Source: Curvularia clavata (Eukaryota). Taken from it: DNA of 64,000 nucleotides. The position numbers and the translations under genes were made by a program. The stretch covers positions 1,240,001-1,304,000 of the forward strand of contig CP089277.1 in the NCBI GenBank assembly GCA_023920165.1, written 5' to 3'. Below are positions 1 through 64,000 of the stretch, piece by piece (within the stretch, counting starts at the first letter, position 1; the number at the start of each line of letters is the position of its first letter). The notes beneath the pieces are model-generated. The model was not told the origin of the DNA and searched no databases. It worked only from the letters and a program-made list of their open reading frames with translations.

Positions 1-1690
1 TTCAGCTCAGGGCCCGGCTCAGTCTCGGTTTCCTCCATGATGATCTCCTGTGCCGCATTTTCAACTGATGTCTCTGGCTCACCAATTGACTTCCTTGCTT
101 GCGCTACGATTGAGTCTGCCTCGGTGATGCCGCCTTTTGCAGCTGCCTGTTCTTGATCCAGGTTTGCCGTAGCCTCGTTCTTCCGCTGGCGAAGGGCCTT
201 GTTGTCAAATCGCACAACCATGCACGACAGGTTATCGGTGGAGAAGCGCGCAAGAGCGTAGTCGACGAGTTTCTTCGAGGCCTCTTGAGGATCATGGATG
301 TGGCGAACGAGATCGACTGCTTCTTGGTCCGAACAGACGTCCCAGAGCTATACATGTTAGCGAGTGAAAAGGTTCAAGACACGAATCAACTTACACCATC
401 GCAGGCGAGAATGAGGAACTCGTCTTGGTCGGCCTGGATAACAGTCTCCGTAGTGTAGGGATGCCCAGTAACCAGGTCCTTCATGTATGCATCGCCCAAT
501 GCCCGCGTGACAGCGAGGACGCCATTGACGCGGTTGTTGAGTATCAAACCACCAGCACTAGCCACACGACGTCCTTCATTCTCATCGCTGCCCTTATGGT
601 CATACGAAAGGCGAAGAGCTCGGCCGTTTCGACAAAGGACAATGCGCGCGTCGCCCACATTCGCCGTGTACAAGACGCGTTGTCGAGAAGCCTCGCTTCG
701 TAGTTTGGCTTCTACTTGTTCGGCTGCAGGCTCCGAAGTAGTAGCAGCAGCATCAGTACCTTCTTTGACCTCGCCGCCTTCGCCAGCTTGCTTGATGGCT
801 GAGACGGCCGCAGGAGCAAAGAGGACAGAGCCAGTGGACGATTGTGCGTTGGGCACGCGGTCTTCCCATCGCAAAACCGCGATGACAGCCGTGCAACCGC
901 TGTTCTTCAAGGGAAGTTTCTCCAACTGCTGGTCAACGACGGTGAAGGTCTGGTCGAGGAGTTCAGGTATCGGTGTATTGGGGTTCTTTCGAATTGTCTC
1001 TTCCAATATCAAATGAAGCTTCTTTCCACACCAGTCGGCGGCAAAAGTACCCGCATGCCCGTCGAAAATGGCAAAATAGCCATTGTCACTCTCGACTACT
1101 GACTGCGCCAGAGGATCAGACTGGACTGAACTCGCGTCCGAAACGGCACGCGTCTTGTCGTTGCCATACGAGGGGGCTGGAGTGCTCAGGAAATTATATA
1201 GATATGCATGTGTATCCTCCATAGTCCGCCGGCACTTCTTGTTCTTGTCCTCGGTGACACCGACACGGAACGTGGAGCGGGGCCCGGGGGCGGACTCGCC
1301 GGCCGAGTTATTGAGTGAGCCCTGGGGCACGCTGAGGGCAGCGTCCGACTTGCCTAGTTTCTGCATTGGAGTTTGGGCAGCTGGCTTCTCGGGCGAGTTG
1401 GCGTGGGCGTTGGCAGCGGGGGCGGACGACGAAGTCGAGGTGGGAGAGGAGCCGCCAAAGTGCAGCGACTGCTTCGCGCTCGAGAACATGTCGCGGGCAC
1501 GCGACACGCCACTGGTCCGTCGTTTTCTCTCGGGTGGAGCAGCAGAATCGCTGCCCTTGCGATCGGTCGCAGCGGAGCCGTTGCTTGCGCCGTGTGTGTC
1601 GGTCGTGGATGCGGCAGCCGGCCTGGGCGCGTCGCTGGTTGCAGGGGTCTCTATGGCGGAACCTTCATCGTCTTTTGCATTCCCGAACAT
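1..1690 (-). CDS. PTC1: Protein phosphatase 2C, Ptc1-like (3' end runs off window start; intron 348-394)
   Basis: PP2C motifs [41 protein letters not shown] and STDNLS; intron with GTAAGT donor, CTAAC branch and TAG acceptor; ATG at 1690 (MFGNAKD). Confidence 0.92.
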
Positions 1691-2528
1691 CTTCGAGAGC
1701 AAGCCGCCCTGGGCGCTCCGGCGCCTGTTACCTGCCAGCTTGGGAGATTGCGGCGCTGCTTACGTACCGGGTGGCGGCGAAGGCGGGTGCGGGTGCGGGT
1801 GCAGAGAGGGGGGGAGCGAGAAGCGGAGATGAGCGAAGCTGGAGGATCAACAATACGGGGGGAAGAAATGCACGTAGACAAGGCCAAGGGGAGGCGCTGG
1901 AAGAAAGCAAGAGGGAGATGGGGCTAGGTGTGATGACGTCGGGCGAGAGTGACGGCGGGGTGAGCAAGTGTGCAAGCGGCAGTGCCAATTGGCGGGCGTG
2001 GAAGGCTGGACGCTGGACGCTTGACGCCGGGAAGGGGTGACAGCGACAACGACAGTGTGACAGCGCGTAGCAAGCGGTGGCGGTTTGGGATTGCGAATTG
2101 GGGGGCGATGGTTGCAACAACAACAAGGGCGGCGGTGGAGCAGGCCACGATGCTATCTAAAGTACCCAAGTAGCTACCACGCATGGCCTGTACCGTGCGT
2201 CGGCCGCCATCCTCAGCCAGGCCATGTATCTGATCGTCCGTCTGTTACCCCGCCCGTGCTGTGAATGAGGCCGGGGGCCTAGCCGGACGAACTCAGTCTT
2301 GTGACTTTTTGTCTCCTTTGGGCTCCAAGCTGTCTAACAAAGACGCCATTCACCCCCAGGGTTTGCATCGTGGCCTACGATCCGCGACGTCTAGGCTCGC
2401 TGCATGCACGCCGGCGCGCTGGGTGGACCCGACTGGGATAGTGACTAAACTCTTACACATATGATCGGGCTCCACGTGGGACGGGACTAGGGGCATCCCA
2501 GGTTTGGTAAAACTAACACGTTTGTCTA

Positions 2529-3523
2529 TCAGACTAACTGCTCTTCAGCAAACACAGACACGAGCAATATCTGGTACGCTCGTGTCTCAGACATCTCGCC
2601 GTGGTCGACCAAACGACGGATATAAGCGGCAAACTCCTCTTTGTGCATGGTCGCCTCCTCGTTACCTTTAAAAGAGAGTTGTGCCGAGACTTTGCCTACA
2701 ACATCGGCTGCTACGCGTCCAGCTGCTCTCTGCATTTCAAGGCCTAGAACAAGTCGCGCTTTGCATATGAGACGACGCTGGGGGCTGTTCCAGCGAGACT
2801 GAGATAGTCCATCTGAAGCCAACACCTCACGGTACAGTGCCAGAAGCTGGGTCTGGCATTTTACATTTCCGTTCTTAGCCTCACGGACCAGCTTCTGGAG
2901 ATACTTCTCCAGCGATACTAGATCGAGCTCAATCACAACGTCTGTAGGAAAAGGCATCTCAGGCTCGATCCCATTTGCGGATGTTGATCCACTCCTGCAA
3001 CCTCGTGGGTGTTGCTTTCTCTTGGCAGAGTGTGAGATGTAGACTGTGGCAGGAGTCGCTGTTGTCATGTGTACAGCAGTGGCCAAAGTGGCCTGATCTA
3101 GCACTTCATCCATATAGGTGTTGACTGAAGCCATGTCATGCAAAGACTTGTTTACAGATACAGTTGTATTTGTAAGGTCTGGGCATCCATGATCAAGAGA
3201 CGAAGATCTCACTGCGTTTTCTGGTTTCTTCAGCAGCTATTTTACCATTAGTGCTCTGGTTTTTAAGACAGTGGATTATTCTGACTTACTACACTTGTGC
3301 CTCCGTCAGATATGAAAACCTGCCGCAGGCACTGGCATCGGTTACAATGAAATCCTGAACGTAGGCCTTCCAGGTTCACATTTACCTCTGGAACAACGCA
3401 CTTTTGGCGTCGAACTTTTTGTAGCTTGCGCCGGCAGGGTTTTCCAGTAGCAGCGTCAACTCTAGGTCGAAAAAGTGTTTTGACAACAGCCCTGAGGCGA
3501 CAGTACAGACCGTGTTTCTTCAT
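2529..3523 (-). CDS. Hypothetical protein, two exons (3523-3290, 3236-2529), about 313 aa
   Basis: ORFs 3263-3523 and 2529-3212 are joined in frame by a phase-0 GTAAGT...CTAAT...TAG intron (3237-3289). Confidence 0.6.
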
Positions 3524-3865
3524 CTGCGTGATTGGTATGTGTGAGTTTTGGATTGGGAATATGCGCTCTCATGTTTTGATATTTAATAATGCATAGTTCT
3601 TCAAATATTCTTCATAATAATACGAATTCCTTGCTTCCCATTATTTCTTGTTCTCAATAACACAAAGCCTTTGTTGCGAGCATGAGCACTGTTGAAGGCT
3701 TTGCACACCTTCTACAGCAGCTTTGTCCTCCTGCACCCGCCAAACTGTCTCTCTTATTGTACACAACGTCTTAAAATATACTTTTCCCCGAATCAATCCA
3801 ACTCTTCATGGCGGAGAATGGAGGGTTTATCGAAACCACGCCTCTGCACCAACCCCATTATTTCC

Positions 3866-4648
3866 CTAAAAATCGCATGACTCAGCAAGCACCTTCGCCA
3901 GTTCCTCCAGCGCCTCTTGATCTTCAGTGGTGAAGCCGTTAAGCTCTGCACAGTCAATGTCAATAATCGCTACCACCTAATTGAACGTTAGTTAGAAATG
4001 ATAGTCAAACCCCCCAAGAAAGAAAGAAGACCAAAGTAACATACCTTCCCTTCCTTCACAATCGGCACCACAATCTCGCTCTTACTCGCTCCGTCACATG
4101 CAATATGCCCGGGAAACTTTTCCACATCCTCCACCAACTGCGTCTTTGCCTCTTGCGCCGCCTTACCACAGACACCGCGGCCAAACGCAATAACCTGGCA
4201 CGCTACTTGGCCCTGGAAAGGACCAAGAAGCAGCTGCGAGGGATTTGACGGGTCGGTGAAGTAGAAGCCTGCCCAGTTGACGGCTGAGGAAGGAGCAGGG
4301 AGCGAGTGGAACGCATGCCAGAGAAGGGAAGCTGCGTTTGAGAAGTTGCTGTCGTTGAAAAGTCGTGTCAGATATTTTCTTCAATGGATTCCGCTACTTG
4401 GGACCGGATGGAATAACTCACCAGACCTGGAACCAATGTTAGCGTCTACAACCTCCCTTCAGTTCGGTGCATACATACCCAATTCCGCTGCCCGTCAAAC
4501 AGCGCTCTCGCTTGCTCTAGAACCTGTCCATATACCTCTTTCTTGCTCATGCCCTCGGCAAAAGTAGATGAATCGGCGTGTACCTGTGATGATGGCGTTA
4601 GCAACCAATAACACCAGACCATGGTGAGACAAGAAACAAACGTACCAT
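3866..4648 (-). CDS. GAF-domain free methionine-R-sulfoxide reductase (fRMsr, YKL069W-like), 5 exons
   Basis: Manual splicing gives MVHADSSTF...DGQRNWVCNFSNAASLLWHAF...NWAGFY...LGPFQGQVACQVIAFGRGVCG...FPGHIACDGASKSEIVVPI...IIDIDC; missed by the ORF track because of introns. Confidence 0.92.
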
Positions 4649-5466
4649 GATGTCGATATCTCAGCTATCAAGCACGTTCTTTTTCACACAAATACACTTG
4701 GAAATGCACACACTTTGATTTCTTTAAAGCGATCGCCGAGACTTGCCGGAAGAGAAGAACCCACACAAACACACAACTCAGCTTGAGATTTCCAGCCTTG
4801 GGAATGTGTTTTCTTTTTTTAATTCCCTTCGGTTACTCTTGTGAATCTTTGATTTCAAAGCAGTGGAACACAACAGTTAGCGAGGCGACTAACTCACTGG
4901 ATGCTTGTTTGCATGACTGTTTGGTGATGGGAGAAAGTGGTTGGTGTGCTGAATAGGGTTAGACTGGGTATAAAACTTGCGATCGCGTCATCGTTTGGGT
5001 TGGACGAATCACTACTTACGTACAAGTACATGCGTTTGGGATGATAGGATAATCTGGTGACCGACTGTTTTGTGGACGGCGATGAGGAGATAATACTTTC
5101 AGAAGAGTTATGTGTAGCGAGATGATGCTGGCAGGTACAACGTTTGGAGTAGCGCTCGCTTTTCCTCTCTTAACCCAGCGCTGTGATTACAACCCTTGAA
5201 AATCCCCGCTTGTCCAGCAATTTCAGATCGATTTATCGTACCCTCCTAAATTGCTATCGCTCACTTTGGAGTTTCCCAAAGCGCCGTGCAAATCTCCACA
5301 TTGTACACACAGTCTTCCATCCCGCCAAAAATAAACCCCCTGTCAAAAAAAAATCTTCATGTAGGAGAAAACTCGCAGTACAAACCCACATGCTTCATTT
5401 GCTTGTCAAAGGCCCAAGTATATCTACGAAATACCACACAACAATGCTTCATGACACTTGAATCAA

Positions 5467-5571
5467 GGTTGGTTGGCGCAATGGTAGCGCGTGGCCCTCC
5501 TATAGTAATGCAGCCTCAAAACTGCAGAACTTCAAAGGCCAAGGCTGTGGGTTCGAGTCCCACATCGATCG
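5467..5571 (+). tRNA. tRNA-Arg(CCT) with 33-nt intron (5503-5535)
   Basis: Cloverleaf: acceptor GGTTGGT/ATCGATC, D-stem GCGC/GCGC, anticodon stem TGGCC/GGCCA with CT-CCT-A, T-arm GTGGG-TTCGAGT-CCCAC. Confidence 0.9.
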
Positions 5572-5630
5572 CAGATAAGAAGAAAGCAATTCGTATCCTG
5601 AACATCCAAGATGTTGTGGTGGAGAAGATG

Positions 5631-5640
5631 TTTTTTTTTT
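5631..5640 (+). terminator. Probable Pol III terminator (T10) of the tRNA
   Basis: First long T-run downstream of the tRNA. Confidence 0.5.
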
Positions 5641-6291
5641 GGTGGAGCGATATACATCACGTGATATACAGTTGGCTTATCACGTGCGAGGGCTTGGTGT
5701 GCACTTTTTATAGAGAACAGCTTCGTCACCTGCAGAGTCTATGCATTCTGTACTGCTGTACCCGACCCTATCGTATTTTTGTTAACATATGTACTAGTTA
5801 TCACACAAACTGCTATGCATCACGCATCAACCAGATTAAGCTAGAGAAGAATTTCTTTTGAACAGTTGAGATTACGCTCATCATTAACTCATACACGTCA
5901 TGAACATATCCGCAGCTAGATGACCGCGAAAAGGGACAAGACTACAGTAAAGTCGTGCAAGAAACCGTGGCCGGTGACGAGACAGTAGAAAAAGTGAAGT
6001 CGAAGAAGAAGAAAACGAACACTCCGTGCGCCGCACCCAGCCAAGTGTTCAAGCAGACAGATATCCCAGAGACCAATATGCACAGATATTAGCCTATCCA
6101 GAAACGCCAACTCCCATTAAAAAAAACATTTGCGGCGCCGGGCCCGACGGCATGCTGATGGACGAGGAATTGACTTGGACAGAAAACGAAGCGAGCACAA
6201 TCGTAACAAATGTGGTGTGTCCCAAGGCGCCATGCTAGAAACTCCGTGTAATGAAGATGGAGACTCAGAAGTTGAAATCCAGAAACGTCCC

Positions 6292-8314
6292 TTATGCTTT
6301 GGTTCGTGAGATGGCATTGCCAACACTGCCAACGCGGCCGCTGGTTTTCCGTACGCCAGATTTGCCGTCTGTGCTTCGCCGTGAAGGGCTCGAGCGGACC
6401 TTGGTCATGCTGATGCTACCATTGCCGCTCTTGTCCTTGGGTGTCTTTGGTCGCGCACCAGCTGGTGCCGTGTTCTCGAGATCACTCTCTTCGCCGTAAC
6501 CAAAAGAGGTATGTGTCACCGAAGTTTGGATGACCGAGGTGGTGCTGAAGGCGCGGCGCTGCTTGTCCTTCAGGGTAGGCGAGCGCGCGGGTGAACGCGA
6601 CGATGTTCGCCGCGCGATCTGGCGGAGGTGGAACTCCTCGTCTGACTCGCCATCGAAGCGTGTAATCTCTGCCCTGACCTCGGTGTGCGACTTTGTGAAT
6701 GGCTCGTTTTCGTCGATACGCTGTGGTGATTGTCGTGATCCATTGCCGTAAAGCTTGCTAGTCTTTCGCGGCTGGCCTGGTGTCGGTGCCGGCAGGTTGT
6801 CATCCAGTACACCAATGTGTCCCGAGTTGCTTCGCTCGTTCGATTCAATCTCGCCCAGGGCCGCGCGCTTCTGCGATCCATTGGGAGGAGTAAATGTTTG
6901 CCCGTTGCTAGCGAGGCGTTGTTTGTGTGGCGACTTTGTAGGTGTGGAAGGCACCATTTGAGCATACTTGGCCTTCATGGTGTCCTCGTACCACCACTCT
7001 CGGAAAGTGCCCTGGTTCAAGTGCAGCCAGTGCTGTTGAGGACCAACAACCATTCCCGGGCGCATGAAGCGCATGTACGCAATGATCTCGTTCGCAGTGA
7101 AGCCGTGCTTGTAGATCAGATATGCTCCAATGAGGCAACCAGTTCGGCCCAGACCAGCTTTGCAGTGAACGGCGATGCCTCGCTTTTGTACCGTAATCAT
7201 CTCGTGCGCAAGATTAACAAACTTGCGGACTAGCGATAGGGGTGGGCATGTTCCATCGTCAAAGATCATGTTGAGATGCTGAATGCCCAGCTTGGTGAAG
7301 TATGAGGAAGAGTACAGCTCCGAGTTCAGGCGAACGACGAGGCCGATGTTGCGCGCACAGAAGTGTGAAAGCACATTCTTGAAGGGGCTGGGAAGGTCGG
7401 ATCTTTGGACCTCAGCGATGTTGGAAGGAAGTGTTGCATACATGGGCGAAGAGGTAGGGATTTCGTGGGTGGGCTTTTGTTGCGGCGAGGCAAATGCAAG
7501 GAAGTCGGGGGTGATCCAGTTGAAGTCTCCCATATCTACGCGCTCGTACTTTTCGTACCTGACAGGGTTAGCAACAATCAGTACGAGTAGGAGTAGGTTA
7601 CATACTCCTCCAGACTGAAGTCCTTCAGTCCACAGAGGCCTTCCTCCTTAGCCTTCCATACACCGTAGATGACGTCCTGAATGTTGAGAACATAGTCGGC
7701 CTGGCTGTAGCCGGCATCGCGGAAGGGCATGCAAGGGGGATCCATCTGGGCGATTGGTGCCAGGGCAAGGTGAGGCGGCCACGACTGGATGAGGACCATG
7801 TAGCATGCCAAGATACAGGCAGCGTTTGCGCGACCTAAGCATGTCAATAGGGACGCAAAAGCGGCAACGGTGGAGTGATCTTACTCCTTGAATCGGCGTT
7901 GCTCCAGAAAACAACTGCGCGGTCCTCGTTGGCGGGATCGCCTAGGACCTCGTGCAGCTGGACGGCGAATCGGTACAGGTGACCGATGTGCAGCGGGCCA
8001 AAGTCGCCATGGAAGGCATTGTACAGCAGCGTCTTGTCGATGCTGAAGTAGACGGGGGGAAGAGCCTTGTGGGCGGAAACGGTAGGGCCACCATGTGCGC
8101 GCGATGAGCGCTTCGACGGCGACTGCGACTGCTTTGGATAGGGGAAAGGTGTGGATGCATCTGGAGCATACGTGTATGAAGCCAGGTAGAGGCGGTCCTG
8201 GATGTACTAGAGAGCGAGTGGATCAGCACGAGTGCCAATGGTGTTTTGTTTTGGCGTTTGTTGTGCTCCTACCTCGATGACCTGGCCGTAGCTGGTCGTG
8301 GACGCGCGTGGCAT
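6292..8314 (-). CDS. CDC14: Dual-specificity phosphatase Cdc14 (4 exons)
   Basis: YIQDRLYLASY, FHGDFGPLHIG, PFRDAGYSQAD, GDFNWITPDF and catalytic HCKAGLGRTG; introns near 8207-8272, 7835-7884 and 7559-7605. Confidence 0.96.
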
Positions 8315-9290
8315 TTTGGCGACTCGCTCGCGGGGAGAGGGCATGAAGCAGAAGCTGCGACTCTCAAAGTACTGGTCTCTTCCGACTGGGGAAGCGACGA
8401 CTGACGACTGACGAAGGACTGCGCACGAGGTGTTGGGACGAAAGCGGCGATGTCGGCAGCGCGACGCAGCTGAGGACCAGAGGGGGAGAGGGGAGCTGTG
8501 GTGGAGAGGCTGGCGGCGTGGCGGCGGGCTTGCCGTCTACTGTTCCTGCTGCGGTCTGGGTTAAGGAATAATTGTAAAGATGGCCGACGAGCGGAAGTGG
8601 TAGCAAGTTTAAGCAACATGCCTATGTTGTTGTTGTTTACTGGTGCACGGACTCGGCCACTAGCTCCACTCGCTGGTTTCGGGACGCCCGCCAACAGCAT
8701 CACAACAACTCTGAGCCTAGGGGCCCGAGCGCCATCATAACAAGGCTCGAGCGGACCTCTCCCCTACAGCGTCTCCGCCGCAGGGCCCGTTGTTATGCTC
8801 CAGCTCATGCATCGCTTTGCTGTCCACTCGTAGCCTGCATCTGCTCGGCCTGGGCCGCTCTCGTCTCTTGGGAAACCAACACCATCCCTCATCTCCTGCA
8901 GCTGTCCTTCTGTACACATGACCTCACAGGGTCCAGTGCCACCGCTTGTCGCTGTCTCGAGCCATGCCGTAATTGCAGACATGCCGCCGCTGCCATAGTG
9001 ATGGCAATAACACCCATCTTGACTTGGATTGGCTAGCTCGCTCAAAGACAACGCCCTCACCTAATTTGCAAACACTCGAACCCGCACTCGTACTCCGTAC
9101 TATTAAAGTTGACTGCCGTTGTCCGGCAAGGTACGTTTGACGTGTGGTATCGATAAGGCACTCAGCCGTCCGGGATCACGTGCCCTATGCACTCTTAGGA
9201 ACATCGCCTGACAACCACTACCACACCATTCCCCACACTTGATTCAAGCAACATCTACCGCACTCAGGCAGAAAATCTCGCCTTGCGGAA

Positions 9291-11032
9291 ATGATACGAA
9301 GAGGCAGAAACGAAGGGTGGCTCATACGGCCCATCGATGCGCTGCCTACCTGGGCCACTTTTAACGGCATCAAATTCAACAATGTCAAAATCGGACCCCT
9401 GCCTGGTTACGAGGAGAGAGGATCGACCGTCATCGCTGAGCGCACCCTTCAAGGAAGCAACATTGAACCTCTCCTCATAGTGCCTAAAGAGTTGATCATC
9501 TCTCGTCAAAACATAGACTTGGTTGCCAAGTCGGACCATCATTTATCCAATCTTCTCGAAGCTCTTGGGGACTTCGGAAGGGTGCGTGATAGACTCTGGT
9601 AGCCCGTCAACTGCTCGTGATAGTAACACTTCGCAGACAACACGAGGCGCCGTGCTCTCCTTCTTGCTTCTCCAGGCTACTATTTGCTGTCCTGATACAA
9701 AGGATGTGGGCGTACTAAACCCTCTCACAGAGTACATCAAATTCCTTCCAGACGAGCTGCTCCCCACCTTCTGGACAGAAGAGGAGCGGGAGCTTCTAGT
9801 CGGAACAACGCTCAAGTCTGCGGTTAGCGCAAAGCTCAACAGTTTGTTGCGCGAATTCGAGAACCTGCGCACCGCTACAGAGTCTATTCCGTGGTGCAAA
9901 AAGTACTGGTGGGACGAGAACAATGGAATGCTCACTTTCGATGACTGGATGCGTGTCGATGCCATGTACAGATCTCGAGCATTAGAGTTTCCAGGCACTG
10001 GAGATTGCATGATGCCATGCGTCGACATGGCCAATCACGCATCAGGCGATGCCACCGCCGCCTTGTATGAGACGGATGGCGACGGAAATGGCCTGCTTCT
10101 ACTCCGAGAGGGGAAAGCAATTGAACAAGGCGGCGAAGTGACAATCACGTGCGTCGCCATGAACCAATCAATCTGCTGTGCTGACGACTGTAGGTATGGT
10201 GACGATAAAGGTGCTTGTGAGAACATCTTCTCGTACGGATTCCTCGAAGATGGAATGACTTCCGCGAAAGTCTTGTTCCTGGATCTCGAGATTCCAGATG
10301 ACGATCCTTTAAGACCTGCAAAAATGTATGTTTCAACTGAAGCGCCAGGCTTCCGCATCTTTGAGAAGGATGGTGCAGTAGATTGGGAAGGAGACTTCAT
10401 ATGGCTTGTTGTAGTTAATGAAGAAGACGGGTTAGATTTCAAAATTAGACAAACCACCGACGGTAAGAGGGATATCCAAAGTTTTTGGAAAGAGGGTGAG
10501 TTGGATACTTCAAAACTACGCTACCACCTGGAAAAAGAAGAAGCATGGGATGTCTTCCAACTGCGTGCGACAGTTCTCTTGCAGAATCGTATCGATGCGC
10601 AGATCGACATGCTCCAAGAGACCAAGCATGTCAAGCGCGAGACCAGCGTTCGAGAAACGCCATGGCGACTATCGGAGCGACTCCGAAGCTTAGAGCTGAA
10701 CTTGCTCCAGCGTGCTGCAGCTGCTTTTGACGAACAAGTAAGAACGCCCCTTCTTCCCCCTGCATGCTTCAAACAAACCATCCCATGGTCCTTTTACAGT
10801 ATGCAGCCTTCACCGCCCTTTTTGCGGAGTGCATGCTAGCACCATGTCGGAACTTGGGCTTGATCGGCCACACGTGGCGACCGCGTTCCTGCAGCTGCCC
10901 TGTGCAACCAGTAGTGACGATTACTGACACGAACCACAGAAAGCCAAATTGCTAGACTCACCGATCGTCGTACACTACCTGGGCTTGGACGAGCAGGAAG
11001 AAGAGGGGGAAGAGGAAGTTGATTTTTCTTGA
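9291..11032 (+). CDS. SET-domain (Rkm/Efm-type) lysine methyltransferase; introns near 9582-9636, 10149-10193, 10738-10939
   Basis: SET motifs YRSRAL, PCVDMANH, EVTIT|YG and FSYGF; splice signals restore one reading frame. Confidence 0.85.
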
Positions 11033-12329
11033 GTACCCAATAGCCAAACTAATGCTACTCAACTCGTAGCGTACATGTACTCGGCAACAGAGTGGTCCTA
11101 CGCCTGGTGAGACATCACACAATAGCAACCATGTGCGTCGAACAATACTGGGAGAAGCAAAGTATTTCTGCCACGTATTCTGGCCCTCTTGATTCCCCTA
11201 GGTACATTCTCCAGCAGTTGGTGCGTCGCTGTTGATTGTTATACTGTCAGCACTTACACAGAGTACTGTTAACATGCATACGGCACAGTTGGTAATATCA
11301 CGCCATGTCGTATGTTGGGTAGATATCAGCTGCCTGACACCAATCAATGACATGCCCCAAGTCTTCTCCCCAGGGCTAAGATGACTGATCGGCCGCATGG
11401 TTGGGAAGCTTGACTGGGATGAGCCGCTTGCCACGTTGTGTACCCAGCAACGTTCTTCTGGAACGGTGCTAGGGCGAGTCGAGACTACGCTGATTTGTCT
11501 GGATGAATTCCGAGGGCAAGCAACTCGCAGGGTACGCTGAGTTGGTGTATGTCGTACGAGCAGCGAATGGGGTAGGGTCCTTAGCGAAAGGCTGCTTGCG
11601 CTATGCTTTTCACAAAGATGAGCCTCCAATATAGCCCGGATGACGCGGGTCCAGGAAATCACAAGGCAGATGACTGGGAGAGATTATGACGAGTGCTAGA
11701 GGCTGGCGCCCTTGATGCTCTGAGACTGTAGCTCGAGATATTCTACGTTGCTGAGGCTGATCAGGCGTGCTAAGGGCCGCCGAGAACGGCCGTCGTAGTT
11801 GTGACAAGCTGCAGACGACCCCGCATGCTGATTGCAGCAAGTCAGGATTAAGGTTTAGGGTCCAGTCGTGGGCGAAAATGTATCGGCGAGAATCCACGCT
11901 GCTCGTCTGTGGCCTGATGGAATGGAATGGCGCCCTTCCGCCCCCGCCTTTGCCCACAAATTCCCCCGGATCCCGCTAGGCCAGGGTGGCATGTGGCAGC
12001 GCACCTTGTTCAATACATTTGCCTGCCCGCCCCGATTCTTCCGCCCACCTTTTACCCCCTCGTCAATCTGTGCATCCGCTCACCTCGACTTTACCCGCCG
12101 GCTGCCCCTACACTGCAGCAATAATATACCTCTTTCCAAGACACCAGCGACGACGGAGACGACAAAAAAACGGACATCCGAATTTTGCAGAGCACGCGCC
12201 TTTTGCCAACCTAGGACTACCGGATGACAGGACCAATCTCTACCCATTAGCGGACCGCCCATAGGGCCTGCAACAAACCGTACCATCAACCACATCCAAG
12301 ACGCGCGAAAGCCGAGCAGGATCGCCACC

Positions 12330-15154
12330 ATGCCTGGAATCTTGCCTATGAAAGTCATCAAAGTCGGCTCAAGCTGCCAGAGCCGCATCGCCCAAGCCTG
12401 CGATCGTTGTCGCTCCAAGAAGATACGATGCGACGGTATCCGCCCCAGCTGCACCCAGTGCACAAATGTCGGGTTCGAGTGCAAGACGAGCGATAAGCTC
12501 AGCCGCCGCGCTTTCCCCAGAGGATACACCGAGTCGCTGGAAGAGCGTGTTCGCGCTTTAGAAGGCGAAGTCCGCGAACTTAAGGAATTACTCGACGAAA
12601 AGGACGAGAAGATCGATATGCTGTCGCGTATCCACTCGCATTCCCCAGCATCGCAGGCTTCTGCAAAACGGCCATCACCACATTCTCCTGCCTCTCCTGA
12701 GGGCCGTGACGAGTCACAAGAAAAAGACGATACGTTCAAAGTGCAACAGACGCCACATCTTCTCGACGACTCAAACCATGACTCCTATTTCGTAGGCAAC
12801 TCAGCCGGGCGAACACTTGTTGGTATGGTACTCTGCTCCCTCTTGTGGCAGTCTTTTACATCTAACGCTTCGCAGAGGCTTTTAAGCAAAAGGCACAAGA
12901 AGCAGGCAGACTCTCAACCGATGTTGACTCAGGTGTCTTCTTCGGCGCAGCTGCAAAGACAGCCCCAACACAATCTAGACGGACGGTGTTTTTCAAGGCT
13001 CCTCCTCGCCTGGTCTCGGACCAAATGATCAACATCTTCTTCCAGGAGTGGGCACCTTTGTTCCCAATCCTCCACCGCCCAACCTTCCTATCTTTATACG
13101 AGCAGTATGTTGCTAGCCCAGACACTATGACCGACAAAAAGTCGATCGCACAGCTTAACCTCGTGTTCGGAATCGCTGCACTTTCCAGTGACGTACGTAT
13201 CTCCTGTCGCATGCTCGGTCACAAGCTGACATTTCACAGCCTCGTGATGGCCAGGATGTTGATTCATTCGAAGCCCAGTGGCAGAGCGCAGTTGACAACT
13301 TCTTGATGGACAACGATGTGGCAACCCTTCAGTGTCTGGTTCTAGCTCAAATCTTCTGCCTCCTGAGAGCCGATTACTCTCGGCTGCTCAAATACAAGGG
13401 CTTGGCTGTAGGCCTTTCACAACGCCTTGGCTTACATCAGTCCCAGAAGCGCTTCGCACTCGACGCACTGACGTGTGAAACACGCAAGAAGACGTTTTGG
13501 TCGCTCTACACCGTTGACTGGTAGGTATTGTGTAACCGAGTATCCACATCATAGTGCTGATCCCCCTATAGTCTTTCCGCTGCACACATTGGTCTTCCGA
13601 CGCTGATCCGCGAGGAGGATGTGCACTGCGAGTATCCGGTCGACGCCGATGACGAATACGTCACAGAGAAGGGCTTCCTGCCGACCTTGCCCGGCGAGTA
13701 CACCAAGCTCTCCAGTGCACTAGCGCTCTTCCGCCTGTCACGCATTCTGTCCAAGGTACTTACGGATCTGTATCCGGGATCTACATCACATGACATTTCC
13801 TTCCGCACTATCGCGACGCTGGCGGATGAGCTAGAGGATTGGCAGACCAACCTTGCACCACACCTCAAGCTCACGTTTACCCAAGACAAGCCAAGTACCA
13901 ACGTTACTAGTAGTCGTTCACCTATTTTGGTAAGTACAGTTCATATGGCACTGCATGTTTAAGTACTTACATTACCAGTCTCTTGCCTACCACCACATCA
14001 GAACACTGTTGTACCGCCCAGCAGTTATTGCGAACCTTGGAGACAAGGCTTCTTCAGCTGTGGTAGCTGTTGGCGATGCCTGCAAACACATTGTGCAAAT
14101 CGTGGAGCTCCTCGACGAACGCAAACTCAGCTTCTCCCTCTGTCTCAACCGCAATGAGGTCCTTGTGCAAGCTGGCTTCGGCCTGCTCTTCCAGACGCTC
14201 AGTCTTGCGCGGGAAGGCAAGCTCATGAAGGACAGCAATCGCCTTGTTTGCTCCGTCATGGATATGCTTGAGCGCGGAAACGCTGCTGGCTACACAGAGT
14301 TTCGCCGCATAGGTTGTGGCATCGTGGCTGTACCACGCGTAGAGCAGATGCCAGCGCCATCTCTTTCGCGGCACAACTCAGATCACAACATGGGTGCACC
14401 TCTGGATGCTTTCCGTGCGACACAAAAGTCACTCAAAACACTGGCAGCACGCTTCTCCCCTGGGGCCTTGAAGGCTACTCGTGCAAACGCCCAGGAGCCA
14501 CGCCGTGCAACGCTTCCTGCCCTTACGCCCCACGTAGGTTCTCACCCCAATCACTCGTCGACAAGTTTGTCATCAATACGGTCGGAACCCCCGACCGCTC
14601 GCTCAGAGCCAACCTTGAGCCCGTTGTCCCACCGTGCATCCTTCTCGGTGCCAAACAAGCGCCGCCCAAGCCAGCCTCCCAGTCAACAGCAACAACGCAA
14701 CATTGACTACATGTCGTTTCCCATTGATCCACTGGCTAGTTATACGCTTGCAAACAACCAAGCTATCAAATCTGAAGTGTCACCATCGGACTGGGAGCGT
14801 CTTCTCTCGTCACTAGACAACGGCCAAACAAACATCTACGATACCATCTATGGTGGCCCACCTGCCGATGCTCTGCTCGACGTTACGCCCTTGTCCGCCA
14901 CTACAGAAAGTAACGCGACATGGTCGCCAAACGTCTGGAACTGGAGCAGCTATGCCTCAGAAGCCCCACCACCCCAAAGCGTCCTCAGCTTCAGCGACGA
15001 GAGCTTGACCAGCGGAGAAGAATTCAACAACCCTGCTTGCGACTACGGATCCACGCCTGGCAGCGATAGATTATACCCGGGCATTATGATCCCTGGTGAT
15101 TACGAGGATGCTGCAAATCTCATTGGGCTCGATGGCACATACTGTGGATTGTAG
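12330..15154 (+). CDS. facB: Zn2Cys6 transcription factor FacB/Acu-15 (Cat8-like acetate-utilisation regulator), multi-exon
   Basis: N-terminus [13 protein letters not shown]...[26 protein letters not shown]...[25 protein letters not shown] is characteristic of FacB; fungal TF middle region [12 protein letters not shown]. Confidence 0.88.
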
Positions 15155-17414
15155 GTGGGAGGGTTCTGACGATGCTATGACACGATAACGAGTACATATG
15201 GGCGATTTGTTTGGTGCATGTGGTCTAAATGTCCATGATCACCTGCTGGATTGGACTTTTTGTTTGATTCGATTGATCTTCTTTTCCAATTGTTCGAGAT
15301 ACCATGCTCTGTGCAAGAGCAAAAAACGCGAGTGGGGGATGAAGTTTCAGGTGTTGTTCTCATTTCACTCGACAGAATGTATGGATCGATCGCCATTTAG
15401 CAAAGTACACGTATATTCTCGTAATTACGCAAGGACAATTTGGCGTAGGATTTATATATATTTCGGGTTGACTATGTACCTAGCTTGTGTTTTGGGATAT
15501 ATAGTTATTTAATCTAGTTGGTCTTGCCTATGGATCTGTAGCGTTCAACAAGGCAGAATACACTGTGCCACTTATCTATATCGATTATCTGTGTAACCTA
15601 AGTTTCATATTAACACGTCCCTCATAAACTCGCTCGAGATAGAAGAGCACTCTCTACAAACAGCCTAAATTGCACCAGACACACTGAACCCGACCAACGT
15701 CCAAGCCCAGGCATACCAAGCCATCGTACCCTTGTTACTTCTCGCGCGGCGACTTCACATACAGACACACACACACATCCATCCATACACCTAAGAATGC
15801 ACCGCTTCAGACACACAGACACACATACATACACAGATTGAACAATCTCCCCTTGCACTCATCCCTTTGCCCATACCCATCCGCACACCCTCGGTAATCT
15901 TCGCTACCCTTCCTTCCCTTGCTCCCTTCCTCTCCTCGGACAAAAGGAAAAAAAAAGAGTCAGCCTCATTTATACATCCCTTGTTCAGCCACAGCCACAT
16001 CCCACGCTGACATACCCATGTACACTAGAGTCATGTGGCGTAGAGCGCGTGCATAAGTGTATGTATGTAGGGACAAAATAAGTATGCAGGTGGGAGTGGA
16101 TGGGGAATAGGTAGAGTAATGTATGGCTGTTATATGTATCTGAGTGGAGGTGAGGAAAGTGGGATGTGTTGGTACTTTAACGTGGCATGGTCGCTGATTG
16201 GATATCCGACTCGCCTGACTAGTTGGACAGAGATGGATGGTGCAAGGTGTTGGAGAAAGGAATGGATGGGCAAGGGGGTGTGTGTGTGAAATGGATACGG
16301 AAGGGGAGCCGGGTTGGTGTGCGAATGAATAAGGAAAAGAGTCACGGGTGTGGTGGCCAGCCTCGTTCCATGTCTCGCACGTGAGGTGGGGTAGAAGATC
16401 GAAAGAAGAAATATGCGGGGTAAAGTTTGGGGGCGGGCTGCATTCGCCTGTCCTAGTAGGGGTCAGAGATCAGAGAGATCTTGTAACACGTTCCTTTTTC
16501 TTGCTTCGTTTTGGCTTATAATCGTACGATTCTAGAAGGGGTTATTTTTTTCGCTTGCTTTTGTTTTTGTTTATTCTCCTTCCTTTCTGCCTTCTACGGC
16601 GCGCAAAAAAGTAAAGAAGAAACGGCTGTGCAGGCATGTATACTCCTTCAGTGCGCGCACGCGGCGCCATTTACTTTATTGATTGCGCAAACTTTGGATG
16701 ATCAGGCTTTTTTCACAACATGGATTCACTTTTTCCGCCGTTTCTTATTTCGCTACGCAAGGTCAGGGATAGAGGGAATGATTGCCGAAGGTGCGCATCA
16801 CAGATCGAAGAGCGAGCAATAATTCTGGCACACATTCACGATGCACAAGTGTGGTGATCGCTAGCAAGAGTGGAGACGGAGTGTTTCCAGCGTCATGCAA
16901 TCGCGATGCTGTAAGGATAATGTGCGCTTTGGAGAATCCTGTATTGGAGACTGCCCAGGTAGGCATTTTCCCCCGTCCTATGATATAATCGCAAGCGCTC
17001 CTTTTCCTACACTTCGCGGATCCGCACGTCGATTACTTTGTTTGGGAGGCAAAATGCGTCAGTCATGGTAGTTTGCACGAGTCGAACGAGGCTAGAGACG
17101 CTGAAATGCGGGGCGACCAAGTAAGATCATGCGATTGTCATTGCAAGCGCATCAGCTAGTGACTAGATGCCAGCCCGTATCGAAGCGATACCGAGGATGC
17201 GGCGGCACCTGAAATGCCCTGCAGCATCGGGAGGTTTGGAGGCGGTATTGACGATGCTTGTCTCCAGGAAAAGACAAACATGACGCAATGTTTATAGAGC
17301 GAGATTACAGTTCCGACATCTGGTTTACCCAGTTTAAGATTGTTTGACCCTGGCAGCCCCAGCCAAATCGATGCTGGTCCCCCGCATTCACACAAATATC
17401 CATGTATAGTGTCC

Positions 17415-18509
17415 CTAGCGCAAGAACTCAGCATTCAGGTAGTCGACAAAGACTTCTTTTATCCTTGCTTTGGAGAAGCTGTGTTGTCGGTTCAGGGTGA
17501 TGAATTGGCGTCGTATGCGCTGGAGCTGTGGGAGCGTCATTGGTGTCGCGGGCAGCTCAATTGGCTTCTCGACATCGGGTACAACTACCTCACCACCTCC
17601 TTCGCCCGGGTGATCTTTCTGGTAAACCATTATCTGCGCGAGGATGTCTGACGTTGTTTTGTCAAGCTCGTAGAGGTAGTTTTGCTCGGTCGCTGGTTTC
17701 TGTTGCATGTTAGATCAAGGCGACGAGGGTGAGGTTCGGATTATATACCAGCACTGTGGCCATGTTGGGCCTGACTGTCTTCATCTTGCCGTCGCTGCCA
17801 ACTATGGCCTCCCATATTTGTTCGCACGGGGGTGTCTCGTCTTCCTCGACCACAATGAACAGTGGGCTGTCCCAGCGCGTCATGCCATTGGGCTCTTCGT
17901 ATCGGAAGATCAAGTTCTCAAAAACATCCTCCTCATACCCTCCGTCAACTTCGTGGTCCGCCAAGAGTTTCTTGTTGTTCTCGCGACATCGGTCGGGCGG
18001 TGTGCCTACGTGCAGCTGGAGGACAGTGAGCAAGGGACGTGTGGGTGCGGTCGCGAGATACTGACAACGCAGCTAGGGGTTTGCAGGGCCTTGGCCTCAC
18101 AATATAATTGGTAGCGGAAGCCCTTGATGTAGTTGAGGCCGTCAGCGATAACGATATCGTCGCGGGACAAGAGCCTCTTGACGGCAGAATATTCTTCCGC
18201 GCGCGCATCTTTTTCGGCTTTGGCCGTGCGGTAGACGGAGCGCGGCACTCCGAGCGTCTGATCGTTGACCAGATGGACCTTCAAGCGAGCGGTGCGGGCA
18301 TCGGGGGCCGAGTTGGCAATGCGGGCCTCGAAGAATTGCTGGAGCTGCTTTGCTCTGGTTGTCTTGCCCGCGGAAGGGAAGCCTCTGGGGGGGTTAGTGG
18401 GGGCGTCATCTGGAGGGGTGTTGGTGGAGGGTGGAACCTGAAATTAGGACGAGCTGCAGGCGTCAGTATTAGCGAGTCTGGGGAAGGTTGGACGAGGACT
18501 GACGGGCAT
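17415..18509 (-). CDS. KTI12: Elongator-associated P-loop protein Kti12 (multi-exon)
   Basis: MPLVLISGFPSAGKT P-loop, IADGLNYIKGFRYQLYCEAK, RYEEPNGMTRWDSPLF, LQRIRRQFI. Confidence 0.93.
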
Positions 18510-19073
18510 GGTGGGCGCAGGGCGAGGGGAATTCCTGGCTAGAGGGAATGCCTAGGAGGACTGGCGCCTTTTGGCCATGGCTGTTGGCCAGCATCGGCAG
18601 ATGTCGAGCACCAGAGTGACGAAATTCACAGGCCAGGCTAGTCTGCTCGTTAGTCGCCCGCCAGCCTGCGAGCCGCGGTCCAAGCGGTCCCGTCAGCCAT
18701 GCCCTATCTTTCTTGCACGCCCTCTGCTAGCCTTTCTTTTCCTCGCTGCTCTGCTGCTTTTTCCTCGCCTGCTCCCGGCCCTCGTCCTTGTGCAACTAAC
18801 GCGCCGGCCAGACAAGCACGCACCGTCATTTGGTCCTTCTTCCGTCGTGTGCAAAGATCGCCGGTACAGGGTAATATCCAAGGGTCCCCGTATCCTACCA
18901 CGGCTCCACTACTATTTACTTTATCCCTCCCGCTCGCCTCGGCCGCCGTTGCAACCCATCCACCGCTCTCTTCTACCTTGCTCTGTCCTGCCATACATTG
19001 CTGTGCCCTTCTCACCTCTCTTCTGCTCTTCACACTGCTTCAGCCGCCAGCAGACGTATCCAATATCACAATC

Positions 19074-19475
19074 ATGTCCAACTACTCGCAACAGACGTAC
19101 GGGGCTCCCGCTCGACCAGCATTCTCTCCCCTCCAGTCCTCCAGTACGGCGTCCCAGAACTATGACAGCACTGCCAACTCCACCATTGCCTCGCGATCGT
19201 CGACAGCCTCTGCGCCGCCCGTCTCCCCGTCCACCAGCCCCCAGAACCAGGCCTACTTTGGCTCCCTGAACCAACAGTCGCACCAGCAGCAACCTCAGCA
19301 ACGACTGCAGGCCCAGAGACACCCCAGTTTCGAGTATCAGCCCAACCGAGCAGGAGCAGGCCAGACTGCAGCTGAGACTACAAACTACCTCAACCAAGCC
19401 GCACTTCTTGCCGAGGCGGCAAAACGGGCCCAGATGGCTTGTGTTATGCGAGATCTTGATGGCATGGAATTATGA
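19074..19475 (+). CDS. Small Ser/Gln-rich protein (133 aa) ending in LAEAAKRAQMACVMRDL
   Basis: ATG in good context (ATCATG); the C-terminal motif resembles a motif I recall from small Pezizomycotina proteins. Confidence 0.7.
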   Translation: MSNYSQQTYGAPARPAFSPLQSSSTASQNYDSTANSTIASRSSTASAPPVSPSTSPQNQAYFGSLNQQSHQQQPQQRLQAQRHPSFEYQPNRAGAGQTAAETTNYLNQAALLAEAAKRAQMACVMRDLDGMEL

Positions 19476-20121
19476 AGAGAAAGAGAACGGCTCGTGAAAT
19501 TACCCTTCACAGCAAGCGATACTTTGTTCTTGTCAAGTTGGTGCTGTCTTTCTCTCCCGAGCAGCATCTGCCGGTAAAAGTCGGCCGTTGACCGTTACTT
19601 CACTTGCAACCCAAACGGAGTGGGTCTCGGACAACAAAGTCTTCAGATCTCACGAGGACATCACCCCACCATCTTCGCCGGAACATTCTTACATTGATTG
19701 TCGTTTATCTGGTTCTTTTTTTTTTCTTTCGTCTTGAATTTCCATTGGTCAAGTCTTTTGAGCTATATCGCACCGTCAGTTAATTTCATGGCGAGCTCCT
19801 TCGTTCGCTTCGATCTGTACATATTACTCCACTTGTCGGTCCGACTATTCATTTCACCTTCCTCATTTCCTTACCACGTTTCACAGCTTGGAGTTTACAC
19901 GGCATGGCGAATACATACAACCGAACATGTTCCTTTTCACATGGCGGCAAGGCTAGATTAGACTGTGCGGGGAACGACCCAATAAGGAGACAACGATTTA
20001 TTTTAGTATGCAAGAGGGTTGGGATATAGATCAATGGAGAGCTTGTTCCGTGATTATATGCATCACTACTTCCTTGCTCTGTCACGAGCCGAGCTTTCGC
20101 ACAACTGAACCCACCCTACTG

Positions 20122-20220
20122 TCAAATGTAGCGGTCGTTGTCACAGTTATTCACTGTTTGCTGTGTTTCTGGTACCTATAAATCTACTTTTCAAAACAGC
20201 AGTAGGTGTTGCAGTAATGT
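20122..20220. repeat. 68-bp-period minisatellite copy (about 1.4 units)
   Basis: GTAGCGGTCGTTGTCACAGTTA at 20128, degenerate copy at 20196; similar to 43262-43430. Confidence 0.65.
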
Positions 20221-20750
20221 GTTGGTGGCTTGTCCTTGTAGTTTTGATTGTCTGGTTTTACCAGCTGTCCGAGAGCCGAGGCTCATTATACATTGATGAG
20301 ATATGTGACGTCAAGATCAGATTTACCCGCATGCGAGTACATAGATGCTTGTCCCTATCCCTTGAAGATGAAGCAAGCCCAGACATGCGCAACATAGCGG
20401 TATGCAGTAGAGACTAGGGGGGTCCCGGGAGAAGCGCGATAGGAAACTTTTATCGCGATACAGGGTCTGTTCTCGCCTGCATATCAGGCCACTCCACTAC
20501 CTTGGCCGGGTTAACTTGGAGAAGACTAGGCAAAAGAATGAATTGGAATTCCATGAGTGGAGACAGGTAAGAAGCTTCAGTACGCTGGGCATACCAAGTG
20601 GAGACGTTTTCCTAGGCTGGCATAAGGCGCTGGTGGGTTACTCAAAGTGTGGGACCACATGATCACGTGTCGACCCGTCTGCCGATCTTCGCGCTCCATC
20701 ATCCACCATCTGCGACCAAACCCTCACACATACACTGGCGCCTAGCCACG

Positions 20751-21170
20751 ATGCCGTCGTCCGACTATGCCACAGCCGCAGGCGGAGCTCTCAAGCTCAA
20801 GGGTGCCGGAATTGATAAGAAAAAGAAGAAAAAGAAGGCCAAACCTACGACCGACTCCGCACAAACCGCCAATGAAGCTTCGACAGACGTCGTGAAACGA
20901 TCTGGAACCGACGATGATGCGCTTAAATCAGCCTCGCATACACCCGCTCGATCACTATCACCCGAGACGGCGGAGCGTTCGATAAGAGAAGGCGGTGGTC
21001 GACAAAAGACGGAGGCTGAGAGACGACACGATGAAATGAGACGGAAGAGGCTGGAAGAGAAGATGAGGAAGGAAGGTGTCAAGACACACAAAGAGAAGGT
21101 CGAGGAGTTGAACAAGTATCTCAGTGGATTGAGCGAGCATCACGACATGCCTAAGATTGGACCTGGCTAA
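20751..21170 (+). CDS. FAM32A/DUF1754-like small nuclear protein
   Basis: GGALKLKG-poly K, KTEAERR, KTHKEKVEELNKYLSGLSEHHDMPKIGPG. Confidence 0.9.
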   Translation: MPSSDYATAAGGALKLKGAGIDKKKKKKKAKPTTDSAQTANEASTDVVKRSGTDDDALKSASHTPARSLSPETAERSIREGGGRQKTEAERRHDEMRRKRLEEKMRKEGVKTHKEKVEELNKYLSGLSEHHDMPKIGPG

Positions 21171-23069
21171 TGCGCGATTAATCTCGGGCATTTGCAGGAG
21201 CATGCCGTTCAACGGTACGTGGTGCTGTAGCAGGAAACATAGCCGCCAACAAAGGATGGTTCACACAGTCATGGAGATATGAGCGTGTTTAGGAAACATG
21301 AGCATGCAAGGGATTCGTGGGGAAAAGAAGAAGCGCAAGAGGGACAGGCGCCGCGCTTTTGAATCCCTAGGCTACCACCAACCCGGTCAACTGAGGATCG
21401 CCATGCAGGATAGTGCGCGGGTAACAGAAATGTCATGTATGTTACACACCTCGATGAAGCTCCAACCCAAATGACCGGATCACGTTTCTTCTCCTGTAAG
21501 GTGCATTTCGGTTCCCGGCAAAACAGACGCTTTGCTAGCGACTGGGCCTGACAAGTGAACCAAAAGATGGTGACAGACCGGCGTAATATCGAGCACGCAA
21601 TAGGGAGTAACCAACGCCAAATACGAGCACCCTTGCAGATGGACCTCACACACAGCGGCTATGCTTCTCTTTAGGAACACTCCGTTCATTGTTCGACGAT
21701 ACCTTAATCTGCTATTGGATGGGCACGAGCGTTCGTGCCACTAGATGTAGGGTGAGCTTACCATACATGGACATTTTGCCACCGGTAACGTATGGGGGCG
21801 GCGTTGCAGCGTTATCAGAGTTGGTGATAGGGTAGCACGCTTAGGTAAATGCATAACGGCGGACTCTACAATACATAGCATTAGCGACGCACTGTCATGC
21901 TGCGATGCGATGCGATGCGAGGCTTTACACCTAACCTCAGCTTGACAGAGACTTTCTGCAGACCTTCCAGACCCTGAGACACTTTGGATTCAAGCTCCCA
22001 TGCAGAGAGTTTGGGGCTGGTTCTAACCACTAGCCTTATCAGAGTCGTGGTCCGCGCGCAATCTAGAATTGGACTCGCGGACACGGCGAGATGCCCGGGA
22101 CATTTACCATTTCTGATTATTCTAGAAAGGCTCTAAAGCGGAGGGGCTGCCGACGCAGTCAGCTCTCGGAAGCCCGCGATAGTGGCTTGCATTATGATGG
22201 GTTGGGGGTTCCTTTTCACCTGCCGAGAACGCTTAGCGCTTGCGCCAGCTGCTTGCTCCGGCGCCAATGAGGCTTGTCTTAATGCCAAGTTTCACACTCC
22301 ATAAGCTCATCGGCCTTACAGTCTGGACAGTTCTGCCGAGTGCGACTGTACGCTGGTCCGGCACCCACCTGCCACTCGAGAGCGTTTCAGCAACAAAGTC
22401 AGTTACGAACCCATGCCGTAAAGAACTGTCCACAGCGGCGACGATAAAAACGTCAGAATGCACCACTCCCGCAGTCACTGTAGACCTAAATAAACTCCAT
22501 AGCCGGCACCATCTACGTGGGACAGACGGAGCTTCATGCCCAGAGTACATCACGCGGTGCAATCTTACCCCCGCCACCCTGGTCTGGTTCTTATCAAGCC
22601 CCGGGCCAATTCCATCCACATGGTCGCTGCAAGGCGTATCGTCTAGGTCACACCTTGCTCGTTGCCATCGCGCGATTAGCTGGAAGAGACACCCCCATTC
22701 ACTCGAGGAGCGGGCTGTGCCGCGGCTACGCGCATATTTTGTGCAATCCAGAAGGTGCTACTGCGGTCTAGTCTGTGTTCTGCTGCTGTATGCCCTTGTT
22801 GGTATCGTTGCATGGGTTATCAGTTGGGGGACGAGGTACGGCCGTTCAAGGCCGATTAATATAAAGCTTAACTTGGTGCTTCTGTCCTCCCTGTTGCTGA
22901 AACTATCCAGTTTGGTTCTTCTTGCTCCCTTCCCCCTCTTTTGTGCCACTCTTGGATCTTATCCTTGACCGGCACACATTGAGTCTTGTACCCTTTTTAG
23001 CGGGCCTTGTTTACGTCTGAAGGCTTGCGCACACCTATCCTCAGTACCGGCTACCAACAAGCGACCATC

Positions 23070-24816
23070 ATGTCGGTCACTGACAACGAGAAGCAGCACT
23101 ATGCTGTTGGTGGTGAATCTCCCGTCGACCATGGCGTAGGATACGTCGGTGAGCGCAAGGACAACGCGCTCGCCGAGGCTGCTGGTCTGTACGGATCAGC
23201 CCAGCGAGCAGAGGAGTTGGGATACGTCCAGCGTGGCCTCAAGTCCCGTCACATCCAATTCATCGCTTTGGGCGGTACCATTGGTACTGGTCTCTTCCTC
23301 GGTATCGGCGGCGCGTTCGCTCGTGCTGGCCCAGTCTCTGTCCTCATCGGTTACACTGTCACAGGTCTTGTTGTGTTTGGTATGATGCAGTGTCTCGGCG
23401 AGATGGCTACATGGCTTCCTCTTCCCGGTGCAATTCCTCAGTATGCTGCTCGCTATGCGGATCCTGCTCTTGGTTTTGCCGTCGGTTGGAACAACTGGTA
23501 CAACAGTGCCATCACCCTTTGTGCCGAAATCTCTGCCGCAGCCCTGCTCATCAACTTCTGGGACCAAGAGGAAAAGTAAGTGTGATACAACGTCACAGAC
23601 GCTAAACATATGCTGACACCTTTTTTCTAGATACAGTCCAGCTATATGGATCACCATCATCATCGTCATTATCATCGCGTTAAACATCTTTGCCGTGTCG
23701 ATTTATGGAGAAGCTGAATTCATCTTTGCGTCGATCAAGATCATCACCATATTAGGACTTCTCCTTGCTGGCTTGGTCATCATGCTTGGCGGTGGTCCTG
23801 ACCATGACCGAAGAGGCTTTAGGTATTGGAAGGAAGGCGCCATGAAGGAGTACGTTGGTAAAGGTGACACTGGACGCTTTACTGGTCTCTGGTCTACCCT
23901 CGTCAACGCAGCCTTTTCTTACGGTGGTGTGGAGATGGTCGCGGTCGCTGCCGGTGAGGCTGCCGATCCCCGCAGGAACATTCCCAAGGCCGTTCGTCGT
24001 GTCTTCTGGCGTATCCTGTTCTTCTACGTCCTGGGATCTTTCATCATTGGAACTACCATCAGCTCAAACGACCCCCAGCTCACTGATGAGAACGCCAAGG
24101 GTGCTCAGTCTTCGCCATGGGTCATTGCCATGAAGAACGCCGGTATCCCTGTTCTGCCTCACATTGTCAACGCTGTCATCCTGACTTCTGCGACCTCGTC
24201 CGGTAACGCCTTCTTGTACACTGGCTCTCGCTACCTCTTCAGTATTGCGCAGAACAAGCAAGCCCCCCAGTTCCTTCTCAAGTGCAACAAGAGCGGTGTT
24301 CCTGTCTACTGCGTCGCGATTACGGCCTCTATCTCTTTGCTCACATACATGAGCGTCAGCGCCGGTGCCAACAAGGTCTTTACCTGGTTCCAGAACCTGA
24401 CTACCATCGCATCGCTCTTCACATGGTGCTCCATCTGCTACACCTACACGCGTTTCCACAAGGCCTGCATCGCTCAGAATGTCGACCGCAACTCCATGAT
24501 TTTCAAGAGCAAGTGGCAACCGTACCTCGCCTGGATTGCCTTTACCTACTTCGCGCTCATCATCGTCTTCAACGGCTTCAAGGTCTTTACCACCACTCCG
24601 TGGGGACCTGACCAGCTCAGCGATTTCTTCACCGCCTACGTCGGTATTCTGATCTTCGGTCTCCTCTTCGCATTCTGGAAGATCTTTAAGCGTAGCAAGA
24701 TGGTTAAGCCAGAGGAGGCCGACATCTGGAGTGGAAAGGCAGCGCTGGATGCGGAAGTGTGGCCCGAGCAGGTCCCGCGTAATGCTCTTGAGAGGTTCTG
24801 GTATTGGCTTTGTTAA
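23070..24816 (+). CDS. Amino-acid permease (APC/YAT family; proline or dicarboxylic-amino-acid permease-like); intron near 23576-23630
   Basis: RGLKSRHIQFIALGGTIGTGLF, YGEAEF, AFSYGGVE, PRRNIPKA; multiple hydrophobic segments. Confidence 0.93.
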
Positions 24817-25883
24817 ACCAACGTGCGCACTGGTTGGGTCGTGCGTCAATGAGTGTTATAAGAGTAGTAGTATGAAGATATGTAAAAAGTAATGTGCATC
24901 GTGTTACATGATCAAATACCACAAACTTGGCAAGTGCAAGATTGTCGATGTGATGGAATGAACTAGACAGGCGTGCTTGTTGGGTCGCGGCTTGGACGCC
25001 TTGTTAAGGACGCACGCAGGAATCTGACACCGTAATGACATGCGTGAGAAAACTGACTGATGGTAGCAAGCTCTGATTACTGCGGGAAAGCTACTGGAAA
25101 ATGTGTAGATAGACTATGCACTGCGTTTAGAATCATGATTCTCATCAACCCCTGCCATACGTTCTTCCTAAAGGCTTGTTGCCCTAGCAGAAGACGCGTA
25201 GCTAACGTACTCGTTCTGTACAGGTGTGACAGACGGGGTGCCTGACGCGTCGTAAGCATGTCTTTTGTTTGGGATGCTGTGCAACAGTTAAAGGCTTTGT
25301 TCGCTGTACTGCAGACGCGTCTCGATAACAGATGGCGCTGTGTAGCCTTTCAGTTGCCTACGGCGATTATACTATCCATCTAAGATACTCGCGTGACCAA
25401 CCAAGTCGTGACGCATGCCTATCTCCACAGCGGTGGAGAAGGCCTGGGCCGCACGGGCGGGTTCAACCATGATGTTTTCTGCTAGGCCCACCCTTGCCCG
25501 CCGTTGGTGTCGATGCCTCCTCAAACCTATTAGTGCTGCTTACGGCTCCTACCAAGACATCCTTGCTCGCCGTACAACCATCTCGGGTGCACATCTACCT
25601 TCGACTCATCAACCCTCTTGCTTGTAACCAAAAGTCTGCCACCAGCCCTTTCTACCGACTACTATCTGTGACGTGCAAACAACGCATCGCCCTTCTTGAG
25701 CTTCCGTCTCGCGCTAGTCGAGCTGTCAGATGACAAACATGGAATCGCACAGCTAGTAAGAGCAGGAATCAAAATCAAGACGAGGGATAGTGCACAGCTC
25801 TCCATACGTTCATACCAACGGCTCCGCATCCCACTGCTCTAGCTTCATCTGCGCTTATGCGAGTACAAGGGTCCTGGACCGAC

Positions 25884-28360
25884 ATGACGAACCAAATGGA
25901 TGAGCCCACAGAGCAGCCGGGCGCGCGCAACACGTGGGCAATGAATGGCCAAATCGTCAACAGCCCAGAATCTGATCCACCAAAGAAATCCCAGGACCAG
26001 CCGTTGAACCGCGCTTGTGAGGCTTGTCGCATTTCCAAAGTTCGATGTCTCGTGAACCCAGACACCAGCTCGTCCCAGTGTCAGCGATGTGCCAAGGCCA
26101 ACCGGGCTTGCGTCTTTGCGCCGCCAGCAAAAAGGCGACAAAGGAAAAGGACAGATGTGCGTGTTACCGAATTGGAGAAGGAGATACAGCAGATGCGCAG
26201 CCTTTTACAGGCAAAAGCTCGCTCGTCCAATGATGTGAGCGAACACGAGTCAGGAGACGATGAATTCGAGGAGCACGAGAATACAAGAGAAAAAGCGACT
26301 CCGTCTACTTCACAAAGACATTCGAGTATAGGGACAGCAACAGGGTCGTCAACAAGGCCTGGTAGCTTTGCCACGCCCGCTAGCAAAGCATCAGTGCCAG
26401 AACCCCCGATCGCCAGCGCACCCAAAGAATTTCTTGGGTCGTCTGAGAACGACATTATAGATCGCGGCGTCATTACGGAAGAAATGGCTCGTGAACTCTT
26501 GACCATCTGGCGCAAAGAGCTAGTCGCTGCATGTCCTGGCATTACAGTCCCAAAACACTGGGATGTGTTCGATCTCCGAGCAAATAAACCTGCGCTCTTC
26601 CATGCCATCATGGCCGCTGCTGCGCATTCCAAAGGCTCAGCATTGTCAGACAGGCTACACGAAGAAACAGTGCTTCTTTACGCTCGTTCTGCTTTCGTCA
26701 AGGGCGAAAAATCAGTCCAGGCTATCCAGGCGCTCATAGTTACTGTGTCGTACTACTCGCCGTCAAAGACCCCGGGACAGCTTCAGATATATCAGTGGAT
26801 CAATATGGCTGCCTCAATGGCACTAGAACTGGGCTTGACATCGAAGCCGAGAACACATGAACAACTACCAAAACGTGCCATTCGGTCTCTGCAGAAGATA
26901 TCTTCACCAGAAGAGCTACTGGAACACTGTCGTACTATCTTGTTATTGTACATCATCAGTGCCGGCCTTTCAATGAGATTAAAGCGGCCGAACATTTTGC
27001 TCTTTAATAGCTGGATGGAGGAATGCTCTGGGATTCTTGAAAAGTCAAACTTGTTGGATGACAAGAGAATAGTTGCGTCGCTAAAGCTGCAGAGGATTGC
27101 TGACGAGGCAAACACAGCATTTGGTTTTGACGACGCAAGTACCAGTTTCAGTCTCTCGGAGCTGCGGATGCAGATTATCTTGCGAATCTTTGACCGGAGG
27201 ATGAGAGATTGGAGAAAGTCTGTTCCTGATGATGTGATGACGTGTAGGTTGAATACTGATGTTTCTGAGAGGCATGTTTGACTAAGAGTTACAGTGAATC
27301 GTGAACTGGAGTATTACTCAAACATGCTCGCCATGTGGGAGTTTGGCATGGACGGAGGTCGCTTTGACGGTAAGCCACAATTGCACCGGCTCCAAGAAAA
27401 CACGAGTACTGAGACATGAACCCAGTCATCGATTTTAGAAACAGGCATGTCACGCTTCCAGCCTTGGACGACGACTGCATACAACCCGAATCTCTCCTCT
27501 CTCGCTCAGCCTTACAAATCAACGCGACAACAAAATGCATAGCAATCGCACAGACTATCCTAGATCTCTTCATCGCAGTTCCCGACGACGAGCTACGCAA
27601 ATCACCCAACGTCCTCTACGTCCGAGCCGTCTACTCACTCGTCACCCTCATGAAAGCCGACTACGCCGTAGGCACAGACGCAGAAATGGGCGAATTGCTG
27701 GAAAGCCAAAACCTACGAGTAGGATACTACCTCGACGCCGTACTCCAAAAGACCAGCGACGCAGCCGGCCCGCAGAAATGCCGAAACCCTAGCCACTGGA
27801 ACGTTCTACTCGAGACAAAGCTGAAAAGCTGGTGGGACGAATATCAAGACTGGCGGAAGGAAGAGCGGCATTTGAAGAGACGGAAAACGAAGCCCAGCCA
27901 CGAAGGTAGGGAACCCGTGGCAGGAACAAGTAACCAGACGTCGACTTTTGCACACGCCAACCTCGAAGCTTTAGCCCCGTCTGAAATCAATACTTCGTCA
28001 TCGCACATTACACCAGATCGACAGCCGCAACCTCAACCCCAAGTATCAGACCTCCCCGTCCCAGACTTCAACATGGTAACTCCCTACCCAACAGCTCCCG
28101 CCGCAACCGCCCCATGGGCCCCCACCGAAATGGACCTCGACGCCTCCGCTTCTGCTCAGGCCATTGGCTCTAGCGGTAACGGTGCCGACGATCAAACCAC
28201 CTCCTTCGCGACCGATATGGGCGACTTCTCTGCTGCGTTTCAAAACGGCGATTTGTACTTATGGAATGACCTCACAGCTGAGAACTTTGGGGGCTGGGTA
28301 ACACAGGCGGGTGGGTATGGGGGCATGGAGTTTGGGGATATGAATGTGCAGCGGTTTTAG
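25884..28360 (+). CDS. Zn2Cys6 transcription factor (3 exons)
   Basis: RACEACRISKVRC...QCQRCAKANRACVF cluster followed by a coiled coil and fungal TF region; introns near 27244-27294 and 27370-27425; start codon uncertain (25857, 25884 or 25896). Confidence 0.85.
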
Positions 28361-28618
28361 AAAGAAGAGAGTCAGGGGAGTTGTTCAACGTGCTTCTGAC
28401 GAAGGGGGCGCGGGATGTGTGGGGGAGGTACGTGATACGAATGGAGAGATAGAAGGGAAGGGATAGAGGATACGATTAAGAGTATGTTCAGCTGTATTAT
28501 ATGTTTAAAATGTTGCGTTGATTACATACGTACTATTTCACACTCCAGAGTAAAAGGTTCTCACAAAGTTGGCTTTTCCATTACATTCACCGTGGCTAGG
28601 ACTATGAGACAACATCAT

Positions 28619-30646
28619 CTACAACTTATTCTTCGACGCACCCTCAACCCACTCGATTACCTTCTCCAGCAGTCCCACATCAGCCTTTGCCTGATCCAAC
28701 GCTTCGTCCCCCTCAACCACCAGCGCACCACCACCCGCTGCTAGCTCTTTCTGAAATCTCGCTGCAGTCTGCTTCAACACGTCCAGGTAATGAGACTGAA
28801 TACTGTATGTCTGACCCAGCTCCTTGACGCCCAGCGTGTTGTGGAGATGCTCAGCTTGAAGTAAAAGGTAGTAGAAGTTGATGGCTGCAACGTAGAAGCC
28901 TAATTCCTGGCGGAGTTGCACCCAGAGATCTTCGAGGCTGGTTTCGGAGGTGTAGTGCTTGGAAAGATCAGGCCAGAGGTAGGGGGCAACGGTGGACAAT
29001 GCGACTGGCGTAGCGAATATGTTTGTGTGTTCGTGCTCGTGCTCGTGCTCGTGTCCATCGTCTCCGGAGTGCTGCCGAGGCACGTTTGCTTCGAGCGTCT
29101 CTCCTTTTAGCCATGATACTGCGCTTGCTTTGAGGTTCTCATATGGGCAATGCTCGAGCGTATCGCGAATAAAAGTCAAGCGGACGAGATCGTGGGGGTG
29201 TGAGCGCAGAACGGTTGTTGTCAGATAATGAGCGTGACCTCGTAAGCTTGGCGAAGGTGAATTTGCGGAAATGAGAGAAACTGTCTGCAGATACTGAGCG
29301 AATGACTCGTCGTCCTTTGGTTCGCCAAAATTGTTCTTCTGCAGCGCTATGAGACCCAGAGCAAGAATTGTATCGAGTAGTGGCTCGGGCTCCATGCCGA
29401 CAGTCTGAGGTCCAAGAGTCCCGACAAAGTTGCTGAGAATTGTAGCGTGTCCTGGGAAAATGGCAATTGATAGTGCTTCTTCATCTTGCTTGGCTGGAGC
29501 ATATAGCTCCTGCTTGACGTTTTGTGCAGCAATGAGAAGCAAAGCACCAGTCCTCGAAAGCGGAATGTCTGCGGCCGTGGCAGGCGGCTCGTCCTCTGTG
29601 CCAGGAACGCCCCGCTTCTCCTCATCAGAGTCCATAACAGTTTGCAACAAGTCCTCGTATTTCAGACCCAAATCCTGAGTCAAAGCTACTATTTGGCCCA
29701 AGATGGCGGCTCGTGAAGTTAAGTCTTCCTCATTCGCAAAACGGTCCGCATATTTCTGGTACTTGGGCTTGTTGGGTATCCGCTGCGGCTCATAGCTTTC
29801 CATGAGCCTACTTGCCCACGACAGGCCCGGGACGTCATCGTCTGATTTGAGAGATAATACGTAGTCTTCGAGGACGTGAGTAAGGAACGATTGCAGCAGG
29901 CGGTTGACTAGAGCCGTCTCTTCACTGCTTGGTGCATCGCTCTGCGCTTCCGGATCTGGCTCTGACTGGTTGGTGTTTGTACGTAGGAGATTTCCACTGC
30001 TTCTTCGTGATGGCAAATGCGGCCTCTTTGTTCCGGAAAGCGTCTTAACAAACTTTACCGCAGATAGGGTAAGGTCTTCGATGTGGGTGTTGGCTCGGTT
30101 GTATGCGAGCAAGACGGCCTGCAAACTAGTGGAGAGGAAGCGGCTGGGGTATTTGGTCTTGATGCGCCGATGCAGTGTGGCCAGTATGTCGAGGAGAATC
30201 TCAAACTTCAAGACGGGAAGGGGCGGGACTATAGCGGGTTGGAAGGCGGGACTTGTGCTGGACTCTCCTACTCCCACATCAGGTATTTTGGCCTTGGGTG
30301 CGCCATCCTCATTTTCGTCATCGGTGTCCTCGTGTGGCTCCTGAAACTGCAGCAATCGTAGTGCTTCCGTGACCTTGAGAATGCATTCTCTAGGATTGCC
30401 CTTTGCGGCAACGTCTTGCAAGCATTCCTCTGACAAAGGCAATAGCGGAAGTAACAGATTGATTAAATCCCAGCCAATGGTTGATGTGAGTTCGGCATCT
30501 TGAAGGACCTGGTGCAGGACGGGCAAGTTCTCTTCGGAAAGATTGTACTCAATGATGGTGAGATAGGTAATTGTATCTGTCACAGGTGGGCGTGAGGCTA
30601 GAAGCGGATGCTGGTCCTTCTGAGTGGGATCTTGAGTGTCGGCCAT
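28619..30646 (-). CDS. Ybp1/glomulin-like (DUF1760) Yap1-binding protein
   Basis: Intronless 675-aa ORF with TYLTIIEYNL, IGWDL, GNPRECILKV, RIKTKYPSRFL, FIRDTLEHCPYENLK. Confidence 0.75.
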   Translation of the reverse strand: MADTQDPTQKDQHPLLASRPPVTDTITYLTIIEYNLSEENLPVLHQVLQDAELTSTIGWDLINLLLPLLPLSEECLQDVAAKGNPRECILKVTEALRLLQFQEPHEDTDDENEDGAPKAKIPDVGVGESSTSPAFQPAIVPPLPVLKFEILLDILATLHRRIKTKYPSRFLSTSLQAVLLAYNRANTHIEDLTLSAVKFVKTLSGTKRPHLPSRRSSGNLLRTNTNQSEPDPEAQSDAPSSEETALVNRLLQSFLTHVLEDYVLSLKSDDDVPGLSWASRLMESYEPQRIPNKPKYQKYADRFANEEDLTSRAAILGQIVALTQDLGLKYEDLLQTVMDSDEEKRGVPGTEDEPPATAADIPLSRTGALLLIAAQNVKQELYAPAKQDEEALSIAIFPGHATILSNFVGTLGPQTVGMEPEPLLDTILALGLIALQKNNFGEPKDDESFAQYLQTVSLISANSPSPSLRGHAHYLTTTVLRSHPHDLVRLTFIRDTLEHCPYENLKASAVSWLKGETLEANVPRQHSGDDGHEHEHEHEHTNIFATPVALSTVAPYLWPDLSKHYTSETSLEDLWVQLRQELGFYVAAINFYYLLLQAEHLHNTLGVKELGQTYSIQSHYLDVLKQTAARFQKELAAGGGALVVEGDEALDQAKADVGLLEKVIEWVEGASKNKL

Positions 30647-30916
30647 AGTTTGTTTTGTTTGATGCCAAGCGGTGTCTCCGAACAGCAGCTGATTTGAAAC
30701 CTGGGGAACAAAGCGAGTGATGGAGCCTGGCGGAAAGTGTCCTTGGAGTTGCTGGTCGAACGGCCAGGCCCTGACGCAATGCCAGCCCACTCAATACGCG
30801 GTACACGCGCTAGCCCCGCTGCCGTTCCGCCAAGATGATCGCTCCTGCCAAAGTTCACTGCGACCTCTATTGCGCGGAGCTACACCGCAAGCCACAACCC
30901 CGCCATCTTGCCCACC

Positions 30917-31331
30917 ATGGAAGAAAAAGAAGAGACCAACGAGCCCCTCGACCTTGTGCGCCTTTGTATCGATGAGATCGTCATCGTAAAACTGCGCGGC
31001 GACCGCGAATTGAAGGGCAGACTTCACGTATGTCCCTGCGAAGCTTGATCCAGCATGAATTGAAAGTACCTCGAGCCATGTGCTAATGGTCAAGTACAGG
31101 CCTACGATTCCCACTGCAATCTCGTTCTTGGAGACGTCGAGGAAACCATATACATCGCCGAAGAAGACGACGAGGACCAGGAGCCCCGCGTGCGCACAGT
31201 CAAGAAGCAGAGTGAAATGCTCTTCATAAGAGGTAGGCAGCAGACACGGTGCTGGTATATTGACATAGAACTGACTCTTCGCAGGTGACTCTGTTGTTCT
31301 CATTGCGCCGGCTGAAGGACTGTCGCAATGA
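30917..31331 (+). CDS. LSM3: U6 snRNP Sm-like protein Lsm3 (3 exons)
   Basis: EPLDLVRL...[32 protein letters not shown]...EMLFIR|GDSVVLI. Confidence 0.95.
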
Positions 31332-32504
31332 TGACTGCCTATTCGAATCCAATCAGAAACAGAACCTTAGCACAGGCCTATTGCCCACACCATCTGCCAC
31401 AATGAAGCCATGGCATTCATCAACGAGATACCCGAATACGGGGATAGCAAGGCGCGCTAGTTGGCGCAGACCTCAAGTCATGGCCAGGACTGATGGACAC
31501 GGTGTTTGGAAGCCTAGTTTTCTGGACATTTGCTCAAGCTTGTGGAGGGAAGCCACTCCACCAGTCTTGCCGCGCTCGGAAGGGGAAGAGTGTTGGATAC
31601 AAATCAAAGCCGAATACAATTCACTTCTCAACCATGTCATCGTCTTCTGTTTATACAACATGCTTGCTTCTATACCAGTACACTGCTGCATCCGTCGAAC
31701 AACGCTAGTGGCACCATCACAGATCAACATGGCATTAGTCTAAAAGTGTAAACATTAAGCATTTTCCATGGTCACTGTTCAGTCTATACTATCGACCTCG
31801 TGACATCAGAAAACGCGGATAAACCCAAAGACGCACATAGTGCGATACCCTCTTTAACTCCTGTTTGTGTGTGCTTCCTGCACCCGCTAGAATCCGTTGA
31901 AGAGAAGTGAGAGAAGGAAGAAAGAAAATAAACCCGAAACCGAACATGAACGTGCCGCAAGATGTACAGAATTAGGATATTGCGGGTAGGGTGTTCATAA
32001 CCTCGTGGCTTCGTCACAGAGCCAAAAAGGCGTCCTGATACAAGAAGATACAGTCGAAGAGAATTAAGTGTGTTCAACGTCTGTCCGTTCAGAGAACGGA
32101 AGAGAGCAGCGAATGGTGAGCTGCCTCTTCAGACGGAGCGCGAGAGTGGAATGAAAGTTTGACGCGAAAACGAAAAGATTTAGGTCGGGTATCCATAAAC
32201 ACCTTGCGCCGAACGTCCAAACGAAGATTGGACCAATGTAGGATGGGCCGTCTGCTCAAGTTGAGCATGCTCCAGAAAGCCCCCAATGCGCCGTATTTCA
32301 GAGAACAATAAGCAAGAATGGAGAAGATTTCGGTGATGACCATGTGGGTGCTGATGCTGAGCAGTAGCCGATAGACGTGCTAAGGCTGTTGGTCTCTTGA
32401 CTGACGGGTGCTGGTGAACCATCTCGGTGAGACGTGCTGTCGCACGACCCCTATGAGCCAAGTTAGAACACAGTCAAGCGAAGTAGACATGGAGACGAGT
32501 GTAT

Positions 32505-34497
32505 TCACTTTCGCCTCCAAGTCTGGCTCGCCAGGCTGTCCCTAGACATGAATGGGAGAGAAAAGCCTTTCGAAAGTTCTGCTTCGACAAAGACGGAAGC
32601 ACGCTTGTAGCGCCTGTCAGTATATTTCTCGTACACGGCAGCATGGTGCTTCTGGGGGTTTTCGCAACACTCAAGGATGACAGTGAGGAGTTGTCGGAGC
32701 TGGGTCAGCGTGTACCCAGAGTAGTGCACATGCGGTTGCGACTAGCATCAGTTAGCATTTATATCAGCAGTAAAACGCGCATAGACATACCCAGTCGCCC
32801 TTCTTCAGCATGAAGCGGGCCAAGCAGTGAGCACCTGCAGAGAGGAAGCTAGGAGTGCAACCCACAAAGCGTTCGTCCATGATGGTAATCTCCAAGAAAT
32901 ATTTGGCCAAGGTGCGTGTCTCGAGGTCGTAATCGTCCGCCTTACTGATGCGGCGGAGGAAGCTCATTGGGCCAGGCCATCCCAGCTCAAAGTTAAGCAT
33001 ACTAAGCATGAAGCGTTCAGCTTTGAGGAGTTCATCAGCCGTGTAGGCACCGTCCACCATGTACACAACCTCCTGCACCGAGGGGCAGTTGATCTCCTCG
33101 TACTTGGCTGCGACGAAGAGAGCAGTAGCGCCAACGAGCTGCAGTTTGCCAAGGGAGACAACCTTGCATGAAAGGAAGCGGTCGACGTAGTTAACAGCAA
33201 GGAACAGGGTCTCAGGCAGAAGATTGAACCGGTTGTGGACCTGGACAAGCCAGTCTATGAGGACTGACCGCATAGACCACTGAATCTCAGCCTGATGATC
33301 CATGTAAGACGCGTTAGGCGTCATGCGCTCCTCGAGAGAGTGCATGTATTCGAAAATCTCCTCGCCATACTCAGCGACCATAGAAGTGTCCCACTGTTCG
33401 TCTTCAACGTCTTCCTTTGACTGGTTTGCCTCGACGTATACACGCGCAGCCTCCAGTTCGCGTTGTGTCTTCGCAGTAACACGAGGCGCAAGAACAAGGG
33501 TGACACCTCCAGTAGTGTTGTCACCGCGCGATCGGAGAGACCTGGCGGTGGTATAGCCGTCGGCATCGTAGTATGTCTCTTCTTCTTCCTCGTCCCAATA
33601 CTCCTCTTGTTCGAGGCCCTGAAGGTTGTTTGCCTTAGCAAGCTCTTCATTCCGTTCCTGCTCTAGAACACGCGCCTGTTCTTCGAGCGCATCGAGGTAT
33701 TCGTAACGATCCTCCGCGTTGTTATTCGACTCGGCCTTCTCTTCCTCTTCTGGAATAGTCGCAGGTTGTTCGGACTGTGCCGTAGCACGGTCCACGTTGG
33801 GAAATGAGGATGACTGTGCAGGAAGCGGTTGGTGCGAAGGTACAGACGCGACGGTCGCCTCGGCGGTAGCATTCGAAGATGCCTCTTTGAAGACGGCGGT
33901 GGATGATTTCTTTGAGAGCGTCTTGCGAACGTTGGTGTCGATGCTGACCTGTTTTGGGGCCGCACATGTGACTTCCTTGGTATCTTTGGACGCGTGCTCT
34001 TTGGAAGAGACAATTGCTGCTGATCGCTGCGCTGGTCGTGAAAGCGCACCAGTCTTGGTGGTAGTTTCCTTGGCCGCGGTGGGAGCAGCGTCTTTCAGGA
34101 TCTCAAGGTTCTTCTTCTTGCCGACAATCTGCAAGTCATCCTTCGCCGTAAGCTGTCGGGTAGTGTTGCTAACATCCCCGAACACGGTGCGCTTGACTGC
34201 AGCAGCCTTGATGCCTCCGACCTGTATGATGGTAGATAGGGCCGGCGTGGATTTGTTGCGCGAGTGCAGAGTCTTGCCGGCAGGCAACTGAGGCACCGCG
34301 TTTTCGTCGCGTACACGAAGAGTCCTCATAGGACGTTGTGGCTGTTGACACAGTTTGCGTTAGCAAATCTAGAAGAAGAGAATTACAAGCAAAATAGCAT
34401 GGAGGTGCAAGTGAAGGCTGCTGACATGGCAGCGCGTCCACGCCTTGAGCAAGAATTGGAGGCTTTTGTGACAGTGCAGACTTACCTTTGCGTCCAT
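32505..34497 (-). CDS. CLB3: B-type cyclin, Clb3-like (3 exons)
   Basis: D-box RTVFGDVSN; cyclin box MRSVLIDWL, LPETLFLAVNYVDRFLS, KLQLVG, AKYEE; first exon MDAK. Confidence 0.85.
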
Positions 34498-37411
34498 CAT
34501 GCTCTTGGTGATCAGTCGGAGATCAGAGAGTCGCTAGATGTATGTTGTTGTGTTGACAGCGACGGTTGTGAGGAAGTGGACGATAGGGGCAGCGGAGGTT
34601 GTAGCGTTACAAGTCAGTTGCCTACATAAAGAAACTCTCCATATAAGTTGGCGGGAATGAGATAGGCAAGCCGACGTTGTCGAGTGGCACGAATAGTGGT
34701 GGTAGCGACAAGAGGTCGTAAACTTATATGGAGAGCCTGGAGCTATGCGCGTTTGGATTCAATGTTTATTTACCGACTGGTTTGAGCTCCCACGCAGGGA
34801 TAACGACGCTAAGCCGAAGCCGCCCTAGTAACGGTGCACGGCCCGCCCCTACCCGATCACGCTCACCAGGGACGTCATTGCCGAGGCGAACGCGACAACC
34901 ACCAGGCACCTCAAAAACGTTCTTTGTTTGCGCCGCGCTATGACATTGGTCGGGGGACTAAAAAAATTACTCTCACTATCGAGTACACTCCAAAAGTGAT
35001 ACTGTTGCTTTTCGGCCATTTTCACCTGGCATTGCGACTGCTACGCGCATCTGGCCGAACCCCTCATTCTTGACGCGCCAAGCCTGGATTAGCTGATATT
35101 ACGACGCGACATCACGTGCTCTTGCCTGAACAGACGGCCTTTCTCTGAAACGCTGTATTTACCAGCTCAATTGGCCCAACAATGTACGTAAAGACTATCC
35201 TACTGCCATGGATGGCTTCGGATGCGGTTGCGACAACTGCGCGGGTCTGGAACCTGGGGGCGTTGACCCGCTGGCCGGCGCCCGCAGCCTATCGATCAGC
35301 GCACTGCCACCCAATCTCAAACGGCAGCCTACACTTACCTTTATTGCGGCGCCGTTGCTCCAGGCGATGATCAAGCAGGCTTTGTGCTTGGGAGACGGTG
35401 AAAGAGATTCGTTTTGAGCGTGGCGGGCCGCATGTTTTCTTTGCTTCGTCCCCGCCGCGGCCAGTCAAGGCCGAGAGCTTCACCGACAAAAGTGATGTGG
35501 ACCAACGGCGTCCGTAGCGAGATCGCATGGAGCCAACGATGCGCACAACGTCTTTTCAACAGGTCCGCGACCGAGATCCCTACCACAACCTCCTTGCGCC
35601 GAAGGCGGGAGCCCGAGAGTTGTTCGTCAACCCCTCATTAGTTTCGAGCGGCTGTCCGAGCTTTTTGGCCACGGATTCGCAGAATCGCATGCCGCGCTAC
35701 GCATCCGTATCCGCCATGATCGCTCGGGCACATGCAGGGTCGGGAATTTTGGCAACAGAGATAACAGCCAGTCGCACCATGCTCGGAACATGTTCTTTGT
35801 GCTTGGGCCGGGGGGTGATGACTATGCGCGGGTTGATTACGGGACTTCGCGCTACTAGTTGTATCGTCACCAAACTGTGGGTCGGAGATCATCAGATGAT
35901 TTCGGATGCACTCGTAGAACACAATTCCAGGGTCGCGCAATTCACAAATCGCACAAGCGGTTGCAGCAGCGGCCGGCGACTGATTCAGGGACAATTCTCT
36001 ACAAAATGCATCTAGGCAAGCCGGTGTGTGTGTGTGGCATTGATTGTCGCATGGCGATCTCTCCAATAGACGCTCGGCACCAGCTGGCAATGAATCCACA
36101 GCGCTTCACCCACAGCGGGGACCGACAACCTTCTCTAGCATTCCAACCAGAATTCTGTGCAAAGGCGATCCAGAGTCCGCCATTGCTGGCCCCCAGCGTG
36201 CCCAACATAGCGCTCGCGGATATCAGGGTGCTGAAGCCCTTGCGCTTCTCACTCACATGCAGCGCACGCTTGCACATGGCCAACAAAGCAATGTACCGGC
36301 TTATTGGCCCTGGCCGATGCCATCGAGCGCCCTAGCTGCTGGAAACCGTTTCCCTAAGTGCTTTGGGATCCCACAAGCGACTGACTTGTCCTGTGGCATG
36401 CATTGTAGGCTCATGTACCCATTGGGCGCATAGCTGGCGCCGGGGGGGTCATCTCATGTTTCGGCCTCGACAGCAAGGCTCCAGATATGACCAAGACAGA
36501 TGATGTGTTATTCTGTTTCAATGCGTCCATAGCCCGCATGCGTGGCTAAGGGTGGCCTGTCATCCGTAGTAGTGTATATACTAGTCACCCGGCGAGGCGC
36601 AATCGCATATACTCGCAGAGGGGATGCGCTGTGCTTTCTGTGCCATTTTGCCCTTACGAGTTATATTCCAAGAAGCTTTCACTGCAAAGGCGACCGTCAA
36701 TTTGTGGTTTGAGGCGCATCCGGAAAGTGCGTCGTGACCTTTGAGCGGTCCTAGTCGGGGTGGTCCTTTAAGTGCTTCGCTTCGGTGCCATTGCTCAACC
36801 CACCTCCAACGCATCTCGGTGGCAGTCCACAACCACCACCTTCTCGTAAGTCTCCAACCTTGTCATCAAGCATCTCATCCATCTGGCCTCGCGCTCTGGC
36901 ATCCAGATCGCTTCAATCTACGTCTGCGCATTCCGGCCGCTAACCTGACGCTGCCAGCCAGCGGCGACACACGGGATCGCATCGAAGCGTCCACACAACC
37001 TCCCTGCGCTCCTCGACACAACTATTGGTACGTACACCTCTCTGCATGACTCTGCGACCGAGTTAGCATCTATCCCCCGTTGCGATGCTGCCCCTGTGAC
37101 TCCCGCGCTACCCTCCCTAGAGTCTGTCAATGGGCAGCGGTGACGAACCCCCCAACCGCCTTCTACCCGGCACATGCGCTGCGGAACAAGACAACAGCCA
37201 TTTCAGATGTCATCAAAGCGAAGAAATAGCCATCTGCTAACAGCTTGTCTCCTAGAAACGACATCCGCTTATCCTTCCCCGACCGCCTTTCATCCCAAGC
37301 TGTTGCGACACCGGCAGGCTTGGTGCGCCCCCTACCACAAACACACACACCTACAATACACCCAAACCCTCGATCTAGAGGCTTTGGAATAAACCAAAAA
37401 TACAAGGCTCA

Positions 37412-39519
37412 ATGGTAATGCAAGTTTCCAATATGCTTGCTGAGCCTCGGATTGCTGGCGCACAACGCTTCCCTGAGGTGGAGGACCTCATAGCGGGCCG
37501 ACACCACGAAGCCATGCAGTCGGCCACTGGCTACGACATGATGCCTCAGAGAGACGACTCTAGCATTATGGACGTGTATCCGAGCACCGAAACGGGCTCG
37601 GCGCACGGCTCCTTGTCGCCCTCGAAGCAGATGCCCAAGAAGCACGTCAGCTTCGAATTGCTGCTCCCCCAGTCTCCAGCCCACAAGGCTCGACTACCAA
37701 TGCGGGTAGATATATACCCTCACGATACAACAGACTCGATCATCACAACAGTTAAGAACTTCTACGGTCTGTATGAGCGTCGCGGTGTCATATTCGAGGA
37801 CCGCCATGGCAATACACTCATCGCGCGGTTCGAGAACTTCGAACATGGCATGACCGTCTACGTCCGAGTCTCTCCAGAGAGTCTGGACGCAGATGAATAT
37901 TCTCCTGATCCGCGACAAGCCACCGTCTCGCCCCGTCGTCGTCCCCACCTCGAAGAAGCCTTCCAGATGCTCCCACCTCACCAGCACAACCAAGCAGGCG
38001 CAAGAGCGGGGTCTCGTCATGCACGCCAGAGCCGTTCCCCACACCCGGGCCGCGGTCGCAGAAGCGCTTCAATCAGCAAGCGCATGCGCCCTTCTACAAA
38101 GAGTCGCGGAAACAGCTCCCATGGAAGCTTCGCTGAAGCCAATGGCGATGACTACACCGACAGCGAGGGCGAACATGGCTCAGTAACCAGCTCACGTCGC
38201 TCGAGAAAAGAGCCACTGGCAAGTGCTGAGATCAGTGTCGATAATATTGTCGAAGGTGGGCGCCGGAAGCGTGCGAAGTTTGACAGCTCGGTAAGTACCT
38301 TGGGTGGGGGGGCATGTATCGTGCAATAGTCTGACACCCATTCCTTCCACAGGAGCTGCCATTGTTCGTCCCGCCTCAAGTACCAATGACTGCTTCTCTG
38401 TCATCTGCATCTCCACAGCGACGTATTAGCGGTAATACTGCTGGCTCACCATACTCGGTCAACCAGCAGACATTCTCATACTCACATCCGCTGCCATCGC
38501 CGCAGAGCTACAATCAAGGTGACAGTTCCTACATGCAAGGATTGGTCACGCCTTACTCTGGGTCAAGTGGTCCAACCCCGGGCCATAAGTCTCGCGCCCG
38601 AGGTTCAGGGCAATATTCTCACTATCGCTACTCCGGTAGCAGTGGAATGCTCCCTACCCCTGATACCACTCTTGCGAGTATCAGTGTCATCTCTGATGAA
38701 GATGTGGCCCGCCAGCTGATGCGTTTGGGTGACGCATCCAACTTCTCCACTCATGGTCGCACCTCGACGTCGACGCTCGACGATGCCTTTAGCGGAAAGG
38801 CCGACGCAGCATCCTCGAGCGACGAGAGTGCTGATGGTAGTGAGGATGAGGCGGAGCTACCCACTCTCCCATATAACATATCTCGTGGAATTCACGACAT
38901 GGCTCGTGTGTACGATGATGGCGAGAGCAGCGGTGAGGACTATGAAGACGATCGTGACGGTTCCTTCAAGGGCGTCAGCGATGAGATGATGGCCGACGAG
39001 CACAACCATCAGCGTGCACAGTCGGGTGTCATCAAAGCTCGATCCATTTCGAGCAAGTCTGGAAAACCCAGCAAGGCCCGGGCTATGTCCAAGAGCAAGA
39101 GCAAAACCAATGGCACCAGCAAAGCCGCGCCAATGTCGCCATCATCGCTTCCGTCTCAGTCACGCAAAGCTTCGAATGCATCAATCAATTTCCAGCATCA
39201 GCTCGCTGTTGATGAGGAGGATCTTTCCAGCAAGCCACGTTGTCAACGCTGCCGCAAGAGCAAGAAGGGCTGTGATCGCCAACGCCCTTGCCAGCGCTGC
39301 AAAGACGCTGGCATTGGTGCCGACGGGTGTGTCAGTGAAGACGAAGGTAACGGCAGGAAGGGCCGTTACGGACGTCACATGGGTGTCTCAGTCAAGAAGA
39401 GCTCCGTCCCGTCTGCGACATCAATGGCGCCTCCTCCAGCATATGACTACAACATGGCTGTAGATGGTGCTCACACCATAAGCACATCATTGGACAAGAG
39501 CAAGAAGCGAAAGAGATAA
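37412..39519 (+). CDS. Protein with C-terminal Zn2Cys6 cluster (intron 38291-38352; probable 5'UTR intron near 37029-37255)
   Basis: Two long ORFs joined in frame; KPRCQRCRKSKKGCDRQRPCQRCKDAGIGADGC near the C-terminus; basic NLS-like tail. Confidence 0.85.
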
Positions 39520-40796
39520 GAAATGCCCTTGCGGAGATCAACATGTTTGATATACCAACATGGAGCAATTTCTGCTTGCTATCCCTATACATTTTTCCCT
39601 TTCACACTGTGCCACTTTGTGGTACTGACCACCAGCATGTTATCATTAAAGTATTTTACCGTACAGTACCTCCGCTCTCGCTTCCGCTCGCTTTCTCTCT
39701 GTTCCTCTTTTTGTTTGTCTTTTTGTCACACTGGTGTTCTGGATAGCGAATGTTGGCAATGCGTGTGCTTGGGTGGTATTCTTAGCACCTTCCCGTTCCG
39801 CTCCTTCTCAGCAAGTCAAAAAGTGCCTTTTGGCGGAGTGCCTGCGCCGCTACGTATGGATGGAGCGAGCTGGGCTTGGAGATTGTCATGGTGTTACAGG
39901 ACTAGATTGTATCGGATTGGTGGGAGGACAATGGTTGGGTAGAGGATTTTGGCTGGGTTGGAAGGGGGGTTTGTTTGATTGTCCATACTGGTTCACCTTG
40001 GCGAATGTTTTCCTGTATACTACTTGACCAGGTTGCTTGACAGAGTAGTGGCATGTAGTCCATTATATCCAATAAAGCTGTTAAAATAAGGTCTCATGGT
40101 GCATGTGAGAATGGACCCGAAGACGCACGTCCTTGACAGATGGGCGTGAGGATGTGAAGCCCACGCAACGGGCTCACATATGTCATGTCTAAGTACATGT
40201 GCGGCACAGGGCCCCGTGGACCGGTGAGGATGGATTTGGTATCGGCTACACTGCATTCGTCCATCCATGCCGAAACGTCGTCATATCTATGACCACCACG
40301 CCTTCTGGAGACACACGACTGCTGCGAGTACCAAGAGGCCTTTGTCGTGAATCCAACGGTCCACGACAGCGCTGCTGGGTCGTGCTCAACCAAAACAGCA
40401 CCAGGGCTGCTAGCCAGGGGAATGGCCCTTGGATAGTCGTAGGCCAGGGCGGCAATCGACAGGAACGGGCCTTGGATGACGGAGCGCGGCTGGCAGGGGA
40501 TCGGCGGGTGCCAGGGCAGGGCCAGAGGCTGTGCAGCCTGCAATCAATACTGCTAGCCATAAGGCGTTCATACTTCGCTCGTATTGTACGACCAGCCGCA
40601 CAGTCACTCGTTCGTGTTGTAGTCGCAGTCGCGCTCCCTCGTCTCTCTGCTCTTGCGCCTTGACTTCTCCCACCGAGGCTGCGTAGTGTCGCGGCCACGA
40701 TTGACGGTTGCTTTCGTCTCGACTCCTCGTCACCAGCCACAGTTTTAGCCCTGCTCCGATCCGATCACCGCTGAGACCCCACACAAGACGGACGCC

Positions 40797-42970
40797 ATGG
40801 CCGAGGGCTCCATCAAGTCGCGCATCGCTGCGCTGAACCTCGAGGAGGTCCATACGCCTGTCCCCGGTGCAAAGCCTACCTATACCTACGATGCTGCCAC
40901 CACCAAGAAGAAGCCACCTCCTCCCCCGCCCGGCGTGCGACCGCCTGCCTACTCTCGCCAGACGGTCAACAACCCGCCAATCCTCAGCAATGCGCCAACC
41001 TCTACACGCCAACTTGGCAACCAGCCCGCAGCCGTAAACGAAACTCCAAGTCCAAAGATCTCTCCCGCGCTGCCTCCTCGACCGCCTCCACGCAATGGCA
41101 GTACCCCTCGACAAACGCCCACACTGCCTCCGCGCAAGGCCTCCGAGTCGAGCGTACGCAGGCGCGAGTCTTCCGAGTCCATTTCCACAGTCGCCTCTGG
41201 TATTTCGACATTGTCCTTGGGCTCGGTGAAGACAAATGGCACAGGACACAGCAATGGCAGTACGGGAACCTTGTACCAAGTCAGGGCTCCAGCCTACGAC
41301 CCAACCAAACTGCCCCCACTACCGCCAAAGAGGGCTCCTGACGACTCGAAACAGAGCAAGGCTGTTCTGAATGCCATGAAGAGTACCCGCGATCATGTAC
41401 CCGCGCGAGCCCTTCCGCCGCAACTTAAAACCCCGGGTAAGTTGGTAGACCAGCAACCAGACCTGAGCATATGCGCCAATGGATACTTCGAGCACCAAAG
41501 ACTGACTGTGATCGTATACAGACGTACCGGCTCGCCCATCTTTGCCTGCCAGACAATCAACCCTTCCCCAGCGATCGCCTCAACCGCCTCCAACCCTGCC
41601 ACAGAGGCAGTCATCCGCCGACACACAGCGAGCGAGCAGAATAATCGCACCACCGCCTCGTCCTCCCCAACGATCTGCATTGGAAATGGGCTTCAACAAC
41701 AAGGCACCTTCTCCTCCTCCCGTACCCTCAACCCGGCCGCCAGCAGTCACGTCCCAATCTACACCCTCGCCTGGAGCACCACCGCCTATTCCGCTGTCAT
41801 CTAGACCCAATCTGGACGCAATAATGGCCTCAAAGCCAAAGCCAGGGGCTGTTGGGGGCTGTCTCAAGTGTCGCGACTTCTCAGCTCCTGACAATCATGC
41901 TGCGCAATTTCCACGGACTCAACTCCCTTCATCGGATGTTGGCTGGCTTGCTCATCAGCTTTGCTCGCCATTCTCTTCGCCCACTGATAAAGCGCGCGTC
42001 ATTTTCACCTGGCTACACCACAATGTGGACTACGATGTACACTCGTTCTTCAATAACACTGTTTCGCCAACTACCCCAGAGAAGACTATTGCTTCTGGTC
42101 TAGCAGTATGCGAGGGCTATGCCGGTCTCTTCGCCGCTTTAGCTCTGAAAGCAGGATTAGAAGCTATAGTCTGCTCTGGCGCCTGCAAGGGCTTCGGCTA
42201 TACACCACTAGAGCCTGGACAGGCTGTACCGCCTTACAAATCGACGCATGCGTGGAACGCTGTCAAAATCGATAATGGAGAATGGAAGCTTGTTGATCCA
42301 TGCTGGGGAGCCGGACATATTGGATGTCAAATGCGTGGTGAAGGGTAAGTTTCACAACCAGTGGTTTCATCAAGTAGGTTACTAACTTGGCCATAGATAT
42401 GTGAGGTCGTTCAACGCGCGCCAGTTTACCATGGACAACGATGAATTCGGATTAAGGCACTTTCCAGGGGACGCTTCTCAACAATTGCGCAGTGATGGGC
42501 GCGTCATCTCTTACGAAGACTTTATGCGAGATGATCAAGGTGGCCGCGTACAAGTATACGGCGATGCTTTCAAGGAACACGGTCTTGCCGAGCGAACATT
42601 CGAGCCTTCCCAAGCACAGATCAAAGTCCATAACCCCCATGGACCGCCGGTCGTCCGATTCCAGTTCTCGACCGTCTGTCCGCACTGGGACAACGCCCGC
42701 CATGGCAAAGGCCCGCCTTACATCATGCTTCTGAGCGTTGCCGGAAGAGATGGTCGCAAGCCAGATTACAAGACTTTCAACATCGACGGTCATACTTGGT
42801 GGCTCGACGTGCCTCGGATCGAACTTGGCGCACCAGGTCAAAAAATCACAGTCAATGCCATTACCGAGTTCAATGGCAAGGACGCACGTGGCATGAGCAT
42901 TGCTGCCTGGAACAATAAGCAAGGCTACTCATGCAAGTTTGGCGGCGTGGCTGTTTGGGAACTTGTCTAG
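40797..42970 (+). CDS. Proline-rich transglutaminase-like (kyphoscoliosis peptidase/Cyk3-related) protein; introns 41437-41521 and 42345-42396
   Basis: KARVIFTWLHHNVDYD, VCEGYAGLF, HAWNAV, LVDPCWGAG. Confidence 0.85.
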
Positions 42971-43261
42971 TGCTTAGTAGTGCATTTCGCCGACTCGCCT
43001 TATATCAAAGACACGCGAGGTAGGTGAATACCTTATGACGGGAGTATAATGAACGAGAAAAGGGGGGAAAGGTGCTTGGATACCCTGGGCTTGGCTGGCG
43101 TTTCGTATACACATGGCTTCAGCCTATTAATATATTTGGCGTCCTACAATACAACGGCGTTTACTCCAATTGTAATAAAATGGGCCAAGATACGTTGCAT
43201 GTACTGTAGTCGTATCCCTAGGGCTCTCCCACGACAGGTTAAACCGGAAAATAGCGACATA

Positions 43262-43430
43262 TTTGAAAAGTAGTTGTAGTTGTCACAGTGACATTTTGCT
43301 TACTGTATTCTTAGCACTCAAGACTCTACTTTTTAAGGTAGCGGTATTTGCCACAGTCATCCATTGTTTGCTATGTTCTTAGCACTTGCAACTTCAAGTT
43401 TAAAAGTAGCGGTAGTTGTCACAGTCATGT
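43262..43430. repeat. Tandem minisatellite, 68-bp period, about 2.4 units
   Basis: GTAG(C/T)(G/T)GTA(G/T)TTG(T/C)CACAGT starts at 43270, 43338 and 43406; TTCTTAGCACT recurs in units 1 and 2. Confidence 0.8.
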
Positions 43431-43784
43431 ATACCTTTTGCAGCACGTGGAGACGTGCCGCCTTATGTCAGCAACCGTTACGTGTGGCTTAAGTGTGGCT
43501 GAATTAGCCTAGCCCGATCGGCGAAACAGGTGAGGTTGGGTAGGAAAGTACGAACAACAGCGCAACTTCGATCCTCCACCTCCGCCTGTCCAAATCCGGG
43601 GGTCACCTTCACGTCGGTATACTTCGAAAGCCCCTACGAGGTTCTACGTACTCATATACCATCCGGCCGGCCCATATCGCTCGAGCGCTCGATTAATCAG
43701 TTGCTGTGGTCTGCGAAGTTCCACTTCGTTTAGGAATCGCCCCAGGAAGGGCGCAGGACAGCCTCGTGCGCTCCCTTCGCAAAC

Positions 43785-46284
43785 ATGGCTACAGGCTTCG
43801 TCGGGCTCTCAGTCGCAGTGACGCTTCGGAATCCTCCTGGGGCTGTCTTGCTAGGTGTCGTGAGTGGTGTCGACCAGCAGACAGCTACTTTGACCCTTCA
43901 TGATGGTATGTTTACCGACCTTACTTAGAGATAGAGTTCAAGACCATGGCTCACATATGACAGTTTTCTTTCCCAGCTCTGGTCATCGTCTTCCTTCGTA
44001 CACGGTCGAAGGCCAGATGATCGCTGACATCAAGGTTAATGCCTCTGCGCCCGCTCCTTCGCAACCTCCACCACACGCGCAATTCCCACAAAGCCATGTT
44101 CAAGATACCCAACAAAATTCTGGTCAGGAAATGCCACGCCTTGTCAATCAACCATCGTCAATTTCGCACACGGATCAACCTAGGAATGGCGCACGTCAAT
44201 CCATTTCCCAACCACCCCCAGCTGCGCCATTTGTCGACCCTGCGATTCTCAGCGTGGGAAAACGCACGAATACTACGCTCTCTTCGAACCAGCTTGCTGT
44301 AGCTCCACCTCAAGAAGCTCCTGCTACACCCATCAAGCCTGTGGCTGGTGTGAGTGCTGCACCTTTGCCCAAGAGTATACCTTCGTCTGCAAGGCATCTG
44401 CAGCAACAAAACGTTCGGAAGCCAAGTGCGGCAACTCTTGAGGGACCCTTCTCATCGCTGGACATTGCAGATGCAGAGGAAGCCGATAACGAGACGAGGA
44501 GTGCTCGAATTGCACCACGTAGAGCAAGCATTACCAAGACAAGAACAGGCAAGCCTATGGATGATGTGGGCCCTCATAAGAACGAAGATGGTGGCAAGAA
44601 GACTCGAAGAGGAGGCAAATCTCGTAAAAAGGAAGTTGCAGCTCAAGAGAGGAAGAATGGGGCGGACTTGAACCCTGCTGGCGGTATCAAGAAAGGGTAT
44701 GTGCGACCGCTGAATATAAAGCAGACATGCCAGTCATTAAGTCTACATGGGCTAACTAGTAATAGCAAAGGCAACGGGTGGAGAAACACGCCCATGCTAC
44801 AAGCTGCCGAGGAACCACAGACCAGAACACCAGGTGTAATAGGTGGAAGGGTTGGTATTGCCGCAGCAAATGCCTCGAATCGTAAAACAAAACGACAGCA
44901 AGCTCTCGAAGCTACAAACGGCTGGGCTACAGAAGACGCAACCGACATCCAGGACATGCCTGAATTCGACTTTCAGAGCAATCTCTCCAAGTTTGACAAG
45001 CGCACTGTATTCAACCAGATTAGGAACGAAGATACAACAGCAGACGAAGACCGTCTAGTCAGCTTCAACCGTTTGGCGAGGCCTGGAACACATGGTGGAA
45101 AGAACCTACATCCTTCAGAGAATGTACTGGATCGGAAGCTGAAAAGCACGACCAACACAAGCTCTGAAGAGGAGTCGGATTTTGGTAGTGGACGCAACTC
45201 CAGGCGAGCCATGTCGAGAGCTTCGCTCAAGCGTGCGCCTACACGGCAAGGCAGCAGTGTTCAGGCAGACATAGACATGATGAGCTCAGGAGTGCTTCCA
45301 CGCACTAATCGTTCATTTATTGGCCGACCCTACGCTTCCTCACACGCCACTGGCAGCCCTAGGCCAGGCCGCACTGCTACCCCTCCAGACTCACCTGCTG
45401 AGTCTAGCGCAAAAGGCTGTCTGCGTTTAGTTTCGAATAACCGAAAATGCTTTGCTATCACACCAGGTGGCATGCTAGCAGTGGAAGAGACAGCCGAAGT
45501 GGAGTTTGGTCTGACCGAGGATATTATTGCAGAAACTTCAGGAAGGGGCATTGCTGAAGTTGCCCTCACGGCCATAAATCCGGGTGGCAGAAGACTGGCG
45601 CGCGACAACCCCAACGCTAATCCTGTGATAGTCGTTTTGGCAGGCAATCACCGTGGTGGAGCACGAGCCATAGCAGCAGCACGACAGCTCGCTCAGCGTG
45701 GACCAAAGGTCATGGTCGCCCTTCTTGGCTTCGAGCGAAACGCCGACTGGGACAAGGATATAAGGCGACAAGTTGATATGTTCCGAAAGTTCGGCGGCTC
45801 GGTTCGGGCATGGAAAGATACTGAAGAGGCTCTCAAGCGCCTTCAAGCACCACCTGAACTCATCATTGACGCCTTGCTCGGCCGCCACAAGGAATTCGAG
45901 GCTCTGGGCGACGAAGACCAGCGCATCGTACTGAGAATTGTCGGATGGGCGAATAAGTCTCGCGCCGCCTGCCTCGCTGTTGAAACACCATCGGGTGTGG
46001 GTGGATCCACGGGTGAAGTCTCCATTCTCGAAGGCGAACCCCTTGAAGTCCGCGCAAAGTACATTGTCTGTCTCGGCGCACCGCGAACAGGGCTCTTGAA
46101 AGCGCTACAGCATGGTGCTGGACGCGATCCCAAATGGCTTATTTGGATCGTGGATATTGGCGTAAACAAGCCGTGGCGCAACGCTGGTATCAGTGGTGGC
46201 AAGGGCATCAAGTTTGGTGAACACTGGGTTGTCCAGGCGAGGTTTGAGGAATCCCCAGTTGGAGAGGTTGTTGCTAGGGCTTAG
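43785..46284 (+). CDS. EDC3: Enhancer of mRNA decapping Edc3 (LSm, FDF and YjeF_N domains); introns near 43905-43962 and 44697-44765
   Basis: N-terminal LSm-like exon MATGFVGLSVAVTL; EFDFQSNLSKFDKRTVF; RLVSFN; YjeF_N motifs VVLAGNHRGG and IIDALLG. Confidence 0.9.
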
Positions 46285-47115
46285 TGTATCAAAGCGCGAA
46301 AGCGTTTGAAGCGAGGAAGTGAAAAAAAGATACGGCTTCTCCTCTACGGGTCTATGCATTGCGTGGGCGTTTGATTATTTTGTAACTCATCTCGTAAAAC
46401 AGTCTGGGGGAGACAGTGGTTGAGCTTTCTCCTCTCGTGTACTTGTACTTGTCACGGGGATATTTAGGGTTATCAAAAAAAAAATTAAGCTTGGGGCCTG
46501 ATCTTAAGGGAGGGCGTGCATAGCTGGCCTTCGGAGAAGAGAACTCAGCATGTGAGATGTAATCTTTTACCCTCGCCCTTATTGTTTGATATCTGAACTT
46601 GAGCAGCATATATTGAATTGGTATTGGATTTCGCTGCGCGAGTATGGTCGTACTGGACGCGGGCGTTGGGTGCATCGGCACCTAGAACATGAGCACAATC
46701 ATAATAAAGTTTTTGTTGTACACTGCAAATCGAGCGATGTGGAATTTGCCAGATTCTGATACGTAGTCTTCACGATTCAGAGATAGTGGTACCGAAGAAG
46801 AGAGAGAATAAGTTGGTAACATTGAAATCTGCGGAGTTTTTGGGTGATATAACTTTGCATCCTATTTTGTGGTTCCCAACCACCAAATCCACTTCATTAT
46901 CTTCATTATCCGAGGCCCCTCTGTTGCTGGTACAGTATTATTGGCTTCGTTCCTAGCCCACGCAAAGACAAAATTGCTTGCTCTTGTTTGGCAGGCATCA
47001 TATACAATAGAAATTGGAAATATCGTGTGCAGAAATCCACACAGAAGCACAATCCCAAATCTGAGGCAAATACCTCCAAATTTGCGCGGAATTTAGAAGA
47101 CACCTGGGCGCAAAC

Positions 47116-48117
47116 TCACAAATGAGATGCAGAGTTCCTCCAAGCACGGTTCTCCTCTAGTCCAGTCACGAAACCACAAACTCTTTGCACCAGATCATCA
47201 ACAACGTGGTCTGGGTCCTCGTCAAGATTGTGATGAGCGCCCGGAATGATACCACCATCTTCGTCGTCCACAATGCGGCCTCGTTCCCGCATTATCCGCG
47301 TCCATCTCCGTATGAGTGCTTCTCTGTCGACTGAAGCAGGGATATATGGGTCCTCTGAACCTAACAGGAAACATACTGGTGTACTCCTGGGAATTCTGCC
47401 AAATGTCTTGGCAAAGTGCGCGTCAGAAAGGTCGCTGGAGAAGTAGTCGTCATCACCGCCCTTTGCCAGCAGTGAGTATGCGCGATATGCACTGAGAGGT
47501 CCACCCATCTCTTTCAATACGGCATTTCCCTCAGGTGACAGAATCTCTTTGCCCTTTCCTGCGTCAATCAATTCTTTGGCTTGCTTGATAGCTGCCTCCA
47601 GTGCCTCCTTTTTCTCTCCCTCTTTGGCAAAATCTTCCCATGCCTCGCGGTCACTGACTCCACCTTGCAAGATGACACCGTCTAGTGCCTCGCGCCTGTC
47701 TTTTCCCTTTCCTACAAGATACTCCATTATATCTTGGCATCCTGTCGAATGACCCATGACGACAATCTTTTTTCCTGGCCGCAGCTGCTTGAAATACGAC
47801 ACACATTCAGCCAGTTCTCGGGCATCGCGGGCGAGCGAGCTAGTTCCCCAGCCGCGGTATGACGAGCCGAGCAGGACTTCCGCTATGACCCAATTGGAAG
47901 GGAGTGATTTGGCTATTTCGGATGGATACGGGACAGTGAGGAGACCGTCACCGAGACCACCTACCCAGAGGATTGTGTTTGGCGCATCGTTGAAAGGGTT
48001 GAGGTATGTGTGCTCGAATGCAACACGGCGTTTGGAGTACTTGTGGGCGGTGCCGGGAAATGCCATTGCGTTCGTTTCCGACGACTTTGATTCCAATGAC
48101 TTTGTATCCGACGACAT
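47116..48117 (-). CDS. DUF1749/UPF0613 alpha/beta hydrolase (SidJ-like family)
   Basis: WVGGLGDGL, GHSTGCQD nucleophile elbow, ILQGGVSDRE, DDYFSSDL, GSED, GAHH. Confidence 0.88.
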   Translation of the reverse strand: MSSDTKSLESKSSETNAMAFPGTAHKYSKRRVAFEHTYLNPFNDAPNTILWVGGLGDGLLTVPYPSEIAKSLPSNWVIAEVLLGSSYRGWGTSSLARDARELAECVSYFKQLRPGKKIVVMGHSTGCQDIMEYLVGKGKDRREALDGVILQGGVSDREAWEDFAKEGEKKEALEAAIKQAKELIDAGKGKEILSPEGNAVLKEMGGPLSAYRAYSLLAKGGDDDYFSSDLSDAHFAKTFGRIPRSTPVCFLLGSEDPYIPASVDREALIRRWTRIMRERGRIVDDEDGGIIPGAHHNLDEDPDHVVDDLVQRVCGFVTGLEENRAWRNSASHL

Positions 48118-49389
48118 GATGGAATGTACCGGACCAATATATAAACAGGAAATGAGTTAAAAAAAATTTCGAGCTTCTCGCCCAGTGGCGTAAGGTAATG
48201 ACTGACACAAAACAAGGTGGCTGCCAAAATTCAATTAAGAACAGCCGTCCGCGTGACAAGAGATGGATACGCGATGTTCAGGGAAGTGGGGAACCTCAAG
48301 CCTCAGAACCCTATCAAAATTGGCGGGGTAGCCGATCCGAGGCTAGAAATCATCAGAGTGACATGACACGATGCAAACCCTCGACACACAAACACTCGAG
48401 ACCATGACTTATCGCTGCTCAGCCTTGAATGCCTTAGCGCGCAATTATCATACGTGCGGCATTTCAAAAGTCACCAGACCCTTTTTTACACGAGATTTTT
48501 CTAGCCTTAAACGTCTTTGTATTAGCTGTTTCTGGCATGCGGGCGCGTGGTTCGCCAGTCTAGAGGCGCCGTGGCGGACGGACTAGATCTACACTTGGAC
48601 TGTACGCCAAAGTTTATATGCAAGGGGCATTCATGCCGCCTCGCGGTGTGGCCGAATTTTAGCCTTCTAGAAAAAGCTCCTCGATACAAATCCGTTGATT
48701 TATTTCTAGTTTCAATTGATTTTTTCCTGTAATTGGATACACGGATGTAAGCCGGGAACAGTCGTTTGAACACTCTAACGCACCCAATGCTGTATCCAGT
48801 ATTCAAGATTCCAAATTCTCCATGTCACGACTTTGTCTTTCCTTCATGATCCACAACATACCACGTCTTACCTCTTTATTCTTGCCGGTATCTGCCTAGC
48901 TCCATCTATCGTGATAGGGTCTGTTTAGATCAAGCTGTGGAGGCGACGGATCTGTTTAGCGTTCACCTAAAAGCCAAAAACAACAACGGCGGCACGACCA
49001 TATCTTCGGGAATGGATCGTCAAACGATCACCGGCACGAATGTATGCCGGAAAAGAAGGTTCGGATGTATTATGTGGGCTATCACAAAAGAAAGAAAGAG
49101 ATTTATTCTGTGTTGACATCAGCGAGTATGCTCGTAAATCCAGCGGCAGAAACACCTTCTTCCTTAGTACCATAACACCTGACAAGTCTCTTCTTTCAGC
49201 TGCCAATACAAGAGTCAATGTCAGGAGTATAGAACCATCCAGCCCTCAGAATGCAGCCCTCTTAGACGCCACCCATAAAAACTGAAGCCAAGCCCTATAC
49301 TCGGTGGCCTAACTGACTCGCTAGAACCGGGTGGAAGTACACGTGATCTTCCGTTGCACCCTGGATTAGATAGCTCCAGGCTAAGGCAC

Positions 49390-50394
49390 TTAGTATTCCC
49401 TCCTCGGTAGATGCGCTCTCCAGATTGGGTCACCTTCCCACTTAACCTGACCTAGTTTCCGGTCCACCTCCAACATAATCTCGCAAAACGGAATCCTCCT
49501 CTTGATACTCAATGTTGTTTGACATTTGTTGCATCCAATGCTAACTCGCTTTGAGAAGCGACTTTCCATCATAGTCTCTTCACGACCACCTAATATAAGT
49601 TCAATAGTTGCTGTATCAGATGTGTTGATATGTGGACAGATCTTGAGATTTATACTCTCCAACGCTTCGTGTGTATCTTGAATCGTGACTCGTTCAGTCC
49701 AGGGTGCGGAGAGCAGCAGGAATGTGGCTCGAAGGGTGACGATCGAGGTTCCAGGGACAAGGGACAGCGTGGGAGGAAGCGGACCCCGGCCTGGACCGTA
49801 CGTCGCATACGCGTTGTCGAAGCATTCCATGCAATGGAAGAAATGCCCATGCTTGTTTTTCTGGCCTTTTTTCTTGTACCTTCTCAGCATGCTGGCAAGC
49901 TCCTGGAAAGTGAATTCGTAGTGTCGACACACGTAGAATGGGCCATCAGTCGTTCGGAAGCATTTGCGCAGGTGTCGTTGCTGAGTCGCTGTTTCGACTG
50001 GGAATCTAGAAGCATTGTGCTGGCGAGAGCACGCCACACAATACATTTGGCCGAGGCCACGTCTTATCCAGGAAAAAAGACAATGGTCTTGACCGTAGAA
50101 GTGGTCTCTGTTCAACCTACAGATGACTTCTTGGGTGAGTACTCGCTGGTGGCCTATGGGGCGAATGGAAAGGATGGCATCGGCGTATTTGTGGCTCGAC
50201 AATGTGAAGCAAAAACGGTCCACATAGTTCAAGAACGTTCCGATGTATTGGACGAGCTCGTACGGCAAAGCGTACAGTGGGCTGTTATGTAAGTTCAGGT
50301 TGTAGTTTTTAGATGCGCGTCGAGCTGCGCTAGACGATGGTATCAGTCTAGAAATTAAACTGTTGTAAACGGTGCCACGCCGGTAGGTGGTCAT
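49390..50394 (-). CDS. Hypothetical F-box-like, Cys/His-rich protein
   Basis: Intronless 334-aa ORF; LYALPYELVQYIGTFL F-box-like segment; CVAC, CMEC, CPH and CNKC motifs. Confidence 0.65.
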   Translation of the reverse strand: MTTYRRGTVYNSLISRLIPSSSAARRASKNYNLNLHNSPLYALPYELVQYIGTFLNYVDRFCFTLSSHKYADAILSIRPIGHQRVLTQEVICRLNRDHFYGQDHCLFSWIRRGLGQMYCVACSRQHNASRFPVETATQQRHLRKCFRTTDGPFYVCRHYEFTFQELASMLRRYKKKGQKNKHGHFFHCMECFDNAYATYGPGRGPLPPTLSLVPGTSIVTLRATFLLLSAPWTERVTIQDTHEALESINLKICPHINTSDTATIELILGGREETMMESRFSKRVSIGCNKCQTTLSIKRRIPFCEIMLEVDRKLGQVKWEGDPIWRAHLPRREY

Positions 50395-51319
50395 GATGGG
50401 TTTTTGACATGAGGGAAGAGGAAGACTCTAAGCCCGCCACTACATTGGCTGGTGCGAACTGTTCATAAAGCATTGGTGGCATCTCCGCCTGTAGTTTGGA
50501 ATGGCTCGTTAAGGGTACATTGTTTCCATGGCTATGAGGTAGTCCAGCAGCCAGTCAGTTAAGTGTGTCGTAATTGCCAAATTCATAGGCGTTTTTAGTG
50601 GTCGAAGAACATGATAATTGAGCAACTCGTTACTTGAAAAAGGCGAACCATGAATAGACAATGGACTTGTCCTGCATTGCTAAGATGGTAATAAATTCAT
50701 ATTGATCGTTGTGGTGGTGTTAAATGTTAGTCACCTTGCGTACTACTGACCTCCATCTGCGCTTCCGACTACCGCAAGATCACAACAAGTCAGCGCAATC
50801 GTATTCCAGCTGCCTGTTATACAAGAAAGTGGACCAAGCAATACGTTGAATACAAGTAAAGCAGAAATCAACGGCTGCCCAAGCAATTTCTTTTCCAAGA
50901 GTTCTAGACTGGCATTCCTCCGACCTTGGGTTCGGGAACTCCTGAATAAGGAAGCCGGTGCCCCTCGCTTCCTCTCCTGGCATGTCGGGGTTCGGGGGAA
51001 AGCCCAACAACCCCACCATAACCCCAGTTACCCCTCACACTCTTGTATGTACGGCCCCGCTTGAAGCTCCTGGAGCCTGACCAAGAGGGATATCGGAGAC
51101 ACAGCGGGCGGGCGCTTGTCTGTTTGGCCCTCGGCACACGTCAAATGACAGGAAAGACTTGGAATTTGGACGGGCGCTATGACGAGATGTCGTCGGATCG
51201 GATGATGAAGGTTGGGGTTGAATTCCTAAATAGAATTTGGCTCCCTCTCACAAGATAATCAACTATCCTTTCTTTTCTTCATTTACGTGTTGCATCGAGT
51301 TGCCTCCAGACAAGTAAAC

Positions 51320-53290
51320 ATGTCGTGTACGCGTTCAAACTTCACATTGCTAACACCTTAAACTGCAATTAAGCTAACAACACTCCAGCGAAACACTTTA
51401 TCCATGACCCTACGCACCTCGTCAATACGGCGCTCCTCAGCATTGCAAAGACAAATCCTTCAGTACAATGTGATATCAACAACAAAATCATCTACCGCAA
51501 GAACGGAGCATCGCAAGTGTCCATCGTCTCTGGCGGTGGCAGTGGTCATGAGCCCTCTTTCGCTTCCTTCGTCGGCGCAGGTCTCCTTTCTGGCGCAGTA
51601 GCAGGCACCATCTTTGCGTCTCCAAGCGCAGAGCAAATACGAAGATGTATCTTGCATCGCATTCAGAAGGACAAAGGTGTCCTTGTAATTGTGATGAACT
51701 ACACCGGCGATGTCCTAAATTTCGGCATGGCTGTAGAAAAGGCACGCGCGGCTGGGATTGATGCTGACATGGTAGTTGTTGGCGACGACGCTGGGGTAGG
51801 TCGAGCGAAGGGTGGAAAGGTAGGACGTAGAGGTATCGCAGGGACCGTACTCGTCCAGAAAATTGCGGGAGCACTCGCAGCCAAAGGGTAAGAAACAATA
51901 CTGGTTAGACGGATGATCCGACGCGAGTTGACTAACAAGGTCCAGTGCGAGCCTCAAGGATGTGACACAAGTAGCGCAACTTGTCGCCGATAATACTGTC
52001 TCTATTGGATCCTCATTAGCACATGTTCATGTGCCGGGTCGTCGAGAGCCTGAAGAAGACGAACTGAAGGATGGCCAGGTAGAGATTGGGATGGGCATTC
52101 ACAACGAAGCCGGCTCGGAGCGCAAATCCACCGACCTTCCTGGTCTCGTGAAAACGATGCTGTCGCACTGTCTCGATGTCGCAGACCAAGATCGGAGTTT
52201 CTCTTCCATCACCGCAAAAGACGAAGTTGTGCTGCTGGTCAATAACTTGGGAGGAGTCAGTCCCCTCGAGCTGGGCGGTATAACGAATGAGGTTGTCGAG
52301 CAATTGGCGGATAACTTCAACATAAAACCCGTCAGAATACTTTCAGGCACTTTTATGACGAGTTTGAACGGTCTCGGCTTCAGCATCAGTCTGCTCAAAG
52401 TAGCAGATACAGGATCGCTAGGCGCCTCCATGCTCGAGCTGCTCGATGCGCCTGCTGAGGCAACTGGCTGGTCCGCAGCAATCAGCAGCAGTACATGGGC
52501 AAGACGTGGAGAGGCAAAGAAGGTCGAAGAAAAAGTAGACGAGGAAGAAGTTCTGCCTAGCGATTTGAGGGGTAAGTACTGTACGAAGACACACGATTTA
52601 TACTAACATTGCATAGTCAACTATGCTCAAGCAAGATCGGCGTTGACGACTGCACTAAACAAGCTCATCACTGCCGAGCCAGATGTCACCAGATACGATA
52701 CAATCGTGGGAGATGGCGATTGTGGGATTGGACTGAAACGTGGCGCAGAAGGTTAAGCTCTTAATCGCATATGCATTGTTGCCTAATGCTGACATCTTAA
52801 AGCAATTCTGAAAATGCTCGAGACGGCAAAGGAAACGGATGATCTGCTGATCCTTGTGAACAATATAATTCAAGTGGTCGAAGTAGCGATGGACGGAACG
52901 TCTGGCGCAATTTACGCCATCTTCCTGAATGCACTAGCTCACGGACTGCGAAAACATTCGCCTTCTTCCCCTCAGCCCGTCACCCCTGCGATTTGGGCCA
53001 AGGCCCTCGACTCATCGCTCAGAGCACTTGGCAAATACACGCCTGCAAAGCCTGGGGATCGAACGTTAATGGATGCTTTATATCCGTTTGTTGAGACGCT
53101 ATCCAAAACAGAAGATATCGACCAGGCAGCCAAAGCAGCGCAGGAAGGGGCGCAAGGAACGAAGGGAATGAAAGCGAGTTTGGGACGGACGGTGTATGTT
53201 GGAGGCGAAGGGTTCCAGGAAGTCCCTGACCCAGGAGCGCACGGTCTTGCTGAGCTTCTGCTGGGTCTGAGTGACGGACTGAAGAAGTAG
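51320..53290 (+). CDS. DAK1: Dihydroxyacetone kinase (DhaK-DhaL fusion), multi-exon
   Basis: SGGGSGHEP, NYTGDVLNF, VGRRGIAG, EIGMGIHNE, VGDGDCG, MDGTSGA, GDRTLMDAL, PDPGA. Confidence 0.96.
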
Positions 53291-53435
53291 AAACTGAGGG
53301 GTATCGTTGCTTGATTCGTTCGGTGGCCATCGCCGGCTTCGCGGCGGCGATTATATAACTTTTAATGCATTCGAACTCTAAATCGTGCGCGTCCATCTTG
53401 CACTTCCGTCTCAACACTAGGGCGCGTCCAGATTC

Positions 53436-53948
53436 TTATGACAGCAAAACAAGAATCACTGAATCTCCTCGAAGAAACCTAACTAGAGTTAGCCGGTTGT
53501 GGAAAATAGGTATATTCCTCCCACTTACAGCTTGGAAATGAACCGATCCTTGTTAACCTTCCTTCCGTAGCTGCCATTGGCTAACCGCGGAGTCTCGGTC
53601 CACATCTCCTTAGCGTTCTCAAGGACCATGTTGCAGTGGCGGTCGAAGGCTTTTACACGTGCGAGAATCTTGCGGTTGTTTCGGCATGAGATTAGAACTT
53701 GGGTGCGCGTGCGAACGGCGGTCTGGAGAATAGAAAGAGGACCGGTGGTGAGCTCATGCTCTTCGACTTGGGCGACTTCATATTCTCTGTACGGCAATGT
53801 CAGCATCTCTGCACCATTGAGTAGCATGGGGGGTAAACATACGTCAATTCAGAGCGTGGCTTGGAGAGAAGCTCCCTGTAAGGTATTAGTACTGAGCTTG
53901 CTCCTGTAGCTAGGGTGATTCTACGCACTGGATCTTCGCGTCAACCAT
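53436..53948 (-). CDS. SMD2: snRNP core protein Sm D2 (4 exons)
   Basis: [44 protein letters not shown]...[19 protein letters not shown]. Confidence 0.96.
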
Positions 53949-54276
53949 CTTGTCGAGTAGTGTAGAAAATGGAGAGGAGGTCTCAAAGAAAAGGAGTTTC
54001 TGTATCTGGATACTGTTAATATCTTGAGTCCTCAGCTTCTGCCTACGAATTTTGATATGCAGCTCGAACAAGTAGTGCGCAGGGATGAAGTCGAGCAAAA
54101 GAAGCGCACAGACCAGGGGCGGAAAGACTGACCTAGTATGAAGAGGGAGAAACACCACAGCAACGAGCTTGGGTGAGGTGGAGCGGTCGGCGATAGAGGT
54201 GAAGCAGCGATGAAGTGATCGAGCTTGGCCGGCACGATGCTGGGGCTGCAGTTTTTCCGATCCCGGGCCAATCAAC

Positions 54277-54571
54277 ACGCGTCAGAGTGTGGGGCAGCAG
54301 GGCTGGATCCAAGGTGCGTCACGCGTCTTTGCCCTACCGGCGTTAGCGCGCCGCGGATAGCTCGAAACCTACGAGCTCGTGCCTCCATCTTCACTTTCAC
54401 CGCACGACCTCATTAACGACTCCCTTTTGATTCCCCTTCTCTCGCTTATCCACGCGTTCTGCTGCCTGTTTCGCCTCCCCCGTGTACTGGAATACATAAG
54501 GACCCTTTTCCTCGCTCCAATTTGCCCCCAACTCGCCTCTAGCCTTGCTTCTTTGTTCACTAAGAACGCGT
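54277..54571. promoter_or_regulatory. Cluster of four MCB (ACGCGT) elements in the SMD2/ams2 divergent promoter
   Basis: ACGCGT at 54277, 54321, 54452 and 54566. Confidence 0.55.
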
Positions 54572-54696
54572 CCGCGATGATCCCACGCCAGCCACCGACC
54601 ACGATACGATATTGATCACTTCGCGTCCACCTGCGACGCTCTTCTCTTCTTGCACGACACGGCCTGCCTATCCATTTGTCAACTCCGTAGGCAGCC

Positions 54697-57600
54697 ATGT
54701 CGACTCCCTCAAGCATCTCGCCAGAGACTGGTGCTATGCAGCACGCACCTTCTCCTGCTGCTGGCGCTGATGATGGCGTCATGGACGAAATCCCGCGCCG
54801 ACAAATGCGAGGTAAACAAACTCAGCCTGACGTCACGCTCTGATCTGACATAGCTGTCTCTCTAGTCAAGGTCTTGTACACATTTGATGACCAGAACAAA
54901 TCAAACTGTCTTGCTCGTCTGCCAAACGTCCTGGATGTACCTGTCGTTTCGCTGGACGAGACTACCGAGGTGGGAGTCATCGAACTCAAGACGTGCATTC
55001 AGGCTATTGTCACTGCAAGGTAGGATACAGGCACCGCTCATTGATCAGATAGAACGTATCGCTGACTGCTACAGCCCCGAGCTCGTAGCCAAACTAGGCC
55101 ACGATTACACCGTGTACGCCTATGACTTTTCTGAGTACGAAACACCGCTTGTCGGACAGGGCATGCTGTCATGGCTTCTTGCGTCTGCGTCATCAACACC
55201 CAATGCCCCCGCCAAGGATTCCCAAACCATGGTCACTGGTCGCGTGTGCAAAAATATCCTCGGCATTTTTTCCAACGGTGTCAAGGAGACACTAGAAGTC
55301 AAGTTGAAATTGGTGCCTGTTCCGACGTGCATGCAGAAAGAATATGTGGAGAATATGGAGCGATATCACAGCCTCAGCCAGCTGATGCCTGAGGGGTTTG
55401 ATTACAATGCCTGGTCCGACTTCCTGAAAGAGAACCCTATGCTTGGTCACCTGGCTCAGCCGACTAAAAGCCACTCCGCCCAGCCTTCGCCACGTCATTC
55501 TGTTGGTGGCGTTGAACCTTTCCATCAAATGCTTACCCGCCAAAGCCCATCCCAGGAGCCGCTTCGTAACGAATCTTTTTACGACCAACCGAATACCCCC
55601 TTCATGTCCCAACCGACTAGACCTTCCAGCCCTGCCATGAGTACAATCTCATTCCATCACTACCAGTACAACCTTCCTTCACGCCCGACGTCACGAGCTT
55701 CTGTCCGTAGCGAAGTCGCCCCACCCACTCAACAACATCAGTTCAGCGATCCGTATGTTGTGGAGCCACAAGATGACGGTCCCCCAAAGAAGAGGGCTCG
55801 GATAACACAGACTACGAGGCCAAGGAACACGCCTTTGACTGCTCATAACGATTCACTTAGGGTTACTGCTAGCACCGCAGCGTCAGTCCGTCTTCTCAAG
55901 CCAGCCCTCAGTGCTTCAGGAGCTGCCACAGAGATGGTCCCACGCGCACCCACTCCACGTCCAGGCGATAAAATAGGCCATCGAGGATATCGTCGTCTGC
56001 CAGCGCCAAGCGCTCTAAGACACGCATCAATGGACGGAGGCAGGCCATACATGTCCCCTTACGAGCCTAGCACCTTTTCGGATAATGCGATGGAATCTGC
56101 AGATGAAAGAGAAGCAAGTCCCAGCGAGACTCCCAAAGACATGCCCTCGTCGCCCCCGATTGCACCCCGCCGCACTATATCCCCGGCTCCTTCTAGTCCG
56201 AACCTACCAACGCTACCTCTTAATGATTCAGGCTTTGTTAGCGACATACCGACGAGCAGGGATGCGGATGGGATGAACTGCGGGGACAGCTCATGGCCAG
56301 GCCATGGAGCAATGCAATATCGCCGGGGATCAGCCATACAGCCAATCACTGAAAGCATCGAAATGAACATGGGCGGCACACAGCCATTCGACTTTGATGC
56401 CATGGACCCGGACGTTCTCAACTGCGTATATTTCCAAGGACAAAACACGAATCAACCAGATCTTCTTTCAAAAATGGCAATTAATGAGCAGGATAACAAT
56501 TCTGTCAGTGGACGACCTACCACTGGTGATACATTCACATCTGGATCTATGGGGAAGGCTCAGTCTCGGGAAAAGTCACGCGCAACAGTCTCTACTGCTG
56601 GTTCACCTGATGGCATAGTAGCGCAAATATCCCCACCTGCTGAAAGCGAAGCGCAAGTGTACAGCCGTTCCGCCACTCCAAACCTACCAGCGAAACAACC
56701 TAAACAACCCAAATCTCGAGGGCTTCCGAGGTCGCAAACCTGGTCTGGAGCTTGTGAACCTATGTCTGACGCCCCGACGCCCTCAGAATGTGGCTACACC
56801 CGAAGCGGCTCCGGTGCTAAGAGGAAGCGCTACATCAAAGATCGACTGGACGCTGCTATCAGAAAAGGCGAAATGCCACCACACTGTGTGAACTGCGGAG
56901 AAATTGATACACCTACGTGGAGAAAAGCTTACACACGAGTGGAAACTGGCTCTCCGAGCGGTATCGAGCTGTCTACAGACTCCGGTAGCACCGACATCAT
57001 TGCTTACGAAGTAATTGAGCCTACTCCTGAGACTGACGGTGAGCCAAAATACCGCATCTTCAAGAACAACTTGACTCGTAAAGACAAGGATATGATGGCA
57101 GCAAAGGCACATGATGCTTTCCAAGAACTCAATCTGTGCAACCCATGTGGACTATGGCTCATCAAGAAATTTTCCATGCGGCCGCAGAAAGTGTGGGACA
57201 GGTCAGCACGACTAGCAAAGCGAAAGAGGGAACAGAAAATAGGAGCACGTTCCAAATCTACTATGGGTGATGAGCTTATGTCGGACGCTATCTTGCCAGA
57301 AACGGAATCCGGCATGCCAGCTGAGCAAGAGCTAGGCGCAACATACGATGGAGTGATGGCACCACCAAAAGTTCCATCTGGTACACATGAAATGGATGAA
57401 GGTAACGCACAAGCTGCCTTCAGACGAGCTATCCAGTCCAGTCCTGCTGGTGTGAGAGGAAGTAAGGTTTTGCCCATCAACCTTGAGCACGATCTTACAC
57501 CAAAACCTACACGGCGAATATTATTCCCTTCGCCTCGGAAGCAAAGTCAGCGCAAGAGCCTGGGCCAACAAGCGCCTCCTGTTGCTACTCCCATGCACGT

Positions 57601-58594
57601 TCATGACGATGATGCGCCGAAGAAACCCCGTTGCCAGCGGTGTAAAGAACTCAAGCGGGCTTGCGACCGAGAACGGCCGTGTGGTCGATGCGAGAACGCT
57701 GGAATAGGTTACGACGGTTGTATCCCCTGCGAGACAAAGAAAACGAACTGGTTTGAGCGGCCTGTAGTACAAGCAGCGGTGGTTGAGCAAGAGAATCCTG
57801 ACAAAGAAAACTGTCCGCCACCACCTGCAATGGAAACTGACGAGCTCGCCCACCTTTTCGAGGAATCCCGGTCTCCAAACAAAACGCCAAAACAAGATCG
57901 GATATCTGAAGATCTCCTAAAGACCCCCACACCCGGTACTCGACAGCGCATCGCCCTGACGCCGAGACGAGGTGTTGATAACGGCGAGGTTCCTACGACC
58001 CCCTCACGGAGCAATCGTGCCGCAACTGCTGCTCCAGACACTCCGTTTACGCGCCAGCTTAATGCTCTTTTGTCTGACCATCCTATCTCATCACCGTCTC
58101 AAAGTTTCGACTTTTCCAATTTTCCCATCTTCACTCCTCCTGGCCATAGCAGTGTACAGTTCAGCGAACTTCTACCTGACGACTTTCTTTCCAGCGACAT
58201 GCCTATGAGTAGTTCACCATCAAAAACGGGGTCCTTAGGCGTAGGCTTTGATCTTTACGAGGACCCGAATACATCTACTGCTGGGATGTGGAATGGAGAG
58301 AACATCTTTGACAATGAAGCCATGTTGATGACCATGGAGAACGGTTCCAAACGCTCTAGTGCGGACCTCAATAGTGGCTCCGACGCAGCTGCGCTGCTGA
58401 AGATGAACGTGGGTGGCATAACTGTTGACTTTGCAGCGATGATCGAAGAAGTCGTTGGTGCTGCCAACAAAGACACTGACGCACACGAGGACGAAGGCGA
58501 GTCGATGGTGAACGGCGTTGAATCTGCGCACAAAAGCATGGAAGTGGAGAGCGAGGGTGCCGGTAGTACACCTGAAGAGCCCACTTCTGTTTAG
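54697..58594 (+). CDS. ams2: Ams2/Spt21-like GATA-type transcription factor (introns 54812-54865 and 55020-55074) with an extra Zn2Cys6-like cluster
   Basis: VKVLYTFD...CLAR...SPELV...DYTVYAYDFSEYETPLVGQGMLSW N-terminal domain; CVNCGEIDTPTWRK...LCNPCGLWL GATA-like finger. Confidence 0.8.
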
Positions 58595-58811
58595 GCTTGT
58601 CTACTGATTCATTTTATGGCGGCATGGTTTCTCTTTATGTGCCCGTTTTTATTGTATTTTGTCATTGTGGGAGGCGTCCAGCGATTTAGTAAGTTCATGC
58701 TGTAGCGTATAGATGCCACGAGGAAACGAGGCACACGATTACTTTCTGTACAATAGTCTTTCGTAACAGATGCGGCACAGCTCTGTAGGTAGTTCAAAAC
58801 CTGAGGCACGA

Positions 58812-59022
58812 GTTTTAGTAACAGGGTAGCGTATTAGATGCACCCTTGGAGGATACCCAATGAATACATTTGGATATTACTTTGTCTTTTTTTTTTATTG
58901 TCACAACCGGCTCGCCTGCGGCGATTGGCCTATCAATAGTATCCCAAACAAACGGCAGGCCGCCCATTAGCCCACCAAAAATCAAAGATCAAAAGCACTG
59001 TCTAAATGGAGATTCAAACGTG
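58812..59022 (+). repeat. Degenerate direct repeat, copy 1
   Basis: Aligns by eye with 61568-61760 (AGGGTAGCGTA.AGA.GCACCCTTGGA; ATTGGCCTATCAA.AGTATC). Confidence 0.8.
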
Positions 59023-59795
59023 AGAATCAACTATTAAGAGACTTGACACTAGAAGTCTTATAACGTTACTACTTCTACTGAAGATCTATACTCTTAAGAT
59101 ATTGCTGACCGCGCAAGAGGTGCTTTGCAAAGAAATGAAGAGCGGAGGATGCTTAAGGATAAAGGTTTCTATCCTGAGATTTTATACTCTGCTCAACCGT
59201 AGCTGCATTTATTGCAGGGAAGGGTATGGCTGGCATGTCCCCACGCAGAGTTTTCCGCTACACATGGAGGGGTAGTAATTCTTTACTGAAGACAATTTTC
59301 TTTGTGTTAATACGTTACAGTTCTCTCCCCATTTTGGATATAGCGTGCTGGTATGAATTTAGCACAGACCACCACTACCCAACTTTCTCTGTATCTCTTT
59401 CGTATCCCTTTCCGGGAAGCCCTCTCTTTATATCCCTTTCTATGTATTCCTTTGCTTTGATACTTCTGCTTATTTTGGGTATCTGGGCTATTACATAGTA
59501 AAATATTTCTATCGTAGCAAGATGAACATGTAACAGTGAGGCAACTGGAGAAGAGTAAGAGAACTATAGTATCTTGATTGGAATTTCATACATATGCAGG
59601 CCAGTTGATTCCTCACTGAAAACAGGCTTCTTTGTACAGACACGCATCTAGCTTCTTTGCGATGGTGCACGAGCCAGAACACTTCTCATCAACAAACACC
59701 TTTGTAGAATAAATAGTGTGCTTTGTTCATCCCACAACACCTACACCAACTTACACCACAGAACACAAAACCTGTTCACTTCATGTACATTTATC

Positions 59796-61154
59796 ATGGG
59801 TGTCAACTCACGTGTTGTCAAAACAGTGGCCCGTAAAAGGCAACCTCAAAAAACGAAGATCACAACTCCTATTCGAAGAAGTGAACGCATCCGGCAACGT
59901 CTTGCGCAAGAGAAAAACGCCCAAGACACCCAAATTCGTCCTCCCATAGTTAAGAAACCCTCATATCCAAAGCGCAAGCAGCCCAATAAACCACGTCAAC
60001 GGGACCAACCCGTAGAAAAGGCGCAGCGACTGTCTTCTGACACAGCGGAGCGAGCACACGATGAGAGCGCACACGACGACCAGAGCATGGACAGCTTCGA
60101 CGCTATCGACTACTGGCGAGAACATCGAGAATGGCCACAGCGGTATCTCAAGGCAAAAGCTGCTAAGACGGAAGTGAAATTGCATGAGAAAGTACGTGAG
60201 AAGCGGGGATTACCGTGGCCGATACCGAAAGCTAAAGAGACACCCTCAATTACGGACGTCGACGAGTCTGTTGATTATGATGAGTATGATCTTAAAAGAG
60301 AGAATATTTTCCTGAAGAATCATGCAGTCGGCCTTCCAGATGAGGTGAAACAACAATGCGATGATTTTTTTCAAAGAGAAGAGCCGGAACCCAAAAATAC
60401 CTTGTTCGACATTGACATATTCCCTGTTGTCCTCCAAATGCTTCGTCTGGGAAACGAAGCTCGGATCATTCGTGACATCACAATGTTGTTAGTTCCTTCG
60501 GCGGAGATACTAACAATTCGTCGCCCTAGAGAGGAAAGGATTTTCGTGGAGACTACCGATGAATTATGGACCGATATGATTCCAATATTACATCCTCGCC
60601 CGCGACCACTCTATGGAGTAGGATTTCGAAAAAAAGCCTTTTCGGAGGATCAGATTAAGCGGTTGGAGCAATTTGTCGGATCTGTAGGGTGCAGGTACGA
60701 GTCGTACTTCAAAACTACTTTTCTCATGTACTTCCCCTTCCTCACCTGCTACTTCAATGAGGTTCTAAACACCGCCGACCGGCACGGTGCCCACGCTGCG
60801 GCGATCGCGGTACGTGCTGTGGTGGAGCTGTTCCGGCTTGTCAAGCGCGAGAAGGAGGTCGACCGTCAGGTTTTGGCATTCTCAATTTCGCATCACGACT
60901 GCGCTGTCCGCATCTGGGGCTACTATCCGGTCATTGATGGAGATAGCACGCAGTACTACCGCCATGGAATCGATGGTTTCGATTTTGAGGTAAGGGATGG
61001 CAGGCGAAGGTGGGATACCTACAAATTTACGAGGAACGTCTATGATAAGTGGGCACCGAAACACCTGAAGCGCATCTGCTCCGCTATTGATCTCATTCCC
61101 TGTAATTCTGAGGGTAATTCTGAGGATGATTCTGAGGATGAGGATAGATATTGA
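59796..61154 (+). CDS. Fungal nuclease-fold-like hypothetical protein (resembles the DUF7924 family)
   Basis: Intronless ORF; NEARIIRDITMLLVPSAE, GFRKKAFSEDQ, YFPFLTC, LAFSISH, VRIWGYYPVIDG, YKFTRNVYD, HLKRICSAID. Confidence 0.75.
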   Translation: MGVNSRVVKTVARKRQPQKTKITTPIRRSERIRQRLAQEKNAQDTQIRPPIVKKPSYPKRKQPNKPRQRDQPVEKAQRLSSDTAERAHDESAHDDQSMDSFDAIDYWREHREWPQRYLKAKAAKTEVKLHEKVREKRGLPWPIPKAKETPSITDVDESVDYDEYDLKRENIFLKNHAVGLPDEVKQQCDDFFQREEPEPKNTLFDIDIFPVVLQMLRLGNEARIIRDITMLLVPSAEILTIRRPREERIFVETTDELWTDMIPILHPRPRPLYGVGFRKKAFSEDQIKRLEQFVGSVGCRYESYFKTTFLMYFPFLTCYFNEVLNTADRHGAHAAAIAVRAVVELFRLVKREKEVDRQVLAFSISHHDCAVRIWGYYPVIDGDSTQYYRHGIDGFDFEVRDGRRRWDTYKFTRNVYDKWAPKHLKRICSAIDLIPCNSEGNSEDDSEDEDRY

Positions 61155-61567
61155 TAGTGGAGGCGGTCCTCGACGCTCAAGAGGACCAAGGTGAAGAAGT
61201 AGCGACAATCTTCTCGTCAGGCCATGAGTCCAGCTGCCCAGCAAATGCATATGGCTGCTGGTCTCACTGCCCTTCCATCTCATCTGCCGCTGGCCGCTTT
61301 CGCTGTGTTGTTTCGCCAATTGCTCTTTGTTGCTTAGATTTACTGCTGGATTTGATGTTGGGTTTGCTGTTCAGCTTTGCTTCTGTTTTCTTTGCATTTA
61401 CTAGTTGGTTTATTCCACAAACTTCGCTAGTTTTCTATTTTCTGCTGTCTTCAACATAAATTTCTTGAAGACCAGCTAAGCACACGGACATGGAGGGGTA
61501 CATGGAGCCTTAAGCCTAGGAGTAATACTATCAACTTCTAGAAGAATGTTATCTCTAGTCTCTATCT

Positions 61568-61760
61568 GTTTTAGCGATAGGGTAGCGTATCAGACGCACC
61601 CTTGGATATCTAATAAATACATTGATGTATCAATTTGATACAACTAGCCCGCTTATGGCAATTGGCCTATCAAAAGTATCGCAAATAAATGACGTGTCGA
61701 CATCAGTCCACTAAAAATTAAAGTTCAAGAGAATTTTGTCCCAGAAGAGATTGAAGCGCG
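61568..61760 (+). repeat. Degenerate direct repeat, copy 2
   Basis: Homologous to 58812-59022; differences are mostly transitions. Confidence 0.8.
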
Positions 61761-62061
61761 ATATCTCGAGCTCTAGAGCCTCTAGCTTAACGTCTCGAAT
61801 CCAACAGGTTAATATAGATCCTAAGACCCTAAATTGTAGAGCAACAATCCTCTAGTAGGCTTCTAACCATTGGACGACCAACAACGGACGGAACAATCCG
61901 AAGTCGTTGAACCATGGTTGTGATTGGAACACGCAGCGCAAGGCAGCACAGTAGTTCATAACTGTCCACTATAAATACTCTGCTCTCGTGAACTTCGTCT
62001 CTAACCTGGCAACATTATTGACATCATAAGGCAACCATACAACCGAAGCTCCCATCTCAAA

Positions 62062-63552
62062 ATGACGAAGAGACACAATCAAATCACCTTTGCCTGGCTC
62101 TCGTTGCCTGCAGATATCCGTCTTTTAATCCTTGACGAAATCTCAGGCCAGAAACATCGTGGCTGGGCTCAGTGCGCAGCCGTCTGCAAGGAATGGTTGG
62201 CCATCCTTGAACCCAAGAATTTCTCCCGATTAACAGTGCATCCATCCTGTCTAGACGAACTGGATACCCTCGTTATCCGACAAAGGCCTCTTGTTCAGCA
62301 CGTCTGTCTCCATATCGAACTTCCTCGATACACCTGTCCCACTTGTAAACGAAAGGCCGAATTTTGCAAGCGCCATCCTGCAATTTTCAAGAGGGCTGTC
62401 CTAAGGCTCTTTTCTATTCTGAATGACTGGCAGCCTACAGGTCGGTTGACACTCGAGCTGAGCGCATCTTCACCGAGCGACTCACAACATTGGTTCAAGA
62501 ACTACTGTTTTGGACCTGGGCATAAAGACACAAGAGACTGGACTCAACAGGAGAAAGCTATTCGATGGCACGATCCAGAGCACGGCTGGATTGATGGCCA
62601 GCAGGTTAAGACTCCCAGCCCAGACGCTGTTGAGCGCCTCTTCTCTGCGCTCTGCCTGGACACCCTCCAAAATCTTCCTGTCGTTCATGCTGTCACAAGC
62701 TTTTGCGTGCGTCGACAACTTCGACATATGCTTTTACCCCACGTACTAAAGGATTTGTGGGAGAAACTCCCTCGACTAGAAAGTATAGTCTACGAGCTGT
62801 GGCGTGAGCAGTGGCATGCCTGGCATAGCTGTCACTACCCCAACTACGATCTGATATATGCAATTCAGCTATCCCATTTATTCCAGGAATCTGTTCCAAA
62901 ACACGTTAAAAGAGTGTCTATCTTTCAGGACTTCAACAACCAACTTACATTGGCACTTGCGCCAAGTATAGGCCAGCCAGGTTTAGGCCGAGGTATTGGA
63001 AGTCCCTCAGATGTGGATCTCAAGCTATCCCACGCATTTGCCGCCAAAAGTCACCATCTGGAGCACATTTCTATTTCATACATGGTCGACGCCCGGCAGT
63101 TTTTCGCCTCATGCCAGCAGCTGCCACGTACCTGGAACCTCCTGCAGTCCATGACATTCACATCATCCACATTGGCCCGGACAGCCCCTCATCGAGACGT
63201 TTATAAACTATTGCGAAACGCCGCATCGGTTGTCCTAAAGATGCCGCGGCTCAAAACCATGGTGCTCTGGAACAGTGAACCGGGACACGCCTGTGCGGTA
63301 ATTTATCAGCGACATACTACAATGGCTGAACTGACATGGAGAGGTACATGGAATCTTGAGCTCAGAGATGATGTAGTTGAGTCCTGGAAGAAGGTTGCTT
63401 CTAGTCCTTACCTACGGTTGGAGAAGGAAGTATTGCGCGACGTGGATATCAGGTCCCATGGCGATGCAATTCATTATCTACGCTTACCGGATGGAATAGT
63501 TGATGCTGAATCGCTGAGTCAAATACGATACGAGGGCCAAAGCATGGCCTGA
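62062..63552 (+). CDS. F-box-like hypothetical protein (resembles the DUF6546 family)
   Basis: Intronless 496-aa ORF; WLSLPADIRLLIL...AAVCKEW...NFSRL, IELPRY, ELSASSPSDSQHWF, LPRLESIVYE, MPRLKTMVLWN, SHGDAIHYL. Confidence 0.75.
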   Translation: MTKRHNQITFAWLSLPADIRLLILDEISGQKHRGWAQCAAVCKEWLAILEPKNFSRLTVHPSCLDELDTLVIRQRPLVQHVCLHIELPRYTCPTCKRKAEFCKRHPAIFKRAVLRLFSILNDWQPTGRLTLELSASSPSDSQHWFKNYCFGPGHKDTRDWTQQEKAIRWHDPEHGWIDGQQVKTPSPDAVERLFSALCLDTLQNLPVVHAVTSFCVRRQLRHMLLPHVLKDLWEKLPRLESIVYELWREQWHAWHSCHYPNYDLIYAIQLSHLFQESVPKHVKRVSIFQDFNNQLTLALAPSIGQPGLGRGIGSPSDVDLKLSHAFAAKSHHLEHISISYMVDARQFFASCQQLPRTWNLLQSMTFTSSTLARTAPHRDVYKLLRNAASVVLKMPRLKTMVLWNSEPGHACAVIYQRHTTMAELTWRGTWNLELRDDVVESWKKVASSPYLRLEKEVLRDVDIRSHGDAIHYLRLPDGIVDAESLSQIRYEGQSMA

Positions 63553-64000
63553 TCAGTGCATCTGTACAGATTTCTGTCTACTTCCTGGCTGCTCTTGGCT
63601 TCGCTGACCAATGGTGATGTTTGATGTATTTTGCACGTTATTACCATCAAGCCACTACGACTGGTATACCATTCTGTGGCAAACACATACAATCGAGATG
63701 TAACACATTTTTTAATCACGTGGAAACTTTCTTTCCCACAAATGATAAAAATAGAAAATAACAGCGTACAAAACCATCCTACGTTCTAGTAAAACTACGA
63801 CTTTTTGAAAATAGCTGTAGTTTTCGCTTTTTTGGTATGTTGGCAGCATAGGTGAGCTTGTTCTGACATTCCCATTTTACTGGTCGTGGGAGAAGGATTA
63901 TATTATGGGAGCAAGTTCTCCACCCACGTGAGCAATAATGACATTGATAATGAGGATAAAATATATTTTGTTCGAGCGTTGGCGCGCCACTATATTCGCC

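Follow-up and report, generated by a model that had tools for sequence, protein, structure and literature searches.

The Ams2-like protein encoded in the 64,000-nucleotide stretch of Curvularia clavata DNA that we analyzed (the window) carries, C-terminal to its GATA-like finger, a predicted Zn2Cys6 module of an unusual subtype. We consider it fairly probable that this module entered Ams2 through a single insertion in the stem of the Pleosporineae-type lineages, that it derives from the type of module found in a second protein of the window, here called C6up, with the linked C6up gene itself as the likeliest donor, and that it serves as a second DNA reader similar to Pho7.

Ams2-type factors determine the supply of histones and influence how chromosomes segregate. 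Alternaria, Bipolaris/Curvularia, Pyrenophora, Parastagonospora and Didymella belong to a large set of plant-associated and plant-pathogenic Dothideomycetes whose version of Ams2 has an extra conserved module predicted to read DNA; this module escaped domain censuses, probably because the scores of both fingers lie close to their family thresholds or under them. The gene is a clean and datable case of a predicted DNA-binding domain inserted within an exon, with a candidate donor adjacent and a possible second, independent insertion, and a clear if modest example of a regulator gaining a second (predicted) DNA-binding part. It also brings to attention C6up, a highly conserved, uncharacterized family that is Pezizomycotina-wide.

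The Ams2-like gene and the insert in its third exon

The gene and its parts are placed as follows in the window:

54697..58594, forward strand: coding sequence of the Ams2-like gene, exons 54697-54811, 54866-55019 and 55075-58594 (stop included), 1262 aa, from spliced transcript contigs
55049..55321, forward strand: matched part of the Ams2/SPT21 N-terminal domain (PF25823.1 profile positions 53-136 of 136)
56885..57148, forward strand: GATA-like finger (C-x2-C-x80-C-x2-C) whose long loop is conserved
57518-57538, forward strand: conserved block ILFPSPR, on the N-terminal side of the insert
57596..57775, forward strand: approximate limits of the cluster-bearing insert, ~50-60 residues between the ILFPSPR and DKENC blocks
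57632..57721, forward strand: Zn2Cys6 core, C-x2-C-x6-C-x5-C-x2-C-x9-C
57800-57814, forward strand: conserved block DKENC, on the C-terminal side of the insert

The joined coding sequence has 3789 nt and a single terminal stop, and the cluster sits in one open frame of 1242 codons. That the host ORF is Ams2-like, as a preliminary description of the window had proposed, is borne out by its Ams2-SPT21_N domain (PF25823; E 1.7e-31, 109.3 bits against a cut-off of 27), the earlier part of which is encoded by exons 1-2; the same domain is precomputed for most of 120 listed orthologs, and an ESM Atlas search with the N-terminal domain gave no usable match. The PF00320 profile matches part of the GATA-like finger (positions 1-15 of 36; 22 bits, below the 26.8 cut-off), and both halves of the finger, CxNCGxIxTPxWRK and LCNPCGLW, are conserved together with the loop in 29/29 aligned Pleosporales orthologs. 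The loop of the usual GATA finger has 17-20 residues; a zinc finger of this type is present in Ams2 and absent from Spt21.

The distribution of the insert was followed through the 120 listed Pleosporales Ams2-like proteins. A cluster is found at the window's site in 80 of these, and the site is empty in the other 40; 10 of the 120, which are Didymosphaeriaceae-like, have only a C-terminal cluster, after a DFAAMIEE block, and 30 have no cluster at all. The cluster lies between both conserved blocks in 69 of the 80 carriers, and in the remaining 11 the blocks were unmatched by pattern, the position being the same. From ILFPSPR to DKENC the distance is 91-171 aa in the carriers, versus 32-56 aa where there is no cluster at the site. 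All named carriers belong to the Pleosporaceae, Phaeosphaeriaceae, Didymellaceae, Leptosphaeriaceae, Cucurbitariaceae and allied families (Pleosporineae-type), and the named non-carriers are Massarineae and other Pleosporales; eight of the carrier and non-carrier names were checked against the taxonomy. The insert is missing as well from Logan-assembly proteins that were predicted from ORFs only (P0106 and P0118 among them), so its absence is not an artifact of intron calling. Many of the Pleosporineae-type orthologs bear the UniRef name “Zn(2)-C6 fungal-type domain-containing protein.”

The polarity of the event, a gain and not a loss, is read from this distribution within the Pleosporales, which would be consistent with one origin in the stem of the Pleosporineae-type lineages and purifying selection since. 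What was gained would be an exonic, in-frame insert (57596-57775) of ~50 residues, with a cluster of the unusual, narrow Zn2Cys6 subtype KPRC-x2-C-x6-CDRxRPC-x-RC-x9-C; the C-terminal cluster of the Didymosphaeriaceae-like fungi, a site that the preliminary description does not mention, may be a separate addition of a similar module. BLAST alignments of the Didymosphaeriaceae C-terminal tails with C6up, made with composition correction off, extend over 90-200 residues and run through low complexity, and were given no weight beyond the cluster.

The six-Cys pattern is kept in 80/80 carriers and the exact spacing 2-6-5-2-9 in 73 of them, with last loops of 4-6 residues in three. The cluster averages 0.76 identity to the window protein and the block that holds the start of the GATA-like finger 0.81, and between the window and a metagenome locus (L004) the cluster shows a dN of 0.058 with dS saturated. 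These values support the view, already taken in the preliminary description, that the cluster is old and under purifying selection. The preliminary description knew of no Zn2Cys6 clusters in Ams2/Spt21 proteins, and our literature search brought up neither a report of a zinc cluster in an Ams2-like protein nor a description of the architecture. The architecture spans the Pleosporineae-type orthologs and is not a peculiarity of Curvularia.

C6up and the probable source of the module

The gene for C6up lies upstream of the Ams2-like gene:

37433..39519, forward strand: C6up (“C6 finger domain protein”), exons 37433-38290 and 38353-39519, intron gtaagt..cacag; start possibly a few codons upstream
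37643..37870, forward strand: ubiquitin-like (beta-grasp) domain, mapped by eye from residues 129-209 of the ortholog P0123
38225..38275, forward strand: CHZ-like motif, ..ISVDNIVEGGRRKRAKF.., sub-threshold (PF09649 E 9.6e-4, 19 bits, cut-off 23.3)
39205..39399, forward strand: zinc-cluster module, core 39241-39330, flanks DEEDLSSKPRC ... GCVSEDEGNGRKGRYGRH

Positions 57623-57721 (+) of the Ams2-like gene translate as KPRCQRCKELKRACDRERPCGRCENAGIGYDGC and positions 39232-39330 (+) of C6up as KPRCQRCRKSKKGCDRQRPCQRCKDAGIGADGC. The ungapped 23/33 identity between them, noted in the preliminary description, was reproduced from the translations and by BLASTP, which gave a longer ungapped alignment with 25/44 identities and 35/44 positives (60.5 bits, pairwise E 2e-16). 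At the DNA level 63/99 bases are identical; over 46 codons dN is 0.38, and dS could not be computed because synonymous sites are saturated, in agreement with the heavy synonymous divergence reported before. All six Cys are likewise kept in both clusters, at the spacing 2-6-5-2-9 that includes the 9-residue last loop. The window holds two further Zn2Cys6-pattern clusters (12399-12482 and 26016-26111), which reach no more than 21.9 bits (12/26, one gap) and 18.1 bits when aligned with a 62-residue piece of the Ams2-like protein. By these alignment scores, the similarity of the two clusters exceeds generic Zn2Cys6 likeness.

C6up is 84-88% identical to the Alternaria alternata protein P0479 and has 164 relatives at E <= 0.001, the best 120 of which come from Dothideomycetes, Eurotiomycetes, Lecanoromycetes, Leotiomycetes and Sordariomycetes; Pyricularia oryzae XP_003715244 and Botrytis BCIN_08g06020 are examples. 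The cluster is present and nearly invariant in all 120 listed family members from these five classes, and the flanks of the module are invariant or almost so. The CHZ-like motif is found at E <= 0.01 in 18/30 family members, with invariant motif columns. In P0123, the ubiquitin-like stretch has a predicted-structure pLDDT of 76-97, and the best Foldseek rows for this domain are nearly all ubiquitin-like, SUMO-like or FERM-F1 (E 2e-3 to 1e-2). Some annotators name members of the family after S. pombe SPBC56F2.05c, which is called uncharacterized in the available text of one paper (PMC9434175), and a literature search by locus name found no described function for any C6up ortholog. The C6up family and the Ams2 insert share the same subtype of module, KPRC lead-in included, at 23/33 to 25/30 identity; they differ in that C6up, at ~700 aa, carries the module close to its C-terminal end and also has a ubiquitin-like domain and a CHZ-like motif.

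Searching 1,835,955,588 representative proteins by phmmer with the 62-residue piece gave only 182 matches at E <= 0.001. The best 150 of these 182 comprise 120 members of the C6up family, assigned by similarity outside the masked cluster, 4 Ams2-like proteins and 26 that are other or unclassified. The least-changed Ams2 clusters, P0057 (Dothidotthia) and P0058, are identical to C6up at 25/30 positions, and the window's Ams2 cluster conforms to the module consensus KPRC-x2-C-x6-CDRxRPC-x-RC-x2-AG-x5-C. Across 40 aligned modules from Ams2-like proteins, C6up and other carriers, C16, C19, C26, R28, P31, C32, C35 and C45 are invariant and P14, R15, R18, D27, R30, R34 and G39 nearly so. A tree of 123 modules over 40 columns is an unresolved polytomy in which 77/120 inner branches fall under the drawing threshold and long branches attract; at this sequence length, it neither supports nor rejects the Ams2 cluster and C6up as sisters. 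The other carriers include P0383 from Trematosphaeria (498 aa), P0290 from Didymosphaeria (417 aa), P0365 from Lecanosticta and the two-cluster protein P0244. The Ams2 clusters have CxxCK and GCIP in common with P0244, P0290, P0331 and P0324, where C6up has CxxCR and GCVS, and an intermediate paralog could therefore be the donor. P0244, the best non-Ams2 match, is an orphan whose 5 matches all run through the cluster, and we rejected it as a widespread family of donors.

About 15-18 kb separate C6up from the Ams2-like gene on the same strand. Metagenome loci L004 and L005 carry C6up, transglutaminase-like, Edc3-like, DUF1749, Dak and Ams2 genes in the order and orientation of the window, with both clusters present; microsynteny of the whole block comes from these close relatives only (L004/L005, 74% identical). 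The more distant locus L022 has no Ams2-like gene within 10 kb beyond its DUF1749 gene, and the absence of one from the examined flanks of L013 and L022 reflects the limit of their reach and is not evidence of absence. In 5/6 species that both lists name, C6up and the Ams2-like protein report a longest contig of the same size, which points to linkage indirectly, and the insert-free Amniculicola and Massarina are among these five; the linkage of C6up and Ams2 appears to predate the insert. An “F-box” label for the ORF at 49390-50427 was rejected, with no Pfam match.

A local capture of the module is plausible. Sharing the strand and a conserved block of genes with Ams2, ~15-18 kb upstream of it, the linked C6up is the likeliest donor, and the event may have been a short-range copy of ~150 bp from C6up into the Ams2 exon. 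The preliminary description had proposed just such a local capture: what holds is that the nearest relatives of the cluster belong overwhelmingly to the family of the upstream gene, but the identity of the linked copy as the donor is left less secure by the 40-column polytomy and the few other carriers.

It is possible, though distinctly less probable, that the module came from the same family through another paralog, rare or lost, or by a mechanism for which distance does not matter, C6up then lying 18 kb away by coincidence. Such a source would be compatible with the module tree, with the existence of other carriers in the Pleosporales and their relatives (P0383, P0290, P0365, P0244), to some of which and not to C6up the CxxCK and GCIP residues tie the Ams2 clusters, and with saturated synonymous sites that have left no DNA trace of the event. 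However, these carriers are singletons or tiny clusters, P0244 having no family at all, whereas C6up is the sole widespread and ancient carrier, with 120 of the best 150 of 182 matches. For a genome that measures a few tens of Mb, the chance of one such gene lying within ~18 kb comes to roughly 0.1%. The gene pair was noticed through both falling in one window, which is an ascertainment bias. A linkage that seems older than the insert, and a second insertion into the same gene in another suborder, which would be easier with a nearby source, also argue for the linked C6up.

An extended form of capture from the linked C6up is doubtful: the C6up module would have been copied at least twice into Ams2 (mid-protein in the Pleosporineae and at the C-terminus in the Didymosphaeriaceae), by short-range templated insertions from a gene always 15-18 kb upstream, and kept to steer Ams2 to the DNA sites or chromatin partner of C6up, making the two genes a linked co-targeting pair for histone or centromere regulation, a role to which the ubiquitin-like domain of C6up and its CHZ-like motif, resembling that of histone chaperones, would be suited.

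Fold, predicted DNA reading and transcription of the insert

Zn2Cys6 clusters follow the pattern C-x2-C-x6-C-x5-12-C-x2-C-x6-8-C according to reviews; the Ams2 cluster fits the six-Cys pattern with a last loop of 9 residues, one beyond the usual range. The PF00172 profile scores 21.8 bits on a 77-aa piece (cut-off 21), goes unreported over the full 1242-aa ORF at E <= 0.1, and is precomputed in only 5/120 listed orthologs. In an AlphaFold2 model of the 62-aa module, built on a 40-sequence alignment, the core has a pLDDT of 76-89 and helices begin at both C-x2-C pairs; there is no helix after residue 44 and the chain is coil from residue 47, hence no coiled coil, and the conserved blocks of the host protein resume ~25 residues past the last Cys. 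Each of the 25 Foldseek rows shown is a DNA-binding domain of the Zn2Cys6 type (Hap1, Pho7, Cep3, Ppr1, Put3, Gal4, Leu3, AlcR); the E-values are weak (0.1 and above), as is expected for a domain of 30 residues. The model superposes on Pho7 (6e33) with an rmsd of 1.5 A over 40 columns at 38% identity, and a profile search of solved structures places Pho7 first (E 2.2e-4) and Cep3 next (E 4.5e-4). Taken with the model, these matches support the insert as a genuine Zn2Cys6-type module.

We infer that the module of the Ams2-like protein binds DNA. It would then serve, ~160 residues beyond the GATA-like finger on the C-terminal side, as an independent second head for reading DNA, and Pho7-like binding as a monomer, with no coiled coil, may have changed or narrowed the promoter set of the Ams2-like protein. 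We think it improbable that the module was instead kept as a zinc-stabilized knob for protein binding or regulation (such as a docking site for a partner that C6up also binds) or as a stability element, with no dual specificity. The marginal Pfam score, the unusually long last loop and the lack of a coiled coil or linker behind the cluster could be read in this way; the near-invariant 60-residue module of C6up, with its acidic and Gly/Arg flanks, would also suit a protein interface, and the ubiquitin-like domain and CHZ-like motif of C6up are features of a protein-binding factor. Against this, all structural neighbors found are DNA-binding Zn2Cys6 domains, the residue at the base-contacting position of Gal4 Lys18 is basic in 80/80 carriers (K in 53, H in 21, R in 6), and a basic KPR stands ahead of the first Cys in nearly all aligned modules; monomeric readers free of a coiled coil exist in Pho7 and AlcR (PMC6265462).

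The cluster is transcribed as part of the Ams2-like gene. Transcript contigs of runs X1 (4342 nt) and X5 (4393 nt), which come from two studies and are ~99.7% identical to the window, skip the GT..AG introns 54812-54865 and 55020-55074 and run unbroken from 55075 to 58800. Both of the two full-length contigs thus read through the cluster, and the segment, for which the preliminary description had looked to RNA-seq, is exonic; the short contigs of metatranscriptome runs X12 and X20 stop before the cluster and say nothing either way. P0003, from Curvularia clavata, is 100% identical to the Ams2-like protein over the queried residues 640-1000. The acceptor of intron 1 in the transcript contigs lies 12 nt downstream of that in the deposited model, far from the cluster. 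An annotation artifact, with the real protein lacking the segment because it is an unrecognized intron or stems from a fused gene model, can be set aside given spliced contigs from two studies that retain it, the single 1242-codon open frame and its conservation in 80 orthologs, ORF-only predictions included.

Comparison with known systems

The Ams2/SPT21 N-terminal domain is common to S. pombe Ams2, to SsAms2 of S. sclerotiorum (SS1G_03252) and to the window protein, whose GATA-like finger is the putative counterpart of their GATA-type finger, and SsAms2, with 1201 aa, is close to the latter in length. S. pombe Ams2 activates core histone genes in S phase; according to the available text, it requires the finger to bind the promoters of these genes and self-associates through its N-terminal region (PMC5128866). 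In the corresponding account of SsAms2, its silencing by RNAi lowers histone and cell-cycle transcripts, and the Sclerotinia Ams2-type factor also affects growth and infection structures (PMC6291475). Judged by its domains, the Curvularia protein would be an Ams2 ortholog with Ams2-like function. The accessible portions of both papers describe a GATA domain only and no zinc cluster (PMC5128866; PMC6291475); unlike Ams2 and SsAms2, the window protein adds a Zn2Cys6 module and an 80-residue GATA-like loop.

Among Zn2Cys6 domains, the module resembles that of Pho7 (PDB 6e33, 6o19) in the sequence C-x6-CD..RPC-x-RC, in the five residues between the third and fourth Cys and in having no coiled coil. 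Pho7 is monomeric when it binds DNA, and its flanking peptides contact DNA; a linker and a dimerizing coiled coil typically follow the cluster but are not universal in Zn2Cys6 readers, Pho7 and AlcR being without them (PMC6265462). The last loop of Pho7 is shorter, so that the profile alignment needs a 3-residue gap, and Pho7 has Asn in the place of Gal4 Lys18 (for its role, see PMC6265462) where the Ams2 module has K, H or R. Pho7 is moreover a stand-alone activator of the phosphate response, whereas the Ams2 module is an insert in another factor. Cep3, subunit B of CBF3 in budding yeast, shares the CDRxxPC spacing (E 4.5e-4 by profile, 0.15 with a single sequence); its cluster reads centromere DNA and is N-terminal in a large dimeric protein, and the resemblance is weak and confined to the cluster. 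To connect the Ams2 module with centromeres through this likeness would be speculation.

In the available text of a census of fungal transcription factors, “GATA+Zn cluster” factors are listed for 5/191 fungal genomes, with at most one per genome (Shelest, 2017; PMC5415576); by our own count of the columns in the accessible table, the two ascomycete genomes among these are Clafu (Cladosporium fulvum) and Dotse (Dothistroma septosporum), and the Pleosporales that were included (Cocca, Coche, Lepma, Pyrte, Settu, Stano, Dotsy) have 0. The Ams2-like family went uncounted there probably because both domains score near or below the family thresholds. The dual-specificity factors of the same census, including the Cmr1-type with C2H2 and Zn2Cys6, combine two unrelated types of DNA-binding domain in one protein, as the Ams2-like protein is predicted to do here.

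The Ams2-like host gene and its zinc cluster

The Ams2-like gene, a homologue of histone-gene regulators, carries a Zn2Cys6 insert resembling the cluster of C6up, a "C6 finger domain protein" gene ~18 kb upstream. The features compared are as follows:

54697-54811, 54866-55019 and 55075-58594, + strand: Ams2-like coding sequence, transcript-supported, 1262 aa
56885-57148, + strand: GATA-like finger of the Ams2-like protein, Cys pairs 80 residues apart
57623-57721, + strand: Zn2Cys6 cluster of the Ams2-like protein
37433-38290 and 38353-39519, + strand: exons of C6up ("C6 finger domain" protein family, ~700 aa)
39232-39330, + strand: Zn2Cys6 cluster of C6up
12399-12482, + strand: further Zn2Cys6-pattern cluster, ordinary type, unlike the studied pair
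26016-26111, + strand: further Zn2Cys6-pattern cluster, ordinary type, unlike the studied pair

The large ORF of the Ams2-like gene contains the Ams2/SPT21 N-terminal domain (E 1.7e-31), and the best listed match to residues 640-1000 is a protein of Curvularia clavata itself (Pleosporineae, Pleosporaceae), 100% identical over the query. Pfam matches the first half only of the GATA-like finger, below threshold; the 80-residue loop is conserved in 29/29 aligned Pleosporales orthologues and is therefore a fixed feature rather than an unspliced intron. Two transcript contigs (4342 and 4393 nt; two studies, one organism) cover the gene and differ from the window at 11 bases. Both have GT..AG introns 54812-54865 and 55020-55074 spliced out, and both continue unbroken from 55075 to beyond 58800, through the cluster segment. 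Being spliced, they derive from mRNA, which places the cluster in the mature message and settles the RNA check raised in the preliminary description. The acceptor of intron 1 in these contigs lies 12 nt downstream of that in the deposited model, giving a product of 1262 rather than 1266 aa, with four residues (AVSL) fewer.

Both cluster translations and their 23/33 ungapped identities were reproduced exactly as first reported, and in BLASTP the ungapped match reaches 44 residues, of which 25 are identical and 35 positive (60.5 bits). The underlying DNA is identical at 63/99 bases; dN is 0.38 over 46 codons, with dS saturated and not computable, in agreement with the synonymous divergence claimed initially. 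The clusters at 12399 and 26016 score 21.9 and 18.1 bits against a 62-residue piece of the Ams2-like protein, the 21.9-bit alignment being gapped. Judged from sequence, the likeness of the pair is well beyond shared membership of the Zn2Cys6 family. The observation in the preliminary description is confirmed, and its interpretation partly supported.

Distribution and conservation of the insert

A search with Ams2-like residues 640-1000 returned 261 relatives, and our counts refer to the best 120 of these, in which all named taxa are Pleosporales or allied Dothideomycetes; the orthologues examined for the insert were within Pleosporales. The cluster is found at the window's site, between the blocks ILFPSPR and DKENC (the middle site), in 80/120, the two blocks being 91-171 aa apart in the 69 measured; in the other 11 a block was missed by the search pattern and the cluster position agrees. 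In ten of the 120 the sole cluster follows the C-terminal DFAAMIEE block, and their ILFPSPR-DKENC distance of 44-49 aa indicates an unoccupied middle site. The remaining 30/120 have no cluster (block distance 32-56 aa, measurable in 24). When 29 representatives are aligned, every row lacking the insert has a clean gap of ~50 residues, with the conserved flanks intact.

Among the best 120, named taxa separate cleanly into three groups. Middle-site carriers include Curvularia, Bipolaris, Pyrenophora, Alternaria, Plenodomus, Cucurbitaria, Parastagonospora, Ampelomyces, Didymella, Ascochyta, Dothidotthia and others; C-terminal-site carriers are Karstenula and Paraphaeosphaeria (Didymosphaeriaceae, Massarineae); non-carriers include Amniculicola, Zopfia, Massarina, Byssothecium, Lentithecium, Lophiotrema, Lindgomyces, Westerdykella, Periconia, Kalmusia, Didymosphaeria and others. 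Eight taxon names were verified in taxonomy, and the remainder follow their usual family placement. In the ten C-terminal-site proteins (P0079-P0081, P0086, P0088, P0090-P0094) the cluster sits in a C-terminal extension; in Didymosphaeria variabile and Kalmusia the gene models end before this position. Entries of the "lgn" type look like plain ORF calls, P0005 being exactly the exon-3 ORF and 94 residues shorter than P0003; absence of the insert from such entries is therefore not an artefact of intron calling, and where they have the C-terminal cluster it shares one open frame with the Ams2 body. On these sequences, the most economical history would be a single insertion in the Pleosporineae-type stem, with Didymosphaeriaceae gaining their cluster separately. 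This second insertion site, in another suborder, is the most interesting addition to the initial picture.

The proposal of an old capture under purifying selection is supported. The Cys pattern is kept in 80/80 middle-site clusters, with the exact spacing 2-6-5-2-9 in 73/80, and mean identity to the window protein over 30 cluster residues is 0.76 in these carriers, compared with 0.81 for the block in which the GATA-like finger begins and 0.13-0.45 for variable regions. Between the window and L004, a related metagenome locus, the module has a dN of 0.058, with dS saturated.

Source of the module and linkage to C6up

The C6up family (164 matches) is found in Dothideomycetes, Eurotiomycetes, Lecanoromycetes, Leotiomycetes and Sordariomycetes, and in all of the best 120 matches an almost invariant cluster lies near the C-terminus, with ~15 residues on each side also conserved. 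The overall build is unusual and conserved: a ubiquitin-like domain, confidently predicted at about 37643-37870 (+), an invariant motif at 38225-38275 (+) with a sub-threshold match to the histone-chaperone CHZ family in 18/30 members, long disordered stretches, the zinc cluster and a terminal KSKKRKR. Our literature search turned up no function ascribed to the family.

A phmmer search of 1,835,955,588 representative proteins with the 62-residue Ams2-like piece gave only 182 matches at E <= 0.001. The best 150, sorted by BLAST with the cluster masked, comprise 4 Ams2-like proteins, 120 of the C6up family (many being exon-2 ORF fragments) and 26 that are neither. Since 120 of these 150 are C6up proteins, we assign the insert to a C6up-type subtype: by sequence it is a narrow module subtype, of which C6up is the only widespread and ancient carrier in this set. 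The 26 others include P0244 and P0250, singletons with two clusters (no family of its own was found for P0244), small Pleosporales proteins from Trematosphaeria (P0383) and Didymosphaeria (P0290), a Lecanosticta protein whose cluster is N-terminal, and proteins containing C2H2 or PHD domains. The contexts of P0244, P0250, P0346, P0370 and P0337 (two copies, C2H2, PHD, N-terminal) are unrelated; the module may be prone to copying, or some of these carriers may be chimeric gene calls.

A 40-column tree was a polytomy, neither supporting nor contradicting strict sisterhood of the two clusters; origin from a C6up-type module is supported at the family level. The middle site averages 18.9/30 core identities to C6up and the C-terminal site 20.6/30; between the two Ams2 groups the mean is again 18.9/30, so that their mutual similarity does not exceed that of either group to C6up. 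The least-changed Ams2 cluster (Dothidotthia) is identical to C6up at 25/30. Against C6up as the direct donor, Ams2 clusters have CxxCK and GCIP, common to a few non-C6up carriers, whereas C6up itself has CxxCR and GCVS.

Five genes lie between C6up and the Ams2-like gene in the window (39520-54696):

transglutaminase-like gene
Edc3-like gene, with FDF and YjeF_N domains
DUF1749 hydrolase
49390-50427, - strand: ORF without family
dihydroxyacetone kinase

With the DUF1749 protein as probe, 24 metagenome loci were obtained. L004 and L005, identical in sequence, contain the whole C6up-to-Ams2 block in the window's order and orientation, with both clusters about 15.6 kb apart; no match to the family-less ORF was found in them. 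The Ams2 side is present in L001 and the C6up side in L002, L013, L015 and L022; in L022, which is more distant, the 10 kb past DUF1749 showed no Ams2-like gene. The block recurs across L001-L005, L013, L015 and L022; L013 and L022 have DUF1749 inverted with respect to C6up. As an indirect sign of linkage, the two proteins carry the same longest-contig figure in 5/6 species named in both lists: Phaeosphaeriaceae sp. PMI808 (345,526 bp), Ampelomyces, Didymella exigua (826,789 bp), Amniculicola (893,730 bp) and Massarina; in Byssothecium the figures differ. Because Amniculicola and Massarina are concordant without having the insert, linkage appears to predate the insertion.

The conserved block and this linkage sign make local capture from C6up plausible, and we judge it somewhat the likelier course, with an ascertainment bias in that the pair was noticed through lying in one window; short-range template switching could have served as the copying mechanism. 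Of the local domain capture first proposed, an old, exonic, selected insert of C6up-type origin is upheld, and C6up itself is a plausible, inferred donor.

Fold and comparison with known factors

Factors combining two types of DNA-binding domain are a known phenomenon. Many orthologues are named "Zn(2)-C6 fungal-type domain-containing protein" in UniRef, so that the domain was already in databases; we found no paper on a zinc cluster in Ams2-like proteins. In the available text on the Sclerotinia and fission-yeast Ams2 proteins, the GATA domain is the sole domain described (PMC6291475, PMC5128866). A "GATA+Zn cluster" combination is recorded in 5/191 fungal genomes (Shelest 2017, PMC5415576), which by column count in supplementary Table 4 are Clafu, Dotse and three basidiomycetes; all Pleosporales genomes in that table score 0. 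Clafu (Cladosporium fulvum) and Dotse (Dothistroma septosporum) are Dothideomycetes outside Pleosporales, and their proteins of this class could be Ams2-like with a further cluster gain. Pfam Zn_clus scores 21.8 bits on a short piece of the insert (cut-off 21) and has no match on the whole Ams2-like ORF; this marginal score is probably why domain censuses missed the module.

AlphaFold2, with a 40-sequence alignment, predicts a two-helix zinc-cluster fold (core pLDDT 76-89), and each of the 25 structural neighbours displayed by Foldseek is a Zn2Cys6 DNA-binding domain. The position of Gal4 Lys18 is basic in 80/80 middle-site clusters, and a basic KPR lead-in is nearly invariant. We favour a reading of the module as a putative second, monomeric DNA-reading head of the Ams2-like protein, whose fission-yeast counterpart self-associates through its N-terminal region (PMC5128866). 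By sequence profile, Pho7 (E 2.2e-4) and Cep3 (E 4.5e-4) rank highest among solved relatives. Pho7 lacks a coiled coil and is a monomeric DNA binder, with peptides flanking the cluster on both sides reaching the DNA (PMC6265462); like Pho7, the Ams2 module is predicted to have no helix after the cluster.
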